From NCBI GenBank assembly GCA_963703245.1, contig OY969803.1, positions 245,842-309,841 of the forward strand: a stretch of 64,000 nucleotides of DNA, read 5' to 3'. The DNA comes from an uncultured bacterium. Lineage in GTDB: Bacteria; Patescibacteriota; Minisyncoccia; Minisyncoccales; CAVTZN01. This document shows positions 1 through 64,000 of this stretch, piece by piece. The notes below the pieces were generated by a model that searched no databases, was not told where the DNA came from, and saw only the letters and a list, made by a program, of their open reading frames with translations. A program made the translations under genes and the position numbers. Position 1 is the stretch's first letter. The number at the start of each line of letters is the position of its first letter.

Positions 1-1
1 A

Positions 2-1093
2 AAAAGCCCTCAGAAAATAAAAGAGATTCTTAAAAAAGAAATAATCGAACTGAAAACAAAATATGGCGACGAAAGAAAAACGAAGATCTTTACCCAAAAA
101 ATCGGCGAAATTTCCGAAGAAGATTTGATCCCCCAAGAAGAAACAATTATTACTTTAACACAAGGCGGTTATGTTAAAAGGATCAACCCCTCTGCTTATA
201 AACTTCAAAAGCGGGGAGGCAAAGGAATGATAGGAATGAAAACCCTTCAGGACGATGTTATCGAACATTTTTTGCCGGCGATGACTCACGATTCTCTATT
301 GTTTTTTACTGATTCCGGGAAAGTTTTTAGAACCCAGGTTTACGAAATCCCCGAAGGGGCCAGAGTAGCCAGAGGCCGAGGGCTTTTGAACTTTTTGGAA
401 ATTTCTTCGGAAGAAAAAATTCTCAATCTTTTGCCGATTGGAAAACAAGACATTGAAGAGGGAGTAAAGCATTTAATTATGGTGACCAAGGATGGTATAA
501 TAAAGAAAACGGAAATCAATGAATTTGATAACGTTAGAAGGTCGGGACTAATCGCCATTACTCTTAAAAGGGGAGATATTTTAAGGCAAGTCCAGAAGAC
601 AAGCGGAAACGACGAGATAATTTTGGTTACTAAAAAAGGACAATCAATCCGTTTCAAGGAAAACACAATAAGGACAATGGGTCGTTCAGCGGCAGGAATA
701 AAAGGAGTCAGACTGGCAAGGGGAGATGAAGTTGTAGGCATGGATATCATAAAAACAAAAAAACAGGATTCAAAAAACCAGAAAGACGGAAGGCAATATT
801 TATTGGTAGTTAGCGAAAACGGCTTTGGCAAAAGAACGGATCTTAAAGAATATAAATTGCAAGGAAGAGGCGGATCGGGGATAAAAACAGTAAAATTAAC
901 CGAAAAAACAAAAGATTTGGTGGCTTCGAGGGTTTTAACCGGCGAAGAAGAAGATTTAATTGTTATTTCTCAAAAGGGGCAGGTTATAAGGACCACTATT
1001 ATCTCTATTCCGGTGCTCAGTCGCTCTACTCAGGGAGTAAGGATTATGAAATTAGAAGAGGGAGATCGTATTGCTTCAGCAACTTGCATATAA
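2..1093 (+). CDS. gyrA: DNA gyrase subunit A, C-terminal part (5' end lies outside the window)
   Basis: The frame is open from the window edge. It reads ...KYGDERKTKIF..EEDLIPQEETIITLTQGGYVKR, followed by repeated blade-like segments (RGGKG, RGGSGIK) typical of the GyrA C-terminal domain. Track ORF 125..1093 is the in-frame tail. Confidence 0.85.
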   Translation, partial: KSPQKIKEILKKEIIELKTKYGDERKTKIFTQKIGEISEEDLIPQEETIITLTQGGYVKRINPSAYKLQKRGGKGMIGMKTLQDDVIEHFLPAMTHDSLLFFTDSGKVFRTQVYEIPEGARVARGRGLLNFLEISSEEKILNLLPIGKQDIEEGVKHLIMVTKDGIIKKTEINEFDNVRRSGLIAITLKRGDILRQVQKTSGNDEIILVTKKGQSIRFKENTIRTMGRSAAGIKGVRLARGDEVVGMDIIKTKKQDSKNQKDGRQYLLVVSENGFGKRTDLKEYKLQGRGGSGIKTVKLTEKTKDLVASRVLTGEEEDLIVISQKGQVIRTTIISIPVLSRSTQGVRIMKLEEGDRIASATCI

Positions 1094-1097
1094 TTTT

Positions 1098-1616
1098 ATG
1101 CAGAACTTTCTTAATCCAAATGAAATTTTAAATAAATTAGAACTTCAGGAAGATATGATCGCTGCTGATTTTGGCTGTGGCAGTGGAGGTTGGGTTATCC
1201 CTTTATCAAAAATTTTGAAAAATGGAAAAGTTTATGCCATTGATGTTCAAGAAGAAATGATTTCTGCCCTAAAGGGGAAGGCAGAAATAGAGAAGATTTT
1301 TAATATCGAAACTAAAAGAGAAAATTTAGAGAAAGGTTCGGGCCTCAGGGAAAATATTTTAGATTTAGTTTTGATGACCAATCTTTTGTTCCAGCTCGAT
1401 AATAAAAAAGGAATTATTTCCGACGCTAAAAAAGTTTTAAAATCAGGAGGAAAAATTTTAGTAATAGACTGGCTAAAAGATTCCCCTTTTGGACCGAAAG
1501 AAGGCAGAATCTCAATAGAAGAAGTTAAAAATCAGGCAAAAGATATTGGCTTTAAAATTGGGAAGGAATTTTCCGCCAGTCCATATCACTGGGGATTAAT
1601 ATTAAAAAAGGATTAA
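1098..1616 (+). CDS. Class I SAM-dependent methyltransferase
   Basis: DFGCGSGGW glycine-rich SAM-binding motif in a protein of about 170 aa. The start was moved to ATG 1098, directly after the gyrA stop (1091..1093), because the track start at 1071 overlaps gyrA. Confidence 0.7.
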   Translation: MQNFLNPNEILNKLELQEDMIAADFGCGSGGWVIPLSKILKNGKVYAIDVQEEMISALKGKAEIEKIFNIETKRENLEKGSGLRENILDLVLMTNLLFQLDNKKGIISDAKKVLKSGGKILVIDWLKDSPFGPKEGRISIEEVKNQAKDIGFKIGKEFSASPYHWGLILKKD

Positions 1617-1675
1617 TTTTTTAAGGTGTGGGGATTGAAAGCTTTAGTCTTTTATGATAGCTTTAATTAAGATTT

Positions 1676-2020
1676 ATGAAATTAACTTCCTTTAAAATTA
1701 CAATTCTTTTAGGCGTTCTGTTTTTAACAGCAGCGCCCTTTATCACCGAAGCCGCAACAATTCAGAACCCTTTAAAGGCCCAGTCTTTTGAAGAATTGAT
1801 AAATACGATTATTAATTTCATTGTCACTATTGGAGTAGTAGTGGCTCCAATTGTCATTTTATATGCTGGATTTCTAATCCTGACTTCCGGTGGAGAACCA
1901 GAAAAAGTAAAAAACGCCAAAAATCTTATTTTATACTGTTTAGTGGGCTTGGGAATTTTATTTTTAGGTAAAGGATTAATTTCAGTTATCAAAGATCTTT
2001 TTCAAGTTCAAGGTTCTTAA
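1676..2020 (+). CDS. Small secreted two-TM protein, TrbC/VirB2-like 'T4SS pilin' family as annotated in CPR genomes
   Basis: Signal peptide, then an NPLKAQSFEELI motif, then two hydrophobic helices separated by GGEPEKVKNAK. The protein is 114 aa and is a paralog of 2115..2456. Confidence 0.6.
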   Translation: MKLTSFKITILLGVLFLTAAPFITEAATIQNPLKAQSFEELINTIINFIVTIGVVVAPIVILYAGFLILTSGGEPEKVKNAKNLILYCLVGLGILFLGKGLISVIKDLFQVQGS

Positions 2021-2114
2021 TAATATTAAAGGTCGATCCCTTCGGCAGGCTCAAAATTGATGCTGAGTCGGGTCGAAGCATCGAAAAATAAAAATATAAA
2101 AAATAAAAAAATAG

Positions 2115-2456
2115 ATGAAAAAAGCAATAGTTTTAATCCTTCTTTCAGTTTTCGTTGCCTTTCCTGTTTTTGCTCAAATTACTGGAGTGATAACTCCTCC
2201 AGAAAAAATAAAAAGTTTTGAAGATGTTTTGGCTTTAGCAAATAACATTATCAATTATATTTTTACTGCTTTATTAGTGATGGCTGTTATTTTTATTCTG
2301 ATTTCTGCTTTCAATTGGTTGACTGCTGCTGGTGATACAGTTAAAACAGGAAAAGCGAGAGATCAGTTGATGTATGCTGTTATCGCTTTAGCTGTAGGAG
2401 CCTTAGCTAAAGGATTAGTTTATATGGTCTCCCGCTTGTTAGGCGTACAGATATAA
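2115..2456 (+). CDS. Small secreted two-TM protein, TrbC/VirB2-like 'T4SS pilin' family (paralog)
   Basis: Same architecture as 1676..2020: signal peptide, KSFEDVLALANNIINYIF, two TM helices and an AAGDTVKTGKARD loop. Confidence 0.6.
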   Translation: MKKAIVLILLSVFVAFPVFAQITGVITPPEKIKSFEDVLALANNIINYIFTALLVMAVIFILISAFNWLTAAGDTVKTGKARDQLMYAVIALAVGALAKGLVYMVSRLLGVQI

Positions 2457-2478
2457 TGTTTTAAAATTTCTTAATTGC

Positions 2479-2515
2479 CTCAATCACAGAAAACCTGTGA
2501 TTGAGTGTTGTTTTT
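2479..2515 (+). terminator. Rho-independent terminator after the second pilin-like gene
   Basis: CTCAATCACAG-AAAAC-CTGTGATTGAG, an 11-bp perfect stem followed by TGTTGTTTTT. Confidence 0.7.
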
Positions 2516-2548
2516 AAAATATTCTTTATGATAAAACCTTACTTTTTT

Positions 2549-2728
2549 GTCGGAGTGGCGGAATGACAGACGCGTACCGCACGAATTTTGCCGAGGTGGC
2601 GAAACTGGGAAACGCGTAGGACTTAGGATCCTATGCCGAAAGGCTTGTGGGTTCAACTCCCACCCTCGGCATAAAAATTTTGGTGCGGGATAGAGAAACC
2701 TATTAGAGTTCGACTCTCTCCCCAGATA
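2549..2728 (+). other. Degenerate type-II tRNA-like halves enclosing tRNA-Leu(UAG)
   Basis: The 5' flank is GTCGGAG-TG-GCG-GAATGACAGA-CGC-G-TACCG. The 3' flank is CGGGA-TAGAGAAACCTAT-TAGAG-TTCGACT-CTCTC-CCCAGAT-A. The two halves pair imperfectly with each other; see findings. Confidence 0.4.
2590..2671 (+). tRNA. tRNA-Leu (anticodon UAG), type II, no encoded CCA
   Basis: Hand fold: acceptor GCCGAGG/CCTCGGC, D stem GCG/CGC, anticodon stem TAGGA/TCCTA, loop CTTAGGA, long variable arm TGCCGAAAGGCTT, T arm GTGGG-TTCAACT-CCCAC, discriminator A. Confidence 0.9.
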
Positions 2729-2786
2729 CTTCTTAGATAGACAGATTTTTAAAGGTTTGTAGATTCAGATCCTGTCAGAGACATAA

Positions 2787-2817
2787 CAAAAACTACCGTT
2801 TTACAGGGTAGTTTTTT
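2787..2817. terminator. Bidirectional terminator (tRNA-Leu on +, hsp20 on -)
   Basis: AAAAACTACC-GTTTTACAG-GGTAGTTTTTT: a hairpin flanked by an A run and a T run, between convergent transcription units. Confidence 0.6.
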
Positions 2818-2842
2818 AATTATCTCTAACTATATCTATTCT

Positions 2843-3355
2843 TTATTCTTTCACCGATATCTTTCGTTTTCTCTCTTTTCCAATTTTTGGTATTTTAATT
2901 GTTAAAACCCCTTCTTTCATTTCAGCCTCAACTCTTGAGCCGTCAACTTCGGCGGGTAAAATTATCTGCCTTGTAAAAGGGCCCCAGTAGCACTCCTGAT
3001 AGAAATAATCTTTTGGCGTTCCAGAGACAACATCATCAACCGGCCTTTCTCTTTCCCCTTTTATTGTAACCACATCATTTTCAATCATAATATCAAGATT
3101 TTGGGGATTAACTCCAGCAATGGCTGATTGAATAAAAATATAACCGTCTGTCTGATAGACATCAACAACTAACTGGCCTTCTTGCTCGAACCAGTCCTTT
3201 GACTTTTCTTCAGCACCTGTTTGAGAAGGAGGGGGAGCGGGGAAATCAGAATCTGTTTTTGTTTTTTCTATCTTCTTCGTTTTTCTTTTTGCAGTTTTTT
3301 GTTCTTCTATTTTCTCCACTTCAGAATCCTTTTTAATTTTTCCAAAAAAAGACAT
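2843..3355 (-). CDS. Hsp20 / alpha-crystallin family small heat-shock protein
   Basis: The C-terminal alpha-crystallin domain reads LVVDVYQTDGYIFIQSAIAGV...VVTIKGERE...EMKEGVLTIKIPK. The N-terminus is lysine-rich. Confidence 0.8.
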   Translation of the reverse strand: MSFFGKIKKDSEVEKIEEQKTAKRKTKKIEKTKTDSDFPAPPPSQTGAEEKSKDWFEQEGQLVVDVYQTDGYIFIQSAIAGVNPQNLDIMIENDVVTIKGERERPVDDVVSGTPKDYFYQECYWGPFTRQIILPAEVDGSRVEAEMKEGVLTIKIPKIGKERKRKISVKE

Positions 3356-3372
3356 AATTTTAATTTATTATT

Positions 3373-4110
3373 TTATTTATTTTTAATTTTTGAAGGTAAA
3401 TTAGGAAAACAGATACTTTTTAACTTTAGTAATTTTTTTAAAGCAAAAGAAACAAAAATCGCTAGTCCAATCAAGATTATTATCGGCATTGCAAATTTTA
3501 AATTTCCTTCTACCTCCATTATAGAAAAATTATATAAGCCGTGCAAGAGAACAATGATAGAAAAGCCCAAAATAAAGAATTTCCACTTTTTAATTCTACA
3601 GAAAGAAAGGGCCAAGAAGTATCCTAAAAATCCCGAACAAAGGGCATGTAAAAAAGTGGCGCCGATAAATCGGAAAGAGCTGATTGTGAAAGTTTCAAAA
3701 AAATTAAACTGAGAAATATTAGGAATGGGAGATAAAATTAAAAGATTTTCGGTGGCGGCAAACCCCAAAGCGGCAATTATCATATAGAGCATTGCGTCAA
3801 TCGGTTCGTCAAATTCTGGATGAGATAAAACCTTAAATTTAACTACCAAATATTTAAAAATCTCCTCAACCAAAGCCACTATCAGGAAAGCGCTTAAAAT
3901 AGAAAATAAAATTGATGATTTAATTAAATTTAGGAGAACTTGAAAAAGCCCCGCCTCAATTAGAGCAGCGGGAATAGCAGCTAACATTCCGAAGAAAAAA
4001 ATAATTAAAATCATCCGGTTTGATTCGGGATGGACATCTTTCCTAAGAAAAAATAATAGCCAAATAATACTTGGAGCAAGCGCAAAAAAAATATATACAA
4101 TATAAATCAT
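3373..4110 (-). CDS. PrsW-family intramembrane metalloprotease
   Basis: Polytopic membrane protein with VEEIFKY (the EExxK motif), FLHALCSG and LLHGLYN motifs characteristic of PrsW/YpdC. Confidence 0.65.
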   Translation of the reverse strand: MIYIVYIFFALAPSIIWLLFFLRKDVHPESNRMILIIFFFGMLAAIPAALIEAGLFQVLLNLIKSSILFSILSAFLIVALVEEIFKYLVVKFKVLSHPEFDEPIDAMLYMIIAALGFAATENLLILSPIPNISQFNFFETFTISSFRFIGATFLHALCSGFLGYFLALSFCRIKKWKFFILGFSIIVLLHGLYNFSIMEVEGNLKFAMPIIILIGLAIFVSFALKKLLKLKSICFPNLPSKIKNK

Positions 4111-4154
4111 AATTTTGAGCGAAGCGAAAAATTATATGCTCTGCCTATAACAAA

Positions 4155-6221
4155 TTAATTAGGCCAATCCTCTACCATTAAACTTATTTTTTTGTTTTTT
4201 ATTGAAAATTTTTGGTAAATTTCTTCAGTGATAAAAGGCATAAAAGGATGTAAAAGTTTTAGAGAAGTTAAAAGTACGTAAACTAGTATTTGTTGAGTTT
4301 CTTTAGGGTTTTGTTTTTTTGATGCTTCAATATACTTATCACAAAAATCATGCCAGAAAAAATCATATAATCTTTGACTGGCTCTTCCAATTTGAAAACC
4401 ATCAAAATCTTTATTAATAGATTTTATTACATCATTTAAACTTTTTAAAATTCTTTTATCTGCCGGCGTCAGCTTTTTTGATTTTAAAATTCGTGATTTG
4501 TTTTGAATTTTTAAATTTGAGTTCGGAAGCTGTAATAAAACGAATCTGCTGGCATTCCAAATTTTATTACAGAATTTTCTGCCCATTATTATTGTTTCTT
4601 CTGAAAAACGAATATCCTGAAGGCTTGTAATTTGCCAAGCTATTCCAAATCGAGTACTGTCTGCTCCATATTTTTCAATTAGATTAATCGGATCAATGCC
4701 AGTCCCTAGAGATTTTGACATTCTTTTTCCTTCTTTTGTTAGAACAGTGGCGTGAATATAGACTTTGTCAAAAGGGATTTTTTTCATAAATTCCAAGCCA
4801 GAAAAAATCATTCTCGCTATCCAAAGATTGATGATTCCTCGATCACTAGAAAGGATATTAGTTGGATAAAAAGTTTTTAAATCATTTGTTTTTGATGGCC
4901 AGCCGAGAGTAGCGAAAGGCCACAAAGCAGAAGAAAACCAAGTATCTAAAACATCATCTACCTCGGGAAGGGGGATTTTATGACCCCACCAAAGCTGGCG
5001 AGAAATACACCAGTCTTTTATATTATTTAACCAATTAAAATAAATTTTTTCCCATTTTTTCGGATAAAATTTTATTTGCCCATTTTCTACTGGCCTTTTT
5101 GCCATTTCAGCGAGTTTATCCATTTTTAAGAACCATTGTTCAGATGGTAAAAGCTCAATAATAGTTTTACAGCGATCGCAATGCGGCACCTCATGGACAT
5201 ATTCTTCAATTTTTTCCAATAGTCCAAGATTTTTTAAATCTTCAACAATTTTTTGGCGAGCCTCATTAATATTAAGCCTTTGATAAGTCAGAGGCGCTTC
5301 ATTGGTTATTTTTCCTTTCTCATTTATAACCTGGATAATTTCCAAATTATGTCTTAATCCAATTTCATAATCAGTCAAATCATGAGCGGGGGTTATTTTT
5401 ACTGCTCCTGTGCCAAATTTTGGGTCAACTATCTTATCAGTAATTATTGATATCTCTTTATTAACCAAAGGAAGAATAACTTTTTTCCCAACGAAATTTT
5501 TGTATCTGATATCTGTAGGATTTACCGCTATCGCAGCATCTCCCAGCATTGTTTCTGGCCTGGTGGTGGCAACAGTAATATATTTTTTAAATTCATTTTT
5601 AAAATGATAACGAATATACCACAAATTTCCTTTTTCTTCCTGATAATCCAATTCCAAATCAGATAAAGAAGTCCCGCATCTTGGGCACCAATTTATTGCT
5701 CTTTTCCCCTTATAAATCCAGCCCTTTTTATAATAATGAGAAAAAGCTTCATTTACGGCTTTAGCATAATTTTTATCTAAAGTGAAGGTTGTTCTTGACC
5801 AATCCAAGGAGCAGCCTATTTTTTTTAATTGCTCCAAAATAATATTTCCATAATTAATTTTCCACTGCCAAATCCTTTCAATAAATTTTTCTCGACCTAA
5901 ATCAAAACGAGTCAACCCTTCCTTTTTTAATTCTTTTTCAACAACGTTTTGGGTAGAGATACCAGCATGATCAATCCCCGGAAGCCAAAGAGTTTTATAT
6001 CCTTGCAGCCGTTTCCAGCGGATTTGAATATCTTGAATCGTAGCGTTTAAAGCATGGCCCATATGGAGAACGCCAGTAATATTCGGCGGAGGAAGAACAA
6101 TCGTAAAAGTTTTCTTTCTTTTGCCTGGCAGTTTATCTGGATTAAAAAAACCCGACTTTTGCCAGAGACGGTAGATTTTAGTTTCTACTTTTTTCGGGTC
6201 ATACACTTTCGAAAGATTCAT
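4155..6221 (-). CDS. valS: Valyl-tRNA synthetase (short form, 688 aa)
   Basis: PPPNITGVLHMGHA (HIGH), TTRPETMLGDAAIAVNP (ValRS editing-domain signature), WCISRQLWWGH and RMSKSLG (KMSKS). The usual C-terminal coiled-coil is absent. Confidence 0.85.
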   Translation of the reverse strand: MNLSKVYDPKKVETKIYRLWQKSGFFNPDKLPGKRKKTFTIVLPPPNITGVLHMGHALNATIQDIQIRWKRLQGYKTLWLPGIDHAGISTQNVVEKELKKEGLTRFDLGREKFIERIWQWKINYGNIILEQLKKIGCSLDWSRTTFTLDKNYAKAVNEAFSHYYKKGWIYKGKRAINWCPRCGTSLSDLELDYQEEKGNLWYIRYHFKNEFKKYITVATTRPETMLGDAAIAVNPTDIRYKNFVGKKVILPLVNKEISIITDKIVDPKFGTGAVKITPAHDLTDYEIGLRHNLEIIQVINEKGKITNEAPLTYQRLNINEARQKIVEDLKNLGLLEKIEEYVHEVPHCDRCKTIIELLPSEQWFLKMDKLAEMAKRPVENGQIKFYPKKWEKIYFNWLNNIKDWCISRQLWWGHKIPLPEVDDVLDTWFSSALWPFATLGWPSKTNDLKTFYPTNILSSDRGIINLWIARMIFSGLEFMKKIPFDKVYIHATVLTKEGKRMSKSLGTGIDPINLIEKYGADSTRFGIAWQITSLQDIRFSEETIIMGRKFCNKIWNASRFVLLQLPNSNLKIQNKSRILKSKKLTPADKRILKSLNDVIKSINKDFDGFQIGRASQRLYDFFWHDFCDKYIEASKKQNPKETQQILVYVLLTSLKLLHPFMPFITEEIYQKFSIKNKKISLMVEDWPN

Positions 6222-6283
6222 ACAAACTTATTTTATCATCTTATTGATTTTTTTCAATTTTTAAGTTAAAATTTAAATTGTTT

Positions 6284-6358
6284 GGCCCTGTCGTCTAGCC
6301 CGGTCCAGGACACCAGGTTTTCATCCTGGTAACACGGGTTCAAATCCCGTCGGGGCTA
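6284..6358 (+). tRNA. tRNA-Glu (anticodon UUC), no encoded CCA
   Basis: Same layout as E. coli tRNA-Glu: acceptor GGCCCTG/CGGGGCT (two G-U pairs), anticodon stem CCAGG/CCTGG, loop TTTTCAT, T arm ACGGG-TTCAAAT-CCCGT. Confidence 0.85.
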
Positions 6359-6369
6359 CATATAATAAA

Positions 6370-7905
6370 ATGGAAATAGATTATCTTAAAATTGGCAAAG
6401 CTTCCGATTTGAAAAGCTCGAAAGACCGAGCTCTTTTTCGTTTTTTCGAGATTTTGCCAGGCGTTTTATCTTTCGGGACTATATTTTTAGCAATTTTTCT
6501 TTCCTGGTTAAAACCAGTTTGGATTTCTTTTTTTATTATTTTATTCGCTATCTACTGGCTTATTCGGACCCTTTATTTTTCTTTCCACCTTAGGGCAACT
6601 TACAAAAAAATGAAAGAACATGAAAAAATTGATTGGATAGAAAAACTGAATAATCTGAAACAGGAAAACTGGCAAAATATCTATCATTTAATAATTTTTC
6701 CGATGTATAAAGAACCTTTAGAGATTGTACGAGAAACTTTTTTCGCCCTACTCAGCACCGATTATCCAAAAAATAAGATGATTGTTGTTTTGGCCTGCGA
6801 AGAAAAAACTAGAGATTCCAGTCAGATTGTAGCAGAAGCGATGGGAAAAGAATTTAGCGGAAAATTTTTTAAATTTCTTATAACTTGGCATCCAAATAAT
6901 TTAGTTGGAGAAATTACCGGAAAAGGCTCGAATGAAACTTGGGCGACCCGTCAGGTAAAAGAATTAATAATTGACCAATTAAAAATCCCTTATCAAAACA
7001 TTATCGTTTCTTCTTTTGATGTTGATACGGCAGTTTCCCCGAAATATTTTAGTTGTTTATCTTATCATTATTTAATTTCTGAAAAACCAAATAAAACCAG
7101 TTTCCAGCCAGTTCCTCTTTTTATAAATAATATCTGGCAAGCTTCTCCTCTTTCTCGAGTATTCGCCTTTTCAACAACTTTTTGGCAAATGATGTGCCAA
7201 GAAAGGCCGGAAAAACTAATCACTTTTTCTTCCCATTCGATGAGTTTTAAGGCTTTGGTTGATGTTGATTTCAAGCAGGTGAATGTTGTTTCCGATGATT
7301 CCAGAATTTTCTGGCAGTGTTTTCTAAGATATAAAGGAGATTATAAGGTTCAACCTCTTTATTATCCGTTATCTATGGACGCAAATGTGGCAAAAAGTTT
7401 TTGGCGAACACTGATAAATATTTACAAACAACAAAGAAGATGGGCTTATGGAGTGGGAGAGATACCTTATTTTATGTTTAATTTCTTAAAAAACAAAACA
7501 ATTCCTTTATCAAAAAAAATTCCCCTCGGATTTACCCTCTGGGAAGGACATTGGTCTTGGGCAACAAATTCAATAATTATCTTTTTATTGGGCTGGTTAC
7601 CTCTAGTTTTAGGGGGAAAGGGATTTGGTCAAACCCTTATTTCTTATAATCTACCCAAAATAACCAGCTGGATTTTGACCATAGCCATGGTGGGTTTGGT
7701 TTCGTCTGCTTATTTTAGTTTTATTTTATTGCCTCCCAAACCTCCGCAATACGGACGTTTTAAATATTTTATTGTAATTGTAGAATGGTTTTTAACCCCC
7801 CTAATTATGATATTTTTTACTTCAATTCCAGCACTAGATGCTCAAGCAAGATGGATGCTAGGAAAATATATGGGCTTTTGGGTGACGGAAAAAGTAAGAA
7901 AGTAA
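6370..7905 (+). CDS. Membrane glycosyltransferase family 2 (processive, cellulose-synthase-like)
   Basis: N- and C-terminal TM bundles, an SSFDVDT motif, and QQRRWAYG (QxxRW), the hallmark of processive GT2 enzymes. Confidence 0.65.
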   Translation: MEIDYLKIGKASDLKSSKDRALFRFFEILPGVLSFGTIFLAIFLSWLKPVWISFFIILFAIYWLIRTLYFSFHLRATYKKMKEHEKIDWIEKLNNLKQENWQNIYHLIIFPMYKEPLEIVRETFFALLSTDYPKNKMIVVLACEEKTRDSSQIVAEAMGKEFSGKFFKFLITWHPNNLVGEITGKGSNETWATRQVKELIIDQLKIPYQNIIVSSFDVDTAVSPKYFSCLSYHYLISEKPNKTSFQPVPLFINNIWQASPLSRVFAFSTTFWQMMCQERPEKLITFSSHSMSFKALVDVDFKQVNVVSDDSRIFWQCFLRYKGDYKVQPLYYPLSMDANVAKSFWRTLINIYKQQRRWAYGVGEIPYFMFNFLKNKTIPLSKKIPLGFTLWEGHWSWATNSIIIFLLGWLPLVLGGKGFGQTLISYNLPKITSWILTIAMVGLVSSAYFSFILLPPKPPQYGRFKYFIVIVEWFLTPLIMIFFTSIPALDAQARWMLGKYMGFWVTEKVRK

Positions 7906-7906
7906 A

Positions 7907-10020
7907 TCATTCTAAGTGAATTCTCTTTTGAAGCTCATCTAATTTCGCCCGCAAGAGCGGGTATTTTTTTAATAGTGGATCTTTTTCCAAAATTTCTTTT
8001 GCGGTATTTCTTGTCCTTTCGACTAATTTTATATCTTTCAGTGATTTCATTACTAAATCAGGAAGTCCCCATTGCCTTCTCCCCGAAAAGTCTCCCGGTC
8101 CTCTTATTTCCAAATCTTCCTGCGATAGCGAAAATCCGTCTTCGCATTTTATTAAGGCTTTTAATCTTTGATGCGTTTTTCTTGAAGATGATTCCGTAAA
8201 CAACAAACAATAAGATTGATAATGAGATCTTCCCACTCTACCTCTGAATTGGTGAAGCTGGGCAAGGCCGAAATGTTCAGTCCCTTCTATCATCATTATT
8301 GTGGCGTTGGGAACGTCAATCCCCACTTCAACAACGGAAGTTGAAACTAAAATATTCGTTTTTCCCATTTTAAAATTCCTCATTATTCTTTCCTTTTCTT
8401 TGGATGCTATTTTCCCGTGAAGTTTTCCGACTTTCAAATCAGGGAAAATTTCTTTGGATAATTTTTCATATTCTTCGTCAACGGCTTTCGCTTCTTTCCA
8501 ACCGCCGAAATCATTTTTGTCGTCATTCTTCCCAGATTCTATTCTTGGGCAAATTACAAATGCCTGTCTTCCTTCTTCAATCTGCGCTCTTATAAAATTG
8601 TATGCGTCTTCTCTTTCTTCAGGCGGTAATTATTTTCGTAATTATTTTTTTCCTTCCTTTCGGCAATTCTGTTATCAGCGACAAATCAAGGTCTCCGTAA
8701 ATAGTGAGAGCCAAGGTTCGGGGGATAGGGGTAGCTGTCATTGATAGCAGATGAGGAATGAAATTTTTCTGTTTGCAAAGTTTAGCTCTTTGTTCAACAC
8801 CAAATCTGTGCTGTTCGTCAATTATTATTAAGGCGAGGTTGTTAAATTTCACTTCTTTTTGTATCAACGCGTGAGTGCCGATTATAATATCTATATCGCC
8901 AGTATATAATTTTTTCCAAAAGTTTCTTGCGGGAAATTTCTATAGTTTCATTTTTCAGTTTTTTAGCGCGCAATAGGTCGGTTTTACCGGTAAGCAAAGC
9001 AATACTTAATTTGAATTTGAATAATAATTTTGAAATTTCCTGAAAATGCTGCTTAGCTAAAATTTCGGTTGGCGCCATAATTACAGTTTGATACCCGGCT
9101 TTGGCCGCGTTCAATGCGGCTATTGTTGCCACAACCGTTTTTCCCGAGCCGACATCTCCTTCTAAAAGTCGGTTCATAGGATGGGATTTTTCCAAATCTT
9201 TCAATATCTGCCAACTTGCTCTTCGTTGGGAATCAGTGAGTTTGAAGGGCAAAGATTCAACGAAGTTTTTGATTTTCGGCAGATCGGTCGGAATTGAAAC
9301 TGATTTTGCTTTTAATATTTTTATTCTTTCTCTTAAAACGGAAAGCTCTATAAAGAAAAGCTCTTCGAAAGAAAATCTTTCCTGAGATATTTTTGCTAAA
9401 TCCATTGAATCAGGAAAATGAATTTGCCAAAGAGCTTTTTTAAGAGGCAAAAATTTTTCTTTTTTTATAATTTCTTCCGGCAGTGGATCTAAAATTTTAT
9501 CTCGAAACTGAGAAAGCAAGGGCTTTAAGATATAACGAAACCATCTTGAAGAAAGTTTTCTGGTTTCAGGATAAACTGGCACAATTCTCCCAACATGGGT
9601 TAAAGAAGTGGCTTTGCCGATTTTTTCATAAATAGGGTTGGAAAGATAAAAATCATTTTTTCTTGTGCTAACCTTTCCGGCCAGACAAACATTTTCTCCT
9701 TCTTTCAGAGTTTCTGTCAAATAGGGTTGGTTAAACCAAACCACTTTTATTGCTCCGGTTTTATCTTCGACAATCGCCTGAGTTAGAATTATTCTTAATT
9801 TAAAAATTCTTTTATTTTCTATTTTACTAATTTTCCCTTGAATACAGCCGAAACTTTTTGATTTTAACTGGGAAATGGTAATTATCTTTGAAAAATCGTC
9901 ATAACGATTAGGAAAATAATAAAAAAGATCTCGGATATTTTTCAACCCAAGTCTTTTAAGCCCTTTCTGGGAAACCGGTCCAATTCCGGAAATTTGAGAA
10001 AGAAGAGTGAATAAATTCAT
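7907..10020 (-). pseudogene. recG: ATP-dependent DNA helicase RecG, split over three reading frames by two 1-nt frameshifts
   Basis: Track ORFs 8842..10020 (wedge domain, GDVGSGKT Walker A), 8619..8867 ([18 protein letters not shown]) and 7907..8437 (VSTSVVEVGIDVPNAT, QLHQFRGRVGRS) are colinear RecG pieces. Homology continues across the junctions (…[15 protein letters not shown]…, …[32 protein letters not shown]…) when the frame is shifted. Confidence 0.85.
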
Positions 10021-10021
10021 G

Positions 10022-10094
10022 TGCGCCCGAGAGGAGTCGAACCTCTAAGCTTCAGGTCCGCAACCTGACGTTCTATCCATTGAACTACGGGCGC
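10022..10094 (-). tRNA. tRNA-Arg (anticodon GCG), no encoded CCA
   Basis: The reverse complement folds perfectly: GCGCCCG-TA-GTTC-AATGGATA-GAAC-G-TCAGG-TTGCGGA-CCTGA-AGCTT-AGAGG-TTCGACT-CCTCT-CGGGCGC-A. Confidence 0.9.
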
Positions 10095-10177
10095 GTAACG
10101 CTTTTTTAAAATTATCATAAAATCAAGCTCATTTCAATTGACTTTCATTAAATCTGAAGTTAAAATAAAAGAGAATT

Positions 10178-10269
10178 GGAGAGGTGGCTGAGCGGTCGAA
10201 AGCGGCACACTGCTAACGTGTTATCCCGGTTAAACGGGATCGTGGGTTCGAATCCCACCCTCTCCGCCA
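10178..10269 (+). tRNA. tRNA-Ser (anticodon GCU), type II, CCA encoded
   Basis: Acceptor GGAGAGG/CCTCTCC, anticodon loop CTGCTAA, long variable arm (CCCGGTTAAACGGG), T arm GTGGG-TTCGAAT-CCCAC, then G-CCA. Confidence 0.9.
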
Positions 10270-10296
10270 TATATAAACTTTATCGGATAGACCCAT

Positions 10297-10728
10297 ATGC
10301 TTACTTTTGGACAATCAATATTAATAGCGATTATATCTAGTAGCATAGCCGCGACAATTGTTGGTGGTTTTTTCACCTATTTTGTTAATAAGAAATTGGA
10401 CCGACGCCAAAGAATCATGGAAATAAGAAAAAAGATTTATTCGGAAACGCATGAAGAATTGGCAGGATTCTTTGATAATGCAACCTCTGATGCTCGCCAG
10501 AAGGCCTCTACGGCCTTACTGATTCTATACAGACAAATTCAGCTATGGGGCTCAGTAGATGTGATTAAGCAATTTAATAAATTTTGGGATGCGTTTGATA
10601 AGAAAAACCAAAGAACGCAGGAAGAAATTAATGGAGAGTACACAAATTTAATAATCGAAATGCGTAAAGATTTGACAGGAAAAAACATTAATAAAGAAGA
10701 TGTCCGTAGATACGGAAAAATTAATTAA
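10297..10728 (+). CDS. Hypothetical protein with an N-terminal TM helix
   Basis: 143-aa ORF with a hydrophobic N-terminus (ILIAIISSSIAATIVGGFFTYFV). No motif was recognised. Confidence 0.45.
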   Translation: MLTFGQSILIAIISSSIAATIVGGFFTYFVNKKLDRRQRIMEIRKKIYSETHEELAGFFDNATSDARQKASTALLILYRQIQLWGSVDVIKQFNKFWDAFDKKNQRTQEEINGEYTNLIIEMRKDLTGKNINKEDVRRYGKIN

Positions 10729-10985
10729 GGATACCCAGACCCACGTGCCTCGGTAGGTGAGTCTTCAAAATCCCCGAAACACCTTCAAATAACTGGTACT
10801 TAACCCGAGTGTCCCGCAGTCAGCTTTTTTAAAACATTTTTAATTTAACAAGCGTATTATAAAGTAGAAAGGTCGTGAATAATATAAATATAAATTTTTA
10901 ACCTATATAGCATCGATTCAATATAGGTTGGTTATTAGACATAACGCCTCATTAATAAAATATAATAAAAAATAAAAACAGATAC

Positions 10986-11738
10986 ATGAATATAAAAAAA
11001 TATATTTCTTTAATCGTTACTTTAATAACTATAGGCAGTCTTGCTTTGGCAATCCCAACTTTTGCCCAAACCAATCAACAACGGATGCGTGACGGTAAAT
11101 TCGGAGGCGGACGAATTAACCCTAGACAAGCGTCAGCTATTGTCGGTAAAGTTTCATTAATAAATGGCACAACGCTTGAAATAACAATCAAAGCAGGACC
11201 AAATAGAGGCACTGCAACAATCTATACAGTTGATGCTTCAAAGGCAACGGTAACGAAGAACGGCCAGGCATCATCTGTGTCTAATATCACATTAGGCGAT
11301 ACGATAACAGTCCAAGGAACAGTCAGTGGAACAAACGTAACTGCAAAGACAATCAGAGATGATACGTCTCAGCCTCAACAAAAAATCCAAGACAATGGCC
11401 AGTCGGTTATAGAGGGTAGTGTTACATCAATAAATGGAAATACCATTATAATTACAAATAAAAGCAATATTGTATATACGATTGATGCCTCAAACGCTAA
11501 GTTCGTTGTAACGGGGATAACAAGTCCATCAATTGCAAATATTACAGTGGAGGATAATGTGGTGGTTCAGGGGACAGTTAATGGTACAAATGTAACTGCT
11601 TCATCTGTAATCGACCAAAAAACAACAGTAAAGAACAATACAAACAATCCAGGCAATAATCAAAAATTTCAGCTTGGTTTTAATACTGGTTTTATTGGTG
11701 GTATCGTCGATTTCTTTAAACATTTATTCGGATTTTAA
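10986..11738 (+). CDS. Secreted protein with two tandem ~75-aa repeats (DUF5666-like)
   Basis: Signal peptide ending AIPTFA-Q. The repeats are ...INGTTLEIT...YTVDASKATVTKNG..ITLGDTITVQGTVSGTNVTAKTI and ...INGNTIIIT...YTIDASNAKFVVTG..ITVEDNVVVQGTVNGTNVTASSV. Confidence 0.55.
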   Translation: MNIKKYISLIVTLITIGSLALAIPTFAQTNQQRMRDGKFGGGRINPRQASAIVGKVSLINGTTLEITIKAGPNRGTATIYTVDASKATVTKNGQASSVSNITLGDTITVQGTVSGTNVTAKTIRDDTSQPQQKIQDNGQSVIEGSVTSINGNTIIITNKSNIVYTIDASNAKFVVTGITSPSIANITVEDNVVVQGTVNGTNVTASSVIDQKTTVKNNTNNPGNNQKFQLGFNTGFIGGIVDFFKHLFGF

Positions 11739-11946
11739 TTCAATAACCGAAGAACTTGCGGAATGGTGTGAAAAAAGGCAACACTCTTCGCCGATAACAA
11801 AACCTCAAAAGAGAACTGGCCTAAAATGTTTCTTGGCTAGAAAGATCTCGACACAGGAAGTCTCTTCGTTATGACTCCTGGATATACAGGCACTTTAGCA
11901 AATGCGCCAGAAAGAGATAACTAATAATTAACCATCTCGACACGAA

Positions 11947-11987
11947 GGGGCGTGGAAAAGAAATCCTCCATACCCCTTTTCTTTTTT
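11947..11987 (+). terminator. Orphan terminator-like hairpin
   Basis: GGGGCGTGGA-N10-TCCATACCCC (one mismatch, one G-U) followed by TTTTCTTTTTT. There is no called ORF in the 200 nt upstream. Confidence 0.45.
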
Positions 11988-12173
11988 ATAATCTACCACC
12001 AAAATAAAAACTTGAAATTATCTAATAAATAGTAAGTAGTAGGGTAGGGTAAAATGTGATAAATTAAATATACGGGCTTAAACCTGTCTGTCGGCAGATA
12101 GGTCTGGATGTAAATATACTTAGTTTATTTTTGGAATATAGTTCTAACACTGTCCATGATATTCCGATTTTAT

Positions 12174-12263
12174 GGTGGGGTGCTAGAGTGGTTGAATAGG
12201 CTGGTCTTGAAAACCAGTATACCAGAAATGGTATCGTGAGTTCGAATCTCACCCCCACCGCCA
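12174..12263 (+). tRNA. tRNA-Ser (anticodon UGA), type II, CCA encoded
   Basis: Acceptor GGTGGGG/CCCCACC, anticodon stem CTGGT/ACCAG, loop CTTGAAA, long variable arm, T arm GTGAG-TTCGAAT-CTCAC, then G-CCA. Confidence 0.9.
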
Positions 12264-12343
12264 ATTTCCCTCACGTACACAACCCAAATAGAAACGCGGG
12301 AATAATATCTTAAGTAAAAAACCTTTAATTGTTAAAAAAGTTG

Positions 12344-12372
12344 TTTTCACTTTCTTTTCGAAATGATATAAT
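12344..12372 (+). promoter_or_regulatory. Putative sigma-70 promoter of the pilus operon (extended -10)
   Basis: TTTTCA-N17-TATAAT with TG one base upstream of the -10 (TGaTATAAT), about 15 nt before pilM. Confidence 0.35.
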
Positions 12373-12387
12373 AACTAAATATAAGGT

Positions 12388-13482
12388 ATGATAAAATTTC
12401 CTTTTAGTTTTACTAAAAAAAATGCTTTAGGAATAGATATTGGCACTTTCTCAATAAAAATTGTTGAGCTTTCAAGAAAGGGAGAAAGGAAAATATTGGA
12501 AAATTACGGAGAAGTTTCTACTCGAGAGGCAGGCGAAAAACCATTTCGTACAGGTTTTGGTTTAGAAGGAGGTTCTTTTTTGCTTTCGAACCGAGAAATA
12601 TCACAAGGGATTAAAGCGATTTTAACAGAAGCTAAAATTAGTTGCCGAGCAGCCATCTTTTCTATCCCTGATTTTTCCAGTTTTTTCACCACAATAGAGC
12701 TTCCGTCGATGACAAAAGAAGAACTGCCAAAAGCCGTTGATTTTGCGGCCCGTCAACACATTCCCCTTCCGCTTTCAGAGGTTGTTCTCGATTGGTCAGT
12801 CGTTGGTGGAGAAGAGAAAATTGCCGATAATAATCTATTAAAAATTATTTTAGTCGCTGTTCCTAAAGAAGTTATTAACCAGTATCAGGAAATAAGCAAA
12901 ATTTGCGGTTTAAAACTTTTATCTCTCGAAGCCGAGGTTTTCGGTTTAGTTCGAGCCTTGATTAAAGAGGACAAGAGAGTTATTATTTTAGTAGATATTG
13001 GCGCTCAAAGCACCACTGTAAATATCGTTGCAGATAAATCTTTAAAGGCTAGCCACAGTTTTGATATCGGAGGGAAAGATTTGACTCAAACGATTTCTCA
13101 AAATTTCAACATTGACTTTTGGGAGGCTGAAGAACTGAAGAGAAAATACGGAATAATTCAAAAGCCAGAAGCCGTTTTTAATCAAAAACCTATTTCCGAA
13201 ATTTTACTCCCGAGGATCAATTTAATTTTAAATGAAATAGAAAAAATTAGCCAGAATTTTTATCAAAAAGAAGGGAAAGAATCACAAGTTCTTATTTTGG
13301 GAGGAGGCACAGCCTTGCTCCCCGGATTAAAAGATTACTTTGTTTCTCGGCTAAACAAGGAAGTAATTATTGCCAATGCCTTCCCGGATATTTTTTACCC
13401 TCAAATTTTAACCCCGGTTTTAAAAGAATTAAGCCCCAGTTATGCCATCGCCGTTGGTATGGCTCAACGGGGAATAGAGTAA
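12388..13482 (+). CDS. pilM: Type IV pilus assembly protein PilM (actin-like ATPase fold)
   Basis: ALGIDIGTFSIKIVEL N-terminal phosphate-1-like motif, VDIGAQSTTVNIV, LGGGTALLPGL. It is the first gene of the pil cluster. Confidence 0.75.
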   Translation: MIKFPFSFTKKNALGIDIGTFSIKIVELSRKGERKILENYGEVSTREAGEKPFRTGFGLEGGSFLLSNREISQGIKAILTEAKISCRAAIFSIPDFSSFFTTIELPSMTKEELPKAVDFAARQHIPLPLSEVVLDWSVVGGEEKIADNNLLKIILVAVPKEVINQYQEISKICGLKLLSLEAEVFGLVRALIKEDKRVIILVDIGAQSTTVNIVADKSLKASHSFDIGGKDLTQTISQNFNIDFWEAEELKRKYGIIQKPEAVFNQKPISEILLPRINLILNEIEKISQNFYQKEGKESQVLILGGGTALLPGLKDYFVSRLNKEVIIANAFPDIFYPQILTPVLKELSPSYAIAVGMAQRGIE

Positions 13483-13494
13483 ATTTTTAAAATT

Positions 13495-14052
13495 ATGGCA
13501 ATAGAAATTATTCCAAAACCAGAGGAGAGAAGACCAGCTTTTTTAATGAATATTTTCTTTTTTTTAGGGATTACTCTTTTAGTTTTATCTATTGCTGGAT
13601 ATGGTTATCTCCAATATAGTATAAGAAATACATCCCAGCATTTGAAAAATCTCGGGCAAGAAATTTTAGATAAAAGAACGCCCGAAGTTGAAAATTTGGA
13701 GAGAGAGATTTTAAGTTGGCGTCCTAAAATAGAAGATTATAATCTTATTTTCACTTCTCATAAAGCCCCTACTAATCTTTTTGAATTTTTAGAAAAAGTA
13801 ACCCATCCAAATATCTGGTGGGTTGATTTTGATTTAGATTTAACATCATCGTCCAATAATCTTAAATTAAAAGGCGTTTCTAAAGATTTTACTTCTCTGC
13901 AACAGCAGTTGATTGTTTTCGGGCAGGAAACATCCATTAAACAAATAACCTTAAACCAGCTTTCTTTAGCGAAAGGAGGGGGAGCAGAATTTGATTTAGT
14001 CCTTTCGGTTGACCCAAACGTATTTTCGCCAAAAATTTCCTCCCCCCAATAA
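13495..14052 (+). CDS. pilN: PilN-like bitopic pilus assembly protein
   Basis: Short cytoplasmic N-terminus, a single TM helix and a coiled-coil segment, positioned after pilM. Confidence 0.5.
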   Translation: MAIEIIPKPEERRPAFLMNIFFFLGITLLVLSIAGYGYLQYSIRNTSQHLKNLGQEILDKRTPEVENLEREILSWRPKIEDYNLIFTSHKAPTNLFEFLEKVTHPNIWWVDFDLDLTSSSNNLKLKGVSKDFTSLQQQLIVFGQETSIKQITLNQLSLAKGGGAEFDLVLSVDPNVFSPKISSPQ

Positions 14053-14056
14053 TTTT

Positions 14057-14575
14057 ATGAAAAAACCAATTTTAATTTTACTAATTTTTGCAATAATTAT
14101 CGCCATTTCAATCGGTCTGGTTTTGCCTTCTTTTGAAAAACTAAAAAATCTTTCATTGGAAGCCCAGCAGAGAGAAAAAGAACTTAAAGATTTGGAAGAT
14201 TATTTGTCCCATTTACAAAAAATATCACTTCAACTCAAAGAGTTCGCTCCTCAACTTGTAAAAATTGACCAAGGTTTACTACCCGATTCTTATCTACCCT
14301 CTCTCTTTACTCTTTTGCAAAAAATATCAGCTGAAAGCGGAATCAGTTTGAATGAAGTTAAAATTAGCCAGACAGGTTCTTTGAAAGAGAGCGAAAATAT
14401 AAAAGAAAGGGAAGTTAATTTTAACCTTTCCGGTCCTTACCAAAACTTTAAAAATTTTCTAACTTCTTTAGAAAATAGTGCTAGGCTTATTCAAACAACC
14501 AGCATCTCTTTTTCTACAAAATCTTCCAAAGAAATCCCAAAATACAATTTAAAAATCAAGGTTTACTCTTACTAA
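14057..14575 (+). CDS. pilO: PilO-like bitopic pilus assembly protein
   Basis: The start was set at ATG 14057 (MKKPILILLIF...). The protein has a TM helix plus a coiled coil (QQREKELKDLEDYLSHLQK) and follows pilN. Confidence 0.45.
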   Translation: MKKPILILLIFAIIIAISIGLVLPSFEKLKNLSLEAQQREKELKDLEDYLSHLQKISLQLKEFAPQLVKIDQGLLPDSYLPSLFTLLQKISAESGISLNEVKISQTGSLKESENIKEREVNFNLSGPYQNFKNFLTSLENSARLIQTTSISFSTKSSKEIPKYNLKIKVYSY

Positions 14576-14582
14576 AATATTC

Positions 14583-14864
14583 ATGGCAATAACTTTTATT
14601 AAACAAAAGAAAACGCAAAAATATCTAATCTACATCCTAATAGGGGCAGTAGTGGTTATGATTGTTGCCTGGTTTGTTTTTTTTAGAAAAACAGAAACTG
14701 TTTCCGTCCAGATTATCCCCATTGAGTCCTCTATGGCTTGGAAGAAAATTGATATAAGCCTCGAGATATTAGAAAATCCCATTTTTAAATCTTTAAAAGA
14801 ACTTGAGAAAGCGCCGACCTTTGAAGGAAAAACGGGCAGGATAAATCCTTTTTCTCCATTTTAA
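14583..14864 (+). CDS. Small single-TM protein of the pilus cluster (unknown role)
   Basis: 93-aa ORF with one TM helix, tightly packed between the pilO-like gene and pilB. Confidence 0.4.
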   Translation: MAITFIKQKKTQKYLIYILIGAVVVMIVAWFVFFRKTETVSVQIIPIESSMAWKKIDISLEILENPIFKSLKELEKAPTFEGKTGRINPFSPF

Positions 14865-14870
14865 AAATAT

Positions 14871-16598
14871 ATGTCTTTACTTCAAAGTCTTGAAAAAAAA
14901 GGGATTTTAAAAAAGGAAAAAGTAAGTGAATTAGAATACGAAATTAAAAAAACTGGGAAAAGCGCAGAAGAAATAGTTTTGGAAAAAGGAATTGTGCCAG
15001 AAGCAGATTTATTTAAATTGAAAAGTGAAATTTTTGGAATACCCCTCAAAGAAATACCAGCAGAAGAAATCCTTTTAAAGGTTCTGGAATTAATTCCAGA
15101 AGAAGCTGCTAGATACTACAAAATAATTCCCCTTACTCAGGACAAAAACGTTTTGGAAGTGGGGATGGTTTACCCCGAAGACTTAAAGGCTCAAGAGGCT
15201 TTAAGATTTTTAGTTAGGCAAGTAGGTCTTTTTCCAAAAATTTTTTTAATTAGTTTTTTTACTTTTGATTCTCTTTTAAAACAATATAGAACTCTTCGCG
15301 AAGAAGTCAAAAAAGCCTTATCGGAATTGGAAGTAGAGATAAAAAAAGAAAAAATAGAAATAAAACCCTTTAAAGCAACTGAATTTGAAAGATTGGTTGA
15401 AGAAGCACCAATTTCAAAAGTGGTTGCCGTAATTTTAAGACATGCCGTAGAGGGGAACGCTTCGGATATTCATATTGAGCCAGTTAAAAAGAGTTTGAGG
15501 GTTAGGTTTCGAGTCGATGGGGTTTTGCATTCAAGTATTCTTTTGCCTTTAAAAGTTCTGCCCGCCATTGTTGCGAGAATTAAAATTCTTTCCAATCTGC
15601 GGCTTGACGAAACGAGAATTCCTCAAGATGGTCGTTTTACAAGCGCAATTGATAATAAAGAAATTGATTTTAGAGTTTCAACCTTTCCAACTACTTTGGG
15701 AGAAAAAGTGGCCCTTCGTGTGTTGGACCCTTCTAAAGGAATGATTTCTCTTGAGGGGCTGGGATTTAGGGGGAGAGACCTAAATGTTCTTAATGAAGAA
15801 ATAAAGAAACCTTATGGGTTAATTTTATCTACCGGCCCTACAGGTTCCGGTAAAACAACTACTTTATACGCTATTTTAAATATTTTGAACAAAGAAGGAG
15901 TAAATATTGTTACCTTAGAGGACCCGGTTGAGTACTTCATTGAGGGGATAAATCAGTCTCAGGTCAGACCAGAAATCGGCTATTCTTTTGCCACGGGGCT
16001 TAGGCAGATTGTTCGGCAAGACCCAGATGTTATTATGGTAGGTGAAATTCGAGACGAAGAAACAGCCTCTTTAGCTATCCACGCTGCCCTTACTGGTCAC
16101 ATAGTTTTATCAACCCTACATACTAATAACGCTGTTGGTGTGATCCCCAGATTAATTGATATGGGAGTAAGTCCGTTTTTGTTGCCTCCCACCCTAAGTA
16201 TAGCCATTGCCCAGAGATTAGTGAGAGTTCTTTGCCCAGAATGTAAGAAGAAAGTAAAACCTTCCAAAGAAATTGAAAGTTTAATTTTAAAAGAAATTGA
16301 AACATTACCGGAAGCCACTAAAAAAAACATTCAAATTCCTAAATCTTTATATATTTTTGAGCCGAAGGGTTGTAAAAAATGTAATAACCAGGGCTATAAG
16401 GGAAGAATCGCGATTTTCGAGATTTTAGAAATGACGAAAGAAATAGAAAAAATAATTTTAACAGAATCATCAGAAACTAAATTTTCTGAATCAGCTAAGC
16501 ACCAAGGTATGATAACTATGAAACAAAGCGGTATTCTAAAAGTAATAGAAGGAATTACTAGTTTTGAAGAAATTTTAAGGGTGGCAGAAGAAAAGTAA
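14871..16598 (+). CDS. pilB: Type IV pilus extension ATPase PilB (GspE family)
   Basis: N-terminal GSPII_E-N-like domain, Walker A GPTGSGKTTT, RQDPDVIMVGEIRD, and a tetracysteine CPEC...CKKC motif. Confidence 0.85.
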   Translation: MSLLQSLEKKGILKKEKVSELEYEIKKTGKSAEEIVLEKGIVPEADLFKLKSEIFGIPLKEIPAEEILLKVLELIPEEAARYYKIIPLTQDKNVLEVGMVYPEDLKAQEALRFLVRQVGLFPKIFLISFFTFDSLLKQYRTLREEVKKALSELEVEIKKEKIEIKPFKATEFERLVEEAPISKVVAVILRHAVEGNASDIHIEPVKKSLRVRFRVDGVLHSSILLPLKVLPAIVARIKILSNLRLDETRIPQDGRFTSAIDNKEIDFRVSTFPTTLGEKVALRVLDPSKGMISLEGLGFRGRDLNVLNEEIKKPYGLILSTGPTGSGKTTTLYAILNILNKEGVNIVTLEDPVEYFIEGINQSQVRPEIGYSFATGLRQIVRQDPDVIMVGEIRDEETASLAIHAALTGHIVLSTLHTNNAVGVIPRLIDMGVSPFLLPPTLSIAIAQRLVRVLCPECKKKVKPSKEIESLILKEIETLPEATKKNIQIPKSLYIFEPKGCKKCNNQGYKGRIAIFEILEMTKEIEKIILTESSETKFSESAKHQGMITMKQSGILKVIEGITSFEEILRVAEEK

Positions 16599-16602
16599 AC
16601 CA

Positions 16603-16686
16603 CTACGAAATTACGAATCAGTACGAATATACAAATTTTTTAAAAGTAATTTATTTGTATATTAGTAAGAATTCGTAAATTCGTAG
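16603..16686. repeat. 84-nt imperfect palindrome filling the pilB-pilT spacer
   Basis: The 34-nt arms match at 29 of 34 positions (CTACGAAATTACGAATCAGTACGAATATACAAAT versus the reverse complement of ATTTGTATATTAGTAAGAATTCGTAAATTCGTAG). There are five TACGAA/TTCGTA hexamers. Confidence 0.75.
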
Positions 16687-16691
16687 AAACT

Positions 16692-17762
16692 ATGAATAAT
16701 TATTTATCTCAACTTAAAGAATTACTTAATGAAACCTATAAAGCGCAGGCTTCGGATTTACACCTTTCGGTGGGTGATTACCCGACTCTTAGGATTAACG
16801 GCGCTTTAATTCCCCTTTCTAAAAAGAAAATCTTGGCGCCAGAAGAAACACAAGGGTTGGCTACTGCTTTACTAAATGAAGATCAGATTCAGCGTTTTTT
16901 AAAAGAGAAAGAATTGGATTTTTCATATAATTTTGAAGATATCGCCCGTTTCCGAGTAAATGTTTATTTACAGAAAGGATATGTTTCTGTTGCCCTTCGT
17001 TTAGTACCAACAAAAATTAAAAATATTGAAGAATTAAATTTACCCCCGATTCTATACCGGTTTTGTCAGCCGACTCAAGGGTTTGTTTTGGTTACGGGTC
17101 CTTCTGGCCATGGAAAATCAACTACTTTAGCTGCCTTAATTAATGAAATAAATCATACAAGAGCAGATCATATAATTACAATTGAGGACCCAATCGAATA
17201 CATATTTAAAGACGATAAAGCGGTTATTGAACAAAGGGAAGTTTACCAAGACACTTTATCTTTTGCCCGGGCTCTAAGAGCAACCTTTCGTCAAGATCCA
17301 GATGTCATTATGGTTGGAGAAATGAGAGATTTAGAGACAGTGGCTACTGCTATTACAGCTGCCGAAACGGGCCATTTAGTTTTTGCCACTCTACATACTA
17401 ATAATGCTGCCCAAACCATCCATAGAATTGTTGATTCTTTCCCTGCTGAGCAGCAAACTCAAATCAGAAACCAATTAGCAGGTTCTCTTTTAGGAGTAAT
17501 TTCTCAAAGACTAATTCCTAGAGTTAAAGGAGGTTTAATTCCGGCTTGTGAAATAATGTTACAAAACCCCGCTGTTGCTAATTTAATTCGGGAGAATAAA
17601 ATTCACGAAATCAATTTAGTAATTGAAACTTCAGCCGATGAGGGAATGATTTCTTTAAATAGATATTTAGCAAATTTGGTTAGAATAAAAGAAATTTCTT
17701 TAGAGAACGCCATAGCCTATTCCTTAAATCCCGCTGAATTAAAGATACTGCTTAAAAAATAA
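16692..17762 (+). CDS. pilT: Type IV pilus retraction ATPase PilT
   Basis: 356 aa with Walker A GPSGHGKSTT, RQDPDVIMVGEMRD and the PilT signature AVANLIRENKIHEI. Confidence 0.85.
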   Translation: MNNYLSQLKELLNETYKAQASDLHLSVGDYPTLRINGALIPLSKKKILAPEETQGLATALLNEDQIQRFLKEKELDFSYNFEDIARFRVNVYLQKGYVSVALRLVPTKIKNIEELNLPPILYRFCQPTQGFVLVTGPSGHGKSTTLAALINEINHTRADHIITIEDPIEYIFKDDKAVIEQREVYQDTLSFARALRATFRQDPDVIMVGEMRDLETVATAITAAETGHLVFATLHTNNAAQTIHRIVDSFPAEQQTQIRNQLAGSLLGVISQRLIPRVKGGLIPACEIMLQNPAVANLIRENKIHEINLVIETSADEGMISLNRYLANLVRIKEISLENAIAYSLNPAELKILLKK

Positions 17763-17771
17763 CACAATACT

Positions 17772-17841
17772 AATCTACTAATCTTATGCTAATTTTTCGT
17801 TCTAATCGCATTTTTATAAATTAGCATTCCATTTGTAGATT
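17772..17841. repeat. 70-nt imperfect palindrome in the pilT-pilC spacer
   Basis: AATCTAC..ATGCTAATTT pairs with AAATTAGCAT..GTAGATT (7 + 10 bp around an internal loop). CTAAT(C) is repeated four times. Confidence 0.65.
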
Positions 17842-17854
17842 TAAATTATATTTT

Positions 17855-19063
17855 GTGAAGTTTAATTACACTGCCCGAAATAAACAAGGGGAAATTCAAA
17901 TGGGAGAAATTACCGCTGCCTCTGAAGAGGCAGCGACTGCTCTTTTACAAAAGATGGGTTTTTTTATCACATCGTTAGAAGAAACTGCCGAAATTCCTCT
18001 TTTTTCTAAAAAAATTCGTCTTTTTTCGAGAATTTCAAGAAAAGACATAGTTTTATTCTCTCGCCAGCTTTCTATCCTTATTAGCTCAGATGTTCCTTTG
18101 GTTGAATCTTTGAGAACGCTATCCTCTCAAGTCAAAAATCCAGATTTCAAAGATAAAATTTTAGAAATTTCCGAGGAAGTAGAAGGTGGAACAGCTTTTT
18201 CTGATGCTCTTTCGCACCATCCTAAAAATTTTTCTGCCTTTTTTGTCAATTTGGTAAAATCCGGAGAAGCATCAGGAAAATTATCTCAAGTTTTATCTTA
18301 TTTAGCCGAACATTTAGAAAGAGATTATTATCTCACTTCAAAGATTAAAGGAGCGATGGCTTATCCTGCTTTTGTTTTATTCACTCTTTTAATCGTTTTG
18401 GTCATAATGGTTATTTTTGTTCTTCCGCAATTAATAGCAGTTTTAAAAGAATCGGGCGCTCAAATTCCTTTGATTACCCGAATCCTTATTTTTGTTATCG
18501 AGTTTTTGCGGACAAAGGGCTGGATAATTTTAATTTTTTTAGTTCCTGGAACAATCTTCGCCTGGCGTTGGAGAAATACTCCAAAGGGGAAAGAATTTTT
18601 TGACAAAACTTTTATTCGTTTTCCTTTAATCGGCGGTTTTTTAAAAATGGTTTATCTTTCTCGTATTGCCGAGAGCTTAAGTACATTGCTTGCCGGAGGA
18701 ATATCTATTACTAGGACCTTGGAGATTACCGCCGACGTAGTAGGGAATGCCACCTACAAAGAGATAATCTTAAAAACCCGAGAAGAAGTTAGAAAAGGAG
18801 AATCAATAAGTTCGGTTTTTTCTCTTTTTCCAAAAGAGATTCCTCCTTTATTTACCCAAATGGCAATGGTGGGAGAAAAGACCGGAAGATTAGATTCAAT
18901 TTTAGTCAATATTTCAAATTTTTATAGAAAAGAAGTAGAAGTTTTTACTGACAATATTTTAAGCCTGATTGAGCCGGTGTTGATGGTTATTTTGGGAATA
19001 ACAATCGGTTTTTTCGTCGCCTCAATTATGCTTCCTTTGTATTCGAGCTTAAGCGGAATTTAA
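17855..19063 (+). CDS. pilC: Type IV pilus platform protein PilC (GspF family)
   Basis: 402 aa with two GspF-type repeats (…FSRQLSILISSDVPLVESL… and …SRIAESLSTLLAGGISITRTL…) and three TM segments. GTG start. Confidence 0.8.
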   Translation: MKFNYTARNKQGEIQMGEITAASEEAATALLQKMGFFITSLEETAEIPLFSKKIRLFSRISRKDIVLFSRQLSILISSDVPLVESLRTLSSQVKNPDFKDKILEISEEVEGGTAFSDALSHHPKNFSAFFVNLVKSGEASGKLSQVLSYLAEHLERDYYLTSKIKGAMAYPAFVLFTLLIVLVIMVIFVLPQLIAVLKESGAQIPLITRILIFVIEFLRTKGWIILIFLVPGTIFAWRWRNTPKGKEFFDKTFIRFPLIGGFLKMVYLSRIAESLSTLLAGGISITRTLEITADVVGNATYKEIILKTREEVRKGESISSVFSLFPKEIPPLFTQMAMVGEKTGRLDSILVNISNFYRKEVEVFTDNILSLIEPVLMVILGITIGFFVASIMLPLYSSLSGI

Positions 19064-19103
19064 AAATCCCTTGTTCAATAAAGTTGGTCTGTTGAAAAAA
19101 TAG

Positions 19104-19132
19104 TTGACCTGTTATATTAGAAGTTATAAAAT
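19104..19132 (+). promoter_or_regulatory. Putative sigma-70 promoter of the major pilin gene
   Basis: TTGACC-N17-TAAAAT, about 57 nt upstream of pilA. It is preceded by a near-duplicate, AGTTGGTCTGTT / AGTTGACCTGTT. Confidence 0.4.
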
Positions 19133-19189
19133 ATATTAAGAATACACAAAAAGGTCGAATCTTAAAAATTAACAAATTTACAATTAAAA

Positions 19190-19666
19190 ATGTTACAATT
19201 TTTTACTAATAAAAAGAAAGGTTTCACCCTAATTGAACTTTTGGTAGTTATCGCTATTATTGGTATTTTAGCCTCGATTGTTTTAGTTGGTTTTAATACA
19301 GCTAGAAGCAGAGCTAAAGATACTGCCGTTAAAGCAGCCATGGCCGAATTAAGAGCAGCGGCTGAATTAGATTACGATACTAATGGAAATTACAATAATG
19401 TTTGTACGGAAACCGGAGGCTCAAGCGGCAATAGTGTTTTGGGCACCACTGGAGACTTTGGAAGGATAAATACCAATGTAAAATCTAATAATGGTGGAAC
19501 AGATGTAGTTTGTAATGAAGCAGGAACTACCGCAGCTAGCACTGGCTGGGCTGCCTGGAGTTCTTTGGTTGCTGCAAGTGGAAAATATTTTTGCGCTGAT
19601 TCATCAGCTTCAGCCATCCAAAGAGATACTGCACCATCAGCCGACGCAACTGCTTGTACTCCATAA
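19190..19666 (+). CDS. pilA: Type IV major pilin (prepilin)
   Basis: Class III signal KKKG|FTLIELLVVIAIIGILASI with Glu+5. The C-terminal domain is Gly/Thr/Ala-rich with paired Cys residues, and the gene is locally GC-richer than its surroundings. Confidence 0.85.
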   Translation: MLQFFTNKKKGFTLIELLVVIAIIGILASIVLVGFNTARSRAKDTAVKAAMAELRAAAELDYDTNGNYNNVCTETGGSSGNSVLGTTGDFGRINTNVKSNNGGTDVVCNEAGTTAASTGWAAWSSLVAASGKYFCADSSASAIQRDTAPSADATACTP

Positions 19667-19703
19667 AAAAGAAAGGATAACATATCTAAAGGATAATAGT
19701 TTT

Positions 19704-19740
19704 AAAACCGAAATCGCAAATTTGCGATTTTGGTTTTTTT
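19704..19740 (+). terminator. Rho-independent terminator after pilA
   Basis: AAAACCGAAATCGCAAA / TTTGCGATTTTGGTTTT, a near-perfect 17-bp palindrome followed by a T run. Confidence 0.75.
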
Positions 19741-19769
19741 ATTTAAAACAAATAGGGTATAATTAAAAA

Positions 19770-20564
19770 ATGCCTGATTATTTTTTCTATTTAATTATTT
19801 TTATTTTCGGTCTAATTGTGGGGAGTTTTTTAAATTGTATAATTTACCGCATAGAAAGCGGTAAAAGTTTTTTAAAAGGTCGTTCTTTCTGTCCAAATTG
19901 TCATCACGAATTAAGCTGGCAGGATTTAATTCCTCTTCTCAGTTTTTTAATTTTAAAAAGAAAATGCCGTTATTGTCACCAGAAAATTTCTCTCCAATAT
20001 CCTTTAGTAGAACTATTTACAGGTTTCTTATTTGTTTTAACTGCTTATTATGTTCTATCTTCTTTAAACTTCCAAAATTTACTATTTACTATTTACTATT
20101 TAATAATTATTAGTTTCCTAATTATCATTTTCGTCTATGACCTAAAGCACTATATTATTCCCGACAAGATAGTTTACTCGGCTATTGGTATAACCCTTTT
20201 TTACCAATTGTTTAGAATTTGGGATTTTGGTAATTGGAATTTATTTAGGGCTTCGGATTTAGGATTTGGGGTTTTACCATCGTTAATTTTTTTAGTAATA
20301 ATTTTATTTTCTCGCGGACAGTGGATGGGTTTAGGTGATTTTAAATTGGCAGTTTTAATGGGGCTGTTTCTTGGTTTCCCGAATATCGTAGTAGCTCTAT
20401 TTTTAGCTGTTTTTTGGGGTGCTATAATAGGATTAGGATTAGTGATTTTTGGCGGAAAAAAACTATCAAGCGAAATTCCTTTCGGGCCATTTTTAGTCAC
20501 GGGAACATTTGTCGCTTTATTCTGGGGACAACAAATAATTAATTGGTATTTTAATTTTTTATGA
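19770..20564 (+). CDS. pilD: Prepilin peptidase (A24 family) PilD
   Basis: Polytopic membrane protein with the CPNC...CRYC zinc motif, plus the catalytic Asp contexts VYDLKHYIIPD and GLGDFKL. Confidence 0.8.
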   Translation: MPDYFFYLIIFIFGLIVGSFLNCIIYRIESGKSFLKGRSFCPNCHHELSWQDLIPLLSFLILKRKCRYCHQKISLQYPLVELFTGFLFVLTAYYVLSSLNFQNLLFTIYYLIIISFLIIIFVYDLKHYIIPDKIVYSAIGITLFYQLFRIWDFGNWNLFRASDLGFGVLPSLIFLVIILFSRGQWMGLGDFKLAVLMGLFLGFPNIVVALFLAVFWGAIIGLGLVIFGGKKLSSEIPFGPFLVTGTFVALFWGQQIINWYFNFL

Positions 20565-21817
20565 AACAAAAATTGAAAAGCAATGAGGGGTTTAGTATTA
20601 TTGAAATTCTGGCAGTAATGGCAATTATTGTTACTATCTCGGGGATAGCCATAGTTAATTGGAGATCGGGAGAAAAGCAGTATGCTTTACAGAGAGCAGC
20701 AAGTAAGCTTAGCCAGGATATAAGGCGAGCCGAAGAATTAGCCATGTCAACGAAACAATTTCAAGGTCAAGTTCCCGAAGGGGGATATGGAGTTTTTTTT
20801 AAGGTTTCAGAAAAAGACCACTATATTTTATTTGCCGACCTTAATAACAATAATCATTATGATCCTGGTTTAGATGGTTTAGTTGAGGATATTCCGCTTG
20901 AAAAAGAAATCCAAATCAGCCAGTTATCACCTTCCTCTCCCTTACATATAACCTTTACTCCTCCGGAACCAACCGTGACAATCACACAAGACGCTTCAGA
21001 AGCCCAAATTACTCTTTCTATTAAAACCGACCCAACGAAAATAAAAATCATAAAATTAAATAAAGCAGGTTTAGTTTATATTTTTTCTCCCTATACTCTT
21101 TCTGTTTCTAAATCTGGCACTGGTTCAGGAACAGTAACAAGCTCGCCAGACGGCATTAATTGTGGAACAGACTGTTCTGAAGCTTATACTTCTATTAATT
21201 CAGTTACTCTTACTGCTTTTGTCGATTTTGGTTCTACCTTTTCAGGATGGTTAGGAGATTGTACAGGAACAGGAAATTGCGTTTTAACTATGGATGCCAA
21301 TAAGGGTGTGACCGCAACGTTTAATTCCTGTTTTGCCAATGGTACATTATGTAATTCAGAAAGCCAATGTTGTTCAGGTTATTGTTATGTTGACGCAGAT
21401 GGAGACCGTTATTCTCCTTCTTCGGGAACTAAGAAATGTCAAGTTATTTCACAAATTACTGGCACTGATAATAATGATTCTTCTCCTTGTACTGATAACT
21501 ATGCTGAGTATGCGGGTACCTGTACCACTACATGCAAGGGCTGTATTACTGGTGCCTGTGTTAATATTCCAGCTGGAAGCCAGGACACCTACGGGAGCAA
21601 TACATGCACGACTACCCACTACCGCTGCGATGGCTCAGGAGCTTGTACAGCACCGACCGTCTGTACTGGCAGGTTAGCCTATCAGAGTTGCGATCAATCA
21701 TGCACTAACTCTGGATACTCAACTTGTATTACTGGTTATAACGGCAATAATTGTACTAGTACAACGAGGGCTTGTAGTTCTGCGTATTCTTGGACTTGTC
21801 GGTGTTATCGGTACTAA
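20561..21817 (+). CDS. Minor pilin (GspH/FimT-like N-terminus) fused to a B-repeat-like module and a Cys-rich C-terminal domain
   Basis: Prepilin signal NEG|FSIIEILAVMAIIV. It is followed by YTLSVSKSGTGSGTVTSSPDGINCGTDC...FSGWLGDCTGTGNC (divergent InlB-B-repeat-like), then a tail of about 150 aa with roughly 30 Cys, including CYVDADGDRY. Confidence 0.7.
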   Translation: MKQKLKSNEGFSIIEILAVMAIIVTISGIAIVNWRSGEKQYALQRAASKLSQDIRRAEELAMSTKQFQGQVPEGGYGVFFKVSEKDHYILFADLNNNNHYDPGLDGLVEDIPLEKEIQISQLSPSSPLHITFTPPEPTVTITQDASEAQITLSIKTDPTKIKIIKLNKAGLVYIFSPYTLSVSKSGTGSGTVTSSPDGINCGTDCSEAYTSINSVTLTAFVDFGSTFSGWLGDCTGTGNCVLTMDANKGVTATFNSCFANGTLCNSESQCCSGYCYVDADGDRYSPSSGTKKCQVISQITGTDNNDSSPCTDNYAEYAGTCTTTCKGCITGACVNIPAGSQDTYGSNTCTTTHYRCDGSGACTAPTVCTGRLAYQSCDQSCTNSGYSTCITGYNGNNCTSTTRACSSAYSWTCRCYRY

Positions 21818-21897
21818 TAAAACATATTTATTAATTAAAGAAATAATTAGAGTAGGATTTATTATTTAAAATTATCAGCTTATAAAAAAATAAGAAA

Positions 21898-24026
21898 ATG
21901 AAAATATCTAGGCATTTCAAAACTAAACAATCCTCCAGCTTTACATTAGTTGAAGTTATGGTTTCTTTGTTTGTTTTATTTACTGCAATTATAGGAGGGA
22001 TGGCCGCAGTCAATAGAGGACTAGATACAATCCAAAATAGCAAATCAAGACTGATAGCTGCTAATCTTGCTCAGGAAGGCATAGAGCTAATCAGAAATAT
22101 AAGAGATAATAATTGGCTCGACGTATTCAAAGAAATAAGCTTTTTAAACCAAGGGTCAAAAATCACAAACAAAGAAATCCCCAGGATTGAAAGTAGAGGA
22201 GCAGAAATAGGCGATCCTTGGCTTTCAGACTACGGCTACCGCAAACAAATAACAATAACTGGCACAACTGCCGGCGCCCAGACCAACTACCAGATGAAAC
22301 TCACTGTCTACAAAGGCAGCGGCACTGATTCTGGTTCAAACGTGTATCTTAACAACCATGTCCAGGACGACTTTGACGATATACGCTTTACCAAATCCGA
22401 CGGCACAACCCAATTAGATTATTGGGTAGAGTCTTATACCTCCGGCACCTCAGCCACGGTCTGGGTTGAATTTGATTCTATTCCTGCTTCACCTTAAACC
22501 GCTAATTTCTACATATACTATGGTAATGCTTCAGCGACTTCTGCGAGTTTAATGGCGATAATACATTTCAGTTTTTTGATGATTTTGAAACAGGTACTAT
22601 ACAATAAATGGTCTATTTTCTAATATCTTGGATAATACGATTCGTTCAATTGAAAAAAGCAGGTAGTTACTTCTGCAAGGGAGGTTCCTCTATTTGCTCA
22701 ATTAAAGATATTACAAACTTCTAAAGCCGTTTAAGAGTAGGACTGGTTTAGATTGGAGAAAATGACTACAATATCATTATCCAGCTATCTCTACTGACAA
22801 CAGTAGCTACTACACTTCATATCTATGTGAGTTTGGGTCGTAGCGAGAGCAAAATGGTTATTTCGGATATTATAATGGCACCTGGCGTACAAAAATTATC
22901 CAGTTAATACTACCATCTTATGTAATACGCGTGGCGATTTTATACAATTAATTTTTGATCTTTGGCTCAACGGAAATATTAGGTCTATATAGATGGTACA
23001 GTTAAGAAACTACCATCAAGGTTTAAGTGCTGAAAAACGATGCCGGTAGTATTCCTAGCGCTTTAACCGACTGGCGATTATTAAACACAGCCAGTGATAC
23101 ATTGGAATATGTGGGCAATTTCTAGGAATTATGGTATGTCTCCCGAACCCTCTTTCGGAGTTTGGGGGAGCGAAGAAGAATCTTTGGCTACCCTTCTTGT
23201 TTCTCTAGAGGCTGTGCCCAATTCTGGTACAGCTCCCTTAAATGACGTTGATTTAAAAGCGACAGTTTCTGGCACAGCTACAGGAAATATCAGGTACACT
23301 TTTTACTGTAACCGCGCCGATTCAGGAACTAATATTACTGGCGACTGGAATCACCAGACAGACTGGACAAGTATAAATCCCTATACTACAACCGATGTTT
23401 GTGATTATGCTTCAGAAGGTACTTATACTGCCAAAACTATTGTAGAAAGAGGAAGTTTAGCTGCTGAGGATAGAGAAACAATTATTGTTTCTTCCGGCAC
23501 CCCACCACCACCTCCTCCACCACCGCCCCCTCCACCTCCTTCACCGGCTACTTCTTGGACTGATAGCTTTTTTGCCTGTGGTCAGACTTCTTGCGATTGG
23601 GAAGTTGATTATCAATCTCAAAGACCCCTACAATCTTATCAAGGAAGATATTTAAAATTAGATAATACTTATGGATTTTATAATTATACCAGTGGAAATG
23701 ATACTAAATTTCAAAGGAAAATTACTGTCCAAAAAATAAGCAATGATCAAATAAGAGTTATTTCGAAAGTTGAGTGGAAGGAAAAAGGAAAAACATATAA
23801 TCTTACCGCAGTTGAAGACCTGTATAATTGGTTAGGATTATCAACCAGTCCGGGTTGCCTTATGTGCTATTCAGATGTTGATTTCGATGGCGATGGGTAT
23901 AAGAACAGTTATGCTTCCCAATTTTGTGACGTTGAATCCTGTCCTGAAGGTTATTCTAATATCCCTGGCGCAAATACAGATTGCGATGACAATAACGCCT
24001 CAATTTATCCTGGACAGGGTTGTTAA
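21898..24026 (+). pseudogene. Giant modular minor pilin (PilV-like helix + DUF2341/LamG-like + PKD-like + poly-Pro + pilin beta-domain + Cys/Asp motif), with its central ~600 nt degraded
   Basis: 21898..22497 reads SSS|FTLVEVMVSLF then WLSDYGYRKQITI...YWVESY...VWVEF (DUF2341-like). 22498..23093 still reads FYIYYGNASATSAS / GDNTFQFFDDFETGT / KAGSY..GGSSICSIKDIT, but across many frames and stops. 23094..24026 resumes with a PKD-like fold, a P14 run, a pilin C-domain and DCDDNNASIYPG. Confidence 0.7.
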
Positions 24027-24070
24027 GATAAACGTTTAAGCCAGAGTATTATAAAAATATAAAAATCAAA

Positions 24071-24604
24071 ATGAATAATAAATCTTTCACTATAATAGAG
24101 CTTTTGGTAGCCATAGGGGTTTTTTCAGTTGTTATCGCTTCAGCGGTCGGAATTTTTACTACAGCCATAAAAGGACAAAGGAAAGCTTTGGTTACCCAGG
24201 AAATTTTAGACCAAACAAGCTATACTTTGGAATATATAAGCAGGTCGATTAGAATGGCGAAAAAAGACATTACGGGTAGCTGTATTACATTAGGTTCTAA
24301 TTATGAATTAACTCGAGGAGAAAAAGGAATAAAGTTTAAAGATTATCAAAATGTTTGTCAGGAATTTTTTCTTGAAGAAGGAAAATTAAAACAATCAAAA
24401 GGAGGAGAGATTACAGATTTAACTTCGTCAAATCTTGAAATGACCTCCCTTAACTTAAACCTTACTGGCGCTTCAGATAGTGATGCTCTTCAGCCGAGGA
24501 TAACAATTGCCTTGTCTATAAAAGGAAAAGGACAAAAACCAGAAGAAAAATCTGAAATCAAGCTTCAAACAACAATTTCTCAAAGAAACCCAGATTTAAA
24601 ATAA
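24071..24604 (+). CDS. Minor pilin (prepilin-type N-terminal cleavage domain)
   Basis: NNKS|FTIIELLVAIGVFSVVIASAVGIF with Glu+5; 177 aa. Confidence 0.7.
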   Translation: MNNKSFTIIELLVAIGVFSVVIASAVGIFTTAIKGQRKALVTQEILDQTSYTLEYISRSIRMAKKDITGSCITLGSNYELTRGEKGIKFKDYQNVCQEFFLEEGKLKQSKGGEITDLTSSNLEMTSLNLNLTGASDSDALQPRITIALSIKGKGQKPEEKSEIKLQTTISQRNPDLK

Positions 24605-24605
24605 T

Positions 24606-25004
24606 ATGAAAAAGTTTAAAAAAGAATTATCAATAATCAATAGGAAAAACAAGGATGATAGGAGACAAAATGGCATTTCGCTTTTGTTTACCATACTAAT
24701 TATGGCAATCTTTTTGGGGATAAGTTTGGGAGTGAGCACTATTTTGATTCAGGAGACAAAAATAACCCGGGGGACAGGAGATTCAGTTGTTGCTTTTTAC
24801 GCCGCCGATGCGGGTGTAGAAAAAGCAACTATGAACCGAAATAGTCCTTCTAATTTCCAAGAATGTTTTTCTTCTCCCTATAATGATATTTGTTATGAAA
24901 TACAGGTAATTAATCGTGGTCCTGATTGCGATGCCACGAATTATTGTCTTAAATCAACAGGTACTTATAAGGGAACAAAAAGAGGAATTGAATTAAAATT
25001 TTGA
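24606..25004 (+). CDS. PilX-N-like pilus assembly protein
   Basis: RQNGISLLFTILIMAIFLGISLG hydrophobic anchor without Glu+5, followed by AFYAADAGVE, as in the PilX N-terminal domain. Confidence 0.5.
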   Translation: MKKFKKELSIINRKNKDDRRQNGISLLFTILIMAIFLGISLGVSTILIQETKITRGTGDSVVAFYAADAGVEKATMNRNSPSNFQECFSSPYNDICYEIQVINRGPDCDATNYCLKSTGTYKGTKRGIELKF

Positions 25005-25054
25005 TAGAAATTTCTCTTAAATTTTAGCCTTGTTAAATAATTTAAAAATTTAAA

Positions 25055-27097
25055 ATGTCTCTTCAGGAAATTAAACAAAGAATAGAAAAACTTAAAAAAC
25101 TTATAAACCATCACCGTTATCTTTACCATGTTTTAGACCGCCAAGAAATTTCAGATTCAGCTCTAGATTCCTTGAAAAAGGAACTTTTTGATTTAGAACA
25201 GAAATACCCTGAATTTATTACTCCCGATTCGCCGACCCAAAGAGTATCTGGCAAACCCTTGGGTAAATTTGAGAAAGTAAAACATCCCCAGCCAATGCTT
25301 TCTTTTAACGATGCTTTTTCAGAAAAAGACATGGAAGATTGGTTGGAGCGGATTTCAAAGCTTTTAACTCCCGATGAAAAAGAAGTAGATTTTTTTTGCG
25401 AACTTAAAATTGACGGTTTAGCCATTGAATTAATTTATGCTAATGGAATTTTTAAAATAGGCGCTACTAGAGGAGATGGGATGGTTGGTGAAGATGTAAC
25501 TCAGAATTTAAAAACTATTGAAGCTATTCCACTTCGATTAAGAGACAAGGAAGAAATTTTTAATGATTTAGGGAAAATTAAGTCGTTTCCAAACAATATC
25601 GCCGTTAGAGGAGAAGTTTTTATTTCTAAAAAAGAATTTGAAAAATTAAATAAAGAACAATCGCGAAAAAATCTTCCTTTATACGCCAATCCCAGAAATG
25701 TGGCTGCTGGTTCTGTCAGACAACTTGACCCCAAAATAACTGCTCAAAGACACTTAGATTCTTATGCCTATGATTTAATTACGGATTTAAACCAAAAAAC
25801 CCACGAGGGAAAACATAAAATTTTAAAAACACTTGGCTTTAAAACAAATCCTCATAATAAATATTGTAAAAATTTAAAAGAAGTTTTTGAATTCCATAAT
25901 TTTTGGCAAAAAAACCGTGAGAAGCTCTCTTACGAAATCGATGGTATTGTTGTAATTATTAATTTAAATAAAATTTATAGTAAGTTAGGAATAATTGGTA
26001 AAGCTCCCCGCGCAACAATTGCTTATAAATTTCCCCTAAAACAAAACACGACCATTATCGAGAATATCCAAGTGCAAATAGGTAGAACAGGTGCCTTGAC
26101 GCCGGTTGCTTATTTAAAACCAGTTGAGGTTGGCGGAGTGACGATATCACGAGCGACTTTACATAATGAAGATGAAATAAAAAGATTGGGAGTAAAAATA
26201 GGAGATACAATTATTGTTGGCAGGGCAGGGGACGTTATCCCTGACATTATTAAAGTTTTGCCGGAATTAAGAACGGGAATAGAAAGGGAATTTAGAATGC
26301 CAAAAGATTGTCCCGCTTGTGGGACAAAATTGATTAAGCCAGTTAATGAAGTTGTCTGGCGTTGTCCAAATCAAAAATGCTTTGCTCGACAAAAAGAACA
26401 TTTTTATCATTTTGTTTCTAAGGGGGCTTTTGATATTCCGGGCCTCGGCCCTAAAATTGTCGACAGATTAATTGATGAGGATTTAGTTAAAGACCCCAGC
26501 GACTTATTTGAATTAAAAGAGGGAGATCTTTTATCGCTTGAAAGGTTTGCTGAAAAATCAGCTAAAAATTTAATTTCAGCGATTCAATCGAAAAAGAAAA
26601 TTACTCTGCCAAGATTTATTTTTTCTCTGGGTATGAGAAACGTTGGCGAAGAAACCGCTCAAGATTTGGCAGAATATTTTGGGAGTGTAGAAAAAATAAA
26701 AAAAGCTTCTTTAGAAAATTTACAAAAGATAACAGATATTGGTCCAGTTGTTGCTAGGTCGATTTATGAGTGGTTTAAAACAAAAAGAAATTTAGAATTT
26801 TTAGAAAAATTAAAAAAAACTGGGATAATTATAGAAAATTCCGCTTTCGCAAAGGCTTTAATAGGCAAACAAAAACTAAGAGGACTAACTTTCGTTCTTA
26901 CGGGTGGTTTAGAAACAATGACCAGAGAAATGGTAAAAGAAAAAATAAGAATTTTGGGCGGAGAAATCTCGGAATCAGTTTCAAAAAACACAGATTATGT
27001 TATCGTTGGCAAAGAACCGGGGTCTAAATTAGAAATTGCTAAAAATTTAGGAGTTAAAATGATAACAGAAGAAGAACTTTTAAGAATGATAAAATAA
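25055..27097 (+). CDS. ligA: NAD-dependent DNA ligase
   Basis: Adenylation motif ELKIDGLAIEL, OB fold, Zn finger CPACGTKL...CPNQKC, HhH repeats and a C-terminal BRCT (TFVLTGGL...). Confidence 0.9.
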   Translation: MSLQEIKQRIEKLKKLINHHRYLYHVLDRQEISDSALDSLKKELFDLEQKYPEFITPDSPTQRVSGKPLGKFEKVKHPQPMLSFNDAFSEKDMEDWLERISKLLTPDEKEVDFFCELKIDGLAIELIYANGIFKIGATRGDGMVGEDVTQNLKTIEAIPLRLRDKEEIFNDLGKIKSFPNNIAVRGEVFISKKEFEKLNKEQSRKNLPLYANPRNVAAGSVRQLDPKITAQRHLDSYAYDLITDLNQKTHEGKHKILKTLGFKTNPHNKYCKNLKEVFEFHNFWQKNREKLSYEIDGIVVIINLNKIYSKLGIIGKAPRATIAYKFPLKQNTTIIENIQVQIGRTGALTPVAYLKPVEVGGVTISRATLHNEDEIKRLGVKIGDTIIVGRAGDVIPDIIKVLPELRTGIEREFRMPKDCPACGTKLIKPVNEVVWRCPNQKCFARQKEHFYHFVSKGAFDIPGLGPKIVDRLIDEDLVKDPSDLFELKEGDLLSLERFAEKSAKNLISAIQSKKKITLPRFIFSLGMRNVGEETAQDLAEYFGSVEKIKKASLENLQKITDIGPVVARSIYEWFKTKRNLEFLEKLKKTGIIIENSAFAKALIGKQKLRGLTFVLTGGLETMTREMVKEKIRILGGEISESVSKNTDYVIVGKEPGSKLEIAKNLGVKMITEEELLRMIK

Positions 27098-27100
27098 GCA

Positions 27101-28195
27101 ATGGAATCTTTTTTACTTCATTTAAAAAAACTGGATTGGACACTTATTATCGTCGTCCTTCTGCTTGTTGTAATTGGTTTAGTTTCAATTTGCAGTTCCT
27201 CTTTAGGTCGAGGAGATTTTTTAAATTTTAAAAAACAAATTATTTTTTTGGGGATAGGGTTTATATTAATGATTCTTTTGAGTTTTTTTGACTGGAGAAT
27301 TTTAAGAAAAGACCCTTATTTAATTTTAATTCTTTATTTTATTTCCTTAATTGCTTTGGCTGGACTTTATTTTTTTGCTCCGGAAATAAGAGGAGTTAAA
27401 AGTTGGTATAAAATAGGCGAAATCTCTCTTGACCCAATCGAATTTACCAAAATCATTTTAATCATCTTGTTGGCTAAATATTTTTCAATGCGCCATATTG
27501 AAATGTATCGATTGCGCCATATTTTTCTTTCTGGAATTTATGTTCTTTTACCCGTTGCCTTATTCTTTTTCCAGCCAGACCTTGGTTCAGTTTTAATCCT
27601 GATTGCCATTTGGATTGGAATTTTAATTATTTCGGGGATTAAAATTCGCCATTTTTTGATTTTAGCTCTTTGCGGCCTTTTAATTCTTGTAGTCGCGTGG
27701 ATGTTTTTACTAAAAGACTATCAAAAGCAGAGAATTATCAGTTTTATTGACCCACAGATTGATCCTCAAGGAATTTCTTGGAGTGTTAACCAATCAAAAA
27801 TCGCCATCGGTTCGGGAGGTCTTTTTGGTAAAGGTTTTAATCAGGGACCACAGATCCGATATGGCTTTTTACCTGAAACCCAAACCGATTTTATTTTTGC
27901 CGCCATTGCCGAAGAATTTGGTTTAATTGGGATAGGGATTTTACTATCTTTATTTTCTTTCTTAATATGGAGAGTAATTAAAATTGCTATATCAGCAAGC
28001 TCTAATTTCCCTCGTCTCTTTGCGACTGGTTTTGCTATTCTTATATTCTGCCAGGTTTTTATTAATGTCGGTATGAATCTTGGAGTTTTGCCGATTATTG
28101 GTATTCCTTTACCATTGGTAAGTTACGGAGGGTCTTCTTTAGTGGCAATTTTTGTGGCTTTAGGAATTTTACAAAGCATCAGGGTGAAAGACTAA
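27101..28195 (+). CDS. SEDS-family peptidoglycan glycosyltransferase (FtsW/RodA)
   Basis: Ten-TM protein with PETQTDFIFAAIAEEFGLIG and LPLVSYGGSS signatures. Confidence 0.8.
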   Translation: MESFLLHLKKLDWTLIIVVLLLVVIGLVSICSSSLGRGDFLNFKKQIIFLGIGFILMILLSFFDWRILRKDPYLILILYFISLIALAGLYFFAPEIRGVKSWYKIGEISLDPIEFTKIILIILLAKYFSMRHIEMYRLRHIFLSGIYVLLPVALFFFQPDLGSVLILIAIWIGILIISGIKIRHFLILALCGLLILVVAWMFLLKDYQKQRIISFIDPQIDPQGISWSVNQSKIAIGSGGLFGKGFNQGPQIRYGFLPETQTDFIFAAIAEEFGLIGIGILLSLFSFLIWRVIKIAISASSNFPRLFATGFAILIFCQVFINVGMNLGVLPIIGIPLPLVSYGGSSLVAIFVALGILQSIRVKD

Positions 28196-28229
28196 AACAT
28201 TATCCGATACCCTCTTTTTAATCTAAACC

Positions 28230-28264
28230 AGCCTGTGAATAATTTCTATTGACACAGGCTTTTA
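28230..28264 (+). terminator. Terminator after the SEDS gene
   Basis: AGCCTGTG-N15-CACAGGCT followed by TTTT. Confidence 0.5.
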
Positions 28265-28304
28265 TTATGAGAAAATAAAACAATATTAGAGTTATCCGAT
28301 ATGT

Positions 28305-29348
28305 TTGCAGACCTATAAAAATCCTAAAAATATAATGATTAAAAACCAAAAATACATATCTTTAACAGAGGCAACAAAATACTGTAATTATTCGCAGGAG
28401 TATTTATCGTTAAGGGCTAGGCAAGGGAAGTTAAGGTCAATAAAACTCGGTCGTAACTGGGTGACTACAAAAGAATGGCTCAGAGATTATATTCAAAAAA
28501 TGGAGGAGATAAATGATAAGAACCATAAAGCGGTTTTGCCTCCAGAAAATTTACCAGTTGGAAGCTTTACTAATTTTGAATTCCAGAAAATAAAAACGCA
28601 GCCGTCATTAATTTTTATAATGGCGACGATTTTTATTTTATTAATTACTTCAGTTACTCTAAATAAAGAAGGAATCACAAAAACTTTTGATGATACTACA
28701 CCATACGTCGAGAAAATTTCGCAAGCCGTAGATAGAAATTTCAAAGAAGAATTTAAATTTATTTTACAAACCCATAAAGAATTTTATCAACTAACAGGCA
28801 ATATTATAGTATATATCGGTGAAACCGGAAATTATTTTGTGGAAGATAGTACTCGAGATTTTTACCAAACCATTTCAGAAATAAAAGATTTAACTTTTGG
28901 AACCTATAAAAATATTTTTCATAACATCTCAAACGGAATTTCTCAAGCATCTCTTTTAGCCATTACTCCTCAAGAACCAAAAAATTCTGACGGTGTTCTT
29001 AAAGAGACTATTAACACCTTTAAAGATTATAGTAATTGGTTAACCTATCAAACTTCAAAGAAAACAAATGGAGTTTTTGAAAGAGTTTATACCACATCGC
29101 AAATAATTTCTAATAATTTTATTTATACTTCAGGAACGACTGGAGAAAAAATAGTTAATAATTCTTTCAAAGCAGGAATCCTTCTTAATAAAGAAATAAA
29201 TCAAAACGCTGGAAACTTAATTTCTGCTATTAAAAAGATATTCCAAAATAATTATTATATTGCCAGCAATTTTATAAAAGAAAGAATTGCTAAGGGAGTT
29301 GAACTTCTTACTCAGCTTTTTGGACAGCCAGAGATAAAGAACAAATAG
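28305..29348 (+). CDS. Membrane protein with an N-terminal excisionase/MerR-like HTH
   Basis: YISLTEATKYCNYSQEYLSLRARQGKLRSIKLGRNWVTTKEWLRDYI resembles an HTH_17-type domain and is followed by one TM helix. The track start is TTG; ATG 28335 is an alternative start. Confidence 0.45.
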   Translation: MQTYKNPKNIMIKNQKYISLTEATKYCNYSQEYLSLRARQGKLRSIKLGRNWVTTKEWLRDYIQKMEEINDKNHKAVLPPENLPVGSFTNFEFQKIKTQPSLIFIMATIFILLITSVTLNKEGITKTFDDTTPYVEKISQAVDRNFKEEFKFILQTHKEFYQLTGNIIVYIGETGNYFVEDSTRDFYQTISEIKDLTFGTYKNIFHNISNGISQASLLAITPQEPKNSDGVLKETINTFKDYSNWLTYQTSKKTNGVFERVYTTSQIISNNFIYTSGTTGEKIVNNSFKAGILLNKEINQNAGNLISAIKKIFQNNYYIASNFIKERIAKGVELLTQLFGQPEIKNK

Positions 29349-29363
29349 AAGAGGGGTGAAGGG

Positions 29364-29392
29364 TTGACAAATTTTTTAAAATAGATTAAAAT
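29364..29392 (+). promoter_or_regulatory. Putative sigma-70 promoter for rpoBC
   Basis: TTGACA-N17-TAAAAT, 133 nt upstream of the rpoB ATG. Confidence 0.5.
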
Positions 29393-29483
29393 CAAAATAT
29401 CGTATTATTAGGTGCTTTAATAACTTTTTTAAAATATCATTTCTTTGTTTTTTGAACTAAAAAATTACTAAATTTAATTACCA

Positions 29484-29512
29484 CCCTAAAAATCTAACAT
29501 TTAGGGTTTTTT
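29484..29512 (+). terminator. Terminator-like hairpin in the rpoB leader (possible attenuator)
   Basis: CCCTAAA-N9-TTTAGGG followed by TTTTTT, ending 12 nt before the rpoB start codon. Confidence 0.45.
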
Positions 29513-29524
29513 AGCGTTTTACCC

Positions 29525-32500
29525 ATGAAAGACATAAAAGTTAAAAATTTCTCCAAATCAAGGGTTTCTTTTCCTCTTCCTTATTTAATTGCTGCTCAAA
29601 AAGAAAGCTGGAATTGGTTTTGGGAGAAAGGAATAAAAGAATTATTGTCCGAAATTTCGCCAATTAGAGATTATACTGGTAAAGAGTTAGAACTTTGGTT
29701 TTTGGATTACAAATTAGACAAACCAAAATATTCTTCTGACCTTGAAGCGAAACAAAACAACGAATCTTATGAGGTAGCCTTGAGAGTAAAAACAAGGCTG
29801 GTTAATTTAAAAACAAAGGAAATCAAAGAACAGGAAGTTTTTCTCACAGATTTTCCTTTAATGACAGAAAGAGGAATTTTTATTGTGAACGGCGTAGAAA
29901 GGGTGGTTATTTCCCAACTTATTCGTTCTCCCGGTGCTTTTTTTACTGCCCAGACTTTCCAGGGCCGCAATTTGTTCGGAGCGAAAATTATTCCAAACAG
30001 AGGAGCTTGGTTGGAGTTTGAAACAGAACCATCAGGCTTTATTGGAGTAAAAATTGACAGAAAAAGAAAAGTGCCAGCAACCACTTTACTCAGAGCTTTT
30101 GGTATTGATAAAGACAACCAGATTTTGGAAAATTTTCAGGACGTTGACAGAAATCCCGACCAAAAATTTATTACTGAAACCCTAAAGAAAGACCCGACCC
30201 ACAACCAAGTTGAGGCGGTAGTGGAAATTTACCAAAGATTAAGACCAGGAGATATTGCTGCTCCCGACAGCGCTAGGGAATTGATTGAAAATATGTTTTT
30301 CAATTTTGAGAGATACGACCTTTCAAAAGTTGGTAGGTGGAGGATGAATCAACGCTTCCCAATCGTTAAAACCAAAAATCCCGCCTTCGCCAAGGCTTCG
30401 ACGAGCAAACAAAAAGAAAAATTAGCAGAGGAAATTACAGTAAAAGATAGGGTTTTAAAGGTTGAAGATATTATAGCGGTTTTAAAAGAAGTTATCAGAC
30501 TAAATAATGATCCAGAAGCCAAGCCTGACCAAATCGACCATTTAGGAAATCGAAGAGTAAGAACTATTGGAGAATTATTGCAGAATAGGTTAAGGGTGGG
30601 ATTGATGAGAATGGAAAGAAATATAAAAGACAGGATGTCAACTTTAAATATCCCCACTTTAGCGCCCGTTCAACTAATAAATCCAAGACCGTTTATGGCG
30701 GTGGTTAAAGAATTTTTCGCTTCTTCGCAATTATCCCAGTTTATGGATAATGAAAATTCTTTAGCTGAGTTAGAGCATAAAAGAAGATTGTCAGCAACAG
30801 GGCCCGGCGGTTTGACAAGAGAAAGAGCAGGATTTGAAGTCCGAGATGTTCAGCCTTCTCATTATGGCAGAATTTGTCCTATTCAGACGCCGGAGGGGCC
30901 GAATATTGGCCTAATTTCTCACTTAGCTTCTTTCGCCAGAGTTAATCCTTATGGATTTATTGAAACTCCTTATTTTAAAGTTGAGAAAAGCAGAGTTAGT
31001 TCAGAGGTTCATTATCTTAATGCCTATCAGGAAGAAAGATACAATATTGCTCACGCCGGTGTGCCCATTGATGAAAAAGGGAGAATTATATCAAAAAAAA
31101 TCGAAGCAAGAATAAAGGGTCAGCCCGGAGAAATTGAAAGAGAAAAGATTGATTATATCGATGTTTCTTCGAAACAATGTATTTCTATTGCTACTTCTTT
31201 AATTCCTTTCTTGCAAAATGACGACGCTAACCGTGCTTTAATGGGTTCTAACATGCAAAGGCAGGCAGTGCCTTGTTTAAAACCAGAACTTCCTTTGGTA
31301 TGTACTGGAGTTGAGCCGAAAGTTGCGAGAGATTCTGGTCAAGAAATTATTGCAAAAGAAGATGGTATTGTTCTCGACGTTGATGCCAATCATATAAAAG
31401 TAAGATATAAAAAAGCATTATCCGCTAAAGCTTCGGAGGATAAAAGCGAAAGAGGGGAAAAAATTTATAATTTACGAACATTCATCCGAACAAATCAGTA
31501 TACTTCACTTCACCAGAGACCAATAGTAAAAAAGGGTCAAGAATTTAAAAAAGGAGATGTTTTGGTTGACGGAACAGATATGGATAGGGGCTGGTTGGCT
31601 TTAGGCCAAAATCTTCTAGTTGCTTTTTTACCTTGGAGGGGAAGCAATTATGAAGACGCTATTATTATCTCCGAAAGGTTGGTGAAAGATGATAGATACA
31701 CTTCAATCCATATTGAGGATTTTTCTTGCGATGTGAGAGAAACAAAATTGGGGCCGGAAATTACAACCTGCGATATCCCCAATGTCTCTGAAGAAAAATT
31801 GAAGGACTTAGACGAAGAAGGAGTTGTTAGGATTGGAGCTGAAGTAAAAGCAAATGATATTTTAGTTGGAAAAATTTCGCCAAAAGGAGAAGCTGATTTG
31901 ACTGCTGAAGAAAGATTACTAAGAGCAATTTTCGGAGAAAAAGCAAGAGAAGTAAAAGATACATCTTTACTTATGCCGCACGGAAAAAGAGGAAGAGTTA
32001 TTTCTGTAAAAACTTTTTCTCGGGCAAAAGGAGATAAGTTGGAGCCGGGAGTCATAAAAAGGATTCAAGTTGAAGTAGCTCAAATTAGAAAAATTACTGC
32101 TGGCGACAAACTTGCTGGCCGCCACGGAAATAAAGGGGTAATTTCCAAAGTTTTGCCAGAAGAAGAAATGCCGTTTTTAGAGGACGGCACTCCGGTTGAC
32201 ATTGTTTTAAATCCTATCAGTGTTGCTTCTCGAATGAATATCGGTCAAATTTTGGAAACCCATTTAGGACTGGCGGCTCATAAATTAGGATATGTAGCAA
32301 TTTCTCCAGCGCTTCTCGGCGCAAATGAAAAAGATATTAAAGAAGAATTAAAAACAGCGGGCTACCCTGAAGACGGAAAAGTTATTCTTTATGATGGTGT
32401 GACCGGTCTTCCTTTTTCCGAAAGAATAACGGTTGGTTATATTTATATGATGAAATTGATTCATATGGTTGAAGATAAAATCCATATGCGTTCTATTGGG

Positions 32501-32803
32501 CCCTATTCTTTAATTACTCAGCAGCCTTTAGGAGGAAAAGCCCAATTCGGAGGCCAAAGATTCGGCGAAATGGAAGTTTGGGCTTTAGAAGGCTATGGGG
32601 TTGCTAATATTTTACAGGAAATGCTGACAATTAAATCTGACGATGTACAGGGAAGAGCGGCTGCTTACGAAGCGATTTTAAAAGGTGAAGAAATTAAAAG
32701 TCCCAACATACCCGCGTCATTTAATTTATTGGTTAATGAATTAAAATCATTAGGGTTAAGCGTCGAAGTTAAAGAAAAACAAAAAGAAGAAACTAAAGAG
32801 TAA
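29525..32803 (+). CDS. rpoB: DNA-directed RNA polymerase subunit beta
   Basis: DHLGNRRVRTIGELL, SQLSQFMDNENSLAELEHKRRLSA, GRHGNKGVISK and GGQRFGEMEVWALE signatures. Confidence 0.95.
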   Translation: MKDIKVKNFSKSRVSFPLPYLIAAQKESWNWFWEKGIKELLSEISPIRDYTGKELELWFLDYKLDKPKYSSDLEAKQNNESYEVALRVKTRLVNLKTKEIKEQEVFLTDFPLMTERGIFIVNGVERVVISQLIRSPGAFFTAQTFQGRNLFGAKIIPNRGAWLEFETEPSGFIGVKIDRKRKVPATTLLRAFGIDKDNQILENFQDVDRNPDQKFITETLKKDPTHNQVEAVVEIYQRLRPGDIAAPDSARELIENMFFNFERYDLSKVGRWRMNQRFPIVKTKNPAFAKASTSKQKEKLAEEITVKDRVLKVEDIIAVLKEVIRLNNDPEAKPDQIDHLGNRRVRTIGELLQNRLRVGLMRMERNIKDRMSTLNIPTLAPVQLINPRPFMAVVKEFFASSQLSQFMDNENSLAELEHKRRLSATGPGGLTRERAGFEVRDVQPSHYGRICPIQTPEGPNIGLISHLASFARVNPYGFIETPYFKVEKSRVSSEVHYLNAYQEERYNIAHAGVPIDEKGRIISKKIEARIKGQPGEIEREKIDYIDVSSKQCISIATSLIPFLQNDDANRALMGSNMQRQAVPCLKPELPLVCTGVEPKVARDSGQEIIAKEDGIVLDVDANHIKVRYKKALSAKASEDKSERGEKIYNLRTFIRTNQYTSLHQRPIVKKGQEFKKGDVLVDGTDMDRGWLALGQNLLVAFLPWRGSNYEDAIIISERLVKDDRYTSIHIEDFSCDVRETKLGPEITTCDIPNVSEEKLKDLDEEGVVRIGAEVKANDILVGKISPKGEADLTAEERLLRAIFGEKAREVKDTSLLMPHGKRGRVISVKTFSRAKGDKLEPGVIKRIQVEVAQIRKITAGDKLAGRHGNKGVISKVLPEEEMPFLEDGTPVDIVLNPISVASRMNIGQILETHLGLAAHKLGYVAISPALLGANEKDIKEELKTAGYPEDGKVILYDGVTGLPFSERITVGYIYMMKLIHMVEDKIHMRSIGPYSLITQQPLGGKAQFGGQRFGEMEVWALEGYGVANILQEMLTIKSDDVQGRAAAYEAILKGEEIKSPNIPASFNLLVNELKSLGLSVEVKEKQKEETKE

Positions 32804-32808
32804 AAACT

Positions 32809-35800
32809 ATGCGCGTAATAGATTTAGAATCAATTAGAATAAAACTTGCTTCTCCGGATGATATTTTATCTTGGTCACATGGAGAAATAACAAAACCAGA
32901 AACCATTAACTACCGTACTCAGAAACCTGAGAAAGACGGTCTTTTTTGCGAGAAAATTTTCGGTCCTGAAAAGGATTACGAATGCTATTGCGGAAAATAC
33001 CGCAGGATAAGATACAAAGGAATAATTTGCGATAAATGCGGAGTAGAAGTTACTAAATCTTCAGTCAGAAGGGAAAGAATGGGACATATCAAGCTTGCTG
33101 CATCCTGTTCTCATATTTGGTTTTTAAGAGGGATGCCTTCTCGAATGGGCATGGTAATTGATATTCCTATGCAGCAGTTAGAGAGAGTAATCTATTTTGC
33201 CAGCTACATTATTACCAAGGTTAACGAAGACGCTAAAAAGAAAATTTTGGACGAAATTGAAAGAGAATTTAAAGAAAAAGTTAAAAATATATCGCCGAGA
33301 ACTTCCAAAAAATCTGAAAAAGAGAAAAAATCTAAAAAAGATTCCGAAAAAAAAGAATCAAAAGGCGCGGTGAAAAATAGAATTAAAGAATTAACCGAAG
33401 CAAAAGATAAGGCAAAAGAAGAGGTATCTAACATTAAGCCCCTAAAAATTCTTTCAGAAGTTGATTACCATAATTTATCTTTAAAATACGGAGAATGTTT
33501 TGAAGCAGGAACCGGTGCAGAAACCCTAAGAAAGATTTTTGAAGGAATTGATTTGAAAAAATTAACCCAACAATTAAAAAAAGAAACAGAAGAGACCGAA
33601 GGAGAAAATAAGAGAAAAATTTTACGAAGATTAAAAATTATTGAGAGCATGCTAAGGGCCCAAATCAGGCCAGAATGGATGTTTTTGACAGTTCTTCCGG
33701 TTTTGCCACCCGATCTGCGCCCTATGGTTCAAATTGACGGCGGCAGATATGCTTCCTCTGACCTAAATGATTTATATCGGCGAGTAATTAATCGCAATAA
33801 CAGATTAAATTATCTTTTAGAGATTTCAGCTCCTGAAGTTATTGTTCGCAATGAAAAAAGAATGCTTCAGGAAGCAGTTGACGCTTTGATTGACAACAAT
33901 ATGAGGAAAGCTCAAACCACTCAGGCGACAACTGGCGGAAAAAGATTATTAAAATCTTTAGCAGATATACTTAAAGGAAAACAAGGCAGATTCAGACAGA
34001 ATCTTTTAGGCAAAAGAGTTGATTATTCCGGAAGGTCGGTTATTGTTGTGGGGCCGGAATTAAAACATTTTCAGGTTGGGCTTCCCAAAAAAATGGCTTT
34101 GGAACTTTTTAAACCTTTGGTCATAAAGAATATTTTAGAAAAAGAATTAGCTTACAATATAAAAGGAGCTTCGAGGTTAATCGAAGCAGAGACTGATGAA
34201 GTTTGGGCGATTTTAGAAGAAATTGTTAAAGATAAATTAGTTTTATTAAACCGCGCTCCTACTTTACATAGATTGGGAATTCAGGCCTTTCAGCCGGTTT
34301 TAATCGAAGGAGAAGCAATCAGAATTCCTCCAATGGTTTGTAAGGCTTTTAATGCTGATTTTGACGGAGACCAAATGGCAGTTCATGTGCCCCTTTCTTC
34401 GGAGGCTCAAAAAGAAGCCAAAGAAATTATGTTATCCACTATTAATCTTCTAAAGCCAGCAACCGGCACCCCAATTGTTTCTCCGACTCAAGACATTATT
34501 TTAGGATGCTATTATCTGACTAAAATCTTCGACGGATTAAAAGGCGAAGGAAAAATTTTTGGCTCTGCCCAAGAATCTTTACTAGTTTATGATTTCGGCG
34601 AAGTCGACCTTAAAGCGAAAATTAAAGTTCAAAATCCAAAAACGGAAGCAAAAACCTCCCTGGAATTTATTGAAACATCGGTGGGCAGAATTATTTTTAA
34701 TCAAGTTTTGCCCAAAGAATTTCCCTATATTAATGAAGTAATAAACTCAAAAAAATTAGATAAATTAATAAGTCAACTTATTGAAAAATACGGAACTGAA
34801 TATTCCTATCAAATTTTGGATCAAATTAAGGAACTGGGGTTTGAATATGCGACAAAATCAGGAGTCTCTTGGGGAATGGATGATTTAATTGTTCCTGCCG
34901 AAAAAGAAAAACTGATTGAAGATGCTGAAAAAGGAATAGAATTGATCGAAGGCCATTTCAATAAAGGGCTTCTGTCAAAAGAAGAAAGGTCTCTTCAGAT
35001 AATTGAAGTTTGGCAAAAAACTAAATCAGAAATTGAAAAACTGGTTCCAAAAACCCTGCCAATTAACGGTTCAGTATTTTCAATTATTGATTCTGGGGCA
35101 AAAGGTTCTTGGTCCCAGCCAATTCAAATGGCTGGTATGAAAGGCCTTGTGATTAATCCTGCCGGCCAGATAATTGAATTGCCGGTTAAAAGTTCTTTTA
35201 AAGAAGGATTTGATGTATTGGAATATTTTATTTCTACCCACGGCGCTAGAAAAGGAACAGCTGATACAGCCCTAAGAACCTCAACAGCAGGTTATTTAAC
35301 ACGAAGATTAATTGATGTTTCTCATGAGGTAGTAGTTAGGGAAGAAGATTGTAAAACAGAAAAGGGGATATTACTTTCTAAAGAGGAAGCAAAAGAAATT
35401 GGTCAAGATTTTAGCTTAAAAATTGTCGGAAGAGTTGCTTTAGAAGATATAAATTCGGGTAAACGGGTTTTGGTGAAAAAAGACGAGATAATTAATTGGG
35501 AAAAAGCCAGAGAAATAGAATCACTGCCAGAAATAAAAGAAGTTAAAACTCGTTCTCCTTTAAACTGTAATACTTCTTTTGGAGTTTGTCAGAAATGTTA
35601 TGGTTGGGATTTAGGGAGAAACTCTTTAGTTCGAATGGGACAAGCCGTAGGAATTGTCGCCGCCCAAGCGATTGGAGAACCGGGCACCCAATTAACAATG
35701 AGAACTTTTCATACTGGCGGAGTGGCTGGTGGAGCTGATATTACCCAAGGTCTGCCGCGGGTTGATGAGGTTTTTGAAGTTAGACCGCCGGTAGGCAAGG

Positions 35801-36462
35801 CTACTCTTTCAGAGGTTGATGGTGAGGTTGAAGAAATAATTGAAGAAAATCAAAAGAGAATTATTAAGATAAGAAAAAACGAGAAGGGAGAGTTGCGAAA
35901 AAAGAAAAAACCAGAAATTATTGATTATTTAATTCCGCCAAAAGTAGTAATTTTGGTAGAAAAAGGTAAGAAAATTGAAAAGGGCCAACAGCTTTCAGAA
36001 GGACCTCTTGATTTAAAAGAACTTTTCAAGATTGTAGGAACCGAAGAAACTAAACATTATATCATAAAAGAAATTCAAAAAATCTATTGTTCCCAGGGGG
36101 CAATAATCCATGATAAACATGTTGAAATAATTGTCCGTCAGATGTTTTCTCGAGTAAGAATTAAAGAACAGGGAGGTTCTCATTTTGTGCCTGGCGAAAT
36201 AGTAGATAAGTCGATTTTACAAGAAGAAAATAATCGACTAAAAAAGGAAGGCAAAGAGCCTGCGATTTCTCAGCCCTTACTTTTGGGGATTTCAAAGGTT
36301 TCTTTGACTTGTGACAGTTTTCTTTCAGCGGCTTCTTTTCAAGAAACATCAAGGGTTTTAATCAGGGCGGCAATTGAAGGCAAAGAAGATAAATTGAGAG
36401 GACTAAAAGAAAATGTTATTATAGGGAAATTAATTCCAGTCGGTACTGGTTTTAAAAAATAG
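32809..36462 (+). CDS. rpoC: DNA-directed RNA polymerase subunit beta'
   Basis: Zn finger [23 protein letters not shown], catalytic NADFDGDQM, and [16 protein letters not shown]. It carries a K/E-rich insert at about aa 140-200. Confidence 0.95.
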   Translation: [1217 protein letters not shown]

Positions 36463-36552
36463 AATTATTATCTTTTCATATTGTTCGAAAAAAGCAAGAA
36501 ATGATATACTAAAAGTAGAGAAAAGATAAAATATTTATTTTTTAAATTTACC

Positions 36553-38730
36553 GTGGGAAAAAAGAAAAATCATAAAACAAAAAAAGAATCTCTAAAAGTA
36601 AAGAAGCCTGGATTTTTCAGCCTACATGCGGAAATAAAAAAAGGTATTGGGGGCATTTTAATGGTTATTTTTGCTCTCTTAATTGCCTTAAGCTTTTTTG
36701 ATTTAGCGGGTATTGCTGGGAACACCTTTAGAGATGTTTTTTTATTTTTAATTGGGAAAACTTTTTTTCTCGCTCCTGTAATTTTCTTTATTTTAGGAAT
36801 TGTTATTTTAAAAACCCAATCTAAATCTTTTTGGTTCCCTTTAATTTTAAGCGCCTTAATTTTAATTTTAGGAATTTCCGGAATTTTGGGTTCTTTCGAT
36901 AAAGAGCAAAAATTAGGAGGTATTCTTGGTTCTTTAGTAAGCGCACCCTTACTTAAATTTTTTGGCCTTATTGCTACTTTAATTATTTTTTCTGGAGTAA
37001 TTATTATCGGCTGCCTGATTTTAAGCCAGCTTTTAAAAAGTTCTAAACCAAAAGAGGAAAAAATTCCCGAAAAAGAAAAAACAGCCGAAGAAGAAAAGAA
37101 ATCCTCTCTCATTTCTAATTTAGTAAAGAAAATATTTATTGAGCCGAAATTTAAAGTTAAAAAAATTGAGTCCGTTTCTTCTTTTCCCATCACAACTAAA
37201 GAAATTTTTAAAGAAGAAACTTTGGCAAAAACAGAGGCAGTTTCAGGAAAATCCAAAGAAACCGGCTACGAAGCTCCTCCAATAGATCTTCTTGAAGAAG
37301 ACAAGGGACAGGCTTCGGGTGGCGACATCCAAATAAATTCCACAATTATCAAAAAAACTTTAGAAAATTTCGGCATTCCAGTTCAAATGGCTGATGTTAA
37401 TATTGGGCCTACGGTTACCCAATACACTTTTAAACCAGCCGAAGGAGTAAAATTATCAAAAATTACAACTTTAAGTAACGATTTAGCTTTAGCTTTGGCT
37501 GCTCATCCAATTAGGATAGAAGCGCCAATTCCTGGCAAAGCTTTAGTGGGGATCGAAATACCAAATAAAGTAAGGACAAGAGTGAGATTAAGAAATTTAA
37601 TTTCATTGCCTGAATTCCAAAATAATACGGCAAATCTAAGTCTTGTTTTAGGAAGAGATGTAGCGGGAAGTCCGGTATTTACTGATTTGGGTAAAATGCC
37701 CCACCTTTTAGTGGCTGGTGCGACTGGAACTGGTAAAACAATTTTCTTGAATAATTTAATTTTAAGCCTTCTTTTCCGAAATGGACCACAGATTTTAAGA
37801 CTAATTATGATTGATCCAAAAAGAGTAGAATTTTCCACTTATCAAGATCTTCCCCATCTTTTGACACCGGTAATTTATGATGCTCCGAAAACTATTAATG
37901 TTTTAAAATGGCTGACTATGGAGATGGAAAGAAGATTCCAAGTGTTAGCTGAAGAGAAAACCAGAGATATTACCCTATATAATGAAATAAAATCAAAACA
38001 AGGAGAACATTTAATGCCTTATATTGTTTTTATTGTTGATGAACTCGCTGATTTAATGGCGGCGAGAGGAAAAGAAATTGAAGTGGGTGTTGTAAGATTA
38101 GCCCAGATGGCAAGAGCAGTTGGTATCCATTTGGTATTGGCCACCCAAAGGCCTTCAGTGGAGGTTATTACAGGATTAATTAAGGCAAACATTACTTCAA
38201 GGGTTGCTTATCAGGTAGCCAGTCAAGTTGATTCAAGAACAATTTTGGATGCAGCCGGCGCAGAAAAACTTTTGGGCCAAGGAGACCTTCTTTATCTTTC
38301 TGCCGAAACCGTAAAGCCAAAAAGAATTCAGGGAGCTTATGTTTCAGAAAAAGAAGTGAAAAAAGTAATGGAATACTTTAAGAAAAAAGGAATGGAAGCC
38401 ATCTATAAAAATGAAATCGAAGAAAATTTAAAACAAGAATTAGAAAAAATTGAAAATGGAGAAATGAGAGGAGATTTTTATTCGCCCACTACTTCTTTGG
38501 GGAACGAAGGGGAAGACCCCCTTTATGAAGAAGCAAAAAAATTAGTTGTGCGTTCAAATAAGGCTTCGGCCTCTCTCTTGCAAAGACATTTAAGAGTGGG
38601 TTATGCTAGAGCAGCGAGACTTATTGATATTTTAGAAGAAAGAGGAGTGGTTGGACCTGGCGAAGGAGCAAAACCCAGAGAAGTATATATAAAAGAAGGG
38701 GGAGAAAATTCAGAGTGGCAAAAAGTGTGA
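36553..38730 (+). CDS. ftsK: DNA translocase FtsK/SpoIIIE
   Basis: N-terminal TM helices, a linker, a motor domain with Walker A GATGTGKT and DELADLM, and a C-terminal gamma winged helix (LLQRHLRVGYARAARLIDILEERGVV). GTG start. Confidence 0.9.
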   Translation: MGKKKNHKTKKESLKVKKPGFFSLHAEIKKGIGGILMVIFALLIALSFFDLAGIAGNTFRDVFLFLIGKTFFLAPVIFFILGIVILKTQSKSFWFPLILSALILILGISGILGSFDKEQKLGGILGSLVSAPLLKFFGLIATLIIFSGVIIIGCLILSQLLKSSKPKEEKIPEKEKTAEEEKKSSLISNLVKKIFIEPKFKVKKIESVSSFPITTKEIFKEETLAKTEAVSGKSKETGYEAPPIDLLEEDKGQASGGDIQINSTIIKKTLENFGIPVQMADVNIGPTVTQYTFKPAEGVKLSKITTLSNDLALALAAHPIRIEAPIPGKALVGIEIPNKVRTRVRLRNLISLPEFQNNTANLSLVLGRDVAGSPVFTDLGKMPHLLVAGATGTGKTIFLNNLILSLLFRNGPQILRLIMIDPKRVEFSTYQDLPHLLTPVIYDAPKTINVLKWLTMEMERRFQVLAEEKTRDITLYNEIKSKQGEHLMPYIVFIVDELADLMAARGKEIEVGVVRLAQMARAVGIHLVLATQRPSVEVITGLIKANITSRVAYQVASQVDSRTILDAAGAEKLLGQGDLLYLSAETVKPKRIQGAYVSEKEVKKVMEYFKKKGMEAIYKNEIEENLKQELEKIENGEMRGDFYSPTTSLGNEGEDPLYEEAKKLVVRSNKASASLLQRHLRVGYARAARLIDILEERGVVGPGEGAKPREVYIKEGGENSEWQKV

Positions 38731-38759
38731 TTAAATAACTTGTGGTATAATTAAAATAT

Positions 38760-39767
38760 ATGTCAAAGAAAAAAAAGGAAAATTCGTCAATTGGAGGACA
38801 AAGAGCTAATTTGCAAGAAGCAGTTGAAGAAATAAAACAAAGATTCGGAGAGGGGGCAATTATGAAATTAAAAGAGGCGAAACCAGTTGATGTTAATGTT
38901 GTTCCAACTGGTTCAGTCTCTTTGGATTTAGCTTTGGGAGTAGGAGGAGTGCCTCGAGGCCGGGTTATTGAAATTTTTGGTCCGGAAATGTCTGGGAAAA
39001 CTACGTTGGCATTACATATTTTAGCCGAAGCTCAGAAACAAGGAGGAATGGGAGCTTTTATTGATGCTGAACATGCTTTAGATCCAGATTACGCGAGAAG
39101 AATTGGCGTAAACATTGATGACCTTTTAATTTCCCAGCCAGATTCTGGCGAACAAGCCTTACAAATTGTTGAGACATTAGTTCGTTCTGGAGAAATTGAT
39201 GTTATTGTTATTGATTCAGTGGCAGCTTTAACTCCCAAGTCCGAAATTGAAGGAGAAATGGGCGAATTTAAAATTGGTCTTCAGGCTCGTTTAATGAGTC
39301 ATGCTCTTCGAAAATTATCTGGCATTGTCTCTAAAACAAAAACAATAGTTGTTTTTCTGAACCAAACTAGAATGAAGATCGGAGTAATGTTTGGTAATCC
39401 CGAAACAACTCCTGGAGGATTAGCTCTGAAATTTTTTGCTTCGGTAAGAATTGATTTAAGAAGAATTGGCCAGATAAAACACGGAGAGGAAATTATCGGA
39501 AATAGGGTCAAGGCAAAAATTGTTAAAAATAAAGTCGCCGCTCCCTTTAAAACAACTGAATTCGATATTTATTACAATGAAGGAATCTCTTATCTGACAG
39601 ATATTTTAAATACGGGTATAAAAAAAGAAATCATTAAGAAGTCCGGCAGTTGGCTGCAATTTGGAGAAACCCAATTGGGCCAGGGGATAGACGCAAGTAA
39701 AATATTTTTGAAAGAAAATCCGAAGATTACAGAGAAAATTAAAAAAGATATTTTAGAAAATAAATAA
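38760..39767 (+). CDS. recA: Recombinase RecA
   Basis: [12 protein letters not shown] Walker [11 protein letters not shown] and [10 protein letters not shown] signatures. Confidence 0.95.
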
Positions 39768-39780
39768 ATTTTATTAAACA

Positions 39781-39809
39781 AAAAAACTGCCCTCGAGGGC
39801 AGTTTTTTT
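39781..39809. terminator. Bidirectional terminator between recA (+) and rpsR (-)
   Basis: A6-CTGCCCTCGAGGGCAG-T7, a perfect palindrome. Confidence 0.8.
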
Positions 39810-39821
39810 GTTTAATATTAA

Positions 39822-40034
39822 TCACTTTTGCATATAAGGAAGCAAGCCTAAATGACGAGCTCTTTTAATAGCTTTTGCTACTTTTCTTTGATGGAGAGAA
39901 CAGGTATTTGTTTTTTCTTTTGCTCTAATTTTTGCTGAGCCAGAAATAAATCTTTTAAGGAGTTCAGTATCCTTAAAATCAATTTCATTTATTCCTTTTT
40001 GACAAAAATAACAGTCCATAAGATTAAATTTCAA
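39822..40034 (-). CDS. rpsR: 30S ribosomal protein S18
   Basis: CYFCQKGINEIDFKDTELLKRFIS...IRAKEKTNTCSLHQRKVAKAIKRARHLGLLPY. Confidence 0.9.
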   Translation of the reverse strand: MKFNLMDCYFCQKGINEIDFKDTELLKRFISGSAKIRAKEKTNTCSLHQRKVAKAIKRARHLGLLPYMQK

Positions 40035-40103
40035 AACCCAAAATTAAAATTTAAAAATAAATTTCGAAACAGTTTTGGATTTTAAGCCTTGAGTTTTGAA
40101 TTT

Positions 40104-40987
<884 letters not shown>

Positions 40988-40992
40988 ATTAT

Positions 40993-42054
40993 TTATATTT
41001 TGAATTCAATTATATCGCCGTCCTGAACAATATATTCTTTTCCTTCAGTTCTTAGCCAACCTTTTTCTCTTGCTTCTTGCCAGGAACCAGCTGTTATTAA
41101 TTTTTGGAAAGAAATTACTTCTGCTTTTATAAAATTAGTTTCAAAATCAGTATGAACTTTTCCGCCTGCTTCGGGCGCTTTTAATCCTTTTTTTAACGTC
41201 CATGCCCTCGTTTCTTTTCCTCCGGCGATAGTATAAAAAGTTATTAAATCAAGAATATTGTAGCAGATTAAGATTAATTGGTCAACCTGTGATTTAAATC
41301 CCATTTCTTTAACTTCTATTTCAGATAGTTCAGATATCTCTTCTTCAATTTTGAAATCAAACACTAAAGAATTGGAAAAACCTAATAATTTTTCGAAATT
41401 TTTAGGATTATCCTTTAATTGTTTTTCGCTGATATTAAAAATATAAATTATTGGTTTTTGGGTTAAAAATTGGAGATTTTTGATCTTTAATTGCTCTTCT
41501 TTAGTTAAATCCATTTCTGAAATTAATATTCCTTGCGAAAGAGCATCCTTAATTTTTTTAAAGAATTCAAAGGTTTTTAAGTTTTCTTTATCGTTAGTTT
41601 TAGAAAATTCTTGGAGTTCCGGAAGATACTTATCTAAAGTTTCTAAATCTTTCATAAGCAATTCAATTTTAATAATTTCAATATCCCTTTCAGGATTAAC
41701 ACTTTTCTCAACATGCTCAATTTCTTCATTCTCAAAAGCTCGGACAATTTCTAAAATAGCATCGCATTCCCTAATTTTGGCTAAAAATTGATTTCCCAAA
41801 CCTTCTCCTTTATGAGCGCCCTTGACCAATCCTGCGATATCGACAAATTCAATAATAGTAGGAGTAATTTTTTCAGGTTTAATAATTTCAGCTATTTTTT
41901 CTAATCTTTCATTAGGAACAGCGACTACCCCAACATTAGGGGAGATGGTGGTAAAGGGATAGGAAGCAATATCAACCTGTTTTTTAGTTAAGGCTTTAAA
42001 TAAAGTCGATTTTCCAACATTAGGAAGGCCAACTATGCCGACGGAAAATGACAT
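40993..42054 (-). CDS. ychF: Ribosome-binding ATPase YchF
   Basis: GIVGLPNVGKSTLF P-loop, a coiled insertion and a C-terminal TGS-like domain (…DFETNFIKAEVISF…). Confidence 0.85.
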   Translation of the reverse strand: MSFSVGIVGLPNVGKSTLFKALTKKQVDIASYPFTTISPNVGVVAVPNERLEKIAEIIKPEKITPTIIEFVDIAGLVKGAHKGEGLGNQFLAKIRECDAILEIVRAFENEEIEHVEKSVNPERDIEIIKIELLMKDLETLDKYLPELQEFSKTNDKENLKTFEFFKKIKDALSQGILISEMDLTKEEQLKIKNLQFLTQKPIIYIFNISEKQLKDNPKNFEKLLGFSNSLVFDFKIEEEISELSEIEVKEMGFKSQVDQLILICYNILDLITFYTIAGGKETRAWTLKKGLKAPEAGGKVHTDFETNFIKAEVISFQKLITAGSWQEAREKGWLRTEGKEYIVQDGDIIEFKI

Positions 42055-42111
42055 ATAGATATAATATAGCTAGTTTCGCTCGATATATCATACATGATAT
42101 AATAAACCCGT

Positions 42112-43524
42112 ATGAACGTCAATTCAAACATTTTTCGTACTTATGATATAAGAGGGATTTATCCTAATGATTTAAATGAGGAAGTTGTTCGTATGATTTG
42201 TAGGGCTTATATAATTAGATACCCCAAAGCCAATAAAATCGTTGTTTCCCAAGATACGCGCAAAAGTTCTCCTATTTTGGCAAGAGCGATAATTGATGAA
42301 CTTATTAATTTAGGGAAAGAAGTAATTAATATTGGGATAGCTCCTGACTCTTTATTTTATTTTTCTATTTTTAATTATCATTTTGATGGAGGATTTGCGA
42401 TCGAAGGTTCTCATAATCCGAAAGAATATAACGGATTAATCTTACATGTTCGGAGACCAGGGCAGAAAATCGGTGAAGATATCGCAGAAAAGGAATTAGA
42501 CGAATTAAAAGAATTAGTTATTAAAGAAGTAAAGCCAAAAAAACAACAGAAATTAGGGAGAATGATAATTTTTGACCCCCTAGAAGATTATATTAATTAT
42601 ATTGTTAACAAAATAAGCCTAAAACGGCCATTAAAAATCATTTTCGATACTGGCAATGGAGCTGTAAGTTTTTTGCCAGAAAAAATTTTTAAAAGGCTAG
42701 GCTGTCAAACAAGAACAATTTACGGAGAATTTAATGGAGATTTTCCACATCATTTACCCGATCCTTATAAAGAAGAAAATATAAAAGACCTTCAAAAGAT
42801 AGTTGTAGATGAAAAAGCTGATTTAGGATTTGCTTACGATGGCGACGGCGATCGCGTGGTGCCGATTGATAATCAAGGAAGAGCAATTAGTGGAGATTTC
42901 TGCCTTTTAATGTTGGCTAAGCAGTCCCTAAAAAAGAAAAAAGGACCAATTGTCCACGATATGAGAATTTCAAAAATATTTTTAGAAGAAATGAAAAAAG
43001 AAAATGTTAAAACTTTTTTTTCCATTTCTCATCATAATGCTGTTATTAATAAAATTATTAAAACAAAGGCTGTTTTTGGAGGAGAGATTACATTGCATTT
43101 CTTTTTCCCCCTTGATTATTATCTATGCGATGATGCCGTATTCGCTTCTTTAAAATTAGCTGAAATTTTCTCACAGTATGAAAATCTCGCAAGTTATATT
43201 GATAGCTTACCATCTTCCTTCTCTAGCCAGGAGATATTTATTGATACAACCGATGAAGAAAAATTTAAAATTATTAAAAATTTACAAAAATACCTCCGTA
43301 AAAATAATTATAATTTTATAGATATTGATGGAGCCAGAATTAATTTTCCTAATGGTTGGGCTTTAGCAAGGGCGGCTAATACCACGCCAATTATTAAATG
43401 CCGGTTTGAAGGAGATACTAAAGAAGATTTAATAGAAATTGAAAAGAAATCTTTAGATATTTTCAAAAAAGTAGGTATACCCGTAACAAAAAAGACCTAT
43501 GAAGAATTAGGTCTAAAAGAGTAA
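42112..43524 (+). CDS. Phosphomannomutase / phosphoglucomutase family
   Basis: Active-site GSHNPKEYNG and metal-binding loop YDGDGDR; four-domain size (470 aa). Confidence 0.8.
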   Translation: MNVNSNIFRTYDIRGIYPNDLNEEVVRMICRAYIIRYPKANKIVVSQDTRKSSPILARAIIDELINLGKEVINIGIAPDSLFYFSIFNYHFDGGFAIEGSHNPKEYNGLILHVRRPGQKIGEDIAEKELDELKELVIKEVKPKKQQKLGRMIIFDPLEDYINYIVNKISLKRPLKIIFDTGNGAVSFLPEKIFKRLGCQTRTIYGEFNGDFPHHLPDPYKEENIKDLQKIVVDEKADLGFAYDGDGDRVVPIDNQGRAISGDFCLLMLAKQSLKKKKGPIVHDMRISKIFLEEMKKENVKTFFSISHHNAVINKIIKTKAVFGGEITLHFFFPLDYYLCDDAVFASLKLAEIFSQYENLASYIDSLPSSFSSQEIFIDTTDEEKFKIIKNLQKYLRKNNYNFIDIDGARINFPNGWALARAANTTPIIKCRFEGDTKEDLIEIEKKSLDIFKKVGIPVTKKTYEELGLKE

Positions 43525-43542
43525 ATATTAAATCTTTAGATC

Positions 43543-44520
43543 TTATAAAAGGCCCATTTTTTTTCTAACATCGGCCATTGTAGATTGAGCAATAACTTGA
43601 GCTTTCTTGGCTCCTTTATCTAAAATATCTTTAACATAGACTTCTCTTTGTAGAAGCTCTTTTCTTTTTCGGCGGAATGGTTCTAAGGAATTTATTAATA
43701 AATTAGCTAATGATTTTTTAAATTCCGCATAACCCTTTCCTTTAAATTCTCTTTCAACATCCTTAATTTCTTTTTTGGAAAAAAGACTATAAATTGTCAA
43801 AAGATTGGAAATGCCGGGTTTCTTCTCAAGATTATATTTTATCTCCTTGCCAAGATCAGTAAGAGATGTCATTACCTTATTTTTTATAATATCCGGCTCA
43901 TCAAATAAACCAATACAACCCCTAGGGTCTTCGGTTTTTGACATTTTCTTTTTTGGGTTTTGTAAAGACATTATTTTTTCTCCCATTTTTGGAAGTAGGG
44001 CCTTAGGCTCTTGAAAAGTTTGGCCAAATTTTTGGTTAAATTTCCGAGCAATAATCCTAGATAATTCAACATGCTGTTGCTGGTCTTTACCGACTGGAAC
44101 AATATCTGTTTGATAAAGTAAAATATCTGCTGCCATTAAAACAGGATAATTTAAAAGTCCGGCGTTAATATTTGTTTTGAATTGACGGGATTTTTCTTTA
44201 TATTGCGTCATTCGGCCTAGTTCGCCAACAGGAGTAATCACGTTTAATAACCAAGCTAATTCTGAGTGCTCTTTTACTTGGGACTGAATAAAAAATATAC
44301 ATTTCTCTGGGTCAAGGCCTGCAGCTAAATAAGCGGCTGCAACATCAAAAATGTTCTTTTGTAATTCTTTCGGTTCCCAAGGAGTAGTAAGGGCGTGCAA
44401 ATCAACAATACAAAAAACGCATTCATTTTCTTTTTGAAGCTCAAGCCATTGATGGATTGCTCCCAAATAATTTCCTATATGTAATTCTCCGGTTGGCCGG
44501 ATACCTGAAAATATTCGCAT
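43543..44520 (-). CDS. trpS: Tryptophanyl-tRNA synthetase
   Basis: The N-terminus GIRPTGELHIGNYLGA carries the HIGH-type motif. Also present are VPVGKDQQQHVEL and KMSKT. Confidence 0.9.
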   Translation of the reverse strand: MRIFSGIRPTGELHIGNYLGAIHQWLELQKENECVFCIVDLHALTTPWEPKELQKNIFDVAAAYLAAGLDPEKCIFFIQSQVKEHSELAWLLNVITPVGELGRMTQYKEKSRQFKTNINAGLLNYPVLMAADILLYQTDIVPVGKDQQQHVELSRIIARKFNQKFGQTFQEPKALLPKMGEKIMSLQNPKKKMSKTEDPRGCIGLFDEPDIIKNKVMTSLTDLGKEIKYNLEKKPGISNLLTIYSLFSKKEIKDVEREFKGKGYAEFKKSLANLLINSLEPFRRKRKELLQREVYVKDILDKGAKKAQVIAQSTMADVRKKMGLL

Positions 44521-44527
44521 AAAATTT

Positions 44528-46203
44528 TTAAACTTCGATAACTACTGGTAAAATCATTGGTCGTCTTTGAGTTTTTGAAAAGAGGAATTGGCCGATTTTA
44601 TTCCTGATTTCGTCTTTAATATAAATCCAATTTACTGCTCCGCCCGAACCCGCCGCCTCATCAACGATTTTTATCACTCTTTTACGAGTATCATAAAGCA
44701 AGTTTTTTGATTCTCTCAAATAAACGAATCCTCTAGATATTATATCAGGAGAGCCCTTAACTTTTCCAGTTTGGCGATCCACAACCGCTACAATTACAAA
44801 CATTCCGTCTTTAGACAAGGTTTGGCGGTCTCTTAAAACAACTTCTCCCACGTCTCCAATTCCTAATCCATCAACCATAATATAATTTGAAGGGACGATA
44901 TTTTTCTCAATAAAAATATTTTCCGGACTTAAATTAATAATTTGTCCATTTTCAGCTACAACGATATTTTTATCCGGAAAGCCCGCAAGTTTTAGCAATT
45001 TGTCCATGGTTTACCAACATTGAATATTGCCCGTGAATAGGCAAGAAAAATTTAGGCTTAATTATTTTTATCATTTCCTCCAATTCTAATTCTTTGGGCA
45101 TGGCCGCCGGCATGAATATCCATCATTTTATAATGAAAAACCTTACAGCCCTGCCGCAAAATTTCATCTTTTAAAAATTGACCGTTCTTTCATTTCCCGG
45201 GATTACCGAAGAGGAGAAAATAACAGCATCTCTCTTTTTTAAGTGTAAGAATCTATGTTCTCCGTTAGCAATTCTCATTAAAGAAGCCTGTCCTTCTCCT
45301 TGTGCGCCCGTACAGAGAATTGTTATTTTTGAATCAGGGATACTTTCCATATTTCTTTAACTTTAATTAAAGTTCCTTTTTTAACCTTCAAATATCCTAA
45401 AATTTTGGCAATTTCCACATTGGTTTTCATTGAATATCCTTCAACTATCACTTTTCTGCCGTATTTTTCAGACAGGGTAATAATTTGCTGGATTCTGTTG
45501 ATAAGAGAAGCAAAAGTGGCGGCAATAATGCGGCCAGGGGCATTTTGGAAAATTTCTCTAAATTTTCTTGAATAGTTTTTTCTGAAAGAGAATGGTTTGG
45601 TTCTTCAGCGCCGGTTGAGTCTGAAAGCAAAAGAAGAATATTCCTCTTCCCAAAATTCCTTAATTTCTCAAAATTAGTCGGTAAGTCATTTACCGGATTT
45701 TCGTCGAATTTGAAATCAGAAGTATGTAAAATATTACCTACCGGTGTAGAAATAAAAATACCCAAATTGTCCGGGATATTATGATTTTGTCGGAAAAATT
45801 CAACCCTGAAAGGTCCTAAATTAATTTTATCTCCGTCTTTAACTTCTTGGATTTCAAATTTTGGTTGTAATGAGAAATCTTCTTGTCTTTTTAAGATGAT
45901 GCCCTTAGTTAGGGGAGAAGCGAAAAGTGGCGGAGTTCCGATTTTTTCAATTAGATAAGGAACAGCTCCGATATGGTCGTAGTGGCCATGAGTAAAGACT
46001 ATCCCTAAAATATTTTTTTCTTTTCCTTTGAGATAGGAAATATTTGGAATAATAAAATCAATGCCCGGCATATCTTCTTCCGGCATTCTAAAGCCCATAT
46101 CAATAATTAAAATACTTCTTCCATATTCAAGAAGCATCATATTTCGGCCGACCTCTCCTAGGCCGCCCAGCGGTATAAGACGTAAATTTTTTTCTTTTAT
46201 CAT
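44528..46203 (-). pseudogene. rnj: Ribonuclease J, central ~0.5 kb broken by at least five frameshifts
   Basis: 45448..46203 encodes the metallo-beta-lactamase part (HGHYDHIG) and 44528..45007 the C-terminal domain. Between them, the RNase J-like segments IFQNAPGRIIAATFASLINRIQQ, ITILCTGAQGEGQASLMRIANGEH..VIPGNE, MDIHAGGHAQ and LEEMIKIIKPKFFLPIHGQY lie in successively different frames. Confidence 0.85.
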
Positions 46204-46204
46204 G

Positions 46205-46286
46205 TGCGGATGGTGGGATTCGAACCCACAAGCCTTACGGCATACGGTCCTGAACCGTACGCGTATTCCAGTTCCGCCACATCCGC
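46205..46286 (-). tRNA. tRNA-Leu (anticodon CAG), type II, no encoded CCA
   Basis: Reverse complement: GCGGATG-TG-GCG-GAACTGGAATA-CGC-G-TACGG-TTCAGGA-CCGTA-TGCCGTAAGGCTT-GTGGG-TTCGAAT-CCCAC-CATCCGC-A. Confidence 0.9.
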
Positions 46287-46288
46287 TT

Positions 46289-46882
46289 TTAACCTCTTAA
46301 AAAATCCAAATTTTTTGGTATTGATTTTAAGGATTTTTCAAAACGTAGCTTAGGGATTTTTTTGTAATTTTTATTTTTGATCCAGCCAGATTTTGTGTAG
46401 TAATAGCAAGCGCCATGCATTTTTTCCAATTCTTCATAAATATTTTTGTTTTTTTCAGAAACCCAGTTTCCTATTTTCAAAATCTTTTTTAAAGGATTAA
46501 TTGTAATAATATAATATTTGGGAGACACAATTACCCAACTTCCTTTTTCAGCCTTAATGACAAAAACATCTTTAATAATTTTCCCTTTCATTTTTTGCAT
46601 TAAAAATATTGCTTTTCCCTTGAGAACGGTATAAAGTTCCGGAAATTTTTTTGAATTGCGATTACCTTTAGTTTTTACAAATTCTCTTCCAAGCATTTTT
46701 GGAGGGATATCTGTGATATCATATCTTAATTCTTCCATTCTGTTTACCCCACGATACATATAATAAAGCGGAAAATTTTTAGTTGCTTTCAGCAAATCTT
46801 TATCAAAAAGAACATCTTTTATATCATACAAGTATCTAATTTCCGAATATTTACTTTTTATTTTTTGCTTTTTAATTTTCAT
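46289..46882 (-). CDS. Cupin-type phosphoglucose-isomerase-like protein (metal ligands apparently substituted)
   Basis: GREFVKTKGNRNSKKFPELYTVLKGKAIFLMQ aligns by eye with the archaeal cPGI core GKEFFMTKGHFHAKLDRAEVYVALKGKGGMLLQ. The start was set at ATG 46882, 1 nt after the upstream stop. Confidence 0.5.
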   Translation of the reverse strand: MKIKKQKIKSKYSEIRYLYDIKDVLFDKDLLKATKNFPLYYMYRGVNRMEELRYDITDIPPKMLGREFVKTKGNRNSKKFPELYTVLKGKAIFLMQKMKGKIIKDVFVIKAEKGSWVIVSPKYYIITINPLKKILKIGNWVSEKNKNIYEELEKMHGACYYYTKSGWIKNKNYKKIPKLRFEKSLKSIPKNLDFLRG

Positions 46883-46883
46883 T

Positions 46884-48802
46884 TTATTTCCAGCTTCTTT
46901 CTGTTGCAATATACCAATCTTCTATATTAGAAAATCTTTTTGAAGGGTCAACGATTATCTTGACATCCACTCCTTTAATTTCTTTAGAAATCGGATAAAT
47001 GTAATTTGGACTATATAAAAATATAACAGGGACTTCTTCAATTAGAATATCCTGGAATTCTTCATATTTTTGTTTTCTTTCCTGAGCATTCAAATTTTGG
47101 CGAGCGTCTTCAAGAAGCTTATCGGTTTGTTTGTTTTCGAAAATAGCTAAATTTAACCCAGGATCTTTTTTCTGAGAGGAATGCCAGAAAGGGAAGGGGT
47201 CGGGCGTTAAATTTAGAACCTCGCCGAATAACAATGCCTGATAATTTCTTGGTTTGATAATTTCATTCTCTAATTCTGGATTATCGTAAAGTTGAATTTC
47301 TAATTTCAAGCCTAAAATCTCCTGCCAATTATTTTTTAAAAAATTAGCAACCTCCATTAATTCAGGTTGGTTAATTGTTATTATGGATAATTCAAAGGGT
47401 TGAAGTTCTTCGGGAGATTGAGCACAAAGCTCATTAAGTTTTTGGCGCGTGGCTTTTCCGACTTCTCCTGTCCCTTCTTGAAGTCCGGCTGGTTCCAATA
47501 TTTCTTTTTTATATTTTTCTTGGAACTTAATTACTGCTATTTTTGTGTTTTCACCAAAAGTGCCCGTGATTTTTCCGTCAGGATAAATTTCGCTGTCTTG
47601 AGCAAGGCATTTTTGAAGCTCTGTTACTTCATTCCCCTGGGAACCAGTCCTAAGATCTGATTTAAATTGAAAAACTTGTTTTTTTATAATTTTTTCCCTA
47701 AAACCGTCTCCATTAACATCTTGGAAACCGGCTTTTTCTAAAATTTCTTTCGCTTTTTCAGGATTGAATTCAGAAATTTTATTTGGTTTTTCAAATCCGA
47801 AAATTTCCGGCAAAATTGGAGAAAGAACAATTTCTCCCTCTCCTAAAAGCACTTTTTTAATAAGATCTTCTTTGTTGGTTCCCAAATCTAAGGCTTGTCG
47901 GATGTTTTTATCCTGGAAAATTGTCGCTTTTTGAGTATTTAAAAAAACAGAAAAATATCTTGGTAAAGAAAGGCGATGAACATTAAGAGCTTTTCCCTTA
48001 ATTTGATTTAAATCTTTTGCGGGAAGATAACTTAAACCATCCACTCCTCCGTTTTTTAAAGAATTTAATGCCTCTTTTTCATCTTTAAAATATTGAAATG
48101 TTATTTCAGAAATGTAGGGTCCTTCTTTATAATAACGGAGATTTGGAGACAGAGTAAAAGATTTGATATAACCTAATTTATCCTGTTTGAAGTTTTTAAA
48201 TTTAAATGGGCCCGTTCCAATTGGTTGTAAATTATAGACCGTTAAAGCGAAATTTTCCGGAGGAATATCTTGCCAAATATGTTTTGGCAAGATTTTCACT
48301 GTGCAATTTTCCAAAAAACTTGCATAAGGACTTTTTAATTTGAGGCGAATTCCACTTTCATTAATTTTTTCAACTTCCACTCCCAACCAATTTGCCCGTA
48401 GGGGACTTTTATAGTCGGCATTTTGAATAGTTTTAATTGTAAAGATAACATCATCGTTGGTAAATTGTTCCCCATCATGCCAAAGAATGTCGTCTCTTAA
48501 ATAAAATTCATATGTTTTTCCATCATCTTTAATTTCAAAGCTTTTTGCCAAATCAGGAACAATTTTACCTTTCCCGTCATATTTTACTAATCCCGAAAAA
48601 ATTAACTCAACCAAATCGCGGTCGGCGTCATTTGCTGAAGCATAAATAGGATTAATAAGTCTTGGCTGACCAATTATGCCTTCAATATAGTTGCCTCCAA
48701 GCTTTGCCCCAGGCTGGGTTTTTTCTAAATAAAGAGAATATAGAAGGAAAATTCCTGAAAATAAGAAAAGAAATAAAAAACAAAATAAAGCGATTTTTTC
48801 AT
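46884..48802 (-). CDS. Family-5 (peptide/nickel type) substrate-binding protein with an inserted peptidoglycan-binding domain; 5' end frameshifted
   Basis: SBP_bac_5-like sequence throughout. A PG_binding_1-like insert reads GSQGNEVTELQKCLA...ITGTFGENTKIAVIKFQ. The in-frame N-terminal TM segment has no canonical start, but ATG 48802..48800 followed by A6 would give MKKIALFCFLFLF... if the run were A7. Confidence 0.65.
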
Positions 48803-48927
48803 CTCTTTTAAGAATTTTTAGGATTTTTTTCCACTGAGAAACAGCAGGCCACTTAAAAAAGCAAGTCGCCTTTCGGAAAAATAAAGCTATCCGCTCTTTT
48901 ATTTTTTGAAATAGAGTACTGATAGAA

Positions 48928-49143
48928 TTAAAGGAGTAAATTTAAAAAAGCACAGATAATAAAGAGTATCCCAAAGAAAATTGAAGCAAAAAATATTTTT
49001 TTCTGCATTCCTCTTCTCGTCGCGTAAAATCCACCTTCTCCTCCAAAAGAAGAACCCAAAGCAGTTCCTCTTTGTTGGAATAAAATAGTAGCAATTAATA
49101 AAACAGAAATGATAATTTGAATAAAAGGTAAAAAAGTTTTCAT
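48928..49143 (-). CDS. secG: Preprotein translocase subunit SecG
   Basis: 71 aa with two TM helices and LFQQRGTALGSSFGG, the SecG signature loop. Confidence 0.75.
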   Translation of the reverse strand: MKTFLPFIQIIISVLLIATILFQQRGTALGSSFGGEGGFYATRRGMQKKIFFASIFFGILFIICAFLNLLL

Positions 49144-49514
49144 TCTTCTTTTTTTTCTTTAGGAGATGATTTTCTCCCAAAAATTTTGGAAATTATATAG
49201 CTTAAAGCCCAAATTACTAATGTCGTCCAAAATAGGGGAATAATTCCGGGGATAATTAATTCAGGGAAGAAAATATCAACTATCCAAACCATCAGCATAT
49301 TTATCACAAATCCGAAGATGCCGAGAGTTATTATTCGTAAGGGAAGGGTTATTTTCTTTAAAAGAGGTCTTAAAAAGAAATTAAGAACACCTAAAATTGC
49401 CCCGGCCAAAAGCAACATCTGGATAGAACCCTTAAATTCTACTCCGGGAATAAAAACCGTAGCCAACCAAAGACCCAAAATAGATAGAAGGATTTGGGAA
49501 ATTAAAAGTCCCAT
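49140..49514 (-). CDS. Four-TM membrane protein, phage-holin-4 / DUF360-like family
   Basis: LGIFGFVINMLMVWIVD and overall similarity to Phage_holin_4_2-type proteins. It has a 4-nt overlap with secG. Confidence 0.5.
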   Translation of the reverse strand: MGLLISQILLSILGLWLATVFIPGVEFKGSIQMLLLAGAILGVLNFFLRPLLKKITLPLRIITLGIFGFVINMLMVWIVDIFFPELIIPGIIPLFWTTLVIWALSYIISKIFGRKSSPKEKKEE

Positions 49515-49555
49515 GTTTATTTATGCTATCATAAATTTCTTTTCCAGTCAATTTC

Positions 49556-50857
49556 TTAAACAAAAGTATTCCTTTCCCTTAATTTTAAATGATACTTTAT
49601 AGCAAATCTATGGGCTTCGTCGCGAAGTTGGAGAATTAAATTAAAGATTTCCCGAGGTAAATTTTTAAGTAAAAGAGGTTTCTTCTTTCCCTCGATAAAT
49701 AACTCGTTATATTTTTTAGCCAAACTCACTACCTTTATTTTATCCTTAATTATTGATTCTGAATTCTTAATTCTAAGTGCAACGTTTAGCTGTCCGATTC
49801 CACCGTCAATTAATATTAAATCTGGAAATGGCCATTCATGATGATGAAATCTTCTATACAAAACTTCTTTTATCATAGCGACGTCATTTGGCTTGCCAGA
49901 AATTCCGATTTTAAATTTTCGATAAAGATTTTTATTAGGTTTTCCATTAACAAAGGCGACCATCGCCCCCGTAGCATTTTTGCCTTGAATATTTGAAATG
50001 TCGTAAGCCTCAATTTTCGAAAATTGTTTTTTAATTCCTAAAATCTTTCTAAGTTCTTTTTCTACTTCAGTCCATTTATATAAAGATTCATTTTGTGGTT
50101 CGAAAATTTTAGCATTAGCAAAAATTCTTTCCAAAGATCTAAATTGATCTCTAATTTCTGCCGCTTTCTCAAAGTTTTGAGAAGTAGAAGTTTTTCTCAT
50201 TTCTATTTTCAATTTCCTTAAAACTTGAAGCTTCTGCCCTTTTAAAATTTTTATTATATTTTTAGCATTTTTTCGAGATTCTTTTTTAATTTGATTTTCT
50301 AAATTAGGAATCTGTTTAGCTAATCCCGATTTTAACAGACAAGGCGCTTGACATCTATTAAGTTGATACCAAAGACAAGGTCGTTTCGGTAATCTACCGC
50401 AAGTTCTGTAAGGAAAAATTTTTCGTAAAATTTTAAGGGCTTGTTTCAAAACATTACCATCCACAAAAGGTCCGATATATTCAATTTTAGACTTCTGGTT
50501 TGGTTGGTGTGTGATAAAAATTTGAGGGAAATCTTCATTGGTAACAGCAATATAAAAATAATTTTTATCATCTCGCCAAACAATATTATACCTCGGCTTA
50601 TATTTTTTAATTAAATTTGCCTCTAAAATTAAAGCCTCGATTTCTGAATTAATTGAAACATATCCTATTTTTGAAACCTGGCCGATAAAAAGATTGTCCC
50701 GGTAATTTTGTTGCTGAAAATGATTTTTTACTCTTTCTTTGATATTTATTGCTTTACCGATATAAATAATTTCACCTTTTTTATTTTTTAAAAGATAAAC
50801 GCCGGTATTTTTAGGTAGTTGATAGATTTTTTCTGTAGACAAATATTTAATCTTCAT
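49556..50857 (-). CDS. uvrC: Excinuclease ABC subunit C (short form lacking the C-terminal HhH domain)
   Basis: GIY-YIG (GVYLLKNKKGEIIYIGKAINIKERV), a UVR motif (FEKAAEIRDQFRSLE) and an RNase-H-like endonuclease domain ending DEAHRFAIKYH. There is no continuation in any frame after the stop. Confidence 0.85.
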   Translation of the reverse strand: MKIKYLSTEKIYQLPKNTGVYLLKNKKGEIIYIGKAINIKERVKNHFQQQNYRDNLFIGQVSKIGYVSINSEIEALILEANLIKKYKPRYNIVWRDDKNYFYIAVTNEDFPQIFITHQPNQKSKIEYIGPFVDGNVLKQALKILRKIFPYRTCGRLPKRPCLWYQLNRCQAPCLLKSGLAKQIPNLENQIKKESRKNAKNIIKILKGQKLQVLRKLKIEMRKTSTSQNFEKAAEIRDQFRSLERIFANAKIFEPQNESLYKWTEVEKELRKILGIKKQFSKIEAYDISNIQGKNATGAMVAFVNGKPNKNLYRKFKIGISGKPNDVAMIKEVLYRRFHHHEWPFPDLILIDGGIGQLNVALRIKNSESIIKDKIKVVSLAKKYNELFIEGKKKPLLLKNLPREIFNLILQLRDEAHRFAIKYHLKLRERNTFV

Positions 50858-51858
50858 AAAAAGGCTGAAAATAATTGTTTATTTTGATATTTTTTTGTAT
50901 TACCTCACTTATCTTTTTATCCTTGATTAAAACTTCAATCAACTGGCTACTGCATTGTTTTTTCCGAAAATCCTTGGTCAAAAACAAAGTTTCCCAAACT
51001 ATAAAAAATTAAACCGTTATTATATTTTTCATTTTTTTGAACAACATGCGGATGATGACCAATCACTAAATCAGCGCCAGAATCAATAATCATTTCAGAG
51101 AATTCCATCTGGAATTGATTTGGCTCTAAAACATATTCTTCGCCAGAATGTAAAGAAATAATTAAAATATCTACACTTTTTTTTGTTTCTTGGATAATAT
51201 TTTTAATATTTTCAAAATCCCTTTTTGAAACGCAATCTATTCCTGATTTGGTTTCAGTTGCTTTCCAAGAATCAGGACACAAATTAGTAAAAGCTAAAAA
51301 GGCAATTTTTACTCCATTAGTTTCTTTAATTAAAGGTTGAAAAATTGAATTACTAAATCCGCCACCTACATAGTCAATTCCAGCTTCTTTTAATCTTAAA
51401 AAAGTATCTTCCAGGGCCAATCTGCCGTAATCAAAGGCATGATTATTAGCTACTGACAAAATATCAAAACCAGCAAAAGTTAACCCTTCAATTACTTTCG
51501 GGTCAGCGCGGAAAGAATAAATACTGCCCACCTTCGTTCCTTTATCTGAAATTGGTCCTTCTAAATTACCAAATAAAATATCAGCTTTTTTCAGTTCATC
51601 AGTAATTTTCAAAAAAGGAAACTTAAAATCTCCATTTCCTTTTTTCTCAATCATATATTCAACTCCCCGGTCGAGCATAATATCACCGACAAAAATTAAA
51701 CTAATTGGTTTTACTTCCGCAATTTGAGGAGAATAAATCGCTTCGGTTGGTTTTTGTTTGGGGGTTAACTGGCTTAATAAATAGCCGTCGATAAAAGCAA
51801 TTGTTGGAATAAAAACAATTAAAGTGGCAAAAATTAAATTTTTCTCAAATTTCGGCAT
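50847..51858 (-). pseudogene. CapA/PGA_cap-family metallophosphatase with one frameshift near the 3' end
   Basis: IFVGDIMLDRGV...NLEGPIS...VANNHAFDYG...GHHPHVVQ. After ...DQGFSEK the CapA-like C-terminus (SSQLIEVLIKDKKISEVIQKNIKINNYFQPFYED) continues in another frame. The frame is restored if the A6 run (plus-strand T6, 50958..50963) were A5. Confidence 0.7.
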
Positions 51859-52004
51859 ACTACATTAATTTTCCCATAAAAACAGACAAAAGCAAAAGAT
51901 TGATTTTAGTTGACTTAGTTAAAAGAAAATTTATAATAAATAAAATATAATCCTGAAATCCCTTTCTTTTATAGATAGGGTATAAAGGATTATTAAACAA
52001 ATCT

Positions 52005-52688
52005 ATGGAAAATTTAAATCCGGTTCAATCTTTGTCTTTGCTAGACGTAAAAGATTTATTAAAAAGAGCTTGGCAGATTTATAAGACGAGATTTTTAGTC
52101 TTTTTAGGGATAAGCATTTTGCCTATAATTTTTACTTCTTTAATGTCTTTTTATAAGTCTTTTTCCCCGTTAACAATAATTTTTGGTATCATAACTATTC
52201 TTGTCAGTATTTGGTCAGGAGCATCCTTGCTTTACGCCGTCAAAGAAAGAGAACAAAAAATCGGCATAAAAGAATCATTTACAAAAGGTTGGCACAAATT
52301 CATTCCTTATTTATGGATATCTTTTTTAGTAATGCTGATTGTGGCGGGCGGTTCGATTCTTTTTATTATTCCTGGAATTATATTTGCCGTTTGGTTTAAT
52401 TTCGCAACATATGTTTTAATTTCAGAAGACTTAAAAGGAACAAAAGCTCTTTCAAGAAGCAAGCAATTAGTAAAAGGAAAGTTCAAAAGTGTCATTTGGA
52501 GATTTTTTGTAGTTGGTGTTATTTCATTTATTATTCTTGCCGGAATCAGCTTTTTGTTTAGTTTTTTTGGTAAAACTGTTGAAGATGTTGTAAGCTCAAT
52601 TATTTCACTATTTTTAGCGCCGTTTATTACAACTTATTCTTTTCTTATTTACGAAGATTTAAAGAAGTTGAAAGGAGAAACTATTTAA
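52005..52688 (+). CDS. Polytopic membrane protein of unknown function
   Basis: 227 aa with about six TM helices. No catalytic motif was recognised. Confidence 0.5.
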   Translation: MENLNPVQSLSLLDVKDLLKRAWQIYKTRFLVFLGISILPIIFTSLMSFYKSFSPLTIIFGIITILVSIWSGASLLYAVKEREQKIGIKESFTKGWHKFIPYLWISFLVMLIVAGGSILFIIPGIIFAVWFNFATYVLISEDLKGTKALSRSKQLVKGKFKSVIWRFFVVGVISFIILAGISFLFSFFGKTVEDVVSSIISLFLAPFITTYSFLIYEDLKKLKGETI

Positions 52689-52701
52689 CTATTCGTTTTT
52701 T

Positions 52702-52731
52702 AGCTGGCCCCCCTCGAGGGGGCCAGCTTTT
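52702..52731 (+). terminator. Rho-independent terminator
   Basis: AGCTGGCCCCCCTCGAGGGGGCCAGCT, a perfect palindrome followed by TTTT. Confidence 0.8.
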
Positions 52732-52775
52732 ATTATTGTAAAAATTTAAAATTTAGTGTATAATATTAAACTGAG

Positions 52776-55622
52776 ATGGCTGAAAACTATATCAAAATTC
52801 GGGGGGCTAAAGTCCATAATCTAAAAAACATTGATGTGGACATACCGAAAAATAAGCTGGTAGTTATTACCGGAATTTCCGGTTCTGGAAAGTCATCTTT
52901 AGCTTTTGATACTTTATATGCCGAAGGCCAAAGAAGATATGTAGAGTCATTATCTGCTTATGCCCGTCAATTTTTAGGTGTGATGCAAAAACCCGATGTC
53001 GATACAATTGAGGGTATAAGTCCTGCCATTTCAATTGACCAAAGGAAATCAACCCACAACCCGCGTTCCACCGTTGGAACAATAACGGAGATATATGATT
53101 ATCTCCGTCTTTTATTTGCCAGAATTGGGAAACCTCATTGTCCAAAATGCGGAAAACCAATTTCCCTTCAGACAATAGACCAAATTAAAGAACAGGTTTT
53201 GAATTTATCCAAAAACGTAGAAATCACTATTTTAGGTCCGGTTATTCGCGGGAAAAAGGGGGAGCATAAAGGAACCTTAGAAGAAATCCAAAAAGGAGGA
53301 TTTATAAGGGTTAGAATTGACGGAATAATTTATAGAATCGAAGAAGCTTTACAGTTTGATATAGATAAAAATAAAAAACACAATATCGAAGTAGTAGTTG
53401 ATAGGCTAATTTTAAATAAAGATTTGGATAAGTCACGCCTAATAGATTCTTTAGAGACGGGTTTAAAATTAGGGAAAGGAATGGTAATAGTTAGTCAAAA
53501 AGAAAAGGATTTTATTTTTAGTGAGCATTTCGCTTGCGAGGAATGTGGGATTTCTTTGCAAGAATTAGAACCACGACTTTTTTCTTTTAACTCCCCTTAT
53601 GGCGCTTGTTCTTCCTGTCAGGGATTAGGGGAAAAATTGGAAGTCGACCCGAAATTAGTTATATCTAATTTTAATCTGACCATTGCCGAAGGCGCAATTC
53701 AACCTTGGGCTAGAGCTTCTCACAAAATTGGCCGACAAGGATTTTTTTACTGGAAACTTTCAGAACTATCTCAAACACATAATTTTTCTTTAGATACGCC
53801 CGTCAGGGAACTTTCTAAAAAAGAAATTGATTTAATTTTGTATGGTGACGGAGATTTTGAAGGAGTTATTCCCTGGTTGGAGCGGCGTTATCACGAAACT
53901 GATTCTGATTGGGCAAGGGAAGAAATTGAAGAGTATATGATTGAAAGGCAATGCGAAGTTTGTAAGGGGAAAAGATTAAAACCAGAAGTATTGTCTGTAA
54001 CCATCGCAGAAAAATCAATTGACGATATTGTTTCAATTAACGTGGAAAAAGTAAAAGATTTTTTTGAAGAACTATTAAAGCCCAAAAACCATAAACTAAA
54101 AAACAACGAATTAAAGATCAGCCAGCCGATTATCAAGGAAATTATTAATAGAATCCAATTCTTAATTGATGTTGGTTTAGGATATCTAACAATCAATAGA
54201 AAAGCAGGTACTTTGTCAGGCGGAGAGGAACAAAGAATAAGATTAGCCACCCAAATAGGTTCAAAATTAACAGGAGTTTTATATATTTTAGACGAGCCGT
54301 CCGTTGGTCTTCATGCGAGGGATCAGGGAAAGTTAATAGCCACCCTAAGGAAATTACAGGAATTGGGAAATACTATTATTGTTGTTGAACATGATCCCCA
54401 AACAATCAAAACAGCTGATTGGATAATTGATATTGGCCCGGGAGCTGGAAAACATGGCGGAAGAGTCACTTTCGAAGGTACACCCAAAGCATTGTTAAAA
54501 AGCCATACTTTAACTGGAGACTATTTAGCAGGAAGGAAAAAAGTAGAAGTAGAAAAACAAAAAATTAAACCTTCCTCACTCGTTAAAAATACAGAGGGCA
54601 AGCAAAATTATTTAATAATTAAAAAAGCGGCAGAGCATAATTTAAAAAATATCGATGTTAAAATTCCTCTTGGTAAATTCGTTTGCATCACTGGCGTTTC
54701 TGGTTCTGGAAAAAGTTCTTTAATGAATGATATTTTAGCAAAAGCTCTACTGAAAAAATTTTATAAAGCCAAAGAGGAACCTGGAAAACACGAACAGATT
54801 TTGGGAATTGAAAACTTAGATAAAATAGTTTTAGTCGACCAGTCACCAATAGGGAGGACGCCGAGGTCAAATCCGGCTACTTATACAGGAGCCTTTATTC
54901 ATATAAGAGATTTATTTTCTATGACAAAAGAAGCAAGAATTCGGGGATATCAACCAGGTAGATTTAGTTTTAATGTTAAAGGCGGAAGATGCGAGACCTG
55001 TGAGGGTCAAGGCGTAAAGAAAATTGAAATGTATTTTTTGCCCGATGTTTATGTCGAATGCCAGGAATGCAAAGGAAAAAGATTCAATCAAGAAACTCTT
55101 TCTATCCAGTACAAAGGAAAAAATATCGCCGAGGTTTTAGAAATGACAGTAGAAGAAGCTTTGGAATTTTTTAAAGCAATACCATCCTTATATCAAAAAT
55201 TAAAAACCTTAAATGAAGTCGGTCTTGGATATATTCAGATTGGTCAGCCAGCGCCTTCCTTGTCCGGCGGAGAAGCGCAAAGAGTAAAATTAGCCACAGA
55301 GCTTTCCAAAAAAGCCACCGGGAAAAGTTTGTATATTTTAGACGAACCGACTACCGGTCTTCATTTTGATGATGTTAAAAAATTAATTTTAGTTTTAAAA
55401 AGTTTAGTAGATAAGGGGAATACTGTTTTAATAATCGAGCATAATTTAGACGTTATTAAAAATACTGATTGGATAATTGATTTGGGGCCCGAGGGAGGAG
55501 AAAAAGGAGGATTTATTGTTGCCGAAGGCACGCCAAAAGAATTGATAAATGCTAAGAAAAGTTTCACTGGGCAGTACTTGAAAAAGGAAATAAAAAGGTC
55601 TATAATCAGAATCACGAAATAA
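52776..55622 (+). CDS. uvrA: Excinuclease ABC subunit A
   Basis: Two ABC modules ([12 protein letters not shown] and [10 protein letters not shown]), Zn modules ([32 protein letters not shown]) and LSGGE signatures. Confidence 0.95.
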
Positions 55623-55669
55623 TATTTCTTAAAGAAAGTTCTTTTTAGTATTTTATAAGGAGGTGTATA

Positions 55670-56173
55670 GTGACTAAACCAGCAAAGAAAGTTATACAAA
55701 TTCTAGACGGTCTTGCTCGTCGACCTTACTGGGTTTCCGATGTAGTTGGCTATAAAGCTGAAAACAAAGTCGTGAAAATGTTAAACTTTTTCGCGAAAAA
55801 AGGAGTAATTGAAAAAGCCAAGCACACCGAAAGATTTTCTAAGCTAGATAAAGAAGGGAAGGATATTGAAGTTCTTTTACTTGGAGGTAAAAAAATCTTT
55901 ATCCAAGTAACAGCTTCTTATCACGAGGAGGACGAGCGTAAATCCCTCGCGAAAAATATTTATTATATTTACATTCGCCCTGGCGACCAGCAGACATTAT
56001 TGTATATTAGGGTACGTAATTTAATATTTGCCGCATATATGGATTTGTATAATTTTGGAAGGCAAACATATCTGTTCAAAAAAATTGTTCCAATATTAAC
56101 AGACGAATCTCTCGAAGAGATGTGCCTGGTCGATAAATTGAAGCGCTGGCTTAAAGAATTTCCGTTGTTTTGA
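55670..56173 (+). CDS. Hypothetical protein
   Basis: 167-aa ORF with a GTG start preceded by the strong SD AAGGAGGTG. The sequence has no motif I can name with confidence. Confidence 0.5.
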   Translation: MTKPAKKVIQILDGLARRPYWVSDVVGYKAENKVVKMLNFFAKKGVIEKAKHTERFSKLDKEGKDIEVLLLGGKKIFIQVTASYHEEDERKSLAKNIYYIYIRPGDQQTLLYIRVRNLIFAAYMDLYNFGRQTYLFKKIVPILTDESLEEMCLVDKLKRWLKEFPLF

Positions 56174-56190
56174 TAAAAACCAAAAATAAA

Positions 56191-56224
56191 AGTAGCATCA
56201 GTAAGCTTACTGATGCTACTTTTT
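56191..56224 (+). terminator. Rho-independent terminator
   Basis: AGTAGCATCAGTAAG/CTTACTGATGCTACT, a perfect 30-nt palindrome followed by TTTTT. Confidence 0.8.
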
Positions 56225-56255
56225 GATTTCCAATGTTTTTAGCAAAGATAAACTA

Positions 56256-56280
56256 TGTGCCGAGGCTTTGCCTCGGTACA
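56256..56280. promoter_or_regulatory. GC-rich palindrome abutting the groES -35 box
   Basis: TGTGCCGAGGC-TTT-GCCTCGGTACA, an 11-bp stem with one G-U pair and no T run. It ends 1 nt before TTGACA. Confidence 0.4.
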
Positions 56281-56281
56281 T

Positions 56282-56309
56282 TTGACAAAATTTGAAATAT
56301 TTATAAAAT
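56282..56309 (+). promoter_or_regulatory. Putative sigma-70 promoter of groES-groEL
   Basis: TTGACA-N16-TAAAAT, about 50 nt upstream of groES. Confidence 0.5.
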
Positions 56310-56361
56310 AAAGTATTAGCAATTTAAAGGTCATTTTTATTAAAAAGAAATTTGTAAAATT

Positions 56362-58285
<1,924 letters not shown>

Positions 58286-58314
58286 AAAGGCGACTCCTTC
58301 GGAGCCGCCTTTTT
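58286..58314 (+). terminator. Rho-independent terminator after groEL
   Basis: AAAAAGGCGACTCC-TTC-GGAGCCGCCTTTTT. Confidence 0.75.
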
Positions 58315-58394
58315 AATTTGTCAAAAAGCCTAAAATGATTTAAACTAAAAATTAGTTAAAAGGTCACAGGATAAATAAATTTTAATATAAAAAT

Positions 58395-58949
58395 ATGAAT
58401 TTATTTCAAATTATTTTATTAGTCGTCGGCGTTATTGTTCTTTGGATAATTTTTACTTTTAACCGCTTAATTTCGCTAAAAAATCGGGTAAAAGAGGCGT
58501 GGTCGGACATTGAAGTCCAGTTAAAAAGAAGATATGATTTAATTCCAAACTTGGTCGAAACCGTTAAAGGTTATGCTAGCCACGAAAGAGAGCTTTTTGA
58601 AAAAGTGACCGAAGCTAGAGTAAGAGCAATGGGGGCAAAGGGTATGAAAGAAAAAGGAGAAGCTGAAAATGCTTTATCTGGAACTTTAAAAACCCTTTTC
58701 GCAGTTTCTGAAAATTATCCCCAATTAAGAGCTTCGGAAAATTTTTTAGAATTACAGAGAGAACTTACCGATACTGAAGATAAAATTCAGGCGGCTAGAA
58801 GATTTTATAACAGCAATGCTCGGGATATAAATATAAAAATTGAAAGTTTTCCGACAAATATTATTGCTAATCTTTTTAAATTCCAGAAAGTGGAATTCTT
58901 TGAACTCGAAGAAGCAGCGGCAAAAGAACCAATCAAAGTAAAGTTCTAA
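58395..58949 (+). CDS. lemA: LemA family protein
   Basis: N-terminal TM helix and typical LemA strings: NRLISLKNRVKEAWSDIEVQLKRRYDLIPNLVETVKGYA and YPQLRASENF. Confidence 0.85.
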   Translation: MNLFQIILLVVGVIVLWIIFTFNRLISLKNRVKEAWSDIEVQLKRRYDLIPNLVETVKGYASHERELFEKVTEARVRAMGAKGMKEKGEAENALSGTLKTLFAVSENYPQLRASENFLELQRELTDTEDKIQAARRFYNSNARDINIKIESFPTNIIANLFKFQKVEFFELEEAAAKEPIKVKF

Positions 58950-58962
58950 ATTAAAATTTTAA

Positions 58963-59859
58963 ATGACTATTTATACTCACGCCGAATCTAATACTCGGAA
59001 AACTTGGCTTTATTTAACTTTCTTTTTTCTGTTGATAATCGGTATTGGTTGGCTGTTTTCTTATTATTATCAAAACCAAGGGATTTTATATTTTGCCGTA
59101 ATTTTCAGCGTTATAACCAGTTTTTCCAGTTATTGGTATTCGGATAAGGTTGCTTTGGCGATGACGCGGGCAAAACCTATTGAGAAAAAAGACAACCCTG
59201 AACTTTATCGAATAGTTGAAAATCTTTGTATTACGGCTGGTCTTCCACTTCCTAAAATTTATATTATTGAGGAACAACAGCCGAATGCATTTGCTACGGG
59301 AAGAAATGCGAAACACGCTGTTGTGGCGGTTACTAGAGGCCTTTTAGAAAAATTAGAAAAAACTGAACTTGAAGGAGTAATAGCTCACGAATTGTCTCAT
59401 ATAGGAAATAAAGATATGCTGTTAAGCACTGTTATTATAATTTTTGCCGGTATTATTTCGGTGCTTTCTAATTGGTTTTTGAGAGTGGGTTTTTCAGGAG
59501 GGGGAAGAAAGAATGATTCAAAAGGTTCTGGAGGGTCAATTATGGCAATTTTAGCAATAGTAGCTATTGTATTGGCGCCGATTGCAGCTACTTTAATAAG
59601 ATTGGCAATTTCCCGAAAAAGAGAATTTTTAGCCGATGCTTCTGGTGCGCTTCTAACAAGATATCCCGAAGGACTGGCAAGCGCTTTGGAAAAAATTTCA
59701 GCAGATAATAATTCTCTAAAAGTTAATAATGCCACTGCTCATCTTTTTATTGTCAATCCTTTCAAAGGGAAAGAAGCGGTGAATTGGTTGGCTAAACTTT
59801 TTTTAACACACCCACCAATACAGGAAAGGATAAAAGCATTGAGAGAGATGAATTTGTAA
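58963..59859 (+). CDS. htpX: Zinc metalloprotease HtpX (M48)
   Basis: HELSHIGNKD (HExxH), four TM helices and a FLTHPPIQERI C-terminus. Confidence 0.9.
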   Translation: MTIYTHAESNTRKTWLYLTFFFLLIIGIGWLFSYYYQNQGILYFAVIFSVITSFSSYWYSDKVALAMTRAKPIEKKDNPELYRIVENLCITAGLPLPKIYIIEEQQPNAFATGRNAKHAVVAVTRGLLEKLEKTELEGVIAHELSHIGNKDMLLSTVIIIFAGIISVLSNWFLRVGFSGGGRKNDSKGSGGSIMAILAIVAIVLAPIAATLIRLAISRKREFLADASGALLTRYPEGLASALEKISADNNSLKVNNATAHLFIVNPFKGKEAVNWLAKLFLTHPPIQERIKALREMNL

Positions 59860-59866
59860 AAATTAT

Positions 59867-59952
59867 GGAAGGGTCGCATAGTTGGTCTAGTGCACACGCT
59901 TGGAAAGCGTGCAACCCGAAAGGGTTCGCGAGTTCGAATCTCGCCCCTTCCG
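59867..59952 (+). tRNA. tRNA-Ser (anticodon GGA), type II, no encoded CCA
   Basis: Acceptor GGAAGGG/CCCTTCC, anticodon stem CACGC/GCGTG, loop TTGGAAA, variable arm CAACCCGAAAGGGTTC, T arm GCGAG-TTCGAAT-CTCGC, discriminator G. Confidence 0.9.
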
Positions 59953-59954
59953 CT

Positions 59955-60491
59955 ATGTCTAAAAATATCGAAGTAGAAGTCAGAAGTTTTATTAATAAAA
60001 AACAATATCAGGATCTTTTAAAATTTTTTAGAAAGAATGGAAAATTCTTAAGAAAAGAAAATCAGACGACATATTACTTTAGTGGAAAACAAGATTTAAG
60101 AATCCAAAAAACCGATAAATTAGCCAAGCTTTGGCTAAAAGGAGGAAAAATTCACGAAAATTATAGAGAGGATATTTTTATCGAATGTAGAAAAGAAGAT
60201 TTCGAAAAATTAGAGAAATTATTATCAAAACTTGGGTTTAAAATAAAAATAAAATGGTTTAGAAAAAGAAACGATTTTTTATGGAAAGGAATTAAAATTT
60301 CGGTTGATTTTACAAAAGGATACGGCTATATAATCGAACTTGAAAAATTTGCTTCAGAAAAAGATAAGAAAAAAATTTATCAAATACTTATTAAAAAATT
60401 AAAATATTTAGATATAAAACTTACCTCCAAAGCCGAATTTAATAAAAGATTCAATTATTACAAAAATAATTGGAGAAAGCTTATTAAATAA
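59955..60491 (+). CDS. CYTH-domain protein (CyaB / triphosphate tunnel metalloenzyme-like)
   Basis: It starts MSKNIEVEVRSFI (the ExExK-type N-terminal motif) and is about 178 aa with beta-rich periodicity. The track ORF 59865 start lies inside the tRNA, so the start was reset to ATG 59955. Confidence 0.6.
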   Translation: MSKNIEVEVRSFINKKQYQDLLKFFRKNGKFLRKENQTTYYFSGKQDLRIQKTDKLAKLWLKGGKIHENYREDIFIECRKEDFEKLEKLLSKLGFKIKIKWFRKRNDFLWKGIKISVDFTKGYGYIIELEKFASEKDKKKIYQILIKKLKYLDIKLTSKAEFNKRFNYYKNNWRKLIK

Positions 60492-60992
60492 ATGGAAATT
60501 CAAAACGTAGAATTACATCGAATAACCTCAACGGCAATTATTCACAAAGATGGAAAATATTTAATCGTCCAGCGGAGTTTAAATAAAAAAGTTTTTCCTG
60601 GGAGATGGACAGTACCCGGCGGAGGATTAGAGGTTACAGATTATATTAATATTCCTAAACAAACTCCCGACGCGTGGTATTTTCCTATTACCGAATCTTT
60701 AAAGAGAGAAATTAAAGAAGAAACGGGATTAGAAATCGGGAAATTAAACTATCTTTTAGATTTATCTTTTATCCGTCCTGATAATATCCCAGTCATTACA
60801 TTAAGTTATTATTGTGATTGGAAATCCGGAGATGTAAAGTTAAATGAGGAAAATATAAATTACGCTTGGATTACTATTGAGGAAGCAGGAAATTATGATT
60901 TAATTGGAGGAATTCTGGAAGAAATTGAAATGGTAGATAAAATTAAAAAAGGCGAAAATCCGGAAAAGGTCGAGTTTAATTACTCAAAATAA
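60492..60992 (+). CDS. NUDIX hydrolase
   Basis: The Nudix box is split by an insert: PGGGLE...ESLKREIKEETGLE. The ATG immediately follows the CYTH stop codon. Confidence 0.75.
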   Translation: MEIQNVELHRITSTAIIHKDGKYLIVQRSLNKKVFPGRWTVPGGGLEVTDYINIPKQTPDAWYFPITESLKREIKEETGLEIGKLNYLLDLSFIRPDNIPVITLSYYCDWKSGDVKLNEENINYAWITIEEAGNYDLIGGILEEIEMVDKIKKGENPEKVEFNYSK

Positions 60993-61004
60993 TTTTTAAA
61001 CATT

Positions 61005-61217
61005 ATGGAAACACTTCTTTTAACTTCACCAATTATACTTTTAATTATTGCTTGGACCTTACCTTGGAAAGGAATGGCTTTATGGAAAGCAGCGAGAAAC
61101 GGTGCAAAATGGTGGTTTATTGCGTTATTGGTCGTAAACACTTTGGCAATTTTGGAAATTGTTTATATCTTTATTTTTTCAAAAAAGAAAAACAACCAAA
61201 TAATAAGTCAACAATAA
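61005..61217 (+). CDS. Small two-TM protein, DUF5652-like
   Basis: WTLPWKGMALWKAARNGAKWWFIALLVVNTLAILEIVY matches my recollection of the CPR-typical DUF5652 family. Confidence 0.5.
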   Translation: METLLLTSPIILLIIAWTLPWKGMALWKAARNGAKWWFIALLVVNTLAILEIVYIFIFSKKKNNQIISQQ

Positions 61218-61232
61218 TAAATCTTTATTTTT

Positions 61233-63027
61233 ATGGTTTCTCCGGTTGATGAAATCAAAGAGCGGCTTGATATAGTAGAGGTTATTCAGAGTTATATTAA
61301 ATTACAAAAGGCTGGCGCTAACTACCGCGCCAATTGTCCTTTTCATTCAGAAAAAAAACCTTCTTTTTTCGTTTCGCCCGCCCGTCAAATTTGGCATTGT
61401 TTTGGCTGCGGTAAAGGCGGGGATATTTTCGGTTTTATCAGGGAAATTGAAAATGTGGAATTTGGAGATGCTTTGCGCATATTGGCTAATAGGGCTGGCG
61501 TAGAATTAAAAAAACAATTCCCGGAGGAAGAAGCAGCTTTAAAAACAGAAAGAGAACGACTTTATGAAATTTGCGAATTATCTTCAAAATTTTTTGAAAG
61601 ACAACTGGAAGCAAGTAAAATAGGCGAGGAAGCGAAAAAATATCTTTTAGGCAGGGAGATTAGCGAAGAATCAATAAAAAAATGGAGAATAGGTTATTCT
61701 CCTGATACTTGGCAGGGATTATCTGATTTTTTAGTCGGTAGAGGATACAAAAGAGAAGAAGTAGAAAAAGCGGGCTTGGCAATAAAAAATAATGATGGAG
61801 GTTTTTATGATAGATTCCGTGCCAGAATTATGTTTCCGATTTTTGATTTGAATTCCCAGATTGTTGGTTTCGGCGGCAGAATCTTTGGCCAAAAAGAATC
61901 AACAGAAATAGCTAAATATGTCAACACTCCCAGCACTATTTTATATGACAAAAGCCGAATTTTATACGGTTTAGACAGGGCAAAAATGGAAATCAGGCAA
62001 AAAGATTTTTGTATTTTAGTCGAAGGATATACCGATGTTATAATGTCTTTTCAGGCGGACGTTTCTAATGTGGTGGCTACTTCTGGAACCGCTTTGACAA
62101 ATTATCAATTAAAGATTTTAAAAAGATATTCAGAAAATATTTATACTTCCTTTGATATGGACTTAGCAGGTGATTCAGCAACAAAGAGGGGCATTGATTT
62201 AGCTCAGCTTCAGGGATTTAATATTAAAGTGGTTGTCATACCCGAAGATAAAGACCCGGCTGACCTTATTTCAAAATCGCCGAAAGACTGGGAGAAGATT
62301 ATTAAAGAGGCAAAATCAATTTTAGATTTTTATTTTGAAACTACATTTTCCAAATTTCGATAAGAAAAACCCCGAAGGGAAAAAAGAAATTTCCAAGATT
62401 TTATTGCCAGTTATTAAAAGAATTCCAAATAAAATTGAGCAGTCTTATTGGATTCAAAAATTAGCAAAAGAATTAGAAGTTAAGGAAGAAGACGTGCTTG
62501 AAGAATTAAAAAAAATAAAACTGGAAAATCCTTTTCCCATTATTGAACAAGAGGTAATTATTGAAACAAGACTAAAAACAAGAAAAGAGCTTTTAGAAGA
62601 AAGGTTGCTCTATTTACTTTTAATTGAACCTAAAATTAATAAATTAATTAATGAAAATCATTTATCTTGTTTATCTCCTCAATTCTCAAGTATCCTTACT
62701 AAATTTAAAAAATATTTTGAAGACGAAGTAAAATTACAGAATTTTCAAAAGGAATTACTAAATTTTCAAAAAAATCTTTCCGAGGAAGAAAACAAAATTT
62801 TAAATCTCCTTTCCTTAAAAGCCGAAGTTGAAGAAGAAGGAGAAATTGAGATTGAAAAAGAGATAACTTCCTGCTTAAAAGAGATACAACTGATGGAAAT
62901 TAGAAAAGAATTAGACTTGATTTCTCAGGGGATAAAGAAAGCCGAGCAGGAAAAAGATTTTAATAAAGAAAAATCTTTAATTGACAAATTTAATCATTTA
63001 GCTAAAGAATTAACCAATAATCAATAA
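61233..63027 (+). pseudogene. dnaG: DNA primase DnaG interrupted by a single frameshift
   Basis: 61233..62363 encodes the CHC2 zinc finger (CPFHSEKKPSF...HCFGCGKGGD) plus TOPRIM (EGYTDV, DxD). 62335..63027 continues the primase C-terminal region (…FDKKNPEGKKEISKILLPVI…WIQKLAKEL…) in the +1 frame. The frames join if the T5 run at 62327..62331 were T4. Confidence 0.85.
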
Positions 63028-63029
63028 CC

Positions 63030-64000
63030 ATGAAAAAGAAAAAAAAGTCCCATGGTAGAAAAAAAATACTACGGGGCAAGAAAAAAAACAAAAAAACTGT
63101 TCGACGTACGAAATTTTTAAAAAAGAGATTAAAAAAGAAAGTAAAAATCGGGAGAAAAAGAAAAAAACAGATAGTTCGTCATGTAGGAAAGGTTTTTCCG
63201 CCGGAGAAAATTGAAGAATTAATTAAAAAAGGAAGAGAAAGAGGTTTTGTCACTTTCGCCGAAATTTTATATTTCTTTCCCGAAATTGAAAGAGATATAA
63301 AGGGGCTTGAAAAGTTATTTGAAACATTAGAAGGCCAAGGAGTTGAGGTTAAAGAAACCAGAGAATTTCTTGAAGAAATGCCAAAAGAAAAAGTTGCTAA
63401 AATTCGTCTTTCAGACAGGATTGATTCGATTCAGATGTATTTAAAAGAAATTGGGAAAATAGCTCCACTAACCGCTCAAGGAGAAAAGGATTTAGCAAAA
63501 AAAATTGAAAAAAACGACAATGAGGCCAGAAAAAAATTAGCCCAAGCGAACCTAAGATTAGTTGTTTCCATAGCCAAAAAATATGTTGGAAGGTCTCCAA
63601 ATTTGACTTTACTCGATCTGATTCAAGAAGGCAATTTAGGGCTCTTTCGGGCAGTGGAAAAATTTGACTGGAGAAGAGGTTATAAATTTTCGACTTATGC
63701 TACTTGGTGGATAAGACAAGCGATTACAAGGGCTTTGGCTGACCAATCAAGAACTATTAGGATTCCAGTTCATATGGTGGAGACCATTTCTAAATATACC
63801 CAGGCGAGACGTCGGCTTTTACAAGATTTAGGAAGGGAACCATTGCCCGAGGAAATCGCCACAGAAATGGGAGTGGAAGTTGATAAAGTTCATCAGATAA
63901 TGAAAATTTCCCAAGAAACAGTTTCTTTGGAGACGCCGGTGGGCGATGAGGAAGAAGACAGTATTTTGGCAGAATTTATTGAAGATGAAAAAGAAATACC
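63030..64000 (+). CDS. rpoD: RNA polymerase sigma-70 factor RpoD (3' end outside the window; not in the ORF track)
   Basis: Hand translation from ATG 63030 is open to the window end. A K/R-rich N-terminus is followed by [77 protein letters not shown] and RTIRIPVHM. Confidence 0.9.

Follow-up and report, generated by a model that had tools for sequence, protein, structure and literature searches.

How is a gene expressed when its start codon lies a single nucleotide behind a tRNA? This question is raised by recG in a 64,000-nt stretch of DNA, the whole of which we refer to as the window, from an uncultured bacterium of the Patescibacteriota (CPR) with a tiny genome. An initial annotation had suggested that cleavage at the 3′ end of a tRNA-Arg would release a leaderless recG mRNA, reminiscent of mitochondria. 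We therefore examined the junction itself, its counterparts in related genomes, the initiation signals of the clade and the processes that could give rise to such an arrangement.

tRNA genes abutting start codons

We searched the window with ARAGORN and the Rfam model RF00005. ARAGORN identified seven tRNAs, all of which score between 54.8 and 69.3 bits with RF00005 (gathering score 29) and cover model positions 1–71. A co-directional open reading frame (ORF) starts within 130 nt downstream of five of the seven, and in three of those five the gap is at most 2 nt: 1 nt at tRNA-Arg(GCG)/recG, 1 nt at tRNA-Leu(CAG)/rnj and 2 nt at tRNA-Ser(GGA)/CYTH (Table 1). Both programs and the sequence agree with the annotated end of tRNA-Arg, a CCA-less tRNA with 7/7 acceptor pairs and its discriminator A at 10022, one nucleotide before the recG ATG. 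The sequence likewise bears out the recurrence of CGC-A-C-ATG at tRNA-Leu(CAG)/rnj, the 2-nt version at tRNA-Ser(GGA)/CYTH and the proportion of three tRNAs in seven. CCA is not encoded in any of the three abutting tRNAs; the letters after the discriminator are CAT or CTA. Two of these tRNAs are also squeezed from the upstream side, in the orders pgi–2 nt–tRNA-Leu–1 nt–rnj and M48 peptidase–7 nt–tRNA-Ser–2 nt–CYTH. The stop codons of genes upstream of tRNAs are complete, lying anywhere from a 1-nt overlap with the tRNA 5′ end to a few nucleotides before it.

Table 1 Features at the tRNA–gene junctions of the window
Feature	Position	Strand	Evidence
tRNA-Glu(TTC), then 11-nt spacer CATATAATAAA, then ORF 6370..7905 (membrane protein)	6284..6358	+	ARAGORN, Rfam
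recG coding region, interrupted by 2 frameshifts in runs of A (near 8911-8915 and 8620-8640)	7907..10020	-	
recG start codon ATG	10018..10020	-	First start after upstream stop; Met1 of >100 RecG homologues
Spacer C (tRNA position 74), single nucleotide	10021	-	Sequence
tRNA-Arg(GCG), CCA-less	10022..10094	-	ARAGORN; RF00005 69.3 bits, full model 1-71; MFE cloverleaf of precursor
AT-rich 83-nt spacer between divergent tRNA-Arg and tRNA-Ser(GCT) genes	10095..10177	-	Sequence
rnj (RNase J), 5 frame changes	44528..46203	-	Pfam Lactamase_B and RNase_J_C on fragments
tRNA-Leu(CAG), CCA-less, then C 46204 and rnj ATG 46203..46201	46205..46286	-	ARAGORN, Rfam
Upstream glucose-6-phosphate isomerase gene	46289..46909	-	Pfam PF06560; stop ends 2 nt before tRNA-Leu(CAG) 5′ end
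Upstream M48 peptidase gene	58963..59859	+	Pfam PF01435; stop ends 7 nt before tRNA-Ser(GGA) 5′ end
tRNA-Ser(GGA), CCA-less, then CT 59953-59954	59867..59952	+	ARAGORN, Rfam, sequence
CYTH-domain gene, true start ATG 59955	59955..60491	+	Pfam CYTH; homologues share start

Homologue alignments place the start of each protein at the abutting ATG. More than 100 homologues each of RecG, RNase J and CYTH begin at the corresponding methionine: RecG relatives nearly all start M-N-L-S-T-P-I-E, RNase J relatives start a few residues before the LGGLGEVG motif, and CYTH relatives, 175–183 aa long, start just before NIEVEVRSF. These N-termini rule out for all three proteins a downstream start, the possibility that the initial annotation had itself raised. 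The mechanical CYTH ORF and the source's own 208-aa gene call both read in frame through the tRNA from an ATG at 59865, and N-terminal 'translated tRNA' extensions are present in the database homologues P0042, P0100, P0102, P0129, P0143, P0171 and P0209. Gene callers tuned to ribosome-binding sites thus mis-annotate genes abutting tRNAs, the 208-aa CYTH call being an example. The window also contains many frame breaks, with two in recG, five in rnj and a split dnaG. Those in recG were located by tblastn with an intact 684-aa homologue (P0008), which matched in three frames, and by inspecting the DNA at the breaks; those in rnj were located by ungapped tblastn with an intact 559-aa homologue. 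Because recG and rnj are frameshifted in the assembly, their products may not be made as such in this genome.

Tight junctions in related loci

We extended the survey to the window plus 160 related loci, which together comprise about 2 Mb of Patescibacteria DNA with 308 tRNAs and span two gene neighbourhoods. The gap from a tRNA to a co-directional ORF is 0–4 nt in 41 of 248 cases, with 17 at 1 nt (the mode) and 14 at 2 nt, against a baseline of 0.31 per nt at gaps of 100–399 nt. Among divergently oriented pairs, which served as a control, only 1/123 has a 0–4-nt gap. The frequency of tight junctions lies far above the expectation for random placement, and the sharp 1–2-nt spike argues against the view, left open by the initial annotation, that such junctions are no commoner than chance. 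Represented among the 41 tight junctions are 12 tRNA species and no fewer than 12 gene families; the start codon is ATG at 40 of them, and many lineages keep such junctions at housekeeping genes (recG, rnj, pth, L25).

Individual pairings differ in how widely they are shared. The gap from tRNA-Arg to recG is at most 5 nt in 17/80 independent genome loci, and at one locus (L005) the same C-ATG joins recG to a different tRNA, Leu-TAG. tRNA-Leu(CAG) lies 1–8 nt before rnj in 13 independent metagenome loci, and rnj is intact (555–583 aa) in 11 of the 13. The pairing of tRNA-Glu with the membrane-protein gene has a 0–2-nt gap at L005, L013, L016, L019, L027, L029 and L153. The tRNA-Ser(GGA)/CYTH junction is not conserved in L161, L163, L164 and L167: a 147-aa ORF lies between a CCA-bearing tRNA and CYTH in L161, four genes separate tRNA-Ser(GGA) and CYTH in L164, and no tRNA is found near CYTH in L163 and L167.

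Packing on the upstream side is similarly dense. An upstream stop codon ends between a 1-nt overlap with the tRNA 5′ end and 4 nt before it in 27 tRNAs, and 18 tRNAs of the window and the 160 loci, counting the two window cases, are sandwiched on both sides. Gene–gene junctions overlap in 177/1129 cases and have a 0–4-nt gap in 104/1129, so tight tRNA–gene spacing is about as common in these genomes as tight gene–gene spacing, and compaction alone could yield the geometry.

Position 74 is C in 271/308 clade tRNA genes (88%), whatever lies downstream. As this C is common to most tRNAs of the clade, an mRNA released by tRNA processing may begin either at C-AUG or exactly at AUG. CCA is encoded in 77/308 of the genes, and the spacer begins with CCA at 1/41 tight junctions (L032). 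Two relatives, L032 and L072, encode CCA before ATG, and in L169, which lies outside the 41, the A of the encoded CCA is the A of the ATG. These cases are hard to fit to a single fixed cleavage site.

Initiation signals and promoters

An SD-like 4-mer precedes 4/52 window ORFs and 107/1071 ORFs of the relatives (10%), and upstream G is not enriched. Start regions in the clade are instead A/U-rich, with a G+C fraction of 0.17–0.29 at each position from −20 to −1. SD use did not differ between loci with and without tight junctions, as the whole sampled clade is SD-poor, and longer tRNA/start spacers of relatives (8–20 nt, for example caaaaaat and ctacaaaaat) also lack an SD. We looked in all loci for a 16S rRNA 3′ end against which to check the anti-SD and found none. 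The commonest spacing between a −10-like hexamer and the ATG is 6 nt (60 against a baseline of about 10), which suggests that promoter-born leaderless mRNAs are probably common. From these sequence features, leaderless translation looks routine in the clade.

The initial annotation had stressed that the junctions leave no room for a promoter or an SD. The promoter half of this argument stands: within tRNA-Arg, tRNA-Leu(CAG) and tRNA-Ser(GGA) no promoter-like hexamer pair reaches 8/12 matches, so the mRNA 5′ end would have to come from processing rather than initiation. The SD half weighs little, because the clade hardly uses SD sequences at all. For the tRNA-Arg/recG transcript, the 83-nt spacer upstream of the tRNA is the only available place for a promoter; our search there returned only weak minus-strand hexamer matches, and none was assigned. 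On the plus strand, the same spacer carries TTGACT-17-TAAAAT, which fits tRNA-Ser(GCT). The precursors fold as cloverleaves by minimum free energy (MFE), and the predicted fold of the processed recG and rnj mRNAs leaves their first 19–36 nt unpaired.

A possible route from tRNA processing to mRNA

We consider it fairly probable that these junctions work by tRNA punctuation of a mitochondria-like kind: endonucleolytic processing at the tRNA 3′ end would free a leaderless mRNA that carries a 5′ monophosphate. The tRNA and the protein gene behind it would be transcribed as one RNA, as the 1-nt spacer and the lack of an internal promoter dictate, and in two of the three cases this RNA probably includes the preceding protein gene as well. 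RNase P would cut the tRNA 5′ end, and an RNase Z-type endonuclease would cut on the 3′ side of either the discriminator or the conserved C74. The tRNA would then be completed by the CCA-adding enzyme, and the same 3′ cut would leave a 5′-monophosphate mRNA with a leader of 0–2 nt (C-AUG or AUG). Translation would follow by the SD-independent initiation that most genes of the clade apparently use. That the mRNAs at tight junctions are leaderless we infer from the 0–2-nt spacing and from the fact that the tRNA must be matured.

Pfam annotation of about 50 ORFs in the window, which is 64 kb of a 516,640-bp contig, revealed no rnz, cca or rnpA, which leaves RNase Z as a candidate enzyme only. A phmmer search with a provisional B. 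subtilis RNase Z query likewise gave no match among 1964 ORFs of the window and 160 loci; as these loci span just two gene neighbourhoods, this result does not bear on whether the clade has the enzyme. Known RNase Z enzymes reportedly favour a residue other than C at position 74, judging from work on B. subtilis. Canonical CCA-adding enzymes have been reported in Patescibacteria (bioRxiv 10.64898/2026.05.29.728689), and in Propionibacterium acnes, a bacterium with no tRNase Z, endonucleolytic cuts have been mapped inside or adjacent to the CCA, among them one after C74 (PMC3848588).

Other processes could produce the same geometry. One is extreme compaction, with the junctions as a neutral by-product and each precursor giving rise to only one product, tRNA or mRNA. 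Protein would then be made from unprocessed or only 5′-processed precursors by ribosomes that melt or skip the tRNA, whereas tRNA 3′ maturation by downstream cuts and exonucleolytic trimming would destroy the mRNA. The equally tight gene–gene junctions fit this explanation, as does the failure to find rnz in the window annotation or the search of the loci; at L169, where CCA overlaps ATG, a single cut would spoil either the mature tRNA end or the start codon unless CCA were repaired. Yet the 20 nt upstream of the abutting ATGs are G+C-rich and locked in acceptor and T stems, unlike the A/U-rich start regions of the clade. ATG is also near-obligatory at tight junctions, as expected for 5′-terminal initiation, and the junctions persist at the same housekeeping genes in many lineages. 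On balance, we regard compaction alone as unlikely.

We see still less reason to suppose that the downstream genes have their own promoters inside the tRNA genes and produce promoter-born leaderless mRNAs in which tRNA processing plays no part. The 6-nt peak of −10-like hexamers agrees with such promoters, and so does the tRNA-Glu locus of the window, where the spacer contains TATAAT and the T-loop a −35-like TTCAAA. Only 3 nt separate the end of that TATAAT from the ATG, too little for transcription to begin there, and positions −12 to −7 are G+C-rich acceptor-stem sequence. With no hexamer pair of at least 8/12 in their tRNAs, we rejected this reading for the three window junctions and judge it very improbable in general. 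Least credible of all, and largely refuted, is the proposal that the abutting ATGs are not real starts or that the junctions reflect errors of an error-rich assembly or the remains of pseudogenes. The frame breaks of the window make a spacer error of ±1 nt conceivable, but N-terminal conservation leaves no other in-frame start that keeps the conserved motifs, and the same 1–2-nt junctions occur in dozens of independent assemblies with intact genes.

Beyond the release of leaderless mRNAs by tRNA processing, a bolder reading can be entertained, to which we would give slightly less than an even chance: that Paceibacteria-type Patescibacteria run true bacterial tRNA punctuation within a superphylum-wide regime that lacks SD sequences and is leaderless by default. 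Excision of operon-embedded tRNAs by RNase P and a 3′ endonuclease would yield upstream mRNAs ending 0–7 nt past the stop codon together with downstream 5′-monophosphate leaderless mRNAs. Leaderless initiation, whether on promoter-born or processing-born mRNAs, would be the default. The supply of certain tRNAs would be tied stoichiometrically to the mRNAs of recG (DNA repair), rnj (RNA decay) and pth/L25 (translation factors).

Relation to known systems and implications

Our literature searches found no account of tRNA/start-codon abutment or of processing-born leaderless mRNAs in CPR bacteria. The closest parallel is the tRNA punctuation of animal mitochondrial transcripts, reportedly described by Ojala, Montoya and Attardi in 1981 (cited within PMC4633059). 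As in animal mitochondria, tRNAs here flank protein genes at distances of zero to a few nucleotides; their excision would set the mRNA ends, and the resulting mRNAs would have essentially no 5′ leader and no SD. Unlike a mitochondrial genome, the bacterial chromosome has many promoters, only a minority of its genes are involved, and the arrangement arose independently. Stop codons are complete here and do not depend on polyadenylation. Among bacteria, the E. coli thrU-tyrU-glyT-thrT-tufB operon mixes tRNA and protein genes, with a spacer of about 100 nt before tufB that carries its own ribosome-binding site. As proposed here, the tRNAs of that operon share a transcript with the protein gene that follows and are processed out of it, but the spacers described here are 0–2 nt long, 1–2 nt at the three window junctions, and have no ribosome-binding site of their own.

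Promoter-born leaderless mRNAs are known from Actinobacteria and Deinococcus (PMC3898074, PMC4633059, PMC4007540). They share with the putative mRNAs described here an AUG at or near the 5′ end, SD-independent initiation and a strong preference for ATG; their 5′ ends come from initiation (5′ triphosphate), whereas cleavage would create those at tRNA junctions (5′ monophosphate). The P. acnes pathway offers a precedent for a bacterial endonuclease that cuts after C74 and is followed by nucleotidyltransferase repair, and such a cut would turn C-ATG junctions into exact 5′-AUG mRNAs, although in P. acnes it was reported for stand-alone tRNA genes and was not connected with mRNA production (PMC3848588). 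MazF has been described as generating leaderless mRNAs in E. coli (Vesper et al. 2011, as cited in PMC4681348). There too an endonuclease rather than a promoter creates the leaderless mRNA, but MazF is a stress-induced toxin that cuts at ACA sites and leaves a 5′-OH, unlike the constitutive tRNA maturation proposed here. The MazF-generated leaderless mRNAs are reportedly disputed.

If tRNA punctuation operates as proposed, tRNA excision, previously thought typical of mitochondria, would supply some of the mRNAs in a large, mostly uncultivated section of the bacterial tree, and these mRNAs would be translated without leaders or SD pairing. The junctions would then offer a testable case for how leaderless 5′-monophosphate mRNAs are made and survive in a bacterium with an RNase J gene, how ribosomes terminate on an mRNA that ends a few nucleotides past the stop codon, and to what extremes genomes can be compacted.

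tRNA genes abut start codons

We identified seven tRNA genes in the window with ARAGORN, and all seven are supported by full-length Rfam tRNA-model matches whose 3′ ends agree with the ARAGORN calls. Three of them, tRNA-Arg(GCG), tRNA-Leu(CAG) and tRNA-Ser(GGA), end 1 or 2 nt before the ATG of recG, of the RNase J gene (rnj) and of a CYTH-domain gene. ARAGORN, Rfam and the sequence itself bear out these junctions, reported in an initial annotation, to the nucleotide. The local sequence, CGC-A-C-ATG, is identical at the recG and rnj junctions. The spacer after tRNA-Glu(TTC) (CATATAATAAA; region 6330..6369) carries a perfect TATAAT, 16 nt 3′ of a TTCAAA in the T-loop. Because this −10 ends just 3 nt before ATG 6370, it probably does not drive transcription of that ORF and may be a chance occurrence.

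Coordinates of junctions, neighbouring genes and promoter-like elements in the window
Feature	Position	Strand	Description
tRNA-Glu(TTC)	6284..6358		11-nt spacer, then 511-aa membrane protein gene
recG	7907..10020		two frameshifts at A-runs, about 8911 and about 8630
tRNA-Arg(GCG)	10094..10022	minus	perfect 7-bp acceptor stem; discriminator A at 10022
tRNA-Arg(GCG)/recG junction	C 10021, ATG 10020..10018	minus	followed by the recG frame
−10-like hexamers	19770, 38760, 42112		each 6 nt before an ATG
rnj	44528..46203		five frame changes; 59–83% identity to intact homologue in every segment
tRNA-Leu(CAG)	46286..46205		then C 46204 and the rnj ATG
pgi/tRNA-Leu upstream junction	46287..46291		sandwiched: pgi, 2 nt, tRNA-Leu, 1 nt, rnj
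M48 peptidase/tRNA-Ser upstream junction	59857..59866		sandwiched: M48 peptidase, 7 nt, tRNA-Ser, 2 nt, CYTH
tRNA-Ser(GGA)	59867..59952		then CT and ATG 59955 of the CYTH-domain gene
dnaG	61233..63027		split into two overlapping ORFs

Homologous proteins point to translation initiation at these junctions. Nearly all of the 120 best RecG homologues start M-N-L-S-T-P-I-E..., aligned with MNLFTLLSQ in the window. RNase J homologues start a few residues ahead of the conserved (I/V)PLGGLGEVG motif, and CYTH homologues (175–183 aa) start immediately ahead of NIEVEVRSF. No alternative in-frame start downstream in recG, rnj or CYTH retains the conserved N-terminal motifs. Checked for a downstream start preceded by a Shine–Dalgarno (SD) sequence, the alignments instead support the abutting ATG in each case and indicate that these are the real starts. 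Public gene calls that read through the tRNA bear N-terminal translated-tRNA extensions (database proteins P0241, P0042, P0100, P0102, P0129, P0143, P0171 and P0209), such as ...RFDSYRGH preceding MNL in P0042 and ...CGFKSHPRH preceding M in P0171. The CYTH gene of the window (59865..60491) is likewise called by its source as 208 aa from ATG 59865, rather than 178 aa. Such calls show that tRNAs abut start codons in other genomes too, and that gene-calling software handles the arrangement badly; tRNA read-through is a systematic annotation error for the clade.

Abutment is widespread among relatives

We surveyed two sets of 80 loci, one from genomes and surrounding recG, the other from metagenomes and surrounding rnj (~2 Mb together, all Patescibacteria). 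For each ARAGORN tRNA, the gap was taken as the distance between its discriminator and the earliest start codon in a co-directional ORF 80 aa or longer. Across the pooled 308 tRNAs, 41 of 248 gaps were tight (0–4 nt), 17 at exactly 1 nt and 14 at 2 nt. This is far above both the baseline (0.31 per nt over 100–399 nt) and a control in which distances run from the tRNA 5′ end to divergent ORFs (0–4 nt in 1 of 123). tRNA-Arg (GCG, sometimes CCG) lies upstream of recG in most recG loci, within 5 nt in 17 of 80 and at 8–20 nt in six more. tRNA-Leu(CAG) precedes rnj by 1–8 nt in 13 metagenome loci, and rnj is intact (555–583 aa) in 11 of these. Relatives of the window genome have the same 1–2 nt spacings. 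Twelve different tRNA species occur at tight junctions, next to genes of no fewer than 12 families, among them pth, ribosomal protein L25, an MscL-like protein and the membrane protein after tRNA-Glu; the start codon is ATG at 40 of the 41. As a feature of these genomes, tRNA/start abutment is genuine, conserved and widespread, and a full-text literature search found no prior description of it in CPR bacteria.

At one recG locus (L005, 770..855), tRNA-Leu(TAG), not tRNA-Arg(GCG), abuts recG with the C-ATG junction unchanged; the same junction type apparently arose independently. A close relative (L161, 2441..3001) carries an M48 peptidase gene, tRNA-Ser(GGA) with CCA, a 147-aa ORF and CYTH in succession. 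In the window (59860..59960), the 147-aa ORF and CCA are absent and the tRNA lies 2 nt from CYTH. From this comparison, the tRNA-Ser(GGA)/CYTH junction looks young, with a recent deletion having created a new tight junction.

Start regions and alternative explanations

The initial annotation had stressed that the junctions leave no room for an SD sequence or a promoter. The spacers are indeed too short for an SD, but this is not the telling point because the organism hardly uses SDs. An SD-like 4-mer at −20 to −4 precedes 4 of the window's 52 long ORFs and 107 of 1071 (10%) across the clade, a scarcity shared by all loci sampled. More telling is the composition of the start regions. Upstream regions in the clade are A/U-rich without enrichment of G (G+C 0.17–0.29 per position over −20 to −1), whereas the 20 nt upstream of the recG, rnj and CYTH ATGs are G+C-rich and, by folding, locked in acceptor and T stems. 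Across the clade, −10-like hexamers peak sharply 6 nt upstream of ATGs (60 versus a background of ~10). This peak is probably the signature of promoter-born leaderless mRNAs, and leaderless initiation is therefore probably routine in the clade.

Homologue N-termini together with independent assemblies rule out that the genes start further downstream or that the junctions are artefacts of assembly. A promoter inside the tRNA is likewise ruled out, since no promoter-like hexamer pair was found within tRNA-Arg, tRNA-Leu(CAG) or tRNA-Ser(GGA). With spacers of 1–2 nt and no internal promoter, co-transcription with the tRNA is therefore forced. A serious rival concerns the fate of the shared transcript: the arrangement could be compaction with an either/or outcome, the protein coming from unprocessed precursor and the mRNA being lost whenever downstream cuts and trimming mature the tRNA. 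Gene–gene junctions in the same genomes overlap in 177 of 1129 cases and have 0–4 nt gaps in 104 of 1129; tRNAs are packed like any other cistron here, a caveat on the null model. A tRNA junction nonetheless differs from a gene–gene junction in consequence, because an upstream ribosome cannot hand over across a tRNA.

Proposed processing

We infer that processing-born leaderless mRNA, released by tRNA excision, is a plausible and the most likely mechanism. RNase P would cleave the tRNA 5′ end and an endonuclease the 3′ end, after which a CCA-adding enzyme would finish the tRNA; the same 3′ cut would release a 5′-monophosphate mRNA with a 0–2 nt leader. CCA is encoded in only 77 of 308 tRNA genes (25%; window and L001–L160, the surveyed loci), and canonical CCA-adding enzymes are reported for Patescibacteria (bioRxiv 10.64898/2026.05.29.728689). 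Folding of the processed mRNAs leaves 19 nt at the 5′ end of recG and 36 nt at that of rnj unpaired. No RNase Z gene was found within the 64-kb window.

In tRNA numbering the spacer C is position 74; 271 of 308 clade tRNA genes (88%) have C there whatever lies downstream, and position 75 is A in 45%, C in 32% and T in 20%. A lone conserved C74 of this kind is unusual; contact with RNase P, or 3′ cleavage following this base, may account for it. Cleavage after N73, as by classical RNase Z, would give C-AUG, and cleavage after C74 an exact 5′-AUG. C74 could equally be retained for RCCA contact with RNase P RNA, and because such contact could explain it too, its conservation does not settle the cut site. 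Cleavage after C74 has been mapped in Propionibacterium acnes, which is without tRNase Z (PMC3848588). Variants with CCA, 1–4 nt and ATG occur in loci L032, L072, L082 and L088. In L169, another relative's locus (569..660), tRNA-Leu(CAG) encodes CCA, and the last A of that CCA doubles as the first base of the rnj ATG (…GGC-A-CC-ATG); there, one cut after A76 cannot yield a matured tRNA 3′ end while leaving the start codon intact.

Frame breaks and genomic setting

The recG, rnj and dnaG fragments are all highly similar to intact homologues, and rpoB and rpoC (29525..36462) are one long ORF each (1092 and 1217 aa). The frame breaks look like the product of indel-prone (homopolymer) assembly rather than gene decay; real pseudogenes or very recent pseudogenization are possible, as is a ±1 nt error in a spacer of this assembly. 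Most loci (L082–L131) carry an intact rnj. Its first break (about 45540..45580, ~aa 222, after ...SEKxIxENLE) recurs at the same place in several independent assemblies (L169 1230..1400, and proteins P0125, P0169, P0173, P0182 and P0183) either as a shift into an identical out-of-frame tail or, in L169, as an in-frame TAA in place of the consensus Glu. The site presumably lies near the MBL/beta-CASP domain boundary of the RNase J structure; recoding, a split that the protein tolerates, or a hot spot of homopolymer errors could each explain the recurrence.

At 12388..25004 and 1676..2456, the window also encodes a type IV pilus cluster, with PilM, PilO, two T2SSE ATPases, T2SSF, a prepilin peptidase, several N-methyl pilins and PilX, and two T4SS-pilin-like small proteins. 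Clusters of this sort typify CPR bacteria that live as episymbionts.

Relation to known systems and consequences

Among known systems, mitochondrial tRNA punctuation, with its leaderless mRNAs, comes closest, a likeness already drawn in the initial annotation. The likeness holds for the defining feature at the DNA level and fails for the completion of stop codons by polyadenylation, which is not seen here. Bacterial leaderless mRNAs work alike, with the difference that here the 5′ end would be processing-born. tufB-type tRNA–protein operons, unlike these junctions, retain a spacer in which a separate ribosome-binding site lies.

The upstream side is equally compact. For 27 tRNAs, the stop codon of an upstream co-directional ORF either overlaps the tRNA 5′ end by 1 nt or ends at most 4 nt ahead of it, and 18 tRNAs in the window and loci are sandwiched on both sides. 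With the window junctions included, where the distance reaches 7 nt, RNase P cleavage would leave such upstream mRNAs almost without a 3′ UTR, which prompts the question how termination would hold its own against ribosome rescue.

What the first reader, a model, noticed from the sequence alone, without database searches (positions are those of the whole stretch)
46201..46291. tRNA-Leu(CAG) wedged between two ORFs with 2-nt and 1-nt spacers
On the minus strand, the cupin gene stop is at 46291..46289 and the tRNA 5' end is at 46286. The tRNA discriminator A is at 46205, followed by C at 46204 and the RNase J ATG at 46203..46201. The tRNA therefore acts as the only punctuation between two protein genes in a run of co-oriented genes (SBP, cupin, tRNA, rnj, trpS). 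rnj has no SD, because the upstream sequence is the tRNA acceptor stem. This is the second instance of the CGC-A-C-ATG junction seen at recG.
Basis: partly seen in the sequence, partly recalled or inferred. Interest (0 to 1): 0.65.

Follow-up and report, generated by a model that had tools for sequence, protein, structure and literature searches.

The report
tRNA-Leu butted against RNase J start
In this tiny-genome groundwater-type (Patescibacteria) bacterium, a leucine tRNA gene lies 2 bases after one protein gene and 1 base before the start codon of the RNase J gene, so cutting out the tRNA probably makes a leader-free message, much as in animal mitochondria; no RNA data exist to prove it.

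Summary
On the minus strand the order is: cupin-type PGI stop TAA (46291-46289), AA, tRNA-Leu(CAG) (46286-46205), C (46204), rnj ATG (46203). Short-read contigs from three other metagenome runs reproduce the junctions.

The tRNA is real: 22 of 27 pairs covary across 60 relatives. The start codon is real: the protein aligns end to end with B. subtilis RNase J1.

The unit SBP-PGI-tRNA-rnj-trpS has spacers of 1, 2, 1 and 7 nt and one terminator-like hairpin at its end.

tRNA-Leu(CAG) lies upstream of rnj in 63 of the 74 loci (window plus 73 relatives) that could be scored. The spacer is at most 2 nt in 9, with several independent origins.

The lack of a Shine-Dalgarno site at rnj is not special. 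The whole window lacks them (2 of 46 genes), and -10 boxes sit where transcripts would start at the ATG.

Best reading (about 0.6): co-transcription, then RNase P and 3' tRNA cleavage release a near-leaderless, 5'-monophosphate rnj mRNA. No RNA data exist.

Caveat: rnj here carries five indels, probably consensus errors.

This is a bacterial variant of mitochondrial tRNA punctuation. I found no paper describing it, but this scan has noted it repeatedly.

The parts
46884..48614 (-). SBP_bac_5 solute-binding protein ORF with a peptidoglycan-binding insert; stop TAA at 46886..46884. It is the first gene of the co-oriented row.
   Evidence: Pfam PF00496 at 4.9e-74 and PF01471; sequence; present upstream of rnj in 59 relatives.
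46289..46882 (-). Cupin-type glucose-6-phosphate isomerase. Its likely ATG at 46882 lies 1 nt after the SBP stop. Its stop TAA is at 46291..46289.
   Evidence: Pfam PF06560 at 8.2e-27; sequence.
46287..46288 (-). 2-nt spacer (AA) between the PGI stop codon and the tRNA 5' end, which is the expected RNase P site.
   Evidence: Upstream ORFs end 0-10 nt before the tRNA in most related loci.
46205..46286 (-). tRNA-Leu(CAG), type II with a long variable arm, discriminator A at 46205, no encoded CCA.
   Evidence: ARAGORN; Rfam 55.6 bits. The minimum-free-energy fold is a cloverleaf, z = -3.27. Across 60 orthologues, 22 of 27 pairs show compensatory changes.
46204..46204 (-). The single base (C, position 74 of the tRNA) between the discriminator and the rnj ATG.
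   Evidence: Position 74 is C in 58 of 63 tRNA-Leu(CAG) genes, although CCA is encoded in only 16.
44528..46203 (-). rnj (RNase J), ATG 46203..46201, stop TAA 44530..44528. It is broken in this assembly by five indels at about 45556 (-1), 45354-45336 (+2), 45181 (-1), 45092 (+1) and 44990 (+1).
   Evidence: ORF pieces. The stitched protein is 86% identical to the best database hit. It aligns end to end with 3zq4. Indels were mapped against L001, L002 and L003.
43543..44520 (-). trpS (tryptophanyl-tRNA synthetase); its ATG lies 7 nt after the rnj stop.
   Evidence: Pfam PF00579 at 9.7e-77; sequence. It lies directly downstream of rnj on the same strand in about 47 of the relatives' loci (start within about 2.1 kb of the rnj motif); in three further loci it is on the opposite strand.
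43493..43514 (-). Terminator-like hairpin plus a T run after trpS. It is the only such site that lies outside coding sequence in the row.
   Evidence: sequence.

Best explanation
SBP, PGI, tRNA-Leu(CAG), rnj and trpS form one very compact transcription unit, with spacers of 1, 2, 1 and 7 nt. The tRNA is a normal, functional tRNA embedded in the polycistron. RNase P would cut at its 5' end, leaving the PGI message ending 2 nt after its stop codon. A 3' tRNA endonuclease (RNase Z type) would cut after the discriminator A46205 or after C46204, and the CCA-adding enzyme would complete the tRNA. The downstream product would then start 5'-P-(C)AUG, so the rnj-trpS message would be leaderless or have a 1-nt leader. 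It would be translated in the Shine-Dalgarno-independent, 5'-AUG-dependent way that this lineage appears to use for most genes. What is shown: the sequence anatomy, the authenticity of the tRNA and of the start codon, conservation of the gene order, recurrent contraction of the spacer, and absence of SD sites. What is inferred: co-transcription, the two cleavages, the 5' end of the message and leaderless initiation.
For: The anatomy is exact and is reproduced in independent short-read contigs. There is no room for a promoter. The upstream ORF ends 2 nt before the tRNA here and 0-10 nt before it in most relatives. No sigma-70-like site lies between PGI, the tRNA and rnj; the 14 nt before the ATG are CCACCATCCGCAC, and promoter-like hits in the region are not above the shuffled expectation. 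A terminator-like hairpin is found only after trpS. The tRNA is under structural selection: 22 of 27 pairs are compensatory and the CAG anticodon is invariant. The start codon is fixed by end-to-end alignment to RNase J1. The tRNA-Leu(CAG)-rnj order holds in 63 of the 74 loci scored (the window plus 73 relatives), with spacers of 1-2 nt in 9, 6-35 nt in 16 and longer in 38. The abutting state needs at least 4 origins on well-supported branches, and rnj is intact in all those relatives. In L009 and L014 the junction is A-CC-ATG, so the A of CCA is the A of the start codon; the 3' cut must therefore fall before it for the message to survive. The window has no SD signal: 2 of 46 genes against a 9.7% background. 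In 9 of 36 genes a -10-like hexamer, four of them with TGn, ends 6-9 nt before the ATG, where transcription would start at or next to the ATG. The first 24 nt of the processed 5' end are predicted to be unpaired. [quoted passage not shown] Cuts between the two Cs of CCA have been mapped in Actinobacteria (PMC3848588, PMC4681348).
Against: There is no RNA evidence of any kind; no RNA run holds this organism. The abutment is evolutionarily labile: close relatives have 6-17-nt spacers. It may therefore be tolerated rather than selected. The promoter scan covers only sigma-70-type consensus sites.
Confidence: 0.6

Rival explanations
1. Mutually exclusive fates. The tRNA and rnj are co-transcribed, but the tRNA 3' end is made by a cut further downstream, inside the first codons of rnj, followed by 3' exonucleolytic trimming. 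Each precursor would then give either a mature tRNA or a translatable rnj message, and tRNA maturation would lower rnj expression instead of enabling it.
For: In relatives L009 and L014 the encoded CCA overlaps the ATG, so a tRNA that kept its encoded A76 would decapitate the message. CPR genomes are reported to keep PNPase and few other RNases (PMC12641178). The presence of RNase Z could not be checked.
Against: rnj is retained in more than 90% of CPR genomes and is presumably needed (PMC12641178). The arrangement arose several times and persists with intact rnj. C74 is conserved in 58 of 63 genes without a full CCA, which fits a precise endonucleolytic cut followed by CCA addition.
Confidence: 0.14
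2. An internal promoter. rnj has its own promoter inside the tRNA gene or the PGI 3' end, and is transcribed as a primary, triphosphorylated leaderless mRNA independently of tRNA processing.
For: This organism appears to place -10 boxes 6-9 nt before many ATGs, so primary leaderless transcripts are probably its norm. Some relatives with 10-25-nt AT-rich spacers could hold a -10 box.
Against: The 14 nt before the ATG are the GC-rich acceptor and T-stem strand (CCACCATCCGCAC) with no -10-like hexamer. The same holds in all 8 abutting relatives. The promoter scan found nothing there. The tRNA sequence is constrained by its fold.
Confidence: 0.08
3. Neutral compaction around a dead gene. In this genome rnj is a decaying pseudogene with five indels, so the 1-nt spacer has no expression consequence. 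The junction would be a by-product of deletion bias in a shrinking genome.
For: Five indels lie within about 570 nt, not in long homopolymers. recG is also broken twice. Earlier unchecked notes list other broken genes in this genome.
Against: Near-identical short-read contigs from other runs lack three of the five indels: at 45552, 45340 and 45351. Eight relatives have the same abutment with intact rnj of 557-571 aa. rnj is near-universal in CPR (PMC12641178). The coding sequence between the indels is still 85-86% identical to the best homologues, with no stop codons in the correct frames.
Confidence: 0.12
4. Artefact or misannotation. The junction would be an assembly error, the tRNA a pseudo-tRNA, or the true rnj start a later Met.
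For: The assembly does contain indel errors or mutations elsewhere.
Against: The junction is identical in three independent runs. The tRNA shows covariation. The alignment to solved RNase J structures begins at residue 3. The next in-frame Met, residue 22, would delete the conserved PLGGLGEVG strand.
Confidence: 0.02

Closest known systems
Mitochondrial tRNA punctuation (Ojala, Montoya and Attardi 1981; animal mtDNA; from my own knowledge, cited within PMC4633059 and PMC5716156)
   Same: A tRNA gene lies directly between two protein-coding sequences with 0-2 nt on either side. There is no 5' UTR and no ribosome-binding site. Excision by RNase P and RNase Z would leave a leaderless mRNA with a 5'-monophosphate. 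The translation system does not use SD pairing.
   Different: This is a free-living or episymbiotic bacterium, not an organelle. Only some tRNAs are used this way (3 of 7 in the window). The stop codon is complete, so no completion by polyadenylation is needed. The neighbouring genes in the unit join without a tRNA, by 1-7-nt spacers. Processing has not been shown.
Bacterial mixed tRNA-mRNA operons (E. coli thrU-tyrU-glyT-thrT-tufB and secG-leuU; from my own knowledge)
   Same: A tRNA and protein genes share one transcript and are separated by RNase P and 3' processing.
   Different: In those operons the downstream message keeps a normal leader with an SD. Here 1 nt is left, so translation must be leaderless or must depend on processing.
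Leaderless mRNAs of Actinobacteria, Deinococcus and archaea (PMC4633059, PMC4007540, PMC3848588)
   Same: Translation starts from a 5'-terminal AUG without SD pairing. This genome also appears to place -10 boxes so that transcripts start at the ATG.
   Different: Those 5' ends come from transcription initiation and carry a triphosphate. Here the end would come from RNA cleavage and carry a monophosphate.
tRNA-like elements used to cut out RNAs with exact ends in Haloferax volcanii (PMC4946936)
   Same: RNase P and tRNase Z acting on a tRNA-shaped element define the exact 5' or 3' end of the neighbouring RNA in a prokaryote.
   Different: That case is an engineered or tRNA-like element in an archaeon. 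Here the element is a genuine decoding tRNA and the released RNA is an mRNA.

Membership tests
tRNA-Leu, type II (Rfam RF00005) | Score above the curated threshold, and a cloverleaf with a long variable arm | tested here: met
   55.6 bits against a gathering score of 29. ARAGORN calls Leu(CAG). The minimum-free-energy fold is a cloverleaf with a variable arm.
tRNA-Leu, type II (Rfam RF00005) | The structure is maintained by compensatory changes in orthologues, and the anticodon is conserved | tested here: met
   22 of 27 pairs have double-sided changes over 60 sequences, and CAG is invariant.
tRNA-Leu, type II (Rfam RF00005) | Encoded 3' CCA (not required in bacteria) | tested here: not met
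   The sequence after the discriminator is C-ATG.
RNase J (beta-CASP metallo-beta-lactamase) | End-to-end similarity to solved RNase J, the HxHxDH motif, and beta-CASP and C-terminal domains | tested here: met
   The stitched protein aligns at 3-557 to 3zq4 5-555, E = 1.6e-148. HGHYDH is present. Homologues carry PF12706, PF22505, PF07521 and PF17770.
RNase J (beta-CASP metallo-beta-lactamase) | A single intact reading frame | tested here: not met
   Five indels break the frame in this assembly. Three of them are absent from near-identical contigs of other runs.
tRNA punctuation (mitochondrial type) | The tRNA is directly flanked by coding sequences with no UTRs | tested here: met
   The spacers are 2 nt and 1 nt. 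The junction sequences are matched by Logan short-read contigs from other runs: the tRNA-rnj junction by X1 and X5, and the PGI-tRNA junction by X6.
tRNA punctuation (mitochondrial type) | One polycistronic precursor spans mRNA, tRNA and mRNA | not testable with these tools
   No RNA run holds the organism. Indirect evidence only: there is no promoter room and no terminator.
tRNA punctuation (mitochondrial type) | RNase P and RNase Z cuts create the mRNA ends | not testable with these tools
   There is no RNA end mapping. The enzyme genes could not be searched for in the genome.
tRNA punctuation (mitochondrial type) | Incomplete stop codons completed by polyadenylation | tested here: not met
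   PGI ends with a complete TAA.
Leaderless mRNA | No SD, and an AUG start at or within a few nt of the 5' end | tested here: inconclusive
   There is no SD. All nine abutting rnj starts (window plus 8 relatives) are ATG. The 5' end itself has not been mapped.

The most novel reading that the evidence does not exclude
In Paceibacteria, maturation of tRNA-Leu(CAG) may be the obligatory step that creates the translatable 5' end of the rnj message. That end is 5'-monophosphorylated, which is the preferred substrate of RNase J's own 5'-to-3' exonuclease. RNase J synthesis would then be self-limiting: the enzyme destroys its own leaderless mRNA unless a ribosome captures the terminal AUG first. This would be an autoregulatory loop tying RNA decay capacity to tRNA processing and to free ribosomes. 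A bolder form is that RNase J, a beta-CASP relative of RNase Z, makes the cut itself.
Probability: 0.12. Interest if true: 0.8.

Novelty: new variant of a known kind. Interest (0 to 1): 0.55.

Why it matters
tRNA punctuation with leaderless messages is regarded as a peculiarity of mitochondria. If it holds here, bacteria with very small genomes and no Shine-Dalgarno system would have arrived at the same solution, and tRNA maturation would become a step in making an mRNA.

The locus offers a natural series for testing how close a tRNA can sit to a start codon. There are 63 orthologous junctions (the window and 62 relatives) with spacers from 1 to over 1000 nt.

The gene downstream is the 5'-monophosphate-dependent RNase J, so a concrete autoregulation hypothesis can be tested.

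There is also a practical consequence. Public gene calls for these RNase J genes often run into the tRNA (for example N-termini ...CGFESHRPHM... and ...GSNPTVRTM...). Annotation pipelines therefore mis-start such genes.

Tried and rejected
- I therefore could not survey all tRNA junctions in the genome, look for a second rnj copy, or look for rnz, rnpA/rnpB, cca or the 16S 3' end.
- A motif scan of the window and 80 of the related loci for RNase Z-like or CCA-enzyme-like ORFs found none. These loci all cover the same syntenic region, so this says little.

**RNA evidence**
- Two searches for RNA runs found nothing: one with the junction and one with 10 kb around rpoBC.
- No DNA run holds the organism at more than 0.19 of the sampled words.

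**Rejected readings**
- A later Met as the start: rejected by the alignment to RNase J1.
- A sigma-70 promoter inside the tRNA 3' half: rejected and by the sequence.
- A specific tRNA-rnj functional pairing as the reason for the conserved order: weakened. The whole block SBP-(PGI)-tRNA-rnj-trpS, with a divergently oriented PGM gene after it, is syntenic, so the order may simply be inherited.
- Abutment as a conserved, single-origin trait: rejected. The tree needs at least 4 origins, and close relatives differ.

**Other**
- Two look-ups of encoding contigs added nothing beyond the same synteny.
- Literature searches for a description of this arrangement in bacteria or CPR found none. This covers only the open-access library held.
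Full report
**1. The observation**

On the minus strand the sequence reads ...GGT TAA | AA | GCGGATG...CATCCGC A | C | ATG ATA AAA GAA....
- The upstream ORF stops at 46291-46289. Two bases follow.
- The tRNA runs from 46286 to its discriminator A at 46205.
- A single C (46204) precedes the ATG at 46203.
- ARAGORN and Rfam both call a tRNA-Leu(CAG); Rfam gives 55.6 bits against a threshold of 29. CCA is not encoded.

The 'cupin' is a cupin-type glucose-6-phosphate isomerase (PF06560). The genes around it are an SBP_bac_5 protein and TrpRS.

The junction is not an assembly accident. Logan short-read contigs from three other metagenome runs match it:
- X1 covers 46037-46279 with no difference.
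- X5 covers 46063-46213 with no difference.
- X6 covers 46205-46320 with one difference.

**2. The two partners are genuine**

*The tRNA.* Thermodynamic folding alone gives a type II cloverleaf, z = -3.27. In an alignment of 60 orthologues, 22 of 27 base pairs show compensatory double changes, and the CAG anticodon never varies.

*The start codon.* ATG 46203 is the first start codon after a stop in its frame. The frame-corrected protein aligns at residues 3-557 to residues 5-555 of B. subtilis RNase J1, PDB 3zq4. The next Met, residue 22, would remove the invariant PLGGLGEVG strand.

**3. A caveat: rnj is broken in this assembly**

Alignment to the intact genes of L001, L002 and L003 places five indels within about 570 nt:
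- about 45556, -1
- 45354-45336, +2
- about 45181, -1
- about 45092, +1
- about 44990, +1

Near-identical contigs in runs X3 and X4 differ from the window at three of these places: an extra base at 45552 and one base fewer at each of 45340 and 45351. Intact versions of the gene therefore exist in very close strains. recG, the other tRNA-abutted gene, has two frame breaks.

CPR genomes keep rnj in more than 90% of cases (PMC12641178). I read the indels as consensus errors at roughly 70%. Real decay in this one population is not excluded.

**4. The surroundings**

The row is packed as tightly as it can be:
- SBP stop, then 1 nt, then the PGI ATG.
- PGI stop, then 2 nt, then the tRNA.
- tRNA, then 1 nt, then the rnj ATG.
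- rnj stop, then 7 nt, then the trpS ATG.
- A terminator-like hairpin with a T run follows trpS at 43514-43493.

No sigma-70-like site and no terminator outside coding sequence lies between PGI, the tRNA and rnj. Promoter-like hits in the region are no more frequent than in shuffled sequence.

**5. Relatives**

The best protein hits are Parcubacteria (Nealsonbacteria-like) at up to 86% identity. Many public gene calls for these RNase J genes have N-terminal extensions that are simply the translated tRNA T arm and acceptor strand. This was the first sign that the layout is common.

I fetched 80 genome loci with rnj at 56-85% identity.
- Counting the window, a co-oriented tRNA-Leu lies upstream of rnj in 63 of 74 scorable loci (62 of the relatives). 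The anticodon is CAG in 62 and GAG in L077.
- The spacer from discriminator to ATG is 1 nt in the window and 2 nt in eight relatives.
- Of those eight, six read CT-ATG. Two (L009, L014) read CC-ATG, so an encoded CCA shares its A with the start codon.
- The spacer is 6-35 nt in 16 loci and longer in 38. No locus has 3-5 nt.
- The short spacers are on average 78% A+T.
- All abutting relatives have intact rnj of 557-571 aa.

On an RNase J tree the abutting state needs at least four origins on well-supported branches, and eight by parsimony. Sister taxa differ: L005 has 2 nt against 17 in L013, and L009 has 2 against 7 in L006. Abutment is therefore a recurrent and reversible end point of spacer shrinkage, not an ancient fixed trait.

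On the 5' side, the upstream co-oriented ORF ends 0-10 nt before the tRNA in most loci, whatever that gene is.

The whole block SBP-(PGI)-tRNA-rnj-trpS, with a divergently oriented PGM gene after it, is syntenic. The tRNA-rnj order may therefore be inherited gene order and not a specific functional pairing.

Position 74 is C in 58 of 63 genes, although a full CCA is encoded in only 16.

**6. The translation context**

- Only 2 of 46 genes in the window have an SD-like 4-mer at -18 to -4, against a 9.7% background.
- Upstream regions are A/T-rich throughout.
- In 9 of 36 genes a -10-like hexamer, four of them with the extended TGn, ends 6-9 nt before the ATG. This is where transcription would begin at or next to the ATG.
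- A published survey found the anti-SD motif in only 48% of Parcubacteria 16S genes (PMC9297842).

This lineage therefore probably initiates on leaderless or very short-leader messages as a rule.

Two other tRNAs in the window are followed by a start codon in the same way: tRNA-Arg(GCG) as A-C-ATG before recG, and tRNA-Ser(GGA) as G-CT-ATG before a CYTH gene. tRNA-Glu is followed by a start codon after 11 nt.

**7. The most likely mechanism (confidence about 0.6)**

One transcript covers the row. RNase P and a 3' tRNA endonuclease release the tRNA, and CCA is added afterwards. The downstream fragment begins 5'-P-(C)AUG and is translated as a leaderless rnj-trpS message.
- If the 3' cut falls after C74, as the conserved C74 hints, the window's message would start exactly at AUG. 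Cuts between the two Cs of CCA have been mapped in Actinobacteria (PMC3848588, PMC4681348).
- The first 24 nt of the processed message are predicted to be unpaired.
- In the unprocessed precursor the AUG lies 2 nt from the acceptor helix, so processing should be needed before a ribosome can load. This is inference.
- Translational coupling, which is plausible for PGI and trpS, cannot bridge the 82-nt tRNA.

**8. Rivals**

- *Mutually exclusive fates* (0.14): a cut downstream of the tRNA followed by exonucleolytic trimming would destroy the message.
- *An internal promoter* (0.08): this is contradicted by the GC-rich 14 nt before the ATG, here and in all abutting relatives.
- *Neutral compaction around a dead gene in this genome* (0.12).
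- *Artefact* (0.02).

None of these can be closed without RNA data, and no RNA run holds this organism.

**9. Comparison with what is known**

The anatomy and the proposed logic are those of mitochondrial tRNA punctuation. Complete stop codons and the partial use of tRNAs are the differences. Bacterial mixed tRNA-mRNA operons exist, but their messages keep normal leaders. Bacterial leaderless mRNAs are known, but they arise from transcription start sites.

I found no paper describing tRNA-abutted start codons in CPR or other bacteria in the library I could search.

Earlier unchecked notes of this scan report the same pattern in this genome (recG) and in several other Patescibacteria genomes. 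They agree with my reading but are not independent evidence.

**10. What this locus adds**

The downstream gene is RNase J, whose exonuclease prefers 5'-monophosphate ends (PMC10126417). A processing-made rnj message would be its own enzyme's preferred substrate. This suggests a testable autoregulatory loop; I treat it as speculation at about 0.12.

**Verdict**

This is a new variant of a known kind. Interest is moderate (0.55): it is one well-documented member of an apparently unpublished, lineage-wide habit, and direct RNA proof is still missing.

Noticed in passing
window 44984-45560: rnj carries five frame-breaking indels within about 570 nt, none in a long homopolymer. The first 650 nt and last 470 nt of the gene are clean. 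Near-identical contigs from other runs lack three of the indels.
   Followed up: partly
window 7907-10020: recG, which also starts 1 nt after a tRNA (tRNA-Arg GCG), is split into three frames, with breaks near 8900 and 8625.
   Followed up: partly
window, upstream of ATGs at 6221(-), 19190, 19770, 27101, 38760, 42054(-), 42112, 58963: -10-like hexamers, several with an extended TGn, end 6-9 nt before the start codon. These genes would therefore be transcribed as leaderless or 1-3-nt-leader mRNAs. SD-like motifs are rarer than background (2 of 46 genes).
   Followed up: partly
window 59867-59957 and 6284-6372: tRNA-Ser(GGA) is followed by CT and then the ATG of a CYTH-domain gene, and is preceded by an M48 peptidase stop 7 nt upstream. 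tRNA-Glu(TTC) has a near-consensus promoter upstream (TTGATT, 17 nt, TAAAAT) and is followed after 11 nt (CATATAATAAA) by the ATG of a 511-aa membrane protein.
   Followed up: no
database proteins P0009, P0019, P0024, P0037, P0069, P0072, P0085, P0107: Public gene calls for RNase J in related genomes start inside the upstream tRNA gene. Their N-termini are translated T-arm and acceptor sequence. This is a systematic mis-annotation caused by the abutment.
   Followed up: partly
L026, L027, L029, L030, L032 (one clade): The open frame upstream of the RNase J core continues for 90-190 codons of Pro/Gln/Asn-rich sequence. This may be an N-terminal low-complexity extension in that clade.
   Followed up: no
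L010:1562-1701: The tRNA-Leu is followed by CT-ATG, as in the abutting relatives, but the rnj frame starts about 139 nt later with GTG. This may be a remnant of an abutting start displaced by an insertion.
   Followed up: no
window 46165-46310 (-): In the predicted fold of the unprocessed precursor, the U-rich end of PGI pairs with the A-rich first codons of rnj. This extends the acceptor helix and buries the AUG. With such base composition it may well be chance (z = -1.76).
   Followed up: no
L036, L038, L039, L041, L042, L068 (one clade, including Candidatus Microsyncoccus archaeolyticus): This clade has rnj and the SBP/PGI neighbours but no tRNA-Leu upstream of rnj within the locus. The tRNA seems to have been lost or moved once.
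   Followed up: no
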